Below, piece after piece: positions 1 to 64,000 of a stretch of DNA of 64,000 nucleotides; positions within the stretch are counted from its first letter, which is position 1, and each line of letters begins with the position of its first letter. Made by a program: the position numbers and the translations under genes. Below the pieces are notes generated by a model. That model was not told where the DNA came from, did no database searches, and was given only the letters and a program-made list of their open reading frames with translations. The stretch spans positions 137,479-201,478 of the forward strand of contig JAAOMT010000790.1 of assembly GCA_016748015.1 (NCBI GenBank), read 5' to 3'. Source of the stretch: Geosiphon pyriformis uo1 (taxonomy: Eukaryota; Fungi; Glomeromycota).

Positions 1-1590
1 AGAATTGACATTATTGCACAAACAGGAATTTGGAAAAGGCTGCCAGTCAAGATGGAAAATGGCACTCTCACCATACACTTATACAATACACTATAAAAAG
101 GGAAAAAACAATGGAAATGCCAACGGTTTGTTATAGATAAGACAAATCTAAGAACATTCCAACCCAAAAATATAACAAAACCAGAACAATACAAACAAAA
201 AATATAACAAAACATGAACACACAAAAATATTAACAACTTCAACACTACATAAACACTCAACAGTTCAAGGAAAATTTATCTCAGACAGAATGACAAAAT
301 ATCAAACAACAATCAAAATATTTTATCAATTACCAAAACATACTTTATTGGAAGAATAGAAAAAATCCAGATCAACCAACCAGAGTAATTACAGAACCAG
401 AAAAGGAGACAATCTTATTCAATATACACTCAGATCCAACTGTAGGACACTTTCACAAAGAAGCAACCATAGAAAGAACCAGAAAAAGATACTATTGGCC
501 ATCAATGTATCCAGACATCATCCAATATGTTCAAAATTGTGATGCTTGTCAAAAAAAAGGAGGAACCAGACCCAGTGAACCATTGAGACCAATTAAAGTG
601 GGACAACCATTTGACCACATTGGAATTAACTTAGTTGGACTGCTAACAATTACCAACAGAGACAACAAATATATTGTCATAGCCATAAACTATCTTACTA
701 AATGGCCAGAGGTGAAAGAAATTCAAAGAGCAGATACAGAATCTGTTGCCGAATTCATTCATCAAGATTTGATTTGTTGACATAGATGTCTAAAAGAGTT
801 GTTATCAGATCAAGGAACTCATTTTGTGAATAGAATATTAGCAGAATTAAGCCAGAGATTCGGAATTAAGAGACCACTATCATCACCATATCATCCACAA
901 ACAAATGGTCTAGTTGAAAAATTCAATAGAACATTGTGTGAAGCAATTGCTAAAATCAGCCAAGAAAACCAAAACGAATGGGATTTGTTTATACCATCAG
1001 TACTATTGGCTTATTAGACAATGAAGCAAGATACTATACACATAACACCATTTAAATTAGTATATGATAGGACAGCAACATTATCAGTTAAAATAGAAGT
1101 CAACATATATCCAACCAAACCAATAACAAAAGAAAATTTCCAAAACACATTGTTAAGAAGAACATATGACTTAATGGAAACTTTAGAAAACAAATGGCAA
1201 AGAGCAGCTGATAACATTCAAAAGTCACAAGAAAAACAAAAAGAAAGGCATGATAACCAACTACCAGATAAACCAGTTGAATTCAAGATTGGAGACAAAG
1301 TACTCTTACATTGTACCAAAGTAGAAAAACAATGGAATGGAAAATTTGACCCCAAATGAGATGAATCATTTCACATAGAAAAAATTCTAGAAAATAGAGC
1401 TTATAAATTAAGATTGAACAACAAAATTTTAACCAAAGCAGCATATGGTGATCAACTGAAACCATACCACAATATAGTATCATTATTTACCAGTAATATA
1501 CCACAACTAAGAGTACAGAGAATACTAGTCCAACCAGAGAAGATTTCATGAGACCTGGAACCAATTATCATCATTGACAACAACACATTA
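1..1590 (+). pseudogene. Ty3/Gypsy element 1, degenerate pol 3' part (integrase: HHCC zinc finger, rve core, GPY/F-like C-terminus)
   Basis: Stop-broken frames give H-x5-GH...YYWP.MY.DI..YV..CDACQK, IN(D)YLTKWPE, LSDQGTHF, SSPYHPQTNGLVEKFNRTL, FKIGDKVLL, DPK*DESFHIEKIL..AYKL. Confidence 0.92.
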
Positions 1591-1650
1591 AATTAATTGA
1601 CCAAAGGAATATAAAAAGACATGGTTGACGTGACAAAAGATACCAGAAAA

Positions 1651-2280
1651 ATGGAAATTACCGACAATATTCACTCACTAACATAGCAACTCTTTCAATT
1701 GATTCAACACCAAGAAATGAAGATTACAATCAATCAATAAATCATTCGATACAAAGACACTACAAAAGTACTATGACACAAAGTACAGAGAAAAACTGAA
1801 AATATGGTCAACAAAATAATTACCAAAATAAAATTGGCCATAAAAGAACCACAAATAGTGAAACAATACCAAGAGTTATCTAGAGAAACTTGGAATTGGT
1901 GGTTACAACAATTTTCAAGAAACTTTTGTTATTTTCACTTGGAACAACACATGAATATACAAAACTTATATACAAATCAGACCAAATATGTATTCAATAA
2001 AGCTATACTACAGCAATTGAAACAATTCATAAGAAAGAACAACTTATCCACACAAGCATAAGCAATATATTGAATACACATAATATTTCAAGACCAACCA
2101 GAAATACTACTCGATAAAGCAATGAACACTGTTACCAGTAATCAATTGGGAAAAATCACTAATGCTCAATTTGAAGAATTACAGACTCAGATAATGCAAA
2201 TAATTCTCAAACAAGAAGTACAAGAAATAATTCAAGAAAGTAAATTAAAAGAGTTAGATTTTGACGGAGCTTAATATTAA
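1651..2280 (+). pseudogene. Additional ~210-codon ORF between integrase and PPT of Gypsy element 1 (unknown function)
   Basis: Single frame from ATG 1651 (MEITDNIHSLT.QLFQ) to TAA 2280 with a few point-mutation stops; a homologous ORF is present at 7468-8109. Confidence 0.7.
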
Positions 2281-2293
2281 AAGGAGAGAATAA
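2279..2293 (+). promoter_or_regulatory. Polypurine tract of Gypsy element 1
   Basis: AAAAGGAGAGAATAA immediately before the LTR start TGTTAC; equivalent AAAAAGAGGGGATAA at 8108-8122. Confidence 0.8.
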
Positions 2294-3044
2294 TGTTACT
2301 TATAAAATATAGGAAGTATATTAGCATAAATATCAGCCAATCAGATGTAGACATAATAAAAGTGGAATTCCAGGATTCCTGTCGTGAGGAATTGAAGAAT
2401 TGAGAAATCTCAATTATGTATATATAGCAGTAGCATTAGAAACAGAAAAGACAGAATCTATTAGAATAGAATTCATAGGTTAGAAATCTCAGATATCACA
2501 ATCACTATCAATAAATATACTTATTTCTTTCTCATCTAAAATCTCCACTATCAGCATTTCATGTTGATAGTAATCTATACTTGATCACACTGAAACAATA
2601 GCTCTTGATCATGATTATTGATAAGATACTAACCAAATTGCCTTGGCATATTTCTTTATTTCCTTTTCTTTAGTCTTATTTTATTTTCTTTTCTTTATTT
2701 TTCTTTTCTTGATTTACTGTTGGATACTAACTGATTAAAAAATAAAGTGCTGAGTTATTAACGTCAAGGATAGCCTGGTAAAAGACCCAGAAATAAGGAT
2801 AGATTATATATATTATCGGATAGCTTACTAGAAGAGCACGACTGCCAGAATAAATCTGACTATCAAGCTGAGAAAAAAATTGGGAAAACAACTTACCAAC
2901 AACAATAACATCAACATTGAATCTCTGTCTATTATACAAAAGACTCCATCAAAACCTTCAGATTATTATCAACATAAATAGTTTTTGAGCACCAAGTTAC
3001 AGGTTTATTATTTGATTTGAGATCCCAAATACTCACTTGTAACA
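2294..3044 (+). mobile_element. 3' LTR of Gypsy element 1
   Basis: Starts TGTTAC after the PPT, ends TGTAACA; internal TATATATA and AATAAA; homologous to 8123-8873 and to rc 5358-6249. Confidence 0.88.
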
Positions 3045-3290
3045 ACACTTATAATTGAGAATAGCTTACCAAAAAATTGCTGGCCACCACACCGAAAAAA
3101 AATTGATAGAATTGTAATTCTAGGAAGTAATGGATAAAACAACTATTGAATTTTTGTTTATTATACAAAGGACTTAAACTAAAACTTTCAGATACCAAAA
3201 ATCTTCAGATAATACCCATTGTATCAGATTCTAAGCACCAAGTTATGGGTTTGTTATTTAATTTGAGACTCCAAATAATTACCTGTAACA
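3045..3290 (+). mobile_element. Distal part of the 5' LTR of Gypsy element 2 (interrupted by element 1)
   Basis: ACACTTATAATTGAGAATAGCTTAC...TGTAACA matches the last ~250 bp of the LTR at 8123-8873; followed by a PBS. Confidence 0.85.
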
Positions 3291-3292
3291 TT

Positions 3293-3308
3293 TGGTGCTC
3301 CCTGTGAG
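3293..3308 (+). promoter_or_regulatory. Primer-binding site, possibly tRNA-Ile(UAU)
   Basis: TGGTGCTCCCTGTGAG two bases after the LTR end; resembles the complement of eukaryotic tRNA-Ile(UAU) 3' ends (..CTCAC..GGAGCACCA). The tRNA identity is inferred. Confidence 0.65.
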
Positions 3309-3354
3309 ATTTAATCCAACAAAAAACCAGCACCAATAGCAACCATTCAAAACA

Positions 3355-5233
3355 GTGGCAGAATCAGAAAAACTAGAAACAAACCACTTGGGATTTGTAA
3401 AATTTTTATTTTAGCATTACAAAAGTCATCTTGGATTGACAAATAATAATTGGCCAGCAAAATTAGCTTTTAATTGCTATATCAATGAAAGAATTGTATA
3501 TTATTTGGGAGGCCAAGAAGATCCAGAATCTATCTTCAACAATTTCTTTAGTAAATTACTTCAAAATACCACACTGCCACAGAATCATCTATTTGTGCCA
3601 ATAATTACAAAAATAAACAGAGAAATTAAAAAGTACACTAAACAAAAATTTTTCATCACCTTTGTTAACAAAAGAAAAGAAAGATTACAAATACCAGCAA
3701 AAACTCTAAAGCAAATACAATTACCCATGTAAAAGAAACAGATATTTGATTTATCTGCTAATCCATCATATCACTACACATCCAAAAGCATCATCAATAT
3801 AATAAGCACATCCACAACAAATACAACAACACCAATAAACAGAATCCTATTCCAAAGTAAACAAAAAAAAGCAGAGTTATTAGAAACATATGGTAATTAT
3901 TTTGAGGAATTTAAATTATAATTCTCAACACCATTAGAAGTTTGATTACTACCACCACAACCTGATTTTGGAGCTGCTAGTTTTTGGAAAATAACCAACT
4001 CCAAAAAAGAGGAAGATAGTAATCAGGAAATAAATAATCAAAACCCGATTTCAGAAAACCTGGAAATCCTAAACTCTGATTGTTTCAACTCAGCAAAATC
4101 AGAACAATTCAAATCCCATTATCATTAATTAACCAAACTTACCTTCAGAAATTATAATTAATCTATTATCAGTTGTCCCAATTATTGAACAACAACCTTA
4201 GCCACAGTCATTACTTCAACAACCAAACCCACCACAACAATTAATTGCAGCACCAATAGCCTACACTCTAATTGCAAAACTTGAAAAGTTTACTGGCAAA
4301 GAAGATAATATCCAAGCCTGGTTAAATAATGTTATTAAAGCAATTACAACTAATAACTAAGATGACACCACTTCAAGCAATCTCATATTTTTTCCAAAAT
4401 ACTGCCAATTTATAGTACAGAATCTTGTTAACAAACCACCAAACTTTAACATGTTTAAAACTGTGTTTTTATAACATTTTAGTGATAATAATAATATTAA
4501 CTGCCTAGTCAATAGTTTTACCACAATTAAATAAGGTGATACTAAAGCAGTCACCACCTACTTGAAACATTTTTACAAAAATCTGTGCCAAATACAAGTT
4601 ATTGAAGCTAACTACTTCACAACACCACAGATTCTGAATCAGTTTATTCACAGGTTACATAGCAGTTTGCTACAGAAAGTATGTTCAATACACCCAAATA
4701 CACTCCAAAATGCAGTCACATATGCCTGAGATTTTAAATCAGCAGAGTTAGAAGCCCACCACACCTAAGTCATAAATCTAGTAATGAATAGATTATTTGA
4801 CTTGGATTCCAAATTAAAACAATTCAGTAATTTTATTAATTAGAGACTTGAAGGATACTTAATTAATAATAATCAAACAATTTATCAATCTTTACAATAG
4901 CAAAATAATCAAGAAAACTCCAATTATTTTCAAAATCAGTTATGACTATTATCATCAACTAATTAATCATGACAATCAGAGATGTACATCTGTCATAATT
5001 GTAGAAAACAAGGCTATATTAAAATAAATTGTCATGCCAAAATTGATAAACAACAATTGAAAAATCAATATAAAAACCTTAATTGCCAGTTTTAAACTCC
5101 AAATTACTACTCAAATCAAGATCAATACCAATCCCATTATTCACCTATGATACAGCAAATCTACTTACTCCCAATATATCAAACTCTGATATCTATAATA
5201 TATCAACTATAGCCACAAATTATTTATTAACTC
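3355..5233 (+). pseudogene. Degenerate gag of Gypsy element 2
   Basis: Follows the PBS; IAKLEKFTGKEDNIQAWL gag-type motif near 4270; zinc-knuckle relic CHNCRKQGYIKINC at ~4991-5032; many CAA/CAG->stop changes. Confidence 0.75.
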
Positions 5234-5357
5234 CAACAACAATCCAAATATTTTATTACTCACCAAAATATATTATATTGGAAAAACAGAAAGAATTCAG
5301 ATCAACCACTTAGAGTAATTACAGAATCAAAAAAAGAAACAATACTATACAACATGC

Positions 5358-6249
5358 TGTTACAAGTAATTATTTAGGGTCTTAGATTAAATAACAAACC
5401 TGTAACTTGGTGCTTAATAGCTAATATAATAGTAACAATTTCTGAAAATTTTGGTGTTCTAAAGGTTTTGGTTAAGTTTTTTGTATAATAGACAGAGATT
5501 TAATAGTCATTTTCAGTAGTCTCTTGAAATCACAATTCCATTTATTTTTTTCTCAGCTTGATGGCTGGCAATTCTCTGGTAAGTAATTCTTAGTTTTAAG
5601 TATTTATTCTTTTACTTGGAGTCTTTTACCAGACAATTTTTGATGTCAGTAATTCAGTGCTTAATCCTTAATCAATTAGTATACAACAAATAAAAAAAAA
5701 TAAAAAATAAAAATAAAAAAAAGTAAAAAAGTAAAAAATTTAAGCCAAAACAATGAGAAATTAGTATTCCATCAATAGTCATAATTAAGAGCTATTGTTC
5801 TAGTGTGATTAAATATGGGTTATTATTAACATGAAGTATTGATAGTAGACAATTGGATTGATATAATTAATAAGTATATTTTATTAATAGTGTAAATATA
5901 TAGATGCTAACTAAAAAGTAGAACTTGGATGTCTGTTTTTTTTGTTTCTAATGCTACCACTATATATACATAATTAAAATTTCTCAATTTTTTAATTTTT
6001 TGTACCAAGAATCCTGAAATTTCTGGAATTCTGCAATTTCTTAAGAGAAATCCTGGAATTCTAAAATCCTGCAATTTTTTATCTAAAAATCTTGAAATTC
6101 TGGAATCTTGCAATTTTTTTGAGAGAAATCCTAAAATTTTGGAATCCTGTAATTCCTTTGAAAGGAATTCTGAAATTTCTTATTTACTACATCTACTTCT
6201 GATTGGCTAATTTATGTGTTAATATAATTTTTCTATTTTATGAGTAATA
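5358..6249 (-). mobile_element. Solo LTR (Gypsy family) inserted in reverse orientation with 4-bp TSD ATGC
   Basis: Reverse complement of the same LTR family; ATGC at 5354-5357 and 6250-6253; integrase coding resumes exactly across it. Confidence 0.9.
6010..6180. repeat. ~39-bp tandem repeat x~4.3 inside the solo LTR, built from ~9-bp AATCCTGGA-like subunits
   Basis: Units such as AATCCTGGAATTCTAAAATCCTGCAATTTTTTATCTAAA recur at ~39-bp spacing. Confidence 0.8.
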
Positions 6250-7467
6250 ATGCACTCAAATCTGACAGCAGAACATTTTCATAAAGAAGCAACCATGGAA
6301 AAAACCAGAAAAAGATATTATTGGCCATCAATATATCCAGACATTATTCAATACATTCAAAATTGTGATACTTGTCAGAAAAGAAGAAAAACAAGATCTA
6401 GTAAGCCATAAAAACCAATTAAAATGAAACAATCATTTGACAAAATTGGAATTGACTTAGTCAGACTATTAACAATAACCAACAAAAACAACTATTACAT
6501 AGCAATAGCCATGAACTATCTTATAAAATGGCCAGAGGCAAAAGCAATTCAAAGAGCAGATACAGAATCTATAGCCAAATTTGTTTACCAAGATCTAATT
6601 TGTCGACACAGATATCTAAAAAAATTATTATCAGATCAAGAAATGCATTTTGTAAACAAAACATTAGCAGAATTAAGCCAAAGATTTGGAATTAAAAGAC
6701 CATTATCATCACCATATTACCCACAAACAAATGGTTTAGTGGAAAGATTCAACAGAACATTGTGTAAAGCAATAACCAAAATCAGTTAAGAAAACCAGAA
6801 TAAATGGAATTTAATTATTTCATTAGTATTATTTGTTTATCAAACAATAAAACAAGATATCATATAAGCAATACCATTTGAATTTGTTTATAATAGAACA
6901 GCAACATTATCAATTGAGATAGATATTAACATATATCCAATGAAACCAATAACAGAAGCCAATTTCCAAAAAACATTGCTAAGAAAAATGTACAAATTAA
7001 TGAAAACATTAGAAAACAAAAGACAAAGAGCAGCTAATAACATCCAAAAGTCACAAAAAAAACAACATGATAACCAATTACCAGATAAACTAATGGAATT
7101 CAGAATTGGAGACAAAGTACTCTTATATTGTACCAAAGTAAAAAAACAATAGAGTGGAAAATTTGATCCCAAATGGGATGGACCATTTTACATAGAAAAG
7201 ATTCTAAGAAATGAAGCTTACAAACTAAGATAGGACAACAAAATTTTAGCCAAAACAGCACATAGTAATCAACTGAAATCATATCACAATACAGTATTAT
7301 TATTGACCAATAATATTTTACAACTAGGAGTACAATGAATACTAGTCCAACCAGATAAGATTCTATGAAATTTAAAACCAATTATAATCATTGATTCAAA
7401 CACATCAAATTGATTGCCCAAAAGAGTATATAAAGACACAGTATATGCAACAAAAAAACCAAAAAAA

Positions 7468-8109
7468 ATGGAAATACCAGATCATATTCACACCTTAGCT
7501 TAACAATTATTTCAGGTCTTAAATTAACAATAATTAAACATAGAAATTGTTATCAGCCACCAAACAATCTGCTATCAGAACACCAAACAAGATAAAAAAG
7601 CAAAGAATACACCATACCAGTAACCACAGAACCAATCAAGAAACTGGTCAGATAAAATAGTAGAAAAAGTAAAGAACACTTTTGGAAAAATACTTATCAT
7701 GGTTCCAACAGAAAAACTTTCAACAGAAAATTAGAACCAGTAAATAAAACAACTTCCAATACCATATTGCTACTATCAGTTAGAACAAAAGTTAGATATT
7801 CAAAAATTATATCTTAATAAAGCTAAAAGAATATTCAATTAAGAGATAATACAGAATATCAAAAACATTATTGGAAAAAAAACAAATCTGATACTACATA
7901 TTAGAACAATCTATTGATTACACACAATATTTCAAAACTACTCAGAAATATTGTTATACCTTGACATGAAAACAATAACCATTAACCAATGGAAAAGAAT
8001 GAACAATTCACAAATTGAAGATATAAGAACCAGAGTTAAACAAACAATACTAAAAAGAAAAGTCATAAAACTAATTCAAAATGAAGATTTCAACAGAGCT
8101 CAATATTAA
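7468..8109 (+). pseudogene. Additional ORF before the PPT in Gypsy element 2 (homologue of 1651-2280)
   Basis: MEIPDHIHTLA.QLFQ ... YYQLEQKLDIQKLY ... IY.LHTIFQN.SEILL ... DFNRAQY*; the stop abuts the PPT. Confidence 0.7.
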
Positions 8110-8122
8110 AAAGAGGGGATAA

Positions 8123-8873
8123 TATTACTCATAAAAAAAAGCATACAAAAAAAATAGTAAGAAAAAACAAATAGACCAATAAAAAAATAGTAGTTAACAC
8201 ATGAGCACATTGCTTAAAAAATTATAGCACATTGTTCAAGAATGTAAGTAATCTCATAGAACCCAAATTATGTATATATAGCAAGAGCATTAAAAGCAAA
8301 AAAGAAAGAAGTATCAAGATTTTTCTATTAAAAACATCTTAGTTAGAATTATTAATATCAATAAATAATTATTTGCTATCTAAATTACTTTCTTTACTAT
8401 TAATACTTCATGTTAATAATATTCGATACTTGATTACACTAGAACAATAGTTCTTGATTATGACTATTGATGAGATACTAACTTTTATTGTCTTGGCTTA
8501 TTTTCTTTACTTTCTCTTTATTTATTTTTTTTAAGTTTTGTTTATTTGTTGTTTACTAATTAATTAATACACAAAGGTACTAATATCAGGATATAGCACT
8601 AATAAAAAACCCAGAAATAAAGATAAACACTTATAATTGAGAATAGCTTACTAGGAGATTGCCAGCCATCACACCAAGAAAAAAATTGACAAAATTGCAA
8701 TTTTAGGAAACAACAGATAAAACAATCATTGAATCTCTGTTCATTATACAAAAAACTTAAACCAAAACCTTTAAATACCAAAAACCTTCAAATAATATCT
8801 ATTGTATCAACTTCTAAGTACCAAGTTATGAATTTGTTATTTAATTTAAGATCCCAAATAATTATCTGTAACA
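8123..8873 (+). mobile_element. 3' LTR of Gypsy element 2
   Basis: T(A)TTACTC start after the PPT, TGTAACA end; flanked on the right by LINE ORF1 sequence. Confidence 0.85.
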
Positions 8874-10365
8874 GCACCCAAAATTTGTTACCAAAGGCAG
8901 CAGAATAAAAAATCAGAACATTTTTTTTTGCATACAATCTTACCAACTAAAGATGATAATCTACTAAAGCAATTTTTTTAAATGTTTTCAAAAACCTAAA
9001 AGTAAACACAATTGGTGTATTACACTCTAAAGCAAAATATCCAAAATACTTACACTTCTTGCAACAAACCAAATTCATTCTAGTCCAAAAGAGCTTTACT
9101 TTACCAAAAATAAGCTTTGTGCAAAAGGCCAATTCCAATTTTTCATCAGATTTAAAGCCAACTACAGCACAGTGAATTCTATTATCAGTGTTTAATGACC
9201 AATTAATAATACATGTTTTCTTACCAGCCCTTTCCAAAAAAGTTCCAAGATTATGGACTGTTGTTCCTATTAGCAAAGTAAACAGAAGTGCTCTAAACTG
9301 ATTCTTTAATGCCCAGACATCTTGATTTTTTATGGCTTTAACCACATGTATTAAATCTTTTCCAATTAAAAATGACTATCTTGCTACCAATTGATTGCTC
9401 TGAGCCAATTTGACAAACTTTATCACAGTCTTTTATTACAGTCCAACCAATTGTAATTGAATTGACATTATCTTATCAAACTTGGCTATTGTGACAATAA
9501 TCATATCTTTTGGCATATTTATAAGAATTTATTTGATAATTACAGTCCAATCTAATCAAATTCTTTGTCTTTTAAAATTATTATTTACTTTTGTTCTTTT
9601 TTTTTAGCCAATAACACAGTTTTGTTTATGCTCTCTTCTAATGTAAACATTGATCTGATGATTTTTTCAAACTTTGAAGAAGTAGTGGCCTCTTTAAAAC
9701 CATTGACAATTGAAAAAAATTTTCTAATGAGCTGAATTTTGGCCATTGCTAATTTCTTTTTTACAGCCGAAAGATTAATGTCTAATATAAATAATTTTTT
9801 TACAGCCATCTTGACCTAAGTTTTTACTATTTTTGGGTCAATCCACTTTTTGTTAAGAGAAATGTTAAGAAAAGAGGGGAAAGGATTTTTATTATCATCT
9901 ATTTTAAAGTTAATCACACTGATAAGAGAGTCATTAATTAGACCAGTATTAACTCTTTTTGTTTTAAGAGTTGTTGCTGCTAAGCCAAAAATAAAGCCAC
10001 CACCAAAACTTATTGCAGCACCAACAAATTTATCTTTACTAAGCTCACCATTTATATTTAAAAACACTCCACTATTAAGACTAGGTTTGATTAAAGAAAT
10101 TTTTTTTTGTCATCTGAATGCTTAATATTGCTTATTAAAATCTTTTTTTCCTAAGAAAAAGTATTATTAATGGGACCATAAAGAGCTTCTTTAAGTGTTT
10201 TTTTTTAGACATAATAATACCAGAAGCAGCCTTTAGATTTACCACAAAAAAATTACTAATTTAAGAAATATTAAAAGTAATATAACAGAAAAAACAAAAA
10301 CAAAAATTTTTTCATAGAAAAAATACTTTTTGAAAAATTTGGAAAGTAAGAAAAAAAGTAGTTTT
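8874..10365 (-). mobile_element. LINE copy Z: 5' UTR and N-terminal ORF1, interrupted by Gypsy element 2
   Basis: Homologous to 20110-20740 followed by rc 31710-30960 (DINLSAV, VNGF..ATT.SKF, FRALLFTL, KTCIIN, CKKCKYFGY.ALEC). Confidence 0.85.
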
Positions 10366-10859
10366 ATTATCTGATATATCTTTAAGCAAATTTTTAATTA
10401 ATATTAATTAATTTTTAAACATAAAAATTAATTCAGATAAAAAATAAATAATATTTTATTGGTTAATAATAATTATTAAAAATAAAACTTATTTTAATTT
10501 TAAAACAAATATTTTTAAAGTAAAATAAATTAACACTAATAATATAAATAATTCTTTTATTAAAACTCTAAATTATAATATTAATAATAAGAAAATATTT
10601 TATTTTATTTTATTTTATTGTTTTAGATAAATTAATTTTAAAATAATAAAAACTCCAATAAAAAATTATTTATATTAAATATCAATTTAATTATTATTAA
10701 AAAAAATCTGTTATGATAAGATTAATAATTAAATAATTGTTTTTTATAAATAAATTTAAAAAAACTATTATCTTTTTAAAATTTAAAAAAAAAATTAAAC
10801 TTTTATTTTTAAAAAAAAATATAAATAAAACTGAAATTTTAATAATCAAAAGAAAATTT

Positions 10860-11212
10860 AATTCATGCTAAGCATTGTGCTTATATGGAAAAGAATGGAT
10901 TGATCCCACTGGATGGTTCAGCCATCATCTCAGTTCATGGTTTGGCTTCAAGGTTTTCTGTAGGAGTGGTTAAGTTACTTGGCATCATTGATGCTTTAGG
11001 TGTTCATTTTGGTTTTCACAAGCCTTGTTTGTTCTTTTCAGGTTTAGGTGATTCGGTATCAGTTTATATAGCTGCATAGTATTGTTCTGATTGGTCTGAG
11101 TGGCTGGTCACGTGTAGAAAGTGCATGATTCATGCCTAGTTTAGATCAATTCTTTGATGTATAGCACTAGGTAGTATTTGGACCTTACTTGTTAAGCATT
11201 AATAAAAAAAAA
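10860..11212 (+). mobile_element. 5'-truncated LINE 3' end (copy A) with poly(A) and 12-bp TSD
   Basis: ORF2 C-terminus (MEKNGLIPLDGS..VHFGFHKPCLFFSG), shared 3' UTR, AATAAA-poly(A); TSD AAAAGAAAATTT at 10848-10859 and 11209-11220. Confidence 0.85.
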
Positions 11213-11691
11213 GAAAATTTTGGTTAATAATAATTTTAAAAAACAAAAAATTGTTATAATAATTAAATTATAAATATGTTTAAGAAAATAATTGTTTTAA
11301 TTTTATTTAAGTTTAATTAAATAATATCAAATTAATTGTAGTTTATTAAACTATAACAAAAACCTAATAAAATTTATTAAATTAAATCAGATTAATCTAA
11401 TATTTATATAATTAATTTAAATTAACAAAAATTTAGAACATATAATTAAAACTAATATAGATTAAACAGTTTAATTATTAAAATATTGTTTTAAAATATT
11501 GTTATTTATTTTATTTAAAAATACAATTGTATATAATCTTGGTATTTTTTTAAAAAAACTTATATTATAAATAATTAAATAATATATTAATCTGTAAATT
11601 GGTGTTTTAAGTTTGTTAATTTATTTGAAAATTTTGGTTAATTAAATTTTTTATATAATAGACAAAAATTTGTTAGTAATAATAAACAGTA

Positions 11692-12307
11692 TTTTTTTTT
11701 TTTTTCATTTAATGAATGAGGTCCAAACACTACCTAATATAATAAATCAGCTAAGTGATCTAAATTAGACATGAATCATGTATTTTTTACATGTAACCAG
11801 TTACTCAAACTAATCAAGACAATACTATGTATCTATATGAATTGAAACCACACTATCTAAACCTGAAAAAAACCAACAAGAACTATAAAAACCAAAACCA
11901 ACACTAAAAGTGTCAGCAATACCCAACAATTTAACTACACTAGCAGAAAGTACTAAAGAAAACCCAGATACTAAGACTGGAAAAAATCCATTATGTGGAA
12001 TTAACTCACTCTTCTTCATAAATATCTGATGTTTAACACAGGCCAACTAAACCTCTTTCCTGAATGCAAGGCCAAATCTGCACATAAAGTCTATAATTGT
12101 CTAATCCGCAATTTTAGAATCATTAAAAATAGAAAAAGATTCCCAATATCAATTATTGAAAACAAAACCCTTGCTCAAAATCACACAAATAGCAATATTA
12201 AAAGAACAGGAACTCAAACATTATGACATACATAATACTGAGTATGATAGACCAGAAATTACCCCCCATTTAGCTGTATAGGTATTTAGCAACTGAACAT
12301 AAACATT
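11692..12307 (-). mobile_element. 5'-truncated LINE 3' end (copy B) with poly(A) and 9-bp TSD
   Basis: Same ORF2 C-terminus and 3' UTR on the minus strand; ACAGTATTT at 11686-11694 and 12308-12316. Confidence 0.82.
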
Positions 12308-12699
12308 ACAGTATTTAATGTTTAATTTTTTTAATATAGTAATTGATTTATTTTAATATTTTTATTTTTTTAATAAATAATTTAATAAATTAATTTTATG
12401 TTTATTTTTGTGTTTTTTATCAATATTATAGTATTAAAAATATAATATTTTTATGTAAAAAAGTACAAAACATATTTGAAAATTAGTATTAAAATTATAA
12501 AAAAAAACTATATTATTAAAATTAAATTAACAAATATTAACTAACAAAAAAGTAAAAGATTAATAATTAACTTAATTATAATCAAATTATAATACAATTT
12601 AATTAAAAATCTAAATTAAATACAAAAAAATCTTAGCAAACTACTTTGTTTTAATAATATTTTTAGATTTTTTGAATTTTTGTTTAATATATAAATTAG

Positions 12700-15600
12700 T
12701 TTTTTAATTTTGAAAAGAAGTTTAAGTGTTTATAATTTTTAAATTATATGAGTAAAAAAAAGTTTTAACCAATATCAGACTTATTATCTTGATTAACATT
12801 GCTTGTAAAATTTTATTTAAGATTTTTTTAAACAAAATTTCTTTAACTTATAACAAATTTGGTATTTTTTATGATAACAATTTTTCTGTGTTAAAAAGTA
12901 TTATTATTTAGTTTTTTATTTTTGTAATAAGCTTAATTATAAAAAATATATTAAAAAAAATTATAAAGTTTAATTGGTTTTATAAAACATATATAAAGTA
13001 TATAATTTTATTAGATAATATTACAGTTTGGTTAAAATAAAAATATATAAGTGGTTTATAAAATTTTTTGGTAATATTTACAATAACAAAATTAATTAAA
13101 TTATGACAAATTTTAGATTGACTAATAAATACCAAGTACATGATAATTTAAATTAATGTAAAATTTTCTTTTCTTTGTTTTAAAAAATTTTTTATGATTC
13201 TTTTTTGTGTAAAATAAAAAGACTTAAAAGTTTGTTTAATTATTAAATTGATATTAAATTTGTTGTTAAGACTGGCAGAATTAAAAATTAAGCTAAATTA
13301 ACTGTTTTTTTAACAGCTAGTACATTTGTTAATAATACAATCTAAATTAATAATAATATGATTATAATTTAATATATTTTAAATATTGTTAGTAAGTTCT
13401 TTATAATTAATAATATTTTAATTAACAGTAAAAAAAATGATTTGTTATTTTATAAATATATAAGTTAAAAATTTTTTATTGTCAATATGTAAAATGTTAA
13501 TTTTTATTGCAAAAAAAAAAAAAAATTTTATAGATATCTAGATATTTTTTTGTTATTAAAGAATCTAAATTTAGTTTAACTAAAACTTATTTAGATATTC
13601 GGTTTTTTTTAATATGGTTTTAAAAAAAATTATCTTAAACAAACAATTTTTTTATTTAATTTTGGCTGTATTACAAATTATAGTTAATTATAAAACTTAA
13701 TTCAGTTTTGTTTCTAAAAGTATATATAATAAATAAAATATGTTAATTAAAAAAAATCTAAGGGTTGTTATTGGAGATTTTTGGTTTTTTTTTTTAATAT
13801 TGTTGTTGTTGTTTTATTGTTAATTTTTAATTATTAAAAGTAATTAAATCTTCAATAATTAAATTTATTTTTAAATTGTTTCCTATAATTTAAATTGCTG
13901 AGTTTATAAATAGAATAGCCAATTTTATACTAATTGTTTATATAGTTACTTTGTAATACAAATCAACTTTTTTTAGAAAATACTTGTTTAAAAGCTTATT
14001 CAAAATGTATAGTTACTTTGCTAAAAAAGTTAATTCTTTTACAAAAATTTTGTTTATAAACTATTTTAATAGATATAATAATAAAAGAAAAGAAAAATAA
14101 AAAAAATGTAAAAAAAAAAGATTTTATTAAGGAAATTATCTGCTGTTTAAGCCTAAAATTACTAACAAATTACTGAAATTAATAGTTAGTTAATTTTAAA
14201 ATATTAATTAAAATTTGGGAAAATTTTAAGTAAAATTAATTATAAATTTGTTGTTTTTAATATAGTTTTTGTTGAAGTGATTTGTATAAATATTTTAAGA
14301 AAAATATTTTTAATAAAGATAAATTCTAACTAAAATATATTTTTTTAAAAAAAAAGCTCTTTTTTTATACAATTTGTTATAATACTAGTTTGTAAACTTG
14401 TATTTTTATTTTTATTATTAGTTTGCCAAATTAAAGATATATTTTAGCAAAGTATAAGTTATTTCTACAAATTATTGAATATTTTAGTAAATTATTAATT
14501 ATTTCAGTAAATTTTTACAAATTTTGGTAAATTCTTAAATGTTATATAATTTATGGTATTGTATAATCTGATTATTACAATTTGTGTATTATATAAATTG
14601 AGTTTATTAATTGGATGATAATTTTGGTAATTTAACTAAATAATATGTAATAATAATTAATAATAATAATAAATATTAATTAATAATAAGAATTATAAAA
14701 GTAATTTTATGTTAAATAATAACTCAAATTTTTACTGATAATAAAATAAAAATTGGCTTACCAAAGAATTTTCTTAATAAAATTTTATATTACCTATTTT
14801 TATATAGTTTAAAGTCATTTAAACAATTGTAAAGAAAATAAGGTGGCTTTATATTGTTTTTTTCAAATATTAATAGTATTTTTAGTTGTCTATTTAATTA
14901 TAAATCTTTGGATTTGCAAGTATTAAACTAGTTTTTGTTATTTAAATAGAAAAACCAGTCCAAAATTATTAAAAAAACGTAATTACTATGTAATAATATA
15001 AAAAAACATAAATAACACAAAATAATACAAAATAATACAAAATATTATAAAATAACTCAAAATAATACAAGATAACACAATAATACAAAATAGCACAGAA
15101 TAACTAATAAGAATATAGGATAACTAGTTATAATAAAAAAAAATAAAACAATAGTTAAAATAATAATTAATAATTAATAATAACAAGCAATAAAAAGAAA
15201 TTTTGTAAAACTAGAAAATATATATAAAAGCAAATAGTTTTAACAAATAAAAAAAACAGATTGGATAAAAATCAGTTTAATATTTTTATATTATTCTTAA
15301 TCTTAAAAACTTCTTTCTTTTTTTCATTTTTTATATTTTAATTTTACCAAATAAAATATTATTGTTTAATTTACAAGTCTATAATTCTAATACTCTAATT
15401 GTCAAAATTTGATTAATTGTTTTTGTTTATTTTTATTTCAAATCAGATAAAATTAGCATAATTACTTTTAAAACTTTAATAATTTAAACTAATTGCTCTT
15501 AATTATAGCAATTAACAGAATACTAATTTTTTGTTTTTTTTGTAAAATAACAACATTAAAAATCAACTGCTTAGAAATAAACTTTGTAATAATCTAGTAA

Positions 15601-17787
15601 AAAAAAGCTTTCTCTAAGTTTAAATATTCACTTTATTTTATTAGCTTATCAGAAAAACAAAAAAACAATATTAGATCTTAGTAACTATACTTATTAATTC
15701 AGAAAAAAATACAATTATAACAATACAATTAAAAAAACAACATTTTTGTGTCTTATAACAAAAATACTTAATAAGTAAAACTTTAGACAGAAAAATTTTC
15801 AGAAATTAATAACTAATTTTATTATCAAAACTAATTTATTTAAACTTAATTTGTTCTCAATATTAAATTATAAATACTAATATTATAAACATACTTAATT
15901 AAATTTATTTATAATATTTTTTAACCATTTTTTACATTTTCTGATAAGATTAAAAATCAGTTTAGTGAACAATTTTTTGGCTGAAATTGTGAAATTTTTT
16001 TTGAACTGTAATATTTTCTTAATTAACAATTTGCTCTTAGCATTTTATTTCTTTATTGGTATTTTAATGTTTTTTATTTTGAAACAAACAGTTTTTTACA
16101 ATATTTTTTGCTCTTTTAAGAGATTTGGTATTGTTTTTACTAAACAGTTTTACATTAAAAAAGATTTGAATTTTAATTAAAAAAGTTTTTATTACTAAAA
16201 AAAACTTAATTTTAGAGATCTTGTTTTTGTTTAGTTTAATTTAATATTTGAGTATTTGTATAATAAAGTTTTTTGTTGTAGTATTTTTGTTTTTTAATGG
16301 TGGTTTTTATTTCTTAAATATGCTTAATTTTTATTTTTTTTTAATGATAAAAAAAGTTTTACTGATAATATTTTGGATATTATTAATGTTTATACTAATA
16401 AATTTCCAAAAAATTTGGAAATATTTGATGTAAAAAATATCACAATTCTATTTTTTAATATAGATTTGGTTATTAGTATTAAAATAGGTGGTTTGGTCTT
16501 ATTTACTTTAATGAAACTACTGATAATTACATTAACTTTGAAATAAATTTTCAATTTCTGTTTAGTTATAATATATTTTAATAGTTAAGCTGCTTTGAAT
16601 GCTTATTTATCAGAGCTAAACTTAATAATATCAGATTTTTGTAATTATTATTAACTTAAAAAATATCAAGTTTTAAACTCTATTAAGAATAAAATTATTA
16701 ATATTACTTGATTCAAAGTTAAAGATTATTTGGATGTTTTTGGTAATAAGAAAACCAATAAGTTTGTTTATACTGTATCTAACTCAAGTTTGGTGTTTTC
16801 TATTAAGATTCATAAAAAATATAGATGAATAGATAATAATACAGTTTTAAAGAATACTTAGTATTTTGTTTGTAATATTTTTAGATCTATTTATTATGTT
16901 TATTAAAAGATTAATTTTGGTTTTAATATGTTTACTGAAAATTTAATAAAAAATATTGACTAAACTAAAACTTTATTAATATAGCATTCTGACTTGTATA
17001 TAATTTTTAAATTTATAAATAAACTTACAGCTAATTTTTGGTTTTATTTTATGAAAGCTTTCTATTGTTGTTTAAAAGCATTTATATAACAGAAATTATT
17101 CTAATTTTTTATGTTTTTATTGTAAAAATGTCGAATTTTCTGATTATTTTTTGTGTACAAAATAAATTAGACTATTCAAAAAATTGCTTAGATTATGTAT
17201 AACTTTTTGGGTATTTTTGTTTGGCTTGAACTTATTATTATTTTGTGTTTTATAAATGCTTTTAGTATATATTTTTAATAATATAATTTATACTATTTTA
17301 TGTAAAAATATGGTTTTTAAATTATAATATTTAGAAGCTTTATCTGTTTTGGTTGCTTCAAGATTATAATTGAGTGTATTATAAATTTTGTGCATAATAT
17401 TGGAATAGTTTACTATAATAGTATTTAATTGATTAAATCTAAGTATAAAATACTTTAGGAAAAAAAAATTGATTATTTGTAATAAGTTTGCAATTTTTGT
17501 GGTATATAGTTTGTTTTATTTACTTTTTAATAAAGTCATAAAACTATTTAAGATTATAAAAGTATTTAACATTAATTTTGGTTTATGTAAATTGTGTTTA
17601 TTTTTTTATAATATAAATTGTAATATTTTTATTAAGATAGATTTATAATGTTGCTTTGGTTGGCCTAAATAACTAATTATATGTAAAAAAAATGCATAAT
17701 TTGTATTTAGTTTAGATTATTTAGTTTAATATATAATATTAGATAGCATTTGAACTTTATTCATTAAAAAATTAATAAAAAAAAAAA
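12700..17787 (+). mobile_element. Heavily AT-decayed LINE (copy C: RT to RNaseH to 3' UTR/poly(A)) with two internal insertions (~13765-14745, ~14940-15935)
   Basis: Residual collinear similarity, e.g. 12766-12900 vs 34611-34745, 14750-14830 vs 35625-35700, and 3' UTR 17645-17787 vs 11075-11212; left boundary approximate. Confidence 0.72.
15010..15125. repeat. Degenerate 10-bp tandem repeat (AATAATACAA)n
   Basis: About ten degenerate units read directly. Confidence 0.7.
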
Positions 17788-17989
17788 GCAAAAATTTTTT
17801 TCTCTAATTTTATAATTATAATTAAAACAAAGAATAAAAAAGTTTTTAAATATTATTTTTTTTGTAATAACTAATAAAGTTTAATAATAAAAATTGTTTT
17901 TAACAATTTTTAACCTATTTTTTTATCTTTAATTAATGGTTTTTTTTCAGTTAAAATGTTTTTTAAAAAACATACTTAAGTAAGTTTTA

Positions 17990-19500
17990 GTGTTGTTTTT
18001 ATTTTTTTTAAAAGTCTAAAAGTTTTTAATAATAAGTTAATTAATAAACTGATTTTTTTTGCTTTTATTATTAATATTATTATGATTTTTTTACAAATGA
18101 CCAAAAAAATCAAAAATTCCAAAAAACAGCAATAATTGTTTATATCTATTATTATTATACTAAACTTTTTTATAGTTTTAAATAAAATTTTAGAAAATTT
18201 TTTTTTAATAATAACCAGTTTTTTTTTAATATAAAAAATAATAATATTAGCATATTTTTTAAGACAAGTTAAGATTAATCACTAATTGTATTGCCAATTG
18301 TAATGTTTTTTGGCAAATTATTGCTGGAAAACAACTTATTAAGTTATTTAATTTTAAAGATTGAACTAATTAAATAGAAATTAATTTAACTTTTTTTTGG
18401 TTTTTTAATATTGTCTTTAATAATATTTAAAAAACAATTTTTAGTTGTTAAAAATTTTTAAAATAAGTAATCTCTATTTTGGTGTTTAATGTTATATTTA
18501 AAATTAAATTGACTTTAGTTAATTTTTTGTTTTATTTATTATCTGGTTTTATTAAATTTAAATTTGGTTTAAAAAATAATATTAAGTTGTTTTATATAGA
18601 TTTTACTTTAAGTCTTTCTTAATTACTGTTACCAAAATTGTTGTTAGTAATTTTTTTTAATTATACTTAAAATTGCAAAATCTTTTATAGTAATTTCTGT
18701 TTTTTTTCTTTTTCTGTTGTATTATATAATATTCTTCTTAATATATTTTTTGATAATATTAAAAATATTCTTGGTGTTTTTAATATTTTTACTTTAGTTA
18801 AATTAAAATCTACTAGTTTGTAATAATATATTGTTATTAATTTTAAAAACTTTTTTTCTGATATTGTTTTTAATACTAGTTAAAAAAATTTTTTTTTGCT
18901 TAACTAAAAAGAAATTTTTAGTTTAAGAAACACTTTTAAAACCAAATTGGTTAATTTTTTTTTAGTTGTACTGTCTTTAAAATCAATAATTTGATTTTCA
19001 AATTGGTAATTATATTTGTTTTATTTCTTATTTTTTTAATTTTTATTATTATTAATGTTTTGCTATTATAATATTTAATTCTTATAAATTTTTAAACCTT
19101 AGTATTATAAAAACTAGTATTTTACACAAATATTATATTTAATAAAAAATTTTTAAATATTATTAATATTATAAATATTAAAGTTTAGATTATTTGTTTG
19201 CTAATTGCATAGTATTATAATCTTTTTTTTTTTAAATTATTAATTAATTTTGTTATTGACTTTAGATTTTTTGTATTATTTTTTGTTGATAAAAAATTTT
19301 ATGCTAAAGTTTTTGTCTTTTTGGCTTTTTTGCTTGTTATTTTTTTGGTTATTTTTGTTGTTAATTCTGTTATTAAATCTATATTGAATTTTTTGAAATC
19401 TCAAATTTTAAGTTTAGCTGTTTTAATTAAATTAGTTATTAAACTAATTAACTTATTAATTAAATTAATTTAAACACTTTTTTTTCTATGTATATAAAAC
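17990..19500 (+). pseudogene. Very AT-decayed, T-rich ORF-like relic, probably ORF1 of another LINE subfamily
   Basis: T-rich + strand like the other LINEs; residual protein-like stretch MTKKIKNSKKQQ at ~18098; not alignable with confidence within the window. Confidence 0.3.
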
Positions 19501-19991
19501 TTAAAAATATTATTATAATTGTTTAAAATAAGATATTTGTTTTTAATAAAGCTTTAAACAAAAGTTAATATTAAGATAATTAAAGTTAAAATTAAATATA
19601 GTATTAAAACTAATTTAATAAATAATATTAATTATATATTAAACAAAAATATTTATTCATAGTTAATAACTGTTTAAAAACATTAATTTTTTAAAATTAA
19701 TCTGAATCTAGATAAAATTACTAAATAATTAAGTAAATTAGTTGTAAATAGTATTTTATTATTATTATACATAAAATATTTTTTTAAAATATATATTTTT
19801 TTAAATTTAATATAGTTTAGTCTAAATTAGATTTATATTTAATTACATATAAAAAATTTTTAATTAATATTTATTTTAAGTTTGTCATATTATATTAAGT
19901 TATATTTAAGTTTATATATTAAATAAAAAATACATAATAATTTAATTTCTTTACAATTAATTTTTCTAAATATAAAAATAATATAATATAA

Positions 19992-20740
19992 AAAACTTCT
20001 TTCTCTCTTATCTCCAAAAATCCTTAAAAAGCGCATTTTCTAAAAAAGAAGTTTTCTATTTTTTCTTGTTAGTTTTTTCAACATTTCTTTAAATAACAAC
20101 CCTTTTGTTATGGATTTAAAGGCTGCTTCAGGTGGTGATATGTCAAAAAAAAAGACACCCAAAGGAGCTTTCTATGGTTCTGCTGGTGGTTTTTTTGCTC
20201 AAAAGAAAAAAATGGTTTTTGGGAACATTAAACACTCTGGTAATAAGAAGGATATCTCTTTAAGTAAATCTGGATCTGATAATAGTGTGTATTCTGATGT
20301 GGATAGTCTGTTTGGTAATAATGAAGATGTTGGCATGGCTGGTGTAAATGGTGAGTCTCTTTTGGGTTTGGCTGCAACCACTTCCAAGGCAAAATGTATT
20401 AATACTGGTGCTGCTTTTGGTTTCCCATTTGGTTCTCCCAACTTTGACATGGACAATAATAAAGAAGTGTTTCTTCCTTCTTGTTTTTCTATCTTTCTAG
20501 ATAAGAAGTGGGTTGATTCCAAAATTATCAAAACTCAGGTGGAGGTTTCAGTTAGGCAATCTTTTGCTTTGGACATTAATTTCTCAGCTGTAGAAGGGAA
20601 ATCAATGATGGCAAAAACCCAAATTATTAGAAAAATTTTTTCAACTGTCAATGGTTTTGGGAGGGCCATTACTCCTTTAAAATTTAAAGGAATCATCTGA
20701 TCGACATTTACTTTAGAAAAAAGCATGGAAATGGCCGCAT
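19992..20740 (+). mobile_element. LINE X, 5' head (5' UTR and ORF1 N-terminus, ATG 20110)
   Basis: MDLKAASGGDMSKKK...II*STFTLEKSMEMAA; collinear with copy Z; ends abruptly at CGCAT 20736-20740. Confidence 0.88.
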
Positions 20741-21506
20741 CCCCAGCCTTTTTAAAAGCCTGTGCCAAGCTCGATTCAGACGTAAATGTTGCTTTGATGA
20801 TCCCAGCAAATTTTGAGGGGGTAGAGGCCCCCCCAAAACCATTGATTCCTAAAAATAATTTCCTGACTGCAGAAAGTTTCTCTTGAGAAGATTTACCAGT
20901 CACTTTTTTCAATCCAATATTCAGAGCAAATGACTTACAAACAGGGACATTAACCAGATTTCTCAAAGGAGTAGGAAGTTCTAAATAACCACATGACAGA
21001 ACATCACCATTATCATCATTGCCCAAAAAATTAATTTTGCCCAGAGATTTACCCAAACTTTGCTTAGTAACTACCTTGGGCCCTTTGAGTGTTTGGTTAA
21101 TGTTTCTTCTTTCCAAAAGATCACTTTCTCTATAATCTACACTAGTTTCCTCAATCAAAAAATCCTTTTCTATGTTCACACTGTCAGATTCAGTGGTATT
21201 CCCAGCCTCAGACTCCCAAGAACCACCAACCACTTTATCAGACACAACCATTTTTTGAGCAGCACCATTCTTCAGAACACCACCCTTCCTTTTTTTCCTA
21301 GAAGCAATGTCTTTACTAACAGTATCAGCACTAAAGTCTTTGGCAGATTTCTTCATCACAACAACACTGGAACCAATAATGGCCTTGTAATCAAGCAGGA
21401 AAGGTTTGGATTTATCGTACTGAATTGTAGAAAACTTCTTTTCAAAAAACTTTTGACTCTTTTTTAGGAATTTGGGACAAAGGAGAGAAAGAAGTTTTTG
21501 TTGTAA
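20736..21506 (-). mobile_element. LINE Y, 5' head (5' UTR and ORF1 N-terminus, ATG 21359), now inverted
   Basis: MMKKSAKDFS...GINGFGGASTPSKFAGIIKATFTSESSLAQAFKKAGDA; flanked by the rc of the 23-bp TSD found at 38452-38474. Confidence 0.88.
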
Positions 21507-23255
21507 ATATTTATAATAAATAAATATTTAAAAATTATTTAATAAAATTAAAGTATTAAATATATTTAATTTAATATTATAAGTTTTTTGTTAAATAAAA
21601 TATTATAACTTTAATGTCTTATATTAAAAATTTTTAATTCAATCTAAAAGTTTTATCAATTTATTTTTGTGTTTTTATTTGTAAAATTTTATTTATAAAT
21701 TAAGTATAATAATAGTTAATTATAATAATAATAATTTTATTTTATGTTATTAATCATAATTAATAAAGTTTAATTTTGTTTTTTTACTTTTTTGATAAAT
21801 TAATAATCTTGTTTTTTCTAATATTTTATTTTATTTTATTTTGCTATTAAACTTTTTTTACCAAATTATTATAATATTAAAACTTTTATTAACTTAATAA
21901 TTTTATTTTTTATTATTATTATTTAATTAAAACAAAATAATACAATTTTAGTTTTAAAAAGTTTTTTACAAAATATTAATAAAAATACAAATGTTTTTTA
22001 CTTTGTAAACTTTAAATAAATTTTATTTTTTTTTATTTTTTTTAATTATATAATTTAAAAAAGTTTTTACTGTTTTTGATAATAATAAAACAGTTTTAAA
22101 ATTAAGTTTTTTTAAAAAAAAATTAAATTTAATATTTTAAATTTGTTTTAATACTTGTTATAAATATTAAAGATAATTTAAAAAAATTAACAAAATTTTA
22201 AAAAATTTAAAAAATAATTGTTTTTTTTAATTATTTTATATTATTAAATATATGTATATATACAAATAATTTAATTAAATTTTGTAATTTTTATTATTTT
22301 TTTACAATAAAATTTTTTTTAAACACAATATATCTAAACTTAAAATACTTTTTTAAATATTTTTTTCAATTTAATTAAATATTATTAATTTTTTTATTTA
22401 ATTAGTTTTTTAAAAAATCTTTTTTAATTAAGCTTTATAAAAAAAACTTATATTTATAAATATACAACTGAAATTCATAATTATAAAATATAAAACTTAA
22501 AAACAAATATTTTTAATGCAATTAGCTAATTTTAAAATTTATTTTTGGTCTTTATACAAAAAAAACTTATATATTATATAAATTTTTAAAATATTATAAA
22601 AATATCTAAAAATTAAAATAAATTTTTTTAAATAATAACAATAATATTTATTTTAGACTTACTAATCTGAATTAAACTAAATAATTATAAATTATTGGTT
22701 TTTAATAAATAAAAAATAATTTTATTAATTTTAATTTTAATTAAAACAAATTTTTTTTTAATAATAATTAAATTTATTTTAAATATTACTTATTATTTTA
22801 TTGTTTAATATTTATTGTAAAATATAATTTTGGAAAAATAATTTTTTTTTCTAAATTAACTTTTTATTTTATTATTATATGTTTTTAAATTAAGATATTT
22901 GTTAATTTTTTATTTTAATTTTAGTTAATAATATTAAAAAAAACCAAATTTAATATAATAATAATATTTTAAAAAATAATAAAATTAGAAAAAAATAAAA
23001 CCAATAATTATTATTAATAGTATTATAATAATAAAAAAGTTAGTAAAAAAGTTGTTCATGATTTTATTAATAATATTTTTATATAAAAGTCAAAAAATAA
23101 AAATAAAAATATTAAAAACTTTAATAATAAAACAGTTTTTTTTAAACAATTTTTATTTAGATATAGTTTAATTAATATTAATGAATTTAATAATATAAAA
23201 CTAATTTTAAAAAAATAAAAAAGTTTGTAATAATTAATAATCTTAAAAAATTAAA

Positions 23256-25295
23256 GGCCAATCTACCTAAAGATTTTCCAAATAAGGCTTTGTATCATCT
23301 GGAATTATACAGTTTAAGAATTTTTGACTGAGAATATATTGGCTGGCTTGGTTGTGTTTGTGAATACTGGTGGAATCTTCAGTAAGCTATTCAGGCACAG
23401 AGTCATGGAGTTGCAGCCCACTAGCTGGATGCCCCAGCATCCTCTAAAAGTTCTGATTAATTTGCTGATTAATCCCACAAATTGTTTTTTGGCTGGTGCG
23501 ACACATGCTCTCAAGTTATATAACCTTTCATTGGGTGGTGATCTGCCTGATGTTTTTCAGGCCAAGAATAGTATCGCAGTTTTGGACATATTTGGTTTAG
23601 AGTCTTATTTGTATGTGGCAAAGTCTCTTAAAAGATACAGCATAATGTTTGTTCATTAGTTTTTGGACCACCAAGGTGCATGTTTTAAGTGGAACACTTT
23701 TTGCAGGTGGAAGAAGCTGGACTCTAGAGGCCCAGTTCCTGTCTGATTTGTCTTGTTGGTTGAATTTATCAATGGGGGCAGTTTGTCGAATTGTGTGGTA
23801 TTGTCTTATTGTTCAGCTCTTGCTAACTTTCCTTATGACTTCAGTTATGTTAATGAGCATTTGCTGAATTCTGATTTGAGTTCTGTGACCATCTATACAG
23901 ATAGTTCCGTCAAAGGTTTGGGTTCATTGAGTGCTCATGGTAGTGCTGCCGCCTACTTTCTGGATACAAACATTAGCATCGGGGTCAAGATGGATGGAAG
24001 CTACAAGTTATTGTACTTGCTTTAAAGTGTGTGTCCGCTTCTCGGTCTGTTAATTTGTTTACTGACAGCCAGGCTTTGCTGGACTTGTGCAAATCTGGTG
24101 GTGGTGTATTTAGTCCTGATTTTCATGACAAATGCTGGATTGAGAAGGAACATATTTGCTGTGTTATCTCTAAAAAAAGCTTGTTGGTTATTTGGAACAA
24201 AGTCAAGGGTCATTCTGGTGTTGTTGAAAACAAATGTGCCAATTTTTATGTTGATGCTGCTGTTGCTTCTAAGTTCTTTTTGCCTCTTGTGGTTCCTTAT
24301 CGCTTTCTCAAGGTTGAAGACAGGCCTGTCTCTGGAAATGCTTGTCATGTTGCCAAAAAATTGTTTAATGCTGTTCATTCTGTTGGTTGGGAAGCCAAAT
24401 GTGTTGGTAGCTTCATTAGTGTGGGTTTCTGTGACCGTTTTGATAAGGCCAAAACCTTTTGTGTTTGGCATCCTGATGGCAAGATCAAAATCTGGCTACA
24501 CCAGTAGTGTGTCAGCAACACTTTGGTCATATCTTATAAAGGCACTCCACCACTGATTACCAGTGGCCAAAAGGAAAAGATTGTACAATTTAAGATATCC
24601 AAATATTGCCTGCATTCAGTGTGGGTTGGTGAAAGACTCTGATTACATGTTTTCCTGCACTCATGATGCTAATGTTCAGGAAATTTTGTTGTCTGATGCT
24701 TCTATGGAGTGGAATGTAGTGCTGGGAATTTCTGCTGATAAAAATGTGATTGCTAAGTCACTGCATGAGACTGGGTTTTCCATCAACCTATTCACAGCGC
24801 TGGCTAAAGGTTTTGTGTTGAAAGACTGGGTGGCTGACACAGTAAGCTGTTTGGGTGCTGGTTTTGGTAGGGGTATGTTGGTTGTTGATTTCATTCATTG
24901 TTTTGCTGAAAGTTACAGGTCAGCCATTTGGATACCAACAGTTAAGTTGAGATCTTATTATGAAAAGCATAACCTTCTGCCACAAGATGGCTCCTCTTTT
25001 TTTTCAGTGTCTGGTCTGTCTTCTTTGTGGTCTGCTGGGTCAATTCGAGATTTTGGTTTCAGGTTGGGTGTTTACATATGCTTCAGGTTGCACCTGTGCC
25101 TTACAAAATCAGACTTTGGTTTTTTGAGTAGTTTTCCTGTAGCAGAAATTCTGGATGTGTAGTGCTGCCTTGGTTGGTCTAAGTAACTAGTTATGTGTAG
25201 AAAAAGCATGAACCATGCTTAATTTAGATTCTGTGTATTCTATGTACTTAGATAGTGGTTGGACTGCACTCATAAAATCTTTAATAAAAAAAAAA
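23256..25295 (+). mobile_element. 5'-truncated LINE copy D (Y subfamily): RNaseH, C-terminal CCHC, 3' UTR, poly(A)
   Basis: Closely similar to 35625-37627 (IYTDSS, FTDSQA, KVKGHSG, CIQCG..DSDYMFSC); probable TSD AAAAAATTAAA at 23245-23255 and 25290-25300. Confidence 0.9.
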
Positions 25296-25699
25296 TTAAA
25301 TATATATTTAAATCAGATAATAATTATTAAAGAGTTTTTTAAAAAAATAATTGTCTTAATTTTATTTAAGTTTAACAAAATAGTATTAATTTAATTACAA
25401 TTAATTAAACTATACTAAATTAAATCAAGCTAAATTATTAGCTTTTAAATAATTTGTATTAAAAAATAAAAACTTTATTTATGTTAATAATTAAAATATT
25501 TAAGAATAAAAAAATAAAAATAAACTATATAATTTATTTTGTTAATAAATATTATTATTTATAATTTTGGAAATTTTTTAAAAAAATAAGCAAAAAACTT
25601 GTATTATTAATTGCATATTTATTATTATTAATAAAATAAAATATATTATTATTTGTTTTAAAGCTAAAAACAATTTAAAAAAAACTTATTATATTATAT

Positions 25700-28600
25700 A
25701 ATATTAGCTTTTAATAAGTGAAGCCCAATCACTATCTAGTACAAAAAGCCAAACTAAGTGGCTTACACTAGATGCAACTCATACACTCCCTACATATAGC
25801 TAGCCACTTAGACCAGACAAGGCAATACTATATACCTAAAACAACACAAGGGTTACAATTTAAACCTGTAAAAAAAGGACAAAGTTGTCAATGGCCAAAA
25901 TTAACAGCAAAAGATTCGATGATACCAAGTATCTTAATCATTCCCTCTGACAGAACAGATCTGATGCAACATGACAAACCTGAGACCAAACTATTATCTA
26001 TGTTTACATCTTACCAGCCAAATTTTAAAGCGATGTAACTTAGCCAACTGCTTAACAAACCCAACAACCATGCAAAAAGCCTCCTTTTTCTCATCAAAAA
26101 TATTAACAGCTTTCTCACACCAGTCTCTAAGCATAAACCTTTTGTACAAAACTGAATACAAGCCAACATCCAAAGAGCACTGACTAAAAGTCTGCAACAT
26201 AGCAGAAGAAGACAGATCATTGACACCCAACAAAGAAGTTCAAGATGCAAAAGCTTTAACCAAAACCTCCCCCCAAATCCCAGCATTCAATGCACAAGTA
26301 AAAACATGATCAAGCAGTTCCACTTTACTACACAACAAACACAACATGCCAGGATATCTCCTATTATACAACCTCTTTCTAACTGCCACAGGCAGCCATT
26401 GGTGCACAGCTTTCATTAGATATGTATGCAAACCAGAAGATTCCTGACTAGTAAAGCCAGCAAACATATAAAAGTCAGGATGCCAAATCTTAGCCATAGT
26501 ACTCCAGTCCACACATCCAACCATATTACTCAGAACAACAACCTGATCAGGACCAGCCTTTCAATGAGCACAGTAAATAAACTGAAACACATCTCTAATA
26601 AAATGATGGGTATTGTCAAACACGGCCATAGCTTCAGTCACCAGAAAACATTCACACACTCCTATAAGCAAAGAGAACTTAGAACATGTAGCATGACTAG
26701 TAGCAGCATCAGTCACCACATTACCAGTGACTCCAGAATAGCTCTTGACTTTCACCCATCTCACAGCAAGATTTTTATCTCTAATTAAATTAAAAATGTG
26801 ATGTCTCTCTATTTAGCATGGAACACAAAAGTCAGGCATGGCCAAGAACATTTCGGATACACATGCATCAATAGCAGCCTGGCTGTTAAGATGCAATACT
26901 ACAGTACAAGAGGATGGGATGCACTTCAATGCTAGAGCAACTGCCTGGAACTCAGATAAAGTAGAAAACAATAGACCCTGAATCTTAACACCAACACTCA
27001 GATTTACAAAAAAAAAATACGCAGCAGTGCCACCAGTCACACCAGCAGTCTCAACATCTCTTAATAAACTGTCTGTATAAATGTCAAATGAACTGGACCA
27101 AATTTTATGCAAACTACTTTGAATATTAGAAAACTTTACAGAATTCAGAACATTTAGCTCAAGTAGAAGACCACCCTCAGTACAAACAGTTAACAAAGAG
27201 TCCATATTCATCAAAAACTTTAAAACAGTCACAAACTAGAAAGGAACAGGGCCTCTTAGATCCAACCTCTTCTAATGATGAAAAGTCTTCCAATCCATTA
27301 AGTAACTCTTTCTATTAAACAGTCTGTTATCAAAGGCAACACCAAAACATTTCAATGAATGAACCGAGCTAAAGTAAAGAGCATTTTTCAACACAAAAAA
27401 TATAAGAAACACACCAGAATTATAAAAAGCACTTGGCAAATTGTTAGCTAAAGACAGTTCACTATCCAAAAAAATCTTAACCACACTAACCAGAAAATTG
27501 TTTATAAGACTAACACGTAACTTAACAGAAAACTGCAAGGGATTCAATGGAGCCCAATCCAGAACTTGCAAATCCAAAAATTTATGATTGAATAAATGCC
27601 CAAAAATGCCAAGAGCATTGAAAAATGAAACCACAGTAGCTGATTTACATTTTAACTGCAATTGCTGAAAAGATTTCAAGCCATATAACAAAAAGTGATG
27701 TAATGCTTTAACTGGAAAATCATGTGACAAATGTGCTTTAGACCTAAAACCTTTCTAAATCATAGCATCTCACTTGTGGCAAACCCTTAATAAGACAAAA
27801 CTAAACTGGATTCTGTAGCTAACAATGGGCTGCAGAACAGTCACAACCAAATAGAAGAACTGCTTGTTAATAATAACCTTCCTGAGCATCACATTAACAA
27901 AAAAGCACACATCTGAATGAACTTTGATTACACTTGACTTAAACAACCCTTCAGTAGACAGAAAAATACCCAAGTACCTATGAGCTTTACTCTTTTTAGC
28001 TATTAAAATTGGCTGACCACTTATGCTTAAAGATGCCACTCTAACACCTTAATTAATAGAAATGGCCACAGTCTTTTTATTGTTAATAGAAATGTCATTG
28101 ATTGCAAAAAACTTACTAGCAATATTCAGAGCATACTGCATTGATGTTTGATAGTTACTAACTCAAATTGTATTGTCCACAAATGCACCTACAGCAAAAA
28201 AGGAGAACATCCTGCCACTAATTTCAATTCTACCAGTTCTAGCTACAAACTTAGTGTCAATTTGATAACCACACAAATGCTTATGCCTCTTAACTTTGCG
28301 TAAAAGAGAGTCATAAAAGATTCTCTAAAGAAGAGGCAAAAAGACCTCACCTTGATCCAAACCATTCCAAACTCTGTATCTACCAGTAAGACTGAAGTCT
28401 GTCATAACCCTATTTATCCTATTACTATGTATACCACCAAAAAATCTGATGAACCTATCACACATTTTGATTTAACATAAGCTAGTCTTCAAATAATATC
28501 ACCCCACAGAATCATAAGTCTTGTGTATGTTCTGAAAAACCAACCAAAGTTCCCAATCTTTTTCCAGAGCATTTTCAACTGAACCAATTGTAAACACTAG

Positions 28601-31600
28601 AGATTGGATAGATGTACTTTTTAAAACAGAAAAGTTATCACCCTGAAGAACACCAAACTTGCTGTATACAGAAAAAATCCTATCAGAAAGAATCTTAGAG
28701 AGAATTTTCCTAGCAGTCTCAATCAAAGCTATAGGCTGTGTATTTGTAAGAACTCTATCCCAATTATATGATTTAGGGATTATTGAGACCCAAGCTCTCC
28801 TTCACAAAACAGGAACACCACTAACCAACAAACATGCATTTAATAATCTCAAGAAATATCCCAACATTCTATTGCTACCACACTTCCATAGTTCATTAGG
28901 GATATCAGACAAGCCAGCTGCTTTACCATCAGGCAGATCATTGACAACTAAGAGCAACTCATTCGAACTGATGACACCCATCACATTAGAAAAAGCACAA
29001 TCTTGCACATAATTCAATGGAGCATACTAATAAGCCCAGAGATCAGGCACCACCAAAAACACCACCTGTTTCCTAATCCAATCCTCTATAATTTTATTAA
29101 CATTGAGCTTTACTTCCTTAGGTTTCAAAATTAATTCATTATTCATAGAACTACTTTGTGAGAAGGCCAATCCAAAACACTTCTAATCATGCTGCCTTTG
29201 TCAGAACAGAAATTTTTCATGCACTTCAATATTGCCAGTTTAATAGAAGCCTTCTCAGCCACTTTTGATTCATACATTTTAGATCTCCTGTATTCTTTAC
29301 AAACCAATAACAAATGTCCAAGAACTACTTTACTCTTTCCATCTAAGCCAATCAAGTTAGCAAAGACACAAGCCTTGGTGCTATCCAAAGTTGACCATGT
29401 TTTCACAAGGCAATCAACTTCAGACAAATCACCTGAAACAAACTTTTTAACAATCTTGGCAACCAACAATTTCAAACCAAAAAACTTAGAAGAAAATTTA
29501 TTTCTAGAACAATGAAACTCATTAAACCACTGTCTTGAAAATGTCTTGTCAGCTAATTCCACTATCACTCTTTTTAAAATTGCCCACATAGCATTCACAT
29601 TACTGTGAGTTTCAGCACCAAAAAATTTATTAGCAACCACCAAAAGCTTGGCAGAAAGACAATCCCTAAAACCAGTCTATTTGGGGCCATTAGCATCTTT
29701 AATTTTGAATTTTCAACAATCTTTGTTAGCCTGTTTGCGCAAGCTATTCAACCAAATATCTAGAAGTCTACCTAAGCCAATCAAAACCAAAACAGCACTA
29801 TGATCAGTGTCAAAAAAACCAGACACAGAGCAGACCTAATGACCAACAATGGCAAAAGAAAGATTTCTGCTGACAAAGATAAAATCAATTGTCTTTTCAA
29901 CTCCCCATAAATTGCTCTATGTAAGGGTCTTTTCCATATAATAATTGGTAAATAAATTGACCAAACCCAGACCCAAACAAAACTTGAAGGTTGCACTCCT
30001 TCCAGACCTATTCTTATTAAAATCTCTACCTAGAACCACAAAAGTGCTAGAATTAACAGCTTCTGCAATCAAAGAGTTCACCTCCAAAGCTTGACCAAAT
30101 CTGGTCTCAAAAGAGGCACCAGTGTACAAACCCAGAATTGTGACTGAAAGCTTGTCTTTAAACAAAAGTCGAACTGAAATAATCCTGCCAGAAATCTCTT
30201 TTATCTTAGACACATGGCAAGCCAATGAATTGTTAATAATTATAGCAATCCCAGCATTGAAAAAACCTTTATCCAAGCCAGATATGAAGACATGTACACT
30301 CTTAAACTTATTAGCAATTCAAGGCTTAATACTGGACTTCAATTTAGTTTTTGTAACAAAAAACACCATATTGCCAGAATTCGCATGCCAATACACAACA
30401 TCTATTTGCTTTGCAGGAACATTGATGTCATGAACATTGCACACAGCAAACTTCCAAACCAAACCACTCATTGGGAGAGGGAAGAAACCAAGAACCCCAA
30501 GCCAATACACAACTGATCTAACTTCACCAAAACAGAACCAATTGAGGCTTCAAGAGCCACCAACTTGGACTCCAGACAGTCCATCTTGGTAGTTAAGATT
30601 TTTGAGCTATTAAAGCCCAGAGCTGAAACAATAGAGGGAGTTGCAGGCACCACCATTGAACCATTCAAAACCATATTCAAATCTGAATCCACATTGACAA
30701 CTATTGGGACAACTGAATGGCCAAAAGAGGGAGTGGAGACCAAAGACACCAATTCCATGCTGCTGAGTTTGTGCACAATGCCAAAAACTTAGTCAGTTAA
30801 CAGCTCCAAAGATTGTTCTAAAAAGGCCAAATAAGCATCCAAAGACGAATTGCCAACCAAGACAGAAGGAAAACCATCATTCAAATCTGAAGTGCCAGAC
30901 AAAGGGGAACCAGAACCAGAAGCAAAGTGAAAACCATCAGAGGAACCAGCAAGTGAGACCACCGGGACCTAAGATTTACCACCAAAGGCAGTAGGGCAGG
31001 ATATTGGAACATATTTTTTCTCATACAACTTAGCCAACTGAAGATGACATTCATCAGACACAACTTTTTTAAATGTTTTTGAAGGCTTAGAAGAGGACAC
31101 AACAGATGCATCACATTCCAAAGCAGAGTGACCAAACTTCCCATATTTTTTATACTGAACCAGATCCATCCTTGCCCAAAAAAGTTTAATTCCACTAAGA
31201 ATTGGTTCCATGTGAAAGGCAGATTCCAGATCATTATCAGATTCAAAACCAACTACAACACAGCGAATCCTATTGCCAGTTTCTAGAGATTTGTTTATGA
31301 TGCAAGTTTTCTCACCAGCTCTTTTCAGAAGAGTCCCAAGATTATGTGCTGTTGTTCTTACTGGCAAAGTAAACAAAAGTGCTCTGAACTGATCTCTTAA
31401 TGCCCAAATTTCATGATCTTCTACTGCTTTGACTATGTACACAGAATTTTTACCAATTAGGAATAACTACTTAAAGGCTAACAAATTAGCTTGGTCCAAT
31501 TCAGTAAACTCTACTACAGCTTTTTGCCATATTCCAATCAGTTGAATTTTAATTGACTTAATTTTCCCAAATTCGGATACTACAGCAACAATCATATCTT

Positions 31601-31710
31601 TAGATGTGTTCATAGGAAGTTCTTTAATCACTACAGTCCAATCTGACCTCATTCCTTGTTTCTTAAGATTGCTGTTTATGTCAATTTTTTTTTCTCTGGC
31701 CAATAATGCG
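25700..31710 (-). mobile_element. LINE X body (rest of ORF1; ORF2 APE endonuclease-RT-RNaseH-CCHC; 3' UTR), now inverted
   Basis: MSGLVWKFAVCNV, VVLGRDFN, GKAAGLSDIPNE, QNIHKTYDSVG, AFVDNTI, RYLGIFLS, IYTDS, KVKSYSG, CLLCSKVELLDHVFTC; many stops. Confidence 0.92.
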
Positions 31711-32876
31711 AAAATCTTGGTTAACACCAATCTCAAGAAACCAATTGGTCATTCAGATCGGGCTGTGGTGGTAAAAGAAATTCCAGTTGGAACATCAGTG
31801 GAGACTGTGCATACTGTGCTTTCTGAATTTGGTTCTGTTGTGTCGATCAAAATGCAATTAGTGGGGCTATGGCAAAAGGCTGTGGTTGAATTTGCCCAAT
31901 TGGATCAGGCTGATTTGGTTGCAGCTAGATGGTCCATCTTGATTGGGAAGAATGCCGTGAAAGTAGCTAAGGCTAATTTGGACAAGAAATCATGAGACAC
32001 AAGAGATCAGCATAGGGCTTTGCTCTACACACTGCCGATGGGCACTAATGTACATGATATCTGGGATTTTATTGGTTCTATGGGTGGGAAAACATGAGTC
32101 ATCAATCGACATCCTGTTACATATGCCTAAACCAGATGTGCTATTGTCTGTTTTGACTCTATGGCTTTGATTAATGCAATTATGGGAACCACACCTGTCT
32201 TGAAGGGTGCCAATCTGCATTGGGCTTACATGAGTTCTGCCAAGTGTGCTAAGTATGGGAATTTGGGTCATATATCTCTGGGTTGTTCTGTGGGTGGGAA
32301 ACCTTCCCCTGGTAGATTAGCTCATAGGATATTGTCTGAAGATGATAAGAACAGGCTGGCTTCTATTTATGTAAGGCACTCTGCTCTAATATTCCATCCT
32401 GTGTCTTTTGGTGGCATTTCATGGGCCAATGTTGTTGGTGGGTCTTCTTTCCCTTTTCTCCTTGTACATAGTAATTTAGCTTCTTCTGGTTCCTTTTTGG
32501 GGATGAAACCTCCTCCGTTGGTGTCTGTAGAATTAAATAATAGGTTTGCTGCTCTTGAGTGTAGTTTTGCCAGCCTTGCAGAACATGTGGACAAGTTGGC
32601 TAAGAGGTTGGACTCACCTAGGCCAATGGTTTCTCAGCCTAGCCCTAGATGTCAGCTATTGGTGCCCTCTTCATCACAGAATCAAGGGGCGGATATAGTG
32701 ATGAGTAAGGGTTCAGGTGTGGCCACTGGTGGTGAAGCTATTGTGAGAGTGGCAGTTTTTGATCTTTCAGTTGTCTCTAAAATGGAGGAAACTTTGCGCA
32801 ATCTTTCAATCACAGTTATGGGTCTCTTGGCCAAAATTGACAATGCTGGTTTGGTTTTCAATGTTCATCTTTCTCA

Positions 32877-35800
32877 ATAATAGAGCTGGTTTGGAAAATT
32901 GCAACATGTAATGTTCATGGTATCAATGTCTCTGCCAAGCAGAAAGATGTTGTTTGTTGGCACAGTAATTCTGGAAATATGGTTTCTATTATTATGGAAA
33001 CAAAATTGAGGTCTAATATTAGACCTTGGATTATGAACAAGTTCAATGGAGTGAGGATATTTTCTTCTGGTTTGGACAATGGGTTTTTTAGTGCTGGAGT
33101 GATGATCATTATGAACAATTTCCTTGCTCGTCATGTTTCTAAGATTGAGAAGATACTTGGTTGTTTTCTTTCCGTTCGGCTTCTTTTTAAGAACAAATTG
33201 TCAGTTGTAATTTTGGGCCTGTATACAGGTGCTTCTGCCGAGACTAGATTTGGCCAAGCTTGTGAAATTAACTCTTTTATTGCCAAGGCTGCTAATTCTT
33301 CCACATTCATGGTTCTGAGTGGTGACTTCAATGAGAACAGATCTAGAAAGAATGCTAGTCTTAAGTTTTGCTCAGATTTGGGGTTGGTCAACTCCTTTGG
33401 TGGACATCCTCTGGCCAAAGCTTCCACTTGGGGCAATTCCCGGGGTGTTATGAAGATTATCGACTATATTTTTGTGAGCAAGAGTTTGTCATCTGCTTTG
33501 GCTGGTCATAAAATCTCTTCTGTTTCTGATTTCTTTGACACTAATCATAATGCTGTTCTGGTTTCTGTTGGTTTGAGTGGTCTCTTGGATTCCTGTCTTA
33601 ATAGTGAGTGCAAACAGGCCAATAAGAATAAGTGGAAATTCAAGATCAAGGATGCAGATGCTAATAAGTGGTTACACTTTAGGGAATGTTCTTTAGACAG
33701 GTTCTTGGGAAACATAGTTTTATTCAATGATGCAAAAGTTAATGGAAATTTGAATGCCATGTGGAGGATCCTTAAGGATGTGGTTTTTTACTCAGCAGAT
33801 AAGATGTTTTCTAAACATTGGTTTAGTGAGTTTGATTGTTCGAAAAATAAGCTATCTTTGAAGTTTTTCAAGTTGGAGTTGTTGGTGGCCAAGTTGATGA
33901 AATGTTTGAGCTTGGGTCAGATATCGAATGCTGCTTGCTTCCTCAAGGTGTGGTCTAATCTTGATAGTAAGGAGGCATCCAAAGCATGCACAATGTTTGA
34001 TGATAATGTGAGCAAGGTGAGCATTCTTCAACACCTATCAAGGGTAAAAAAATTGTACCATAAGTCTAAATACTATAAGTCTAGGGTGGCCAGAGATATT
34101 TCAATTAGGAGAGCAATAGACAAATGAATGGAAAACTTTAGCTCCAATAAAGGACTTATGATCAAGAGCATTTTGGATCGGCCATTCAAAAAAGTTGTGC
34201 TGAACCATCTGATATTGGACAATGAGTTGATTTTGGAGCCCAAGGAAGTTAAATCTGCTGTTGATAACATCATGGAGGGATGGATGAGGAAAAGAGTTGC
34301 TCCTGTTTTTCTGCCTGTTCATTGGTCTAATCAATATGCCCTCTTGGACTATATCAGTAATGATGCATTCTCAAAGGTTATGAATGTGATTAAATCGGAT
34401 GAGTTTCTCTTAGTGGTCAAAGAACTGTCTGATGGGAAAGCTGCTGGCATGTCTGGTATTCCTAATAAGCTTTGGAAGCATGGAGATACTCAGGTTCTGG
34501 GTGGTCTGCTTGACATTCTTAATGTGTGCTTAAAGTTAGGAGCAGTTTTTTTACAGTAAAAGCAAGCCTGAGTTTCCATGATATCAAAGCCCTATGATTG
34601 GGAAGGGACACTTACTAATACCAGGCCAATAGCTTTGATTAAGACAGCCAGAAAGATACTGTCTAAGATTTTTTTTGACAGAATATCTCTGGCTTGTAGT
34701 GTTTCTGATGTTTTTCGTGGGGACAATTTTTTGGTTTTAAAAAGTACATCTACTCAAACTCCTATCTTCACCATTGGTTCTATCATTGAAAATGCACTTG
34801 AGAAGAACAGGAAGCTTTGGCTAATGCTTCAGGATATGCAGAAAGCTTATGACTCAGTTGGGTGGCCCCATCTGCAAAATAGTTTAACTAGGATCAAAAT
34901 GTGCTCCCGTTTTATTGAACTTTTTGGAAATATACACAATAATCGGTCCAATTGGATAATGACAGACTTTGGTCTAACTGATGGATATGCTATTCATGAT
35001 GGGTTGGATCAAGGAAAAGTTTTTTCACCATTGTTGTGGAGGATCTTTTATGACCCTCTGTTTTGTGAAGTCAAAAGGCATGAACAATTGTACGGCTATA
35101 GGTTGAATTCTAAATTTTTTACCAAGACAGGTAAAGCTGACTCTAAGGGCAGCAAAACCTCCTTTTTTTGCAGCTAGTGTCTTTGTGGATGACACTATTT
35201 GGATTGGAAATTGTCTGGCAGCCATACAATGCATTTTGAACATTGTGAGTGAATTTTTTTCAATTAATAATATTGTTATCAACACAGACAAGACAGTTGC
35301 CATTTCTATCAATTGAGGGGCCAGGGAGGTTTCTTTGTCAATCAGTGGCTCTAGAATTTCTATTGCCAAGAAGGGTGTGTCTTACTGATACTTGGAGATT
35401 TTTTTTTCTACAGATGGCCTATTTAAGCCAAGTTTGGCCAAAGCTTATTCAGATATTAGGTTCTTTTCAAATGTTGTGCTAAGGAAGGCTGTTACTGAGA
35501 AGCAATTTTTGTATTTGGTGTCTGCTGTTTTGCAACTCATAATTGGTTACAGACTTCAGTTTAGTTGTATTTCTAAGAGTGTTTGTGAAAAGTGGGACAA
35601 AATATTGAGAAAAGAGTTAAAGCTTAAGACTAATCTACCCAAGAATTTTCCAAACGAGGCTTTGTATCATCCAGAATTATACAGTTTAAGAACTTTTGAA
35701 CAGGTGCTGGCTGAGAATATATTGGCTGGCTTGGTTGTGTTTTCGAATGCTGGTGGAATCCTTGGTAAACTATTTAAGCACAGAGCCATGGAGTTGCAGG

Positions 35801-37555
35801 CCATTAGCTGGATGCCCCAGCACCCTCTAAGAGTTCTGATCAATTTGTTGATTAATCCCACAAATTGTTTTTTGGCTGGTGCGACACGTGTTCTCAAGTT
35901 GTACAACCTCTTATTGGGTGGTAATCTGCCTGATGTTTTTCAGGCCAAGAATAGTATTGCAGTTTTAGACGTGCTTGGTTTGGAGTCTTATTTGTGTATG
36001 GCAAAATCTCTTAAGAGGTATGGCATAGTGTTCATTCATTAGCTTTTGGACTACCAAGGTGCTTGTTTTGAGTAGAACACTTTTTGCAAATGGAAGAAGC
36101 TGGACCTTAGAGGCCTGGTTCCTGTTTGGTTCGTCTTGTTGGTTGAATTTATTAAAGAAGGCAGTTTGTTGAATCGTGTGGTGTTGTCTCATTGTTCAGC
36201 TCTCGCTGACTCTCCTTATGACTTTGGTTATGTTAATAAGCATCTGCTGAATTCTGATTTGGGTTCTATGACTGTCTATACAGATGGTTCCGTCAAAAGT
36301 TTGGGTTTGTTGGATGCTTGTGATGGTGCTGCCGCCTACTTTCTGGATGCTAACATTAGCATTGGGGTCAGGGTGGATGGGTTGTTATCCTCAACTTTGG
36401 TGGAGCTGCAAGCCATTGTACTAGCTTTAGAGTGTGTGCCCGCTTCTCGGTCTGTTGTTTTGTTTATTGACAGTCAGGCCTTACTGGACTTGTGCGAATC
36501 TGGCGGTGGTGTGTTTAGTTCTGATTTTCATGACAAATGCTGGATTGAGAAAGAATATATTTGCTGTGTTATCTCTAGAAAAGACTTGTCGGTTATGTGG
36601 AACAAAGTCAAGGGTCATTCTGGTGTTGTTGGGAATGAACGTGCCAATTTCTATGCTGATACCACTGTTGCCTCTAGGTTTTTTCTGCCCCTTGTGGTTC
36701 TTTATCGCTTTCTAAGAGTTGAGGACAAGCCTGTCTCCAGAAATGCTTGTCATGTTGCCAAAAAATTGTTTAACACTATTCACTCTGTTGGTTGGGAGGC
36801 CAAATGTGTTGGTAGCTTTGTTAAAATGAGTCTCTGTGACCATTTTGATAAGGCCAATACCTTTTGTGTTTGGCATCCTGATAGCAAGATCAAATCTGGC
36901 TACACCAGTAGTGCATCAGCGACACTTCAGTCATATTTTATGAAAGCATTCCACTACTGCTTACCAGTGGCCAAAAGAAAAAAATTGTATGATCTGAAAT
37001 ATCCAATAATTGTATGCATTCGGTGTGGATTGGTGAAGGACTCCAATCACATGTTTTCCTGCACTCATAATGCCAATGTTCAGGAAACTTTGTTGTCAGA
37101 CACTTCTATGGAGTGGAATGCAGTGTTAAGAATTGCTGCCGATAGGAATGTGATTGCTAATTTGCTGCATGAGGCTGGGTCTTCCATCAACCTATTCACA
37201 GCACTGGCTAAAGGTTTTGTGTTGAAAGGCTGGGTGGCTGACACGGTAAGCCATTTGGGTACTGGTTTTGGTGAGAGTGCGTTGGTTGTCAATTTCGTTC
37301 GTTATTTTGCTAAGAGTCACAGATCAGCTATTTGGATACCAACAGCTAAGTTGAGATCCTATTATGAAAAGCATAACCTTCTACCACGAGACAGCTCCTT
37401 TCTTTTGTCAGTGTCTGGTCTGTCTTCCTTGTGGTCTGCTGGGTCAATCTGAGATTTTGGTTTCAGGTTGGGTGTTCAGATTGCACCCGTGCCTTACAAA
37501 ATCAGACTTTGGTTTCTTAAGTGGTTTTCCTGTAGTGGAAGTTCTGGATACATAG
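32877..37555 (+). pseudogene. LINE Y ORF2: APE endonuclease, reverse transcriptase, RNase H, CCHC finger (disrupted by stops and frameshifts)
   Basis: KIATCNV, IMETKL, SGDFN, IDYIF, TNHNAV; RPIALI, QDMQKAYDSV, DGLDQG..SPLLW, FVDD; VYTDGS, ELQAI, DSQA, KVKGHSG..GNERA; CIRCG..DSNHMFSC. Confidence 0.92.
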
Positions 37556-38391
37556 CGCTGTCTTGGTTGGCCCAAGTGGCTAGTCACATGTAGAAAAAGC
37601 ATGAGCCACGCTTAATTTAGATTCTGTNNNNNNNNNNNNNNNNNNNNGCAAGATCAAATCTGGCTACACCAGTAGTGCATCAGCGACACTTCAGTCATAT
37701 TTTATGAAAGCATTCCACTACTGCTTACCAGTGGCCAAAAGAAAAAAATTGTATGATCTGAAATATCCAATAATTGTATGCATTCGGTGTGGATTGGTGA
37801 AGGACTCCAATCACATGTTTTCCTGCACTCATAATGCCAATGTTCAGGAAACTTTGTTGTCAGACACTTCTATGGAGTGGAATGCAGTGTTAAGAATTGC
37901 TGCCGATAGGAATGTGATTGCTAATTTGCTGCATGAGGCTGGGTCTTCCATCAACCTATTCACAGCACTGGCTAAAGGTTTTGTGTTGAAAGGCTGGGTG
38001 GCTGACACGGTAAGCCATTTGGGTACTGGTTTTGGTGAGAGTGCGTTGGTTGTCAATTTCGTTCGTTATTTTGCTAAGAGTCACAGATCAGCTATTTGGA
38101 TACCAACAGCTAAGTTGAGATCCTATTATGAAAAGCATAACCTTCTACCACGAGACAGCTCCTTTCTTTTGTCAGTGTCTGGTCTGTCTTCCTTGTGGTC
38201 TGCTGGGTCAATCTGAGATTTTGGTTTCAGGTTGGGTGTTCAGATTGCACCCGTGCCTTACAAAATCAGACTTTGGTTTCTTAAGTGGTTTTCCTGTAGT
38301 GGAAGTTCTGGATACATAGCGCTGTCTTGGTTGGCCCAAGTGGCTAGTCACATGTAGAAAAAGCATGAGCCACGCTTAATTTAGATTCTGT
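36884..38391. other. Assembly gap (20 N, 37628-37647) flanked by identical 744-bp copies
   Basis: 36884-37627 and 37648-38391 read as identical and abut the N run. Confidence 0.9.
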
Positions 38392-39718
38392 GTATTCTAT
38401 GTACTTAGGTAGTGGTTGGGCTGCACTTGTAAAATCTTTAATAAAAAAAAAAAATATTTATTTATTATAAATATATATTTGTATTTATTATTTTGTTTTT
38501 ATATAATATTATAAATTTTTTATAATTTAATACAAAATTCATATTTATTAAAAAAATATGTTTTTTTTTATTTTTAAACTTAAAATTTTTAAGCAAATAA
38601 AAAATTAATTTAAATATATTTTTAATTTAAAAACCAATAAAACAAATTTTGGTTTCAAAATTTATAATAAAATTAAATTGAATTAACATAAAAAATACAA
38701 TTAAGTTTATTAAAAAAGTAATAAATTCAATCAAATTTAATAATTTTTAAAATTTAAACTTAAATAAATTAATTTTAATACTAAAATTAATATTATTAAT
38801 AAAAATAACATAATTTAAAAAGACAATAATTTTAAAATAAGATATTAAATTAATAAATTAAACTACTAAACTTATAAATATAATAAAAAACTTAAAATTT
38901 TGGTTAAAAAAACAGCAAAATTAAATAATTTAAACTTAATATTTGTAATAAAAAAAGTTTTATAGTATTATTATCATTTATATTATTAATTAAAAATAAA
39001 ATAATATTAGTTTTATTAGATTATATAAACATATATAAATTTTTTATAAAGCTGTTTTATTTATAATTTTAATATTGTTTAATTTTTTCAAATTTATATA
39101 ATAAGTTTTTTCTATTATTAAATTTTTAAAATTGTTAATATTAAATATATTATTAATACTATTGGTTTTGCTGTTTATTTTATTGTTTTAAGATTTAAAT
39201 ATTTTAAAAACACCAAAATTCAAAATATTTATATTTAAAAAACCAGTAAATAAATTAATTATACTAGTTTTAAAACCCAACTTTTTGTTTTTTTGTTAAT
39301 GTATTTTTAATTATATTTTATGTAATTTACTTAAAAAAAAGTTAATATATTAAAATAATTAGTTTTTTTTAAAATATAAATAAAAATTTAAGTATATTAA
39401 CAATATAAAAATCTGTTTAATATATAAATTATAATAAAATAATATTTTTATATATATTTTATACAATAACTTTAGTATATAATCTTTAACAACTTATATT
39501 TTTAGCTCTTAAAATTAATATTTAATTATTTAATCTTGTTAATACAAAACTTAAAATATTTTGCTTTATAATATTTTTTTAATATTTTTTCGCAGCTATT
39601 TTAATTTTTTGTTGTACATTTAAAAAAAATTTTAATAATTACAAAGTTTTTAAATTATATTATAATATTTCTAAATCATAAGTACAGTATTTCTTAAATT
39701 TATTTTTAAATAAATAAA

Positions 39719-39987
39719 GAGAATTGCTAAATCGACCCACCGCAACACGTGATATAATTTTACGTCATAGTTTCGTATTCAACTATATATAGGAACATAT
39801 TAACGAATATTATGGTTGTTCACAACGAAGTGTTTTTTAATTATAAAACACTATAAATTACTTATGGCATAATAAAAAATTAAATATATAATCTATATTC
39901 AATTTTATATTAGAAAAAGTTATTTTTTATTAAAATTCTATATATATTAATATCACGTGTTGCGGGTGGGTCGATTTAGCAATTCCC
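39719..39987. mobile_element. MITE / non-autonomous DNA transposon, 269 bp, ~37-bp TIRs
   Basis: GAGAATTGCTAAATCGACCCACCGCAACACGTGATAT (39719-39755) vs rc of 39950-39987 (1 mismatch, 1 indel); flanks TAAATAAA / TAAATAAT. Confidence 0.85.
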
Positions 39988-40129
39988 TAAATAATATAAA
40001 TTTATTTAAAAATAATATTTAATTATTGGCATTTTTAATTTAGATATTACTGATCAGGGATAAATAAAAATAAAAATTTAGGTCACTGATCTAACTTTTT
40101 GGTTCTTACCTACTATTCTATTACAAACC

Positions 40130-42339
40130 ATGAGGTTTTATGTGGGAGACGAGAACGGGCTTATCAAAAGTAAAGACAATATAAAATACGATAATACATT
40201 TGTTTAAATCGAACTTTGTTTTCCATTATTATAATTTAATCAAACGCTTGGTGTGAATTCATACTTTCAGCTGTTGTTATACCGAGTAACTCTATCACAT
40301 TAAACCCTAAAGACCCACCTGCCCTGCAGACAACTGTTAAACCATGGGGTTGTGTTGATCCGAGGCGTAACGTTAATTTAATGTGTAAACGTATAATCAC
40401 TGGAAATAATTCTGATTTCTCACAGGTACTTCATTATCCTTTATCATCATTTATCATCCTCATTTATCCTTAATTAATTGAAACCCTTTTAGTTTGTAAT
40501 AGCAAGACAAAATGGCCAAATTGAGATCGTCGATAAATCTTCTCCTGTTGAAATTAAGAGGGTCTACGAGTTCAAGGAGGAAACAATAATGTTACCTGAT
40601 ATGACTAAAAAAGAGAAAAATAAGATAAAATCGCTCGATGAAGATAACAAGAACAAAATTAATATCAACAACCATGAAAAAAATTCAAAAGGATTTATTG
40701 GATTGTTTGCCAATGAGAGGTAGATTATTTTAATACTCATTGTCTTGAGAAATTCATCGTTATTTTTAAAATTGAAAATCTTGGTATAATTAGTACCCTA
40801 GTAACGTGTACAGGTGCAGGAACGCTGCGTTATTGGACTATACCATCAGATCCGGTAGGCCCAACTAATTCACTCATGTAAAATAGGTGTTTGGGACCGG
40901 AAAACTTTTGAACATAGCTTTATTCAAATTTCCAAGTTGTTCTTTGAATTTAGATGATATGGTGCAGTATGAAAAAAGGAATTAGGTTCAAGTGTTCCTA
41001 TCATCTAATCCTCTTTCTGAATCGTATTTTTCATACAGTTGGGTGCACCTTTAACAATAAAAGATACTTTAAATATCCAACTTCCATTAGACCTTTGCCG
41101 TTTACGCGTACTTCCTAAACAACCTAATTTAATAGCATTCGGCGGGAAAGAACGTGACCTTAGTGTATGGGATGTCAACGGCTCACAAGTTAATAAACCT
41201 GAAGAAACTAAAAATTCACCAATCCGACCCATAATTAAGCATAAACCTCTAAATAAATATCAAAAAGTGGAACAAAAGGAAAGTTGCAGACGGATATGGA
41301 ACGCCAAGAATTTTCCCAATGATGCTCTCTCCCTTCGCCACCCTATCTGGATTACGGATCTACAGTTCATGAGCGAAGATGATCCTTCAAAGATTGTCGT
41401 AGGGACCAAATATAAACAGGTATTAGTAATATATCTTTTGATAATTTATCTTGTTCAAAGCCGTATCAAACTTAATTTAATCTACAAAATTTTAAGATAC
41501 GTTTGTATGATATTAGAACACAGAGAAGACCCGTATTAAATGTTATAATCGGTGAAAATCCCGTGGCATCTGTTAGCATGGGAAGAAATCCATAGTTAGT
41601 TTCATGAATTTCATTTTTAATTTTACAGATTTGGTGTTGTTTTAGGGTTCTAAGTTTATTGGATTTTCCCATAATCTCAACTAACTTAGTGAGATCGTGG
41701 CAGGGGATACAGCACTTTCTGTATTATCCATGGACATAAGAACAGGTGAAAAGCCTAGTGATTTTATTTTTATTTTTTCTTGGATTAATACTTTTTTCTA
41801 TATTTGAAACCTATATAAAACGTTGGTTGCAAATCTAAAAGGCCAGTGCTTAGGTCATTATAAAGGTAAAGTTATTGTGAAAGTTGATTCGAGTCATCAT
41901 GATCGATATCAGTCTAGTCTCCTAAAAAGGCTTTGATTTAAATCTATAGGGTTCACCGGAGCTGTACGTGATTTAGCAATAGATCCGGCATCTTTGTCCT
42001 TGGTCTCTGTCTCATGTGATCGGTTTTTACGTGTGCATTCGACCAACGAAGGGCGCAAGTTGTTGAATAAAGTGTATTTGAAGCAGCGACTCACATGTCT
42101 TATTATTGATAAAGATAGCAAAGGTATTAATTTATCCAATCCTCAAAATGATCGACTCAAGCAATTACCAAAATGCTAATATTTTCAATTCGGTGCTGAT
42201 AGATTACAATAATGCAAATAAAAGAGCGCAGGAGGATGATCAAGAAGAAGAGATATGGCAACAAATGGAGTCGGTGGAACAAAATAAAATGAAAAAAAGG
42301 AAATTAGCCAAAAGTGACTCTAATGATGCAGATCTTTGA
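40130..42339 (+). CDS. NSA1: Ribosome biogenesis WD40 protein Nsa1/WDR74 (multi-exon)
   Basis: MRFYVGDENGLIK start; IAFGGKERDLSVWD, IWNAKNFPNDALSLRHPIWITDLQF, RLYD....RRPV, VSVSCDRFLRVH, KVYLKQRLTCL; GT-AG introns. Confidence 0.9.
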
Positions 42340-42646
42340 AGTGAGAAATATCAGAAATTCACATGATAAATGACCATCTTTCGATGATACAGAAACCTTA
42401 GTACGCGCAAAGATGTTAACTAAGTCAGACAAAGATGAAAATTAAGGCTGAGCCTTTTTAAACATTAAGTCTGAGATATAAGCATTTTTAGGTGATTCAA
42501 TTGTCCTAAAATGACTTTGAGGATATCTACCCCCGACTATATAGATAGTAGAGGCTTTAGACCCTTTTTTTTTTTTTTTACCTTGCACCCAATTTAGTAG
42601 ACAAATGTTACTAGTATTATACTTAGTTTAGCTAGCGAATTTGATT

Positions 42647-43809
42647 TCAAAATCCCTTTTTATGTAACCACAGTTTTATCTCCTGGTCAAAACGACCCTT
42701 GACTACAATCTGGCTACAATTCTGTTTGATGATGATGGTATGTTTTTTCCTACCCTTATTTGGAAACAGTTCTTGCCTCAGGTCTTCTACCAGGGCCTTT
42801 AGGATTTATCGAAAAAAATGGTTAAAAATAAAACATGTTCTCAACAGAATTGCAACAGATTTTTTACCTTTATATCTCCCTGGATACGTCTCACCACGGT
42901 CAATAACTGAGTACGTCCATTTCTTATATCGAAATATACAGGCAGCTCTTGATTTTTTGATCTTTCCACAAAATAGGAATATGAAATATGTTGACGGTTA
43001 TAGTTCTGTGGTTGAGTGGGGGGTACAAGGTGTTGATGTTTGATCTGTGTTCCTGGTGGGCCATGTAACGGTACTGGATTTAAATGGACCTTCAATGGTG
43101 GAACTTGAGGCTTGGAAGGATAAAAAGGTATTGATAGGATTTCTTGCTTATCATTTAAGGAGACCTTAGTTCTCTTGGCCACTTCGAATAGATTTTTGAT
43201 TCTTTCTAATTTAACCTGATAATAATTTTTGCATCTTTCCGGGACAATGTCTTTTGGATTGTAATTCCTTCGTGGAGGACGCGCGATCGCAGAATGCGGT
43301 ATTCCTAATGCTGAGTTTATACGTGGATTTATTGGTATTTTTTTTTTGGGATAACGGGGGCCTAAGCGTGGTAACGGTGGGGGTGGGTTTTCAACTCTGC
43401 CATAGAGTCTATATAAATTTTCTCGATATCGTCGCAGCGGTTTTTTAACAATACGGTTAGTTTTCCATGGGAACCCTTTGAACTTTGGAGGGGGGATTGC
43501 CGGGTGGGTCATTAAAGCTTTTGTGAATTTGTGGAATTAGAATTTCGAGGCCAAAGAAATATGGCCCCGAGAAAATATTCAAAGACATTGATAAGTGATT
43601 CGGAAATAGCCAACTAACGCGATGGATTTGAACAAGAAACCCTTACAGGGTTTTGGTAGTGCAAATGTAGGCTTGGGTTCGGGACGCGTAGAATGTTTTG
43701 AGCGAGAAATTTGTCGCGGGACAAAATTGAGTTTAATCATCTCGCTGCACAGTTGACTTCTAGCGAAACCGAAGGGTCTTGAATTAAATCCCATAGAACG
43801 AATAAACAT
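42647..43809 (-). CDS. IMG2: Mitochondrial ribosomal protein mL49/Img2 (3 exons, long basic Pro-rich N-terminal extension)
   Basis: YFVERSKNQELPVY..IRNGRTQLLTVVRRIQGDIK|ALVEDL...IVVKGRFDQEIKLWLHKKGF*; presequence-like N-terminus. Confidence 0.85.
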
Positions 43810-44308
43810 TTTTTGACAAAGTTGAAAACCGTAAAGAATTTGAGAAGTGCGGAACTTTGACTCTTTAATAAACCCTTTGATGTTTTCAGGTCTTGGCTAA
43901 AAATTCAGAATCAAATTAGTAAATTTTACGAGCTGTGGAAAAAGTTTTTGCAATGAGAAATTTTAGCTGATGAATCCATCTGGATTGTTAATTTTAAACA
44001 TTTAAATTATTTACTTTTTTAAATTTATTAAATAATAACAAAAATAATATTAAATCAAAAAGTTATTTATTTTAAATGTAAATTTTTATAAATTTTTATA
44101 AATTGATTATGCTTAAAACAAATAAATTTATTAAAGGTAAAATTTTTGCGAAAAAAATTACCTCATAATTTTTTTCCCGCCACAATCTAACTAATTATAA
44201 CCAGTTTTGTGATATGCATATATATTTTTTTTCGAACTACGTTGTATGCTTATTTAAGAAAACAGTTTTCTGTTAAATGAATAAATTAGGTGTTTTTAGC
44301 TAAAAATC

Positions 44309-45892
44309 ATGTCTGAATCAAAAATCAGGGTTGCTGTAATCACTGGAGCTAACAGGTATTTTCTTTTTTTCAATAAAAATTCATTGATACTTGAATATGG
44401 TATTGCTTTAATCTTTAATTGGAAATTATTGACCATCTTCCCAATTCAAATTGTCATCAAAAAAGTGGGATTGGTTTTGCAACCGCTCAGAGACTTTTAA
44501 AAGATTCATCAAGTAATTCTTCCGAATCTGTTAAAATAATCCTAGCATGTCGTAACCTTATAAGGGCTGATAAAGCACGTAATGAATTGTTAAAGGAATT
44601 TCCTGATGGTGATGTGGAAATTATTATTGTTGATGTTAGCTCAGTAAAATCAGTGTTCGTTTTTTGTAAAACATTAAAAGAAAGGTAGGCGTTTCTGGAT
44701 TTTTTGAATTATAATTTACAATATTAATTGATTGGAGAACTTCTCAGAACCTCAATTCATTTTAGATTAATACACAAGTAAATCAAAATTCAGCATTAAA
44801 TAACCGAATAAATCAATTATACGTATTTTTCTCATAAATATATCTTAGGTACCAAAAAATTGACTGGCTTTTTTGTAATGCTGGTATATTGGCCTGCGAT
44901 CATATAAATTGGTGGCTTGTATGTCGAGAAATCGTCACGCATCCTGTTAGACTTTTGACCGAGTCTCGCTGTTTGGTACAACCATTGCGTATTACCGATG
45001 AAGGTCTTGGTGAAACGTTTGCTTGCAACTTTTTCGGTCATTTTGTTATGGTAGGTAAAAGTTTAATGATTATTTACAATGTAGACACGTTCATGATCGA
45101 TACAAAATGATTTCTAACTTTTTTGTTTTCTTATAATAGGTTAATGAACTTGAAGATTTGCTCGCCGCTTCACATGATCCCAGAGTTGTATGGGTTAGTT
45201 CTTGCTCTGCTAGCCGAAAGGATTATGATAAAGATGATTTCCAATGTTTAAAAGGGTTGGTGTAAATATTTTCTAGTTTTTTTTTTTTTTTGATTATTAA
45301 TCTGCACATAAATGAACTTTAATATTGGTAAACTTGAAAATTTTCATAATCAGAAAATATCCTTATGAATCTTCCAAGTATTTGATCGACATTGTTGGGG
45401 TAGCTCTCAATGGCAGATTTAGAAATCGTAATATACACAGTTTCGTCACACATCCAGGCGTTGTTGCCACTAACATTATAAGGGATAATTTGGGTTGGGT
45501 GATGGCAAATGTCATGTCGACATGCTTTTATCTGGTAAACATAAACTTTTTAAATTTTGATCACCTCGAGCGGTGAAGGAATGGTTTTTTGAATGTATAT
45601 ATTTTTCTATTATTAAAATGCCCAAGAAACATTCATTCCCAATTTACAGGCTCGATTTTGTGGAGTCAATGAAGAAACGGTAACTAGTTGGAATGGTTCT
45701 TTCTCCAATTATTATGTGGTGACCAAGAATCCAATTGAATCACTAAAAACTAATGTCAAATATGGAACATATATCAAGCCATGGGGTTCGGTCTACATCC
45801 GAGAAGGCTCGATTGATCAATATGATGAAAAAGAGGCCACCGAGTTGTTGAAAAAATTATATGAAATTCTGAAAAATTTCAAAAACGAATAG
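44309..45892 (+). CDS. ERG27: 3-keto-steroid reductase (SDR; Erg27/HSD17B7), multi-exon
   Basis: VAVITGAN|SGIGFATAQRL, ILACRN, IDWLFCNAGI, ETFACNFFGHF, PYESSKY, VTHPGVVATNI. Confidence 0.88.
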
Positions 45893-46150
45893 CTTAATAA
45901 TAGTACAAATTATCGTCTATTGTTTCAACGATATTTATTTTCTAGCGAATATCACCATTTAAAATAATTTACAATAATAATAATAATAATAATTTAAATC
46001 TTATACTTCTTATTCTAAACTAAAAGATAGCAACAATGGGAATTTATATGATTTTCTGGATCGGCGATTCACCTGGAAGATTTTTCACAAATCACAATTT
46101 CGAATGTTAAGTCTTTGTTACTCCAGTCTTTTTTCCTTTTCTTCACAGCA

Positions 46151-46498
46151 ATGCTTAAACACATACCGAAGTATTGGCAACGAAAATTTAATATAATACA
46201 CACTTCTTATTCTCCTTTCTGGTTATCAAATAGTATTTATGCGAAAGAGGCAAAACACTATGGCATATCAAGTTCTGGAGCTCATTATAATTTATCTGTT
46301 CACCTTTCCACTAAGTTAAACCTGTCACACTCACCACATTTGTTGTTGGCTACAGGTCCAATTTTAAGTTTTCATTATTACAAAATTAATCAAGAATTTA
46401 CAAAATCAAAAATGGATATTTTTCGTGGATACATAACAGCTACCGAAAAGCTTGAGGATAAAAGTTGTAATAATAATAATTATAATAATTATAATAAT

Positions 46499-46544
<46 letters not shown>

Positions 46545-47257
46545 GCAAAAATTGGCCGAAACAACAAAATCCAACACCATTTGAGATTTTTAATTTGCGC
46601 CCAACTGCCTCCAATGCAGATGTCAAAAATCGTTATTATGAACTTGTTAAACAATATCATCCGGATCTGAGTGGTGATAAATCAAAAATTTGCCTAGATC
46701 GATTTCGTAAAATCGTGGCAGCATATGAGATTCTCGGCAATAATAAGAAGAAAGAACTTTATATCCGTCATGGATTCGGTTGGGAGAAATCTGGGGGCCT
46801 GTGGGATACTCACAATAATAATAATAATAATAATAGTAATAGTAATAGTAATAGTAATACCACAGGACCATCTCACCCTACTCATCATGACAGTAATAAA
46901 TATAATCCACAGAACGATTGGTGGGTTGAAGAGAGGTATAAAGGTGGATACAATTCTGGCCCATTATATATGGAGAATTCCTATATGGCTGCTCTTGTAA
47001 TTTTCTTGGGAATTTTTGGTAGCGTTGTAATATACATGCATATATTGACTCAATCAACTATGCTGAAAGCTTCAGCTGATCGGCGTCACTTGCAGACAAG
47101 CAAGGATCTCGCAAAGGTTAGACGTGATAGTCACTTATATGCTGAAAAGCGACGAGGAGAGTTGAGATTGATGGCGCATCAATATGGTGGCTGGGAATCT
47201 GATGGAAATGTATGCAATAGTGGTGACATCTTAAAGTCTTCAAGATTAGTTAAATGA
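46151..47257 (+). CDS. J-domain (DnaJ/Hsp40 class C) membrane protein, Jid1-like, probably mitochondrial; intronless
   Basis: PTPFEIF...VKNRYYELVKQYHPD...RFRKIVAAYEILGN; one hydrophobic helix near the C-terminus; first ATG 46151. Confidence 0.85.
46469..46540 (+). repeat. Coding (AAT)n microsatellite (poly-Asn); second AAT/AATAGT tract at ~46813-46858
   Basis: Read directly. Confidence 0.95.
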
Positions 47258-48971
47258 ACCATGGAGTATAGGAAGGAGACTAATCAAGGTTGAATTTATG
47301 CATTTGGACAAGTCTGACAATTCTTAGATTGCAATAGAAATTACTGATTATATTTCAGCTGTCTCTTGTTAACACTTGTCAAGAAATCTAAATCCAAACT
47401 ATGGTTGCTCAGTTACTCGTAGATATTTTCGACACTGCTCAACAAGTGAACCAAAAAACCTGTGGCTAAGGTTAAAGTTGCGAAAGAGAACCTTGATAAA
47501 AAATTAAGTCCTTCATGTGGTTCAAGCGTCACTAAAAAAGCAAGCGAAACCTCGTAGTATAGCAAAAGCATTTTTTACTGCTAAAGATGTAAGCAAACAG
47601 TCTTTACATCAATTGTCTCTTTGACGAATAATACTAATAGAAATTCTATTTTCGAAAACTTCATGTTAGCCAAGGAAGTTACACAATTATCCAATGAATT
47701 GAGAGAGACAAGCTTAGATTTAACTTTGTTTGTTGTCACAAACACTGATCTTCCAAATAGAGTACCCCATAATGACCTGAAGATCCCGATAATGATCTTA
47801 TTGAAGAAGCAATCCCAATTGTTCATTATAGCCAGAATCATGTAAGAAACAGATGTCACCAAAAAGGGGTTGCAATAACAACAGAAAATATGTTGGATTT
47901 CAGGAAATATCGGGAAAAAAAATTGCTTTTGGAGGAAATTGATAAAACCTCAGGGATTTTTATAATTGTGAGTTAATTTTTCATACTATTAAGTAAAAGA
48001 AGAAATTCATTGAATTTTACGTTTTCTTTGATACTTAATCTTAATTATGGAGTTGGTGAGGGCAAATAACAGCGACTTGCAAAGCTATTTCAAGATTGAA
48101 AACCCGATTGGATTGGGATCAAAAATTCGGTATGGCGACTGCTTTAGAATTTTGCCGTGGAAAGAATATATTTCATCATGATGTTAGAAGGTATTTAGAC
48201 CACCATATTATAAATTATCAAAGTTAGCTTTCAAGATAACGAAAATTTGAGGCTAATAATAATTTTGAATTATCATTCAAATCTTAAGTCATAATATCTT
48301 ATTCGAATCTGAGACTTACAAAATTTCAATTATCTCGAGCTTATACTTTTGATGCTCAGAGGTTTAAATATTCAATTGTCAACATTTTGGAGAAAATGAT
48401 AAATAGGATTTAGAATAACCGAGATATACGAGGGATTGTAATGTTTACAGAGTAAATATCTTCTGAGCTGAATGAAAGCAGCATATAAGAAACAATTTGG
48501 ACGATGGTAATTTCTATCAATAAATAAAATATAGGCAAAGATAGCCGATTATTGAACTTGATGTCAGTTTAAAAAAGTCCGGTAATTATTTATAGTTCAG
48601 CCTATTGCTGCTTTCCAAAAACATAAATTGAATGTTGGCGAGAATCTTTAAAAAAGGCTGATAGAATGGACAACCCTAGAATTAAAAGCCTTGTAGCAAT
48701 CGAGTTATTCTTTAAGCAAATTTTAATATATCAAAGTTTGAAATTTGTTTAGTGGGTTTATGATTCTGGTTTGCTTTTAGTTATCTGTTCAGCTTTTGAA
48801 TGTGGTAAACTAGTTGATTGTCATTATAAAGGGTAAAAGTGCAAATACTATTTGAAAAAAGCAACAAAGTAGTTAAAGTTTTTATCATTCAAAAAATCCA
48901 TTTTATTTAGAAATATTTATGAAAAAAATTATTTTTTACAATTTATTTAAGCAATATATTTTAATAATAAT

Positions 48972-49004
<33 letters not shown>

Positions 49005-49639
49005 TCATTTTACTTTTTATTATTAAAAATTATAAAAATTATAAAAAATTTAACATTTAAAAATATATAAAATTATAAAATTATAATATTGAATTTATTT
49101 ATTTTTTTTGATTAATTCATCTTATTCAAATTAACATTATGTTTTGATAAATTATTAACTTTATTAAAATTTTAATTGGTTTAACAAATATTTGAAAATT
49201 AAAGTAATATATATATACATTACATACTTATAATAAAGTGCATAAACTAAAAAAGAATATATATTAGATTATAAAATTATTGGGCTTCAAACAATTTTGC
49301 TGAATGACTTGTTAATAATTTGAAATGTAATGTTTGAATTAATTACACCAACAAAAAAGATCAATTGGTTGAATAAAGAGAAAATTTAGGATCAAACCAG
49401 ATTTGAAAATTAAAAATTTAGAACTTTTGACTTTAATTTAACTTTCATTCAACTGATTTAAAAAAAAATTTCAGAATTTGTTCTTAGCGTGTTAAATACA
49501 TTACACTACTTCAATGGCAGAATGCTACTTCAATTATAAGTACATCTTTCATTTTTATTCTTATAGTTTTTACAGAAAGATGTGGATAATCTGTGAACTT
49601 GCCCAGAATGTGCATTTGGCAGAACGTTAAAAGTTAATT

Positions 49640-50220
49640 TTATTCTTCAATGTTGACCAATAATAAGGAATCTATTTGTTTTATTGATAATCCATCCACT
49701 CTGACGGTCTTTTCTCGTGATTTTAATCCAGAAATTATCTGAACATCTGATTTTCGCAATTCAAGAATCTGGAAAGGATAAAATGATTTAATTGCACTCG
49801 AATTAAAATTAATCAATGATTTTTTTGATGCAGTGAGAAAACATACCTGGGCCAGAAATGAAATCACCTCTTTATTAGCCTCACCATCCTTTGGCGGTGC
49901 TGCAATCTTTTTCGACCATCAGAATGTTAAAATTTCATGACGAGAAGGCTCAAAATTCAGATTTTATAATATCACATCACTCAAAGAAATTAGGCCAGTT
50001 AGACATGTGTGTTCTCAAAACTCTTAACTTGTAGCCCAACATATTCATTCGCAATATCTGTAACTCGTGACTCTTTGGCCCCAGGCTTCACCAATAAACT
50101 AATCTTTATACTCCTTTCTGATAGTTGAGAAAATGGAGATTTAGTTTTACTATCTGTGTCAGTCGATTTTTCGCTTTTCTGATGTGAAGGATTTGAACTT
50201 GATTTTTTAGATTTTGCCAT
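49640..50220 (-). CDS. DUF167/YggU (UPF0235, C15orf40-like) protein, 3 exons
   Basis: ISLLVKPGAKESRVTDI..YVGLQ|IAAPPKDGEANKEVISFLAQ|ILELRKSDVQIISGLKSREKTVRV. Confidence 0.9.
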
Positions 50221-50597
50221 ATTGGTGAATAGGTGTTGGTAGTGAACGAATTTGAAGGGCTGTATCCCAAAACCTTGATATTAAGAGCGATTTTTAGTGA
50301 ATCACTTTAAAAGCCTGAAAAATTAAAAATTCAACCCTTTTAGTTATACTTTTAGCGGGCTTGTGAAAAATGAAGAGTGAAAGTTGCATAATGCAGGAGT
50401 AATTATTTAATAGCCTCTAAATTGGACTATATATACTATCTCTGAGAATCTTGGTTAATCCATGCAGATCAGAAACTACCAGGGCAAATAAGGATGAATT
50501 AGAATCGAGTTAGGGTCCCTTTTACTCAACTTCAAAAATTTTGTAGCAAAGCTTTAAGAGTACAAAAAAAGGCGATCCTCTCTTTGCTATCCAAAAA

Positions 50598-53500
50598 ATG
50601 AGTAGAAAAAGAGCAGAATCCTTAAAAAATGCCTCGTTGCCACTTCCCACCGCTAGTCGTCCTCAGCCAGAAGATGCTTCGCTATTGAACTACAAGGATA
50701 GGCAAGAGATCAATTTTGTTGAGTGACAAGATTGGGTTAATTTCTGTTTTAACCATATTCACTATCTTTCTAGTGGCATGCTTCTTCTATCTTTAATACA
50801 GTCACGTCAAGCATGGACCTCTTCTACATTCAAGAAATTTTCTTACAGACACGATATTGAATTTAAACCAAAACTACCTGAGGATACCAATCCTAACCCA
50901 ACAATCACATCTTTAGGAAAGTGCAATATCACAATTGGCCCACATACATTCTATGACACTCGCTTATTGGAGGTTATATACGAAAGAGAGGAATCTCTGA
51001 TTCCCTTATCATCCAAAATTGCATTTCCAAAACAGGCATCTGTACAATCGCATCAATCCAGACCTCAACAGTCTATTCGTCCACAGCCACAACCAATAGC
51101 CCCTCAAATTCCATTGCCACCACCTCCTCAGGTTGTAATTCAATCACAAGTAATGCTGCAACCCCAAGTAGTGATACACCAAACCCCTCTGCCTCAAAAC
51201 TTGTCAACTGTACGGCCATCATCAATGAATCGTGTCCTTGCGGCCGCTCCTATACCTGCATCATCTACATCTAATTTATCTAGCAGATCAGTGGCACCCG
51301 CACCTACTACTGAATCTAATTCACCTCCCAACGAAATTGCTAACCGAACTTCAATTCCGGCATCAACACAGATTCAAAATTCAACTTCAGTGTCTGCAAC
51401 CAACAATTCTTATACTACTCCAGGAAACCCAACCACTTCTACTCCACAACTCACAGCATTTATGCAAACAGTTCTTCAGTCTGTAAATCCGACTCAGATT
51501 CTTGCTCTCCAGGCATTACTGAGACAACAACAATCCGGTATTCCTTTAAGCTTGGAACAACGCAATGCTTTGCTTCAACAATTGACTGCACTCCATCAAT
51601 TATTAAGTTCTTCACAACAGATTCAGCCTCAAATCAACCCTCCAGCCACCCAGCCTAATCAAATAAATCAGACAACTCAGTCAATAATACCTCCGATTCT
51701 ACCCTCCCCACTAGTGGCAGCGATCCCGACACCGCGAATCTCCCCAACACAAACATCAACGGTCCCAATACCAAACATAGCGCGAGCACTCCCTTCCGCT
51801 CAAATTTCGCGATCCGCAACTACTCCGGTACTTTCTTCCAAAACTCAACGTCAATTTGTTCGACATGATGTCATAATTGAATTCCGAGAGAATAAGTACG
51901 ATCGATGGCTCTTCCCTAAAGATGCGATTCTTGAGGCTACAACAGCCACGCCTCCGTATGAAGTATGCATTACTATGTTGATAAGATATTTCGGTTGTTT
52001 GAAGGATGATATAAAAAAAATCATCCCAACCGAATTTTAGGTGCTCGCATCGTTTTATCTTCCACAGAATGAGGAAAATTTTCTCGGCCCTCGTCAAAAA
52101 TACCAAGCTGTTACAATGGAGCTGAGTCACGTTTCCCAACCTATATGGGATGCCTTACGGCGATCTACAAATGATTTGACTTTGGCATATCAATCAATGG
52201 TTCCGAAAGTCAGTATACTCTCTATTGCCCCTGATTAATTATTGAGATGAAATAATTGAAACCGTGGGTTTTAGCCATATTTTACAATTTATTCACCAAT
52301 AGACCGCTCATAATCCCCCTCGGGAATATTTGCAATATCGTTTACCATGTGATTATCCTCCGGAATTTTTGGAAGTAGGTAAAAATAAAATGATAAATAA
52401 CCTATCTAAATTTTTAATTCTCTGACAATATTTTTATCTCCAACATTCTAAAAGTTAATCGCTCAGAGGGTGGCAAAACTGGATGGTACACTACAAATTG
52501 AGACCGTACAACCAAGTGTTTCAAGGGAAAAAAAAAGGAAAGCGGAAAAAGATAAGGAGAGAGATGAATCTAAAGAGAAGGAAGTTGATAAAGAAGAAGA
52601 GACTAAGAATAAAGTAAAGGAAAAAGAGAAGGGTAAAGGCAAGGGAAAAGAGAAAGACAAAGATATAGAGGTCGAAGAACTAATTTCGGATGAAGTAAGA
52701 CAAATTATTTGTTGGTTATTCCTCTTATAAATACTAAAACTATTCTTTCGCAGCCGGAACAACAAAAACCCGCTAAGAAAGCCAGGACAATGCCAAAGAA
52801 TACCGAAGGTAATTAATGTACTTTATAAATTACAAATTATTCTTTTTATAGCTGCAGATAATTTCTCATTGTCATTGATAGCGAATTCAAAAATTTCGAC
52901 AACAGCAAATCCAAAGACTTCAGGGAATACGAGAGCTTCGTCATCAGCCACTCCAAAAAAGTCGAAATTGACTCAAGAAACTTCAGCAACCACTGAATCA
53001 ACTAATCCACCTTCCGCTACAAGCGGTGCCAATAAAAGGTGTGCTTATTGTAGTTGCAAGAGCACTCCAATGTGGAGAAGAGGCCCCGATGGCGCTGGTA
53101 AGAGATATTAGTTTATGTTCTGTGCTATTTGCAAAATTTATCAAAGAATTCTGATTACCCATTCCAAAAGGCACCCTTTGTAATGCTTGCGGAGTTAAAT
53201 GGAAACAAGGCAAGATCTTGAGCGGAGCAAATCCCGCATCTGTAAAACCGCGTGTTGTATCGCGCACCAACAATGAAGCTACTGATACCACCGCAACACC
53301 AACTGTGAACCCTAAAGGAAAAAGGAAATTGAGCTTGGCATCTGCTACTATTACTACTCCTTCATTAAGAAAAAAAACCGCTCGTTCACTTTCACTTAGT
53401 GAAGAAGGGACATTCTCGGTTACAGACGAAGATGATGGCCTTGAAAAAATCCAATCTACTACTGCGAGTAAAGTCGCCGTCATTCCACAGAAAGGGCGAC

Positions 53501-54362
53501 GAACATCCACCACTTCAAAGAAAGCGGCTAATTCCCAAGGTAAGGATTTTTGTGATTTTGATTCTGTTAATTGTGGGATTTATTTGGTTTATTTTTAAGG
53601 ATGCCTATTTTTGCATAGTTGAAACTATCAGTCAACCAAGTACCACACCACTCAGTATACTTGGTGGAGATTTAGCAGAATCTCCAGGTTGTATCTGATA
53701 TTCGGCCAATTTAATTTTACTTTTCGTTAAATATTTTAACCTCTTATTTAGACGCGACTTCACCCGAGAAGCTCAGCCCTTCTCGATTGCCTCAAGATAC
53801 AGCAACATTAGGGGTATCTTCATCGAATCTTCGTCCCCATACTGCTGCTCAAACCACGTCGTCATCTGAATACCCAATCTCGTTGAAATTAACTTCAATC
53901 GCTTTTGGACCAAATAATGCTACTTTTGTTCAGCCGAATTGTTCGGTTGCACTTTTTGAAAATTATATCAAGATAAGATTAGCGAGGGATGGTTACGAAA
54001 GAACAAGCATCGATATTTGGAAGGAGAGTATAGAAGACATAGAGTTTATGACAGACCAAGAAACTGTCGCCAGTACACCTTTTTTAACAATCAAAGTATT
54101 GATTGGACAGTATTTGACACGGTAAGAATAATTTCGGGATCCTTTTGTCTTGATGAATATTTTGTGTTCAAGAAACTAACTTAGCAAGCACATTTTCAAT
54201 TCTTGGATTCGAAGTTTCGATCAGGAATTATTAAATCCCGATCGTAACGAAACTCTTGTAATTTTGAAATGTTCGAACGCTGCTTCAACAACAGACAGTG
54301 GGGTGGAAAAAGAAAGCAAAGATTTAAAACTGTTAATTCAGAAATGGTTACAGCAATCTTAG
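50598..54362 (+). CDS. Swc3-like domain protein with a GATA-type zinc finger (multi-exon)
   Basis: KDSGMLLLSLIQSRQAW..F..LGKCNITIGPHTF and VIIEFRENKYDRWLFPKDAILE (Swc3-like); CAYCSCKSTPMWRRGPDGAG|TLCNACGVKWK (GATA C-x2-C-x18-C-x2-C). Confidence 0.78.
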
Positions 54363-54742
54363 TTCGTAAAGTTTCATATTAATATTTTGCCTGACACCAT
54401 GTCAATAACATCGAATTAATCCAAGTCACGAGATCCCTGTAAAAATATAAAAAACATAAGCAGAGGAAGGCTATCGATTCCCATATACAGCAAATGCATT
54501 AACTAAATTCAGATTTTGTTTCCTAAAAAATTTTGAGGGTGTTGGGCTGAAAAACGGGGTTTCTAATGACATGATATTTTTTCTTGAGTGATTGTGACTT
54601 GAGATAGGCAAGCTGTAAAAAAAGGGTTTCAACCACCATTGATGAAAGAATGTACCCTTTTGATTTTATCATCGATCTTGGAGTCACGTACTTTGAATTT
54701 AAATATTTTTTGAATCTGTAATATCTGTAGGATTTCGCAAGT

Positions 54743-55962
54743 ATGTTCCCACGCATTTTTTGCCGATTCGCTAATCCCTCTATTCCATCATTTACCTTAA
54801 TCAAAAAATTAAATCTTACAAACCTACAACAAATAAAATCTTTCAGTACGATTCAGACATCAAATTTTAAAAAATCATATTCCCATCAAAAATCTCGCAT
54901 CCTTTTTTATGTCCTTGGAACAGCTCTAATTGGAGTCTCGGTCTATTTCTCGACAAAACCCAAAACTTCCACATTATCTTCAAATAAATTTACATCGATT
55001 CCGTTAACTCATATTAAACCCATCACAAGAGACACCTCGATTTTTCGTTTCACCCTTCCACGACCATTAACCGATTCATTCCCCATTACATCATGTGTTC
55101 ACGTTAAAGATCCTTCACTGCAGATTTTTCGTGAATACACACCTATTAGTTCATCGGATGAAAAGAATTTTATTGATTTGCTGATAAAACATTATGAAAA
55201 TGGACAAGTATCACGGTATATTCATAATTTGGAGATTGGGGATTTGGTAGAGATTCGAGGTCCAATTTCTACTTTTAAGTATCGAGAGAATATGAACAAG
55301 AACTTGGGAATGGTATGTGATTTGATGTAATGCTGGTCATGTCATAATCTCAACAACAATAATTTTCTCAACCTTAGATTTGCGGTGGAACTGGGATCAC
55401 CCCAATGTAACTTTATATAAAGCTGATTTTGAGAAAAGACCAATAAATAATTTACTTTTAATGAATCAAGTCCCTTAAAAGTACATTTTTCATTTTAGGT
55501 ACCAAATCATCAACCACATTCTCAATTCCCCATCCGACACCACCAATATCTCACTTATCTACGCCAATAAGACAAAAGATGATATATTATTACATTCAGA
55601 ACTTGAAGCATTAATTAGAAAATATCCCGAGCGATTGAAGATCTATTACACGATAGACGTAACACCTTCGGATGAATTATGGAACCAAGGTATTGGGTAC
55701 GTATCGGTGGATATGGTCAAAATTAATATACCACCACCCCAGGCGGATATATTAATACTTGTTTGTGGGCCTGATCCGTAAGTATGAAAAAATGTTTTTG
55801 AACGTACAATCTACTATTGAGACCGTGATATAACATGCCCTTGTATTACTTAGAATGGTTAGAAATGTGGGTGGTGGCAAGGGAAAAGATTGGTCGCAAG
55901 GACGCTTAGGAGGTGTTCTCAAGAATTTAGGGTATAATGAGGGTCAAGTATTTAAATTTTGA
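54743..55962 (+). CDS. NADH-cytochrome b5 reductase (Mcr1-like, N-terminal targeting sequence and TM), 4 exons
   Basis: REYTPIS, IKHYENGQVSRYIHNL..GD.VEIRGP, MICGGTGITPMYQ, LIYANKT..DI, ILVCGPDP, LGGVLKNLGY...QVFKF*. Confidence 0.92.
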
Positions 55963-56168
55963 AGTGAATTCTTAATCAACATTATGTCAGATGATCAATT
56001 GTGGGAGTTATATCTATTTAAAAAAAAGCTAAAACATAAAATGTTCGTTAAGGGATAATCTAGCTGTTTTTGTACGCTTGTTAACTATAGATTAAAATCT
56101 GATTACAGAATAATTTAATAAATAAATATTTTGAAAAAGCTCCATATCTCTATTTCAAGAGTATATCT

Positions 56169-59100
56169 CTATTGCCTAGTTAAAGCAGAAGTTGTTGAAA
56201 AAGTTGGCAAAAGGATTTGAGGCTCATTTATGCAAGTTAAAGAATTCCAAAATTGTTTTTGTGCTGGGTCCTTGAATCGTTGGACAATATTATCTTAAAT
56301 ATAGAAAAAATATGTGTTATAATTAGCTTGCAGGTTTGGATAAAAAATATACAACTATTGTGAAAAATCATTAAATTTTTACCAAATCCTAAACCAGGTA
56401 AAGATTGCGACAGCTCACGTTCCATTTTTGTGGTAATATTAAGCATTGGCTCCAAGTACGCAGTCTTTATGAATGGTTCAAGGTCTTCAGATATTTGTGG
56501 CTGGCAATTTTGTAAGAACATCTCAAGTGCGAACACGAGATGATTAATGGTGGCAATCTCCAGGATTTTTGCAGTTATTTCGAGTTCGTTGATCTCATTC
56601 TGTAGTGCGTCAGGGTCATCGTTTTGCTCCATAGTATCATTCAAGTCCTCATCATTATTCTCTATCTGCAAATCCTCTTTGATTTGATTATATGATGTTT
56701 CTGGCTGCTTGACACCTTGCAAAACATCCTTAATAACTTCGAATAGATCAGTGGTTGGATGGAGGGATGCATGAAAGAATTTCGCACCATTCAATAAGCA
56801 CGCCCATGCTTGATCATAATGCCGTTGTCTAACAGCCAAGATACACAAGGTAACAAAAGCAGCTAGTGTTATCTGCTGTATTCGAGTTCCTGGAACTATT
56901 GAGGAATTCCGGAATTCGGTAGATACATATGGGAACCACTCCTTAAAATCAGATAAGATATCCCTATTGTCAAAAAACCTGTCTAGTTAAATTTTAACTC
57001 ATTGCCTAACATAAATAAAACATATTTTACTATTGAATTACCTGGCCCATTTGATTAAATGTTCTTCGATTACAAGTTGGGGTCTGCTAAAAGCTAAAGT
57101 AGTTAATGCGTAAGAACCAGTTATTAATGCCTCAACCATTTGTTCTGTATTAGTTGCCGATACTATTCCTGCCTTGAGTAAATGGAATGGTAAGGTATAT
57201 GAATCTGTCTCGATGCATCTTGTATTGAAGAAAACAAAATTAAGGAAAAAGGAAGAAAAGCGATAAAAAGCAACGCCTTTACTAGCGAAAATCAAATCGA
57301 CTTTATCAAGGATATGTTATAAGGGTTTCTTCGATATCTGAAAAGGGCATGCCAATGGTATCACAAATTGTTCGAAGGCCTTTATGCAGTTGATCCAAAT
57401 AATCGGTGTAGTAAAGGCTTTTTGCGAAAAGTGTGGTATCCTCGACGATGATCCCGACACCATCTAAAATTTGCTAGAAAGATTTGAAGAAATTTAAACA
57501 GAGCCATCAGCATTAATAAGTAGTACATATTTGAGAGTAAGATGTAATTAGATTACTTGTGATAAGCGCTTCACCAAGGTAAATTTATAGCTGCTAAGAT
57601 CTTTGTCATCAAGTAAAGTTATCGTTTTAATCATTTTGCTACCATCTTCATGGTTCCCTGAAATCTCACTTGCAAAGATATCCAGAGTATTTGAAAGATG
57701 CGGACTATTACTTTTCCATGACAAACTCTGTGGCTTATGGGAGAAAGAGCCTAGTGAAGGACTTTCCAATGACATCGGCTCCTGCGAAAAAATGTCCCGA
57801 GTATAGCTAGTAAGATTATCTGATCCACGAGAAGTGGGTTCATTCCAGCTCCAATCATCAAAATTCATAACGCCACTAGAAATGGCATCGCTGCTAGGGA
57901 GGGGCACGTCAAGGATTGTACTTCTTTTTCGAAGATGTAGCATTTTTTCAGGAGTACTTGAATTAGGTTCAAATGTGAAAACCCATGTTTTCAAAACATG
58001 AAGAGCTAGCAATGGACAACCCATTCGTTCGTATGCGAAAATTGCCCCCAAAACTAAAGAATACTCGGTCTCCATGGATATCTCAGCAGCCCCTCTGAGG
58101 GTTTGTACCGTCTTTTCCTTGAGTTGTTTGTATAGAATTATTAAAGCAGCGTCCTGAATCTCTTTATCATATGTCGAAGGTCCTCGTTTCTCCTTTGGCT
58201 CGTATAATTTTTCAAGAGGTAACTAAATTGTTAAAAAATTGATTAGAACTTCTTCTAAAAATGGATCAAAGCTGAATTTGGTTTGTAAATAATGAGACCA
58301 TTGTAGCTTGAATAGCACGATCTCTTTGGTTCATAATCCAAAATGCCATATGTGCTAGCCAACGGTCACCTGTTCCAACAGCAAGCGGTAGTATATGTCC
58401 TTCAATGATGCTCTTCAAGACGGGGCCATCATCACCTGGGTAAGAATTAAAAGTAAAGGAAATCGTCACAATCAATTCTAAAAGTAATAATTGAAATCAC
58501 TCTGAATATACCTTCGTATACTCGACATATGGCAACCGCTAATTGGAAATCGTCAAGATTTTTCAGACAAACATTGACCGCATCCTTGAGGCGATCACCA
58601 AGCAAGAAAAAGGAAGCAGCATACTCTTGATCGATTGATGAAAAGATTTTTAAATAACATGCAAAGATGATTTGATGAGACAAAGAATATGAAATAATAA
58701 TCAACCATATCGCTGTTTCCCTAGCAAAGCATATGCGTTCTTGAGGGCCGCTGTCTTCCATCTTTGTTCTTCAAAGTCATTGGCAAGAAAGTGCATGATC
58801 TTTCCTTTTTCCGGATGATGATTTGCGGTTCGCCATAATGCTAAAAGTAGTTTTTTTTTGCGTAGCGCTATATAAAATAGAGCAGCATCGGAGGGATCTC
58901 TCTCCTCCTTTGAGAGATATTGGTTTCTGGCGATTATTTCCATTTGTTGGCGCTTAATGAGACAACAGGTGAGGTCAATTTCAAGAAAAAATACCAAAAA
59001 AAATTTCACTGAGCACGTACCACCATCTCTATATTACGTAACCACAAAAAAACTCCGTGAATTCTAGCATCTTTCCATAAAAATTTTCCACCTGAAGCAG

Positions 59101-62100
59101 CGATGCTATACTCGAGTAACAAGTCCTAATCACAGTCAAGAAAAGCTATATATTTAGGTTCATTCAGGATGGTTAGATTGTTTTATGCGAATGATTTTAC
59201 CTGAGATTCACTGTGCATCGCCCAAGTCATATCACGATAACTCAAGCCTGGTGCACGTAAGGTGCTAGCTATTACTGAGCGATTTAGATAATGATAGCGG
59301 CGCATGAAAATCACATAGCGAACCCCATTTTGATCCAAACTTCTTTTTTGACCCTCTACCTAGATATCAAAAATGAGATAATGAATATAAATTTACAATA
59401 AATTTTAGGCTAAATAAATAAAGTCTACCTGAATAATGGTATGAACCAAAGCCAACAATTGGGCTTGTTCAATACTAGAAAGATCAGGTAGCGAGACGCG
59501 TGTCAGCTGTTCACTCAGAAATTCGGCCATCTTGTGGTTGAAATCAAAAATTTCTTCCTGTGTAGGTCTAAATCCAGGGTAAGAGAATAAGCGATACATG
59601 CATGAAACAAGAAATTTAATGTTTTAGAACTACCTTCATGAATATAAATATGAGAATGTTAATTACCCATCGTCTTCGCTTTCAGAATCGAAAAGAATAC
59701 GGTATCGTGTATGTTTAGGTGATGATGTAATGGATTGCTTTAGGCGCAAAAGAGTCTTTAGGAAAACAGAACAACTTCAAAATCATAAATAAAAGTAAAA
59801 AAAAAATGCCTCGAGTTCGTTGAATAATTTGTCAAATGGCACCGGAGGGATGCGTGTAATAGGTTTTTCCGCATCTTTCAGAAGTTTAAGATAATTGTAG
59901 AGGTAAACCAAGATCAACTTTACAAGGTCCATTTTTCCTAAAGGACATTTTTGATATATAAATGATGGATTATAAAGAATATTAGGCCATAGAAAATCAG
60001 ATCTTATATACCCCATAACAGATATTGAAGGAGAAGAGTTGGATGATGATGCGGAAACGGTCCATTTAGATGGTCGATCACATGAAAAAGGGTAGGGAGT
60101 TTTTTATTGAACCCCGTTATCCGTGAAACTAGTTTCAAATAATGTCAAAGTTAAACCAATTCTACCTATTAAATAAATCATTCTCTTCTGGTGGATTTAA
60201 GGAATAGCGCACCTTGCTGAAAACTTTTTTCACTCATCCATTTATTGTAACAACGTAATTGGTTACCATTGGTAAAAATCAGGGTGCCACCCGAGCCCCA
60301 AGATAAAGCAGAAACTGAATCAGGCAAAAATCTATGATGATTAAATTATAAAATCCAAGTTAGTAAGATATTTCTTGTTTTTACGAATTTGGAAGCCTAC
60401 AAGCGAGCAATTATTGGTTATAGTAAGAAGTGTTATTTACGTCACAATGCTTGTGAATTATAACATACTTTGGTATATCAACCTCGAATAGCATTATTCC
60501 TAATGATAACACTGATACGTCGACCTTACGTAATTGCGCATGAATTGTAATATTTTGTGCTGTGGCGATAGCTACCACAAGTTCGGCATTGCAGGTGAAT
60601 AACCAATCTACGTCAACAATGGGCTCACTAATAACGAGTTAAAAGAAAAAATATTAAGATCTCAATCATAGGATTTTCAAATATGTATTTGTGGATTTAT
60701 TAATTTTGTTTTACCGCGATTCTAAAGCATATTCTTTGGTAGCAGGCAGGCGTGGCGTAATGGATTCCCAAATAGACACTTCTCTTCTTGATTCTTTTAC
60801 TAAGAGAAAACAAAGGCAAGTTAAAAACCAAATAAAAATTGATTAAAATAAATAGCCCTTATTACCTAGAGCCACTCGATCATTTGGACCACATTTTATT
60901 AAAGCGCATCTTTTACTCCCTATATCAATTTGAAGGCTAGGGGACCAAATGTCCTCTATAATATCCTGGTCAAAGACAGCTCTTATCTCGGATCTCCAAT
61001 AAGTTACAAAGCCATCATCAGTTAAAGTCAAAAGAACAGGGGTGTTAGAGTCACGGGGGTTCTTATGGCATCTAGAATGGGCTCCGGCCCATTGATTAGC
61101 AGATACAGCCATGACGATATTTGATGAGACAGGAAGAGATTCACGAGATATAAAATGAACTATTGGAAATTGATTATCTAAAATTTATTGCCAAATAGTC
61201 AAACACATAAACTATCAAAAAAGTTATAACTTTCAAATTCAGAATCTGAAAAGCACCTGACTCATTTTGATCAATCTTCCAACAGAAAACGGTATTTTCA
61301 TTTAAACTAATCCCCGCAACAAAAGAAACTGTGTTGCTTGCTTGATTGGTTTGATGTTGAGGAAAAGCGAATAGCAAACAAAGTTCATAATTCGGATCAT
61401 AGCCCTCCAATTGAGCGATTTGATAGGAATGGGTATCCTGACGGCCGCAAAGAAAAAGAATAATTTGTGGTCCATAATAGGCTGCTAAATATCTTCCTAT
61501 ATTGATAATAATGATGTGGGACTTATTTAATTCCTAAATTACAGACGTTTTCGATAAAAAATAGTACTTGAAAATACCTCCAGGCAATAAACAGGCCAGT
61601 TTGATCCCTGAATCAAGCCAGACGGGTGACTGCTCGCTCATCCCATGGCTCATCCGTGTGCCATACTATTGAATTGAATAAGAACGAAATTATCATTGAA
61701 TGAAACAATAAAATTCTGGATGGGAAGTACACACCTGAGGATTTTCCACTGACCAGACAACCACTTCGCCTATGTTCGATATAGAAGCTAAATGATTGGT
61801 CGCAGGTGCTTTGTTCAATCTTTCAATATTACTGTGATGTCCAGTCCAGGAATGTTTTAAATATAATCGCGTGGTCAATCGAGTGTTATCAAAGAAGTCT
61901 GCGAGACTTATGGAATAACAATTAATACGCCCATGAGGATTCTGAGCAACTATGGAAAGCTCAGCGGGCATTATTAACGCTAAATTGAATTGAGTACAAA
62001 AATTTAGGCTCAAGTAGATGCGAAATATAATACGATAGATGTATAAATGATACAGAAACCTACAACGAGATTTTACTCCAAGATGGTCATGAAACACTAA

Positions 62101-64000
62101 AGTACTTCCAGAGAAATAAGTTACATCCGAAGGTAAAAGTGCCTGAGCCATACGCAGCAGTACAAGTACCCGAGGAACTCGACGTGGCCGACTATTCAGA
62201 TGCTAAAAGATAGAAAGCATTAGTTGTTAAAATTTTAACAAAAAAATACGTGGATCGAACCTGAGTATTCTAAATAAAGAAGCAGCTAGCACAATAACCT
62301 GTATAGCCCAGATAATCATGGATCCGTCTCGTTGTACTTGATAGAGTAAGTCAGATTTATCAGCAGCCAAATTCTTCAACCTTACTATCTGTCGGCTTGC
62401 ATGACTTTTATCTGCTTGACCATCTACTAACGCATTATATGCGAGATTAACAGCTTGTATAAATTCTATAGGCTGAATCCAATGAATAGGGGTATAGGTG
62501 CACGGATCAATCTCTGGCGCATTTTCCTCGGAGATGTCTGATAACGCGACCAAAAATTGACTAGGATCAACCACAGTACATATGTAGAGTGTCTGAGGCT
62601 CCTCGGAATTTGTGGCAGCCCAGATTCGACATATACCATCCCTGCACATCGTATAAAGGATATTTTCGTCGGCCTTACTATAAAAAAGTCGTGTAAGGTT
62701 TGAAATATTTCAAGCAATGATGAAATCATTTTTCAAGAGTGGTCCTCATACGTTTGCTGCAAAGAACTTTTTCGCCATGTGAAATCGGTGACAGCTCGTG
62801 GGTGGGAAAGATAGTAGAAGCTAAACTTTGAGTCTCCACCATCTATAGAATAAATGCCCCACCAGACTTTGATTGTTCGATCATGCTAATAACCGAGAAG
62901 ATTCTCAAATCACATATCCTTTTTCTAGAATCACGGATTAATGAGTAAATCAATATGGCAAATCCTCGAATCTTACTTCTCCTGTGGTTGCAAGTAATTT
63001 ACAGTCCGGAGATAGTCTGGCCATAATCACATTCGAGGCAGCTCTGGAGAAATTTTCGCGAATTGAATCAGCAGCGTTGGACACCTTTTGTTTTAATTTC
63101 ACGCTATTGTTTCAATGGTCAAACGCACTTTTGTTCCCAAATTTTGGACCAATCCACTATATTAGAATTTTTCCTATACTTCCATAGGACGATAGTGCCG
63201 CCTCCCACCCAAAGGTATCCTGATGGATAAAATGCAAAAATTAATCGATAATAAAAATCCATTAGACGTGGCGAGAACAATTATCTTTACTAACCATCAT
63301 TCGGATTCCAAGCTGTACAAAAAATTGGAAGATCATGTTTTAAGATATTCAACAAATTCCATCGAGTAGTCTAGCCCATATTCAAAAATAATCTGAAGTT
63401 AAATTCCATATAAAAAGACGCAGCGAGAATTTTTTGACAAAATATTTACCGTATTTTTATCATCGACTTCAGGTTCAAATATAAGAACATTGGATTCAAT
63501 TGTAATGGCAATCTATCAGAAAATGGAACATTGTCAGCAGAGGTAAAATGATCAACGTTTTTAGCACCAAAAGCATTATTTTGCCAAACTTATTGGGCCA
63601 TTTTTGGATCGAACTAGTAATCTTGAGGATTGAATTCGTAAGAACGAAATCAAAAGGCCTAACATCTACATCAAGGATTTTTTTCCAATACAAACCTTCC
63701 CATCTCGTTCGGAGAGCTCTACCGATACGATTTGATGTTCTTCTAAATTTTCCAAATTTCTCACGAATTTTTTAAGACCGATAGTTTGTACATGTTCAAA
63801 GAAACCATTATATATAACAATCTTATCCCAGGTTGCATATAACTAGATAATAAATTATAGTTTCAAGTATGAAGTTAAAAATAAAGTTTATGCTTCTTTT
63901 GCTATTCACAATTGGTTTATTGGTGAAGTGACTTGACTAATGACCAAAGCAACTTACAATAAAACGAGTTTGGTTCCACAACCCAGAGTTCACACTTTGA
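56169..64000 (-). CDS. RAV1: RAVE complex subunit Rav1 (DMXL/Rabconnectin-3alpha family), multi-exon; start lies beyond the window
   Basis: Rav1p_C motifs ERDPSDAALFYIAL, FLANDFEEQRWKTAALKNAYALLGKQRYEYAASFFLLG, AYERMGCPLLAL; N-terminal WD repeats (CRDGICRIW, LSHPRAVTDFTWR). Confidence 0.93.

Follow-up and report, generated by a model that had tools for sequence, protein, structure and literature searches.

An inversion of about 11 kb, precise to the base, between two directly oriented LINEs in the Geosiphon pyriformis assembly

Results

An inversion exchanged the parts of two related LINEs

Within the assembly, we confirmed at the sequence level that about 11 kb are inverted between two related, directly oriented LINEs, X and Y. 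The inversion had been proposed in an earlier, sequence-only reading of this DNA, and it proved to be base-precise, with the exchange falling across a 5-bp inverted identity. The flipped segment measures 10,965-10,975 bp and is surrounded by dead retrotransposons in the window, the 64,000-nt stretch of Geosiphon pyriformis DNA that was analysed. Both elements are now split. X runs from a plus-strand head (19992-20740) into a body on the minus strand, read from 31705 down to 25700, and Y from a minus-strand head (21506 down to 20741) into a plus-strand body (31711-38451). Undoing the flip returns X and Y to direct orientation. The locus comprises the following features:

19981..19991, no strand assigned: X 5' target-site duplication, 11 bp, low-complexity
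19992..20735, plus strand: X head (5' UTR and N-terminal part of ORF1)
20736..20740: junction A, crossover 5-mer CGCAT, which contains a CpG
20741..21506, minus strand: Y head (5' UTR and N-terminal part of ORF1, open up to the junction), 88-92% identical to the intact Y heads L002-L007
21507..21529, minus strand: 23-bp 5' target-site duplication of Y, now in the opposite orientation to its partner
21530..25688: former spacer between X and Y, AT-rich DNA plus element W
23254-25310, now plus strand: W, a 5'-truncated Y-like LINE tail within the former spacer (23254-25234 matches 35626-37627 at 85%)
25689..25699, minus strand: X 3' target-site duplication
25700..31705, minus strand: X body (rest of ORF1 from the RRM-like part, then ORF2), decayed, 84-88% identical to other X bodies
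31706..31710: junction B, crossover 5-mer ATGCG
31711..38451, plus strand: Y body (RRM-like part of ORF1, then ORF2), frameshifted
38452..38474, plus strand: Y 3' target-site duplication, 23 bp

Both 5-mers of the proposed microhomology are present, CGCAT at junction A and ATGCG at junction B. The inverted identity at the crossover is exactly 5 bp: the flanks of the two 5-mers agree at 3/7 and 2/7 positions, and nothing is alike beyond the 5-mer itself. A self-BLAST of the window aligns the X body with the Y body in reverse at 66.5% identity. Compared with intact copies of the X and Y families, no base was lost or gained at the exchange.

The target-site duplications are likewise as described earlier. 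For Y, the 23 bp at 38452-38474 are the exact reverse complement of 21507-21529, so that the two halves of the duplication now lie 17 kb apart in inverted orientation. For X, the 11 bp at 19981-19991 exactly match the reverse complement of 25689-25699, in low-complexity sequence. X and Y belong to different families, each with its own duplication pair, and have exchanged partners.

Unbroken copies and genome-wide uniqueness of the junctions

As references we used intact elements that occur naturally in the genome (L002, L094 and others) rather than re-joined or consensus elements. One X-type copy, Z, lies in the window itself:

8876..10649, minus strand: copy Z, 5' part of an old X-type LINE, unbroken across the X break site

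In the self-BLAST of the window, 8876-9614 is colinear with 30967-31706, and 9628-10649 with 20726 down to 19683, which bears out the earlier view of Z as an unbroken X-type junction. In Z, an X-type element thus passes uninterrupted through the point at which X is split. The body of Z is cut at 8876 by the end of a Gypsy LTR (TGTAACA at 8873). Of 76 other copies of the X and Y families, 73 also have head and body contiguous, spaced by exactly 5 nt. In natural Y copies elsewhere in the genome, 5 nt separate the end of the reverse complement of 20741-21600 from the start of the homologue of 31711.

For neither chimeric junction did we find a second locus in the 128-Mb genome (1629 and 1233 candidates), and the genome assembly holds no second contig with either orientation. 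None of the 76 sampled copies switches strand at this ORF1 position. Other discontinuities in these copies are scattered from -489 to +1037. Three copies have a discontinuity at most 25 nt from the site, against about 0.4 expected (from about 15 discontinuities over about 1870 nt). Two are Gypsy LTR insertions 14-19 nt downstream of the site in the Y copies L015 and L068, and the third is the edge of an 80-nt deletion that ends 24 nt upstream in the X copy L054. We rejected the idea that L015 and L068 are two sides of one nested Gypsy insertion: each is found in the middle of a different contig, and they share no target-site duplication. The assembly around L068 is gap-ridden and includes 20-N gaps with perfect flanking duplicates.

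Coding content and state of the elements

The Y body matches the Pfam families RVT_1 (E = 1.3e-13, within 34578-35177) and, after the reverse transcriptase, RNase_H (E = 1.8e-10), an order known from the Tad1/I-type clades. The match to Exo_endo_phos, the APE-type endonuclease, is weaker than the Pfam cut-off (E = 0.049) in this decayed copy. Y ends 3' in an A run followed by its 23-bp duplication, and 5'-truncated copies occur (L018, L063, L084). The Y body also contains an assembly gap (N at 37628-37647) between two perfect 744-bp copies.

The two ORF1s had been described as in frame once the flip is undone. This was reproduced, with the qualification that the X ORF (20110-20700) terminates at a stop (20698-20700) 12 codons short of the break, and Y meets a stop 95 codons after it. 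The term repeat-inactivating rearrangement names an effect of the flip rather than a demonstrated purpose; both copies have decayed, and the X stop lies just upstream of the break.

Offset, microhomology and CpG content at the breaks

The breaks in X and Y, placed about six codons apart by the sequence-only reading, prove to be 17 nt apart when natural intact copies of X and Y are aligned, which they do without gaps. An offset this small has a chance of about 35/6750, or 0.5%. Around the breaks, X and Y are comparatively well conserved, with a mean column identity of 76%. Among 400,000 random X/Y break pairs, an inverted identity of at least 5 bp occurred in just 0.63%, and the microhomology was therefore probably used in joining.

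The CpG cluster reported at junction A is real, with 4 CpG in 84 nt against a mean of 0.45; at least four are found in only 0.4% of the 84-nt windows of these elements. The two 5-mers each retain a CpG that has disappeared from most other copies. They are ancestral to their respective families, the forms CACAT/TGCAT and ATGCA/ATGTG seen in other copies being products of CpG decay. We also considered breaks confined to CpGs, of which the two elements have 19 and 53; by our estimate, this does not much raise the chance of a 17-nt offset.

Discussion

A single two-break inversion as the preferred explanation

The structure and precision of the inversion, its target-site duplications, microhomology and offset, and the uniqueness of its junctions are observed; how the DNA broke and by which pathway it was joined are inferred. 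The locus is probably the product of a single two-break inversion, rejoined via complementary 5-nt ends. X and Y, each about 6.75 kb long and about 66% identical overall, would have inserted into AT-rich DNA as full-length non-LTR retrotransposons in direct orientation, with about 4 kb between them. Later, one event would have cut both elements, and the four ends would have been rejoined the opposite way, flipping the segment between them, with the exchange falling within the 5 bp that read CGCAT in X and ATGCG in Y. Two staggered breaks could have left 5-nt overhangs that were complementary by chance and allowed direct rejoining; annealing-dependent end joining or template switching at the inverted 5-mer would fit as an alternative.

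Ordinary microhomology-mediated end joining usually deletes sequence, so that joining without any loss or gain calls for special ends or another pathway. The usual scars of end joining, flanking loss and templated insertions, are absent here, the 5-nt spacing of head and body being that of the 73 intact copies. Also counting against a one-off event are the 17-nt offset, which it leaves unexplained, and the three copies with discontinuities within 25 nt of the site, where about 0.4 were expected. We read this closeness of the two breaks as chance, perhaps aided by local exposure or fragility that both elements share where the RRM part of ORF1 begins. We do not take it as evidence of a site-specific system, which is not supported. 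The shared cleavage or recombination site suggested earlier sits poorly with the unique junctions, the 73 of 76 unbroken copies, the differing break positions in X and Y and the unlike flanks.

Guidance by homeologous pairing and other explanations

The sequence-only reading had also suggested homology-guided pairing followed by microhomology joining. Here, a broken X end would pair transiently with the diverged Y at the matching position and then join by microhomology, with its 3' end annealing to the strand of the same sense that the D-loop displaces, by means of the 5-nt inverted identity. Annealing to that strand would make the joining inverted and keep it near the homologous position. The gap-free 17-nt offset, the 76% identity of the break region and the significant microhomology agree with such guidance, as does the placement of the X-body microhomology, 12-17 nt inside the stretch that pairing would be expected to displace. 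Still, we consider it unlikely: the case is single, a lone coincidence at p ~0.005, and homologous pairing normally requires far more identity than the roughly 66% of X and Y. No sequence is duplicated, though copying-based models predict it. Furthermore, all 15 inversions among human TE-mediated rearrangements involved TEs in opposite orientation, which leaves direct pairs without precedent there (PMC9675761).

An artefact of assembly or library preparation, with the flip stemming from chimerism of reads or molecules or from a piece placed in the wrong orientation, appears rather improbable to us. The 20-N gaps with perfect flanking duplicates, at 37628-37647 and in L068, count in its favour. 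Against this, the two junctions mirror each other to the base, and the sequence around them is unique at any useful word length, with no N within 5.9 kb of either. The ORFs that span the junctions measure 274 aa and 129 aa; a look-up of both returned no entry, among records that may leave out this genome. A repeat-induced misjoin is not expected with X and Y only about 66% identical, and a chimeric read would be expected to yield one junction rather than a matched pair.

We give somewhat less credence to a break-prone start of the RRM part of ORF1 in both families, at which two independent breaks were mis-joined. Base-excision repair of retained methylated CpGs, a topoisomerase II or nuclease-hypersensitive site, or a target preferred by integrases could cause such fragility. 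The CpG cluster at junction A, the CpGs kept in both 5-mers and the nearby events in L015, L068 and L054 are in keeping with this, but the enrichment amounts to 2-3 events, one of which (L068) lies in the gap-ridden stretch. In addition, the site is intact in 73 of 76 copies and inverted in none, X and Y broke at different positions, and their flanks are unlike beyond the 5-mer.

A programmed invertible segment, in which a tyrosine or serine recombinase exchanges strands in a 5-bp overlap, would account for a conservative, reciprocal exchange in a short inverted core, but is very improbable given that the two cores lack similar arms, both junctions are unique in the genome and the segment contains dead TE sequence only. 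We found no recombinase ORF in or beside the segment: all ORFs of at least 150 aa in 19.9-38.5 kb fall within the mapped LINE segments, and ten ORFs scanned against Pfam gave RVT_1 and RNase H matches only.

Three further mechanisms were rejected. Inversion by NAHR does not fit direct partners that share 5 bp at the crossover and are 66% identical. The 5' inversion of L1 twin priming does not fit two families with swapped partners, each with its own target-site duplication pair. A staggered-break inversion that leaves inverted duplications does not fit the lack of extra bases relative to intact copies.

Comparison with known rearrangements

The preferred two-break inversion resembles the end-joined two-break inversions of human and tumour catalogues, which likewise combine two breaks, inverted rejoining and a few bp of identity, without long homology or a recombinase. 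It differs from them in that both junctions are fully conservative and the breaks lie 17 nt apart in related elements. Inversions at short inverted repeats or by template switching are known from bacterial and organellar examples and from short template-switch mutations. As here, the short inverted repeat stays unchanged while the interior flips without loss or gain, but our repeat is 5 bp long with its arms 11 kb apart, far beyond the usual reach within a replication fork. With retrotransposon recombination-mediated inversions and other TE-mediated rearrangements, the locus shares its kilobase size and breakpoints in two TEs of the same class; those inversions, in contrast, need opposite orientation and a crossover in long homology, compared with direct orientation, 66% identity and 5 bp at the crossover in our case (PMC2603318; PMC9675761).

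The flip severs X and Y from their 5' ends and, as a side effect, makes a head-to-head LINE hairpin:

20591..20890, plus strand: imperfect inverted repeat, head to head, that arose through the inversion (RNA folding; opposite-strand self-match of 65%)

As RNA, it has a minimum free energy of -101.5 kcal/mol (z = -6.9), and its loop consists of the 5-mer and the 17-nt offset. A search of the whole window gave no Rfam match. In maize, Mu killer is an inverted TE duplication that gives rise to hairpin RNA. Our locus is comparable in that the rearrangement brings the 5' regions of TEs into a head-to-head arrangement behind a TE promoter, with a hairpin that is predicted to fold strongly. Unlike Mu killer, it has arms derived from two families, whose pairing is imperfect (~65-78% identity).

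Implications for Geosiphon

The X/Y locus represents a clean two-break inversion that broken LINEs and their target-site duplications have recorded base by base, and it can serve as a marker and for testing assembly quality in an unculturable fungus. A bolder idea, which we regard as unlikely, is that conservative flipping at inverted identities of 5-6 bp recurs in Geosiphon and is steered near-homologously by transient pairing of diverged direct repeats. If this were true, adjacent LINEs would become head-to-head hairpin loci, cut off from their promoters, that could feed RNA silencing, and the X/Y locus would be one instance. We know of no pathway that inverts directly oriented repeats at matching positions. 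If near-homologous breaks were a rule, they would constitute a new way of inactivating repeats and of generating hairpin-RNA loci.

Layout and origin of the split LINEs

Comparison of the window with itself and with other genomic copies resolved two related elements, X and Y, each divided into a head (5′ part) and a body. The heads meet at junction A (~20740) and the bodies at junction B (~31706).

Layout of X and Y, from window self-comparison and genomic copies
19992-20740, plus strand: X head
21506 down to 20741, minus strand: Y head
After the Y head: AT-rich spacer containing W (23254-25310), a 5′-truncated Y-like tail
31705 down to 25700, minus strand: X body
31711-38451, plus strand: Y body

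The two bodies are 66.5% identical across 2.7 kb in the window self-comparison. Y has RVT_1 and RNase H matches, together with weak matches to an APE endonuclease and to RRM, the latter beginning 19 codons past the break, and these domain matches identify X and Y as LINEs carrying both ORF1 and ORF2. Each has decayed and contains frameshifts and stops.

The sequence-only reading had proposed that an ~11-kb inversion split X and Y, and several lines of evidence bear this out. The in-window X-type copy Z runs uninterrupted through the X break site in the self-comparison. We further retrieved, with their flanks, 76 other copies of the X or Y family, sampled as best matches to the 200-690 nt adjoining the site on either side. 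In 73 of them, from both families, the head passes directly into the body with exactly 5 nt between the probe ends, which indicates an event without loss or gain of bases. The target-site duplication of Y is an exact 23 bp, one partner of which now lies 17 kb off as its reverse complement; that of X is an exact, low-complexity 11 bp. A single inversion of 20741-31705 explains both junctions and both duplication pairs.

It is quite improbable that the inversion is an artefact of assembly. The assembly is flawed within Y, where a 20-N gap (37628-37647) in the 3′ part separates perfect 744-bp copies (36884-37627 and 37648-38391), an assembly artefact that inflates this part of the element. However, the nearest N lies at least 5.9 kb from either junction, and the junction sequences are unique in the genome. 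Moreover, the joined elements are only about 66% alike and the junctions are reciprocal to the base, an outcome that neither read chimerism nor misjoining at repeats would yield.

Sequence background

The source DNA is fungal, not human. The Geosiphon pyriformis genome comprises 129 Mb in 795 scaffolds (largest 2733.91 kb), with 64% repeats and 29% G+C (PMC9453076 Table 1); the assembly searched here holds 128.3 Mb in 792 contigs. The window background is extremely AT-rich (13-20% G+C), as opposed to 35-40% G+C in the transposable elements. At 10000-20000 and 38500-40000, this background bears faint similarity to LINE pieces (e.g. Z, 66-70% to X) and looks like very old, AT-decayed repeats. 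Copies of a Gypsy-type LTR element lie within 424-8885 (424-3056 is ~72% identical to 6250-8885), with LTR ends at 3290, 5355 (reverse) and 8873 and a PBS-like TTTGGTGC starting at 3291; one Gypsy LTR end adjoins Z at 8876.

Breakpoint sequences

The break 5-mers, CGCAT in X and ATGCG in Y, are mutual reverse complements, so that they border the flipped segment as a 5-bp inverted repeat, which the flip leaves unaltered; the flanks of the X and Y breaks share no identity beyond the 5-mer. At the same positions, other copies carry CACAT, TGCAT or CGTAT (X family) and ATGCA or ATGTG (Y family). These variants derive from the same ancestral 5-mers by CpG decay, which makes the 5-mers native to each element. 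The window copies of X and Y belong to the minority that retain the CpG in the break 5-mer; most other copies have lost it. Inverted identity of at least 5 bp occurred in 0.63% of 400,000 random break pairs drawn from the X and Y bodies. The microhomology noted earlier is confirmed and, given this rarity, joining probably involved base pairing.

The breaks also lie at near-homologous positions, as the earlier reading had it: intact natural copies of X and Y align gap-free through the break region, with the X 5-mer 17 columns ahead of the Y 5-mer. For elements of ~6.75 kb, an offset of at most 17 nt has a chance of ~0.5%, which is suggestive, not compelling.

The conservative outcome at both junctions points to staggered cuts, a recombination-like exchange or a template switch, and the sequence fits all three alike. 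Staggered cuts with complementary overhangs would have left each break with the 5-mer on both its ends, a type II topoisomerase or nuclease being a possible agent; a template switch would have occurred at the inverted 5-mer.

Recurrence at the break site

The suggestion of a site-specific system or shared cleavage site found no evidence. Queried genome-wide, each chimeric junction matched only itself, and the other matches ended at the junction (best 40 of 1629 and 1233 candidates); none of the 76 sampled copies switches strand at the site. Other discontinuities in these copies are scattered and lie, counted from the site, at -489, -329, -309, -148, -104 to -24, +14, +19, +394, +448, +790 and +1037. 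Three fall within 25 nt of it, against roughly 0.4 expected. Two are Gypsy LTR insertions (termini TGTTAC...GTAACA) in two different Y-family copies (L015, C607, about 853981; L068, C627, about 330130); they lie downstream of the Y break by 14-19 nt, with no more than about 5 nt between their positions. The third is an 80-nt internal deletion in an X-family copy (L054, C647, about 511444), whose end lies upstream of the X break by 24 nt. Since this crowding consists of three events of a different nature and L068 is surrounded by 20-N gaps, it is only a hint.

Relation to known rearrangements and possible consequences

Twin priming, staggered-break duplication and an invertase switch each fail a defining feature. 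In human transposable element-mediated inversions, the elements are always in opposite orientation and mostly share long homology (PMC9675761; PMC2603318), whereas the X/Y event involved neither. The nearest known kind is a two-break inversion joined via short microhomology, from which the X/Y event differs in its perfect conservation and near-homologous breaks. The inversion is ordinary in kind, with one coincidence unexplained.

CpG observed/expected is 0.08-0.22 in both LINEs, versus about 1.1 for GpC (19992-38451), a strong depletion that fits methylation-driven decay; a local CpG cluster lies at junction A. There, the X head followed by the antisense Y head forms an imperfect hairpin (20591-20890) with arms of about 75-90 bp, a loop made up of the 5-mer and the 17-nt offset, and a predicted fold of -101.5 kcal/mol (z = -6.9). 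If transcribed from the 5′ end of X or Y, this head-to-head junction might be a source of hairpin RNA.
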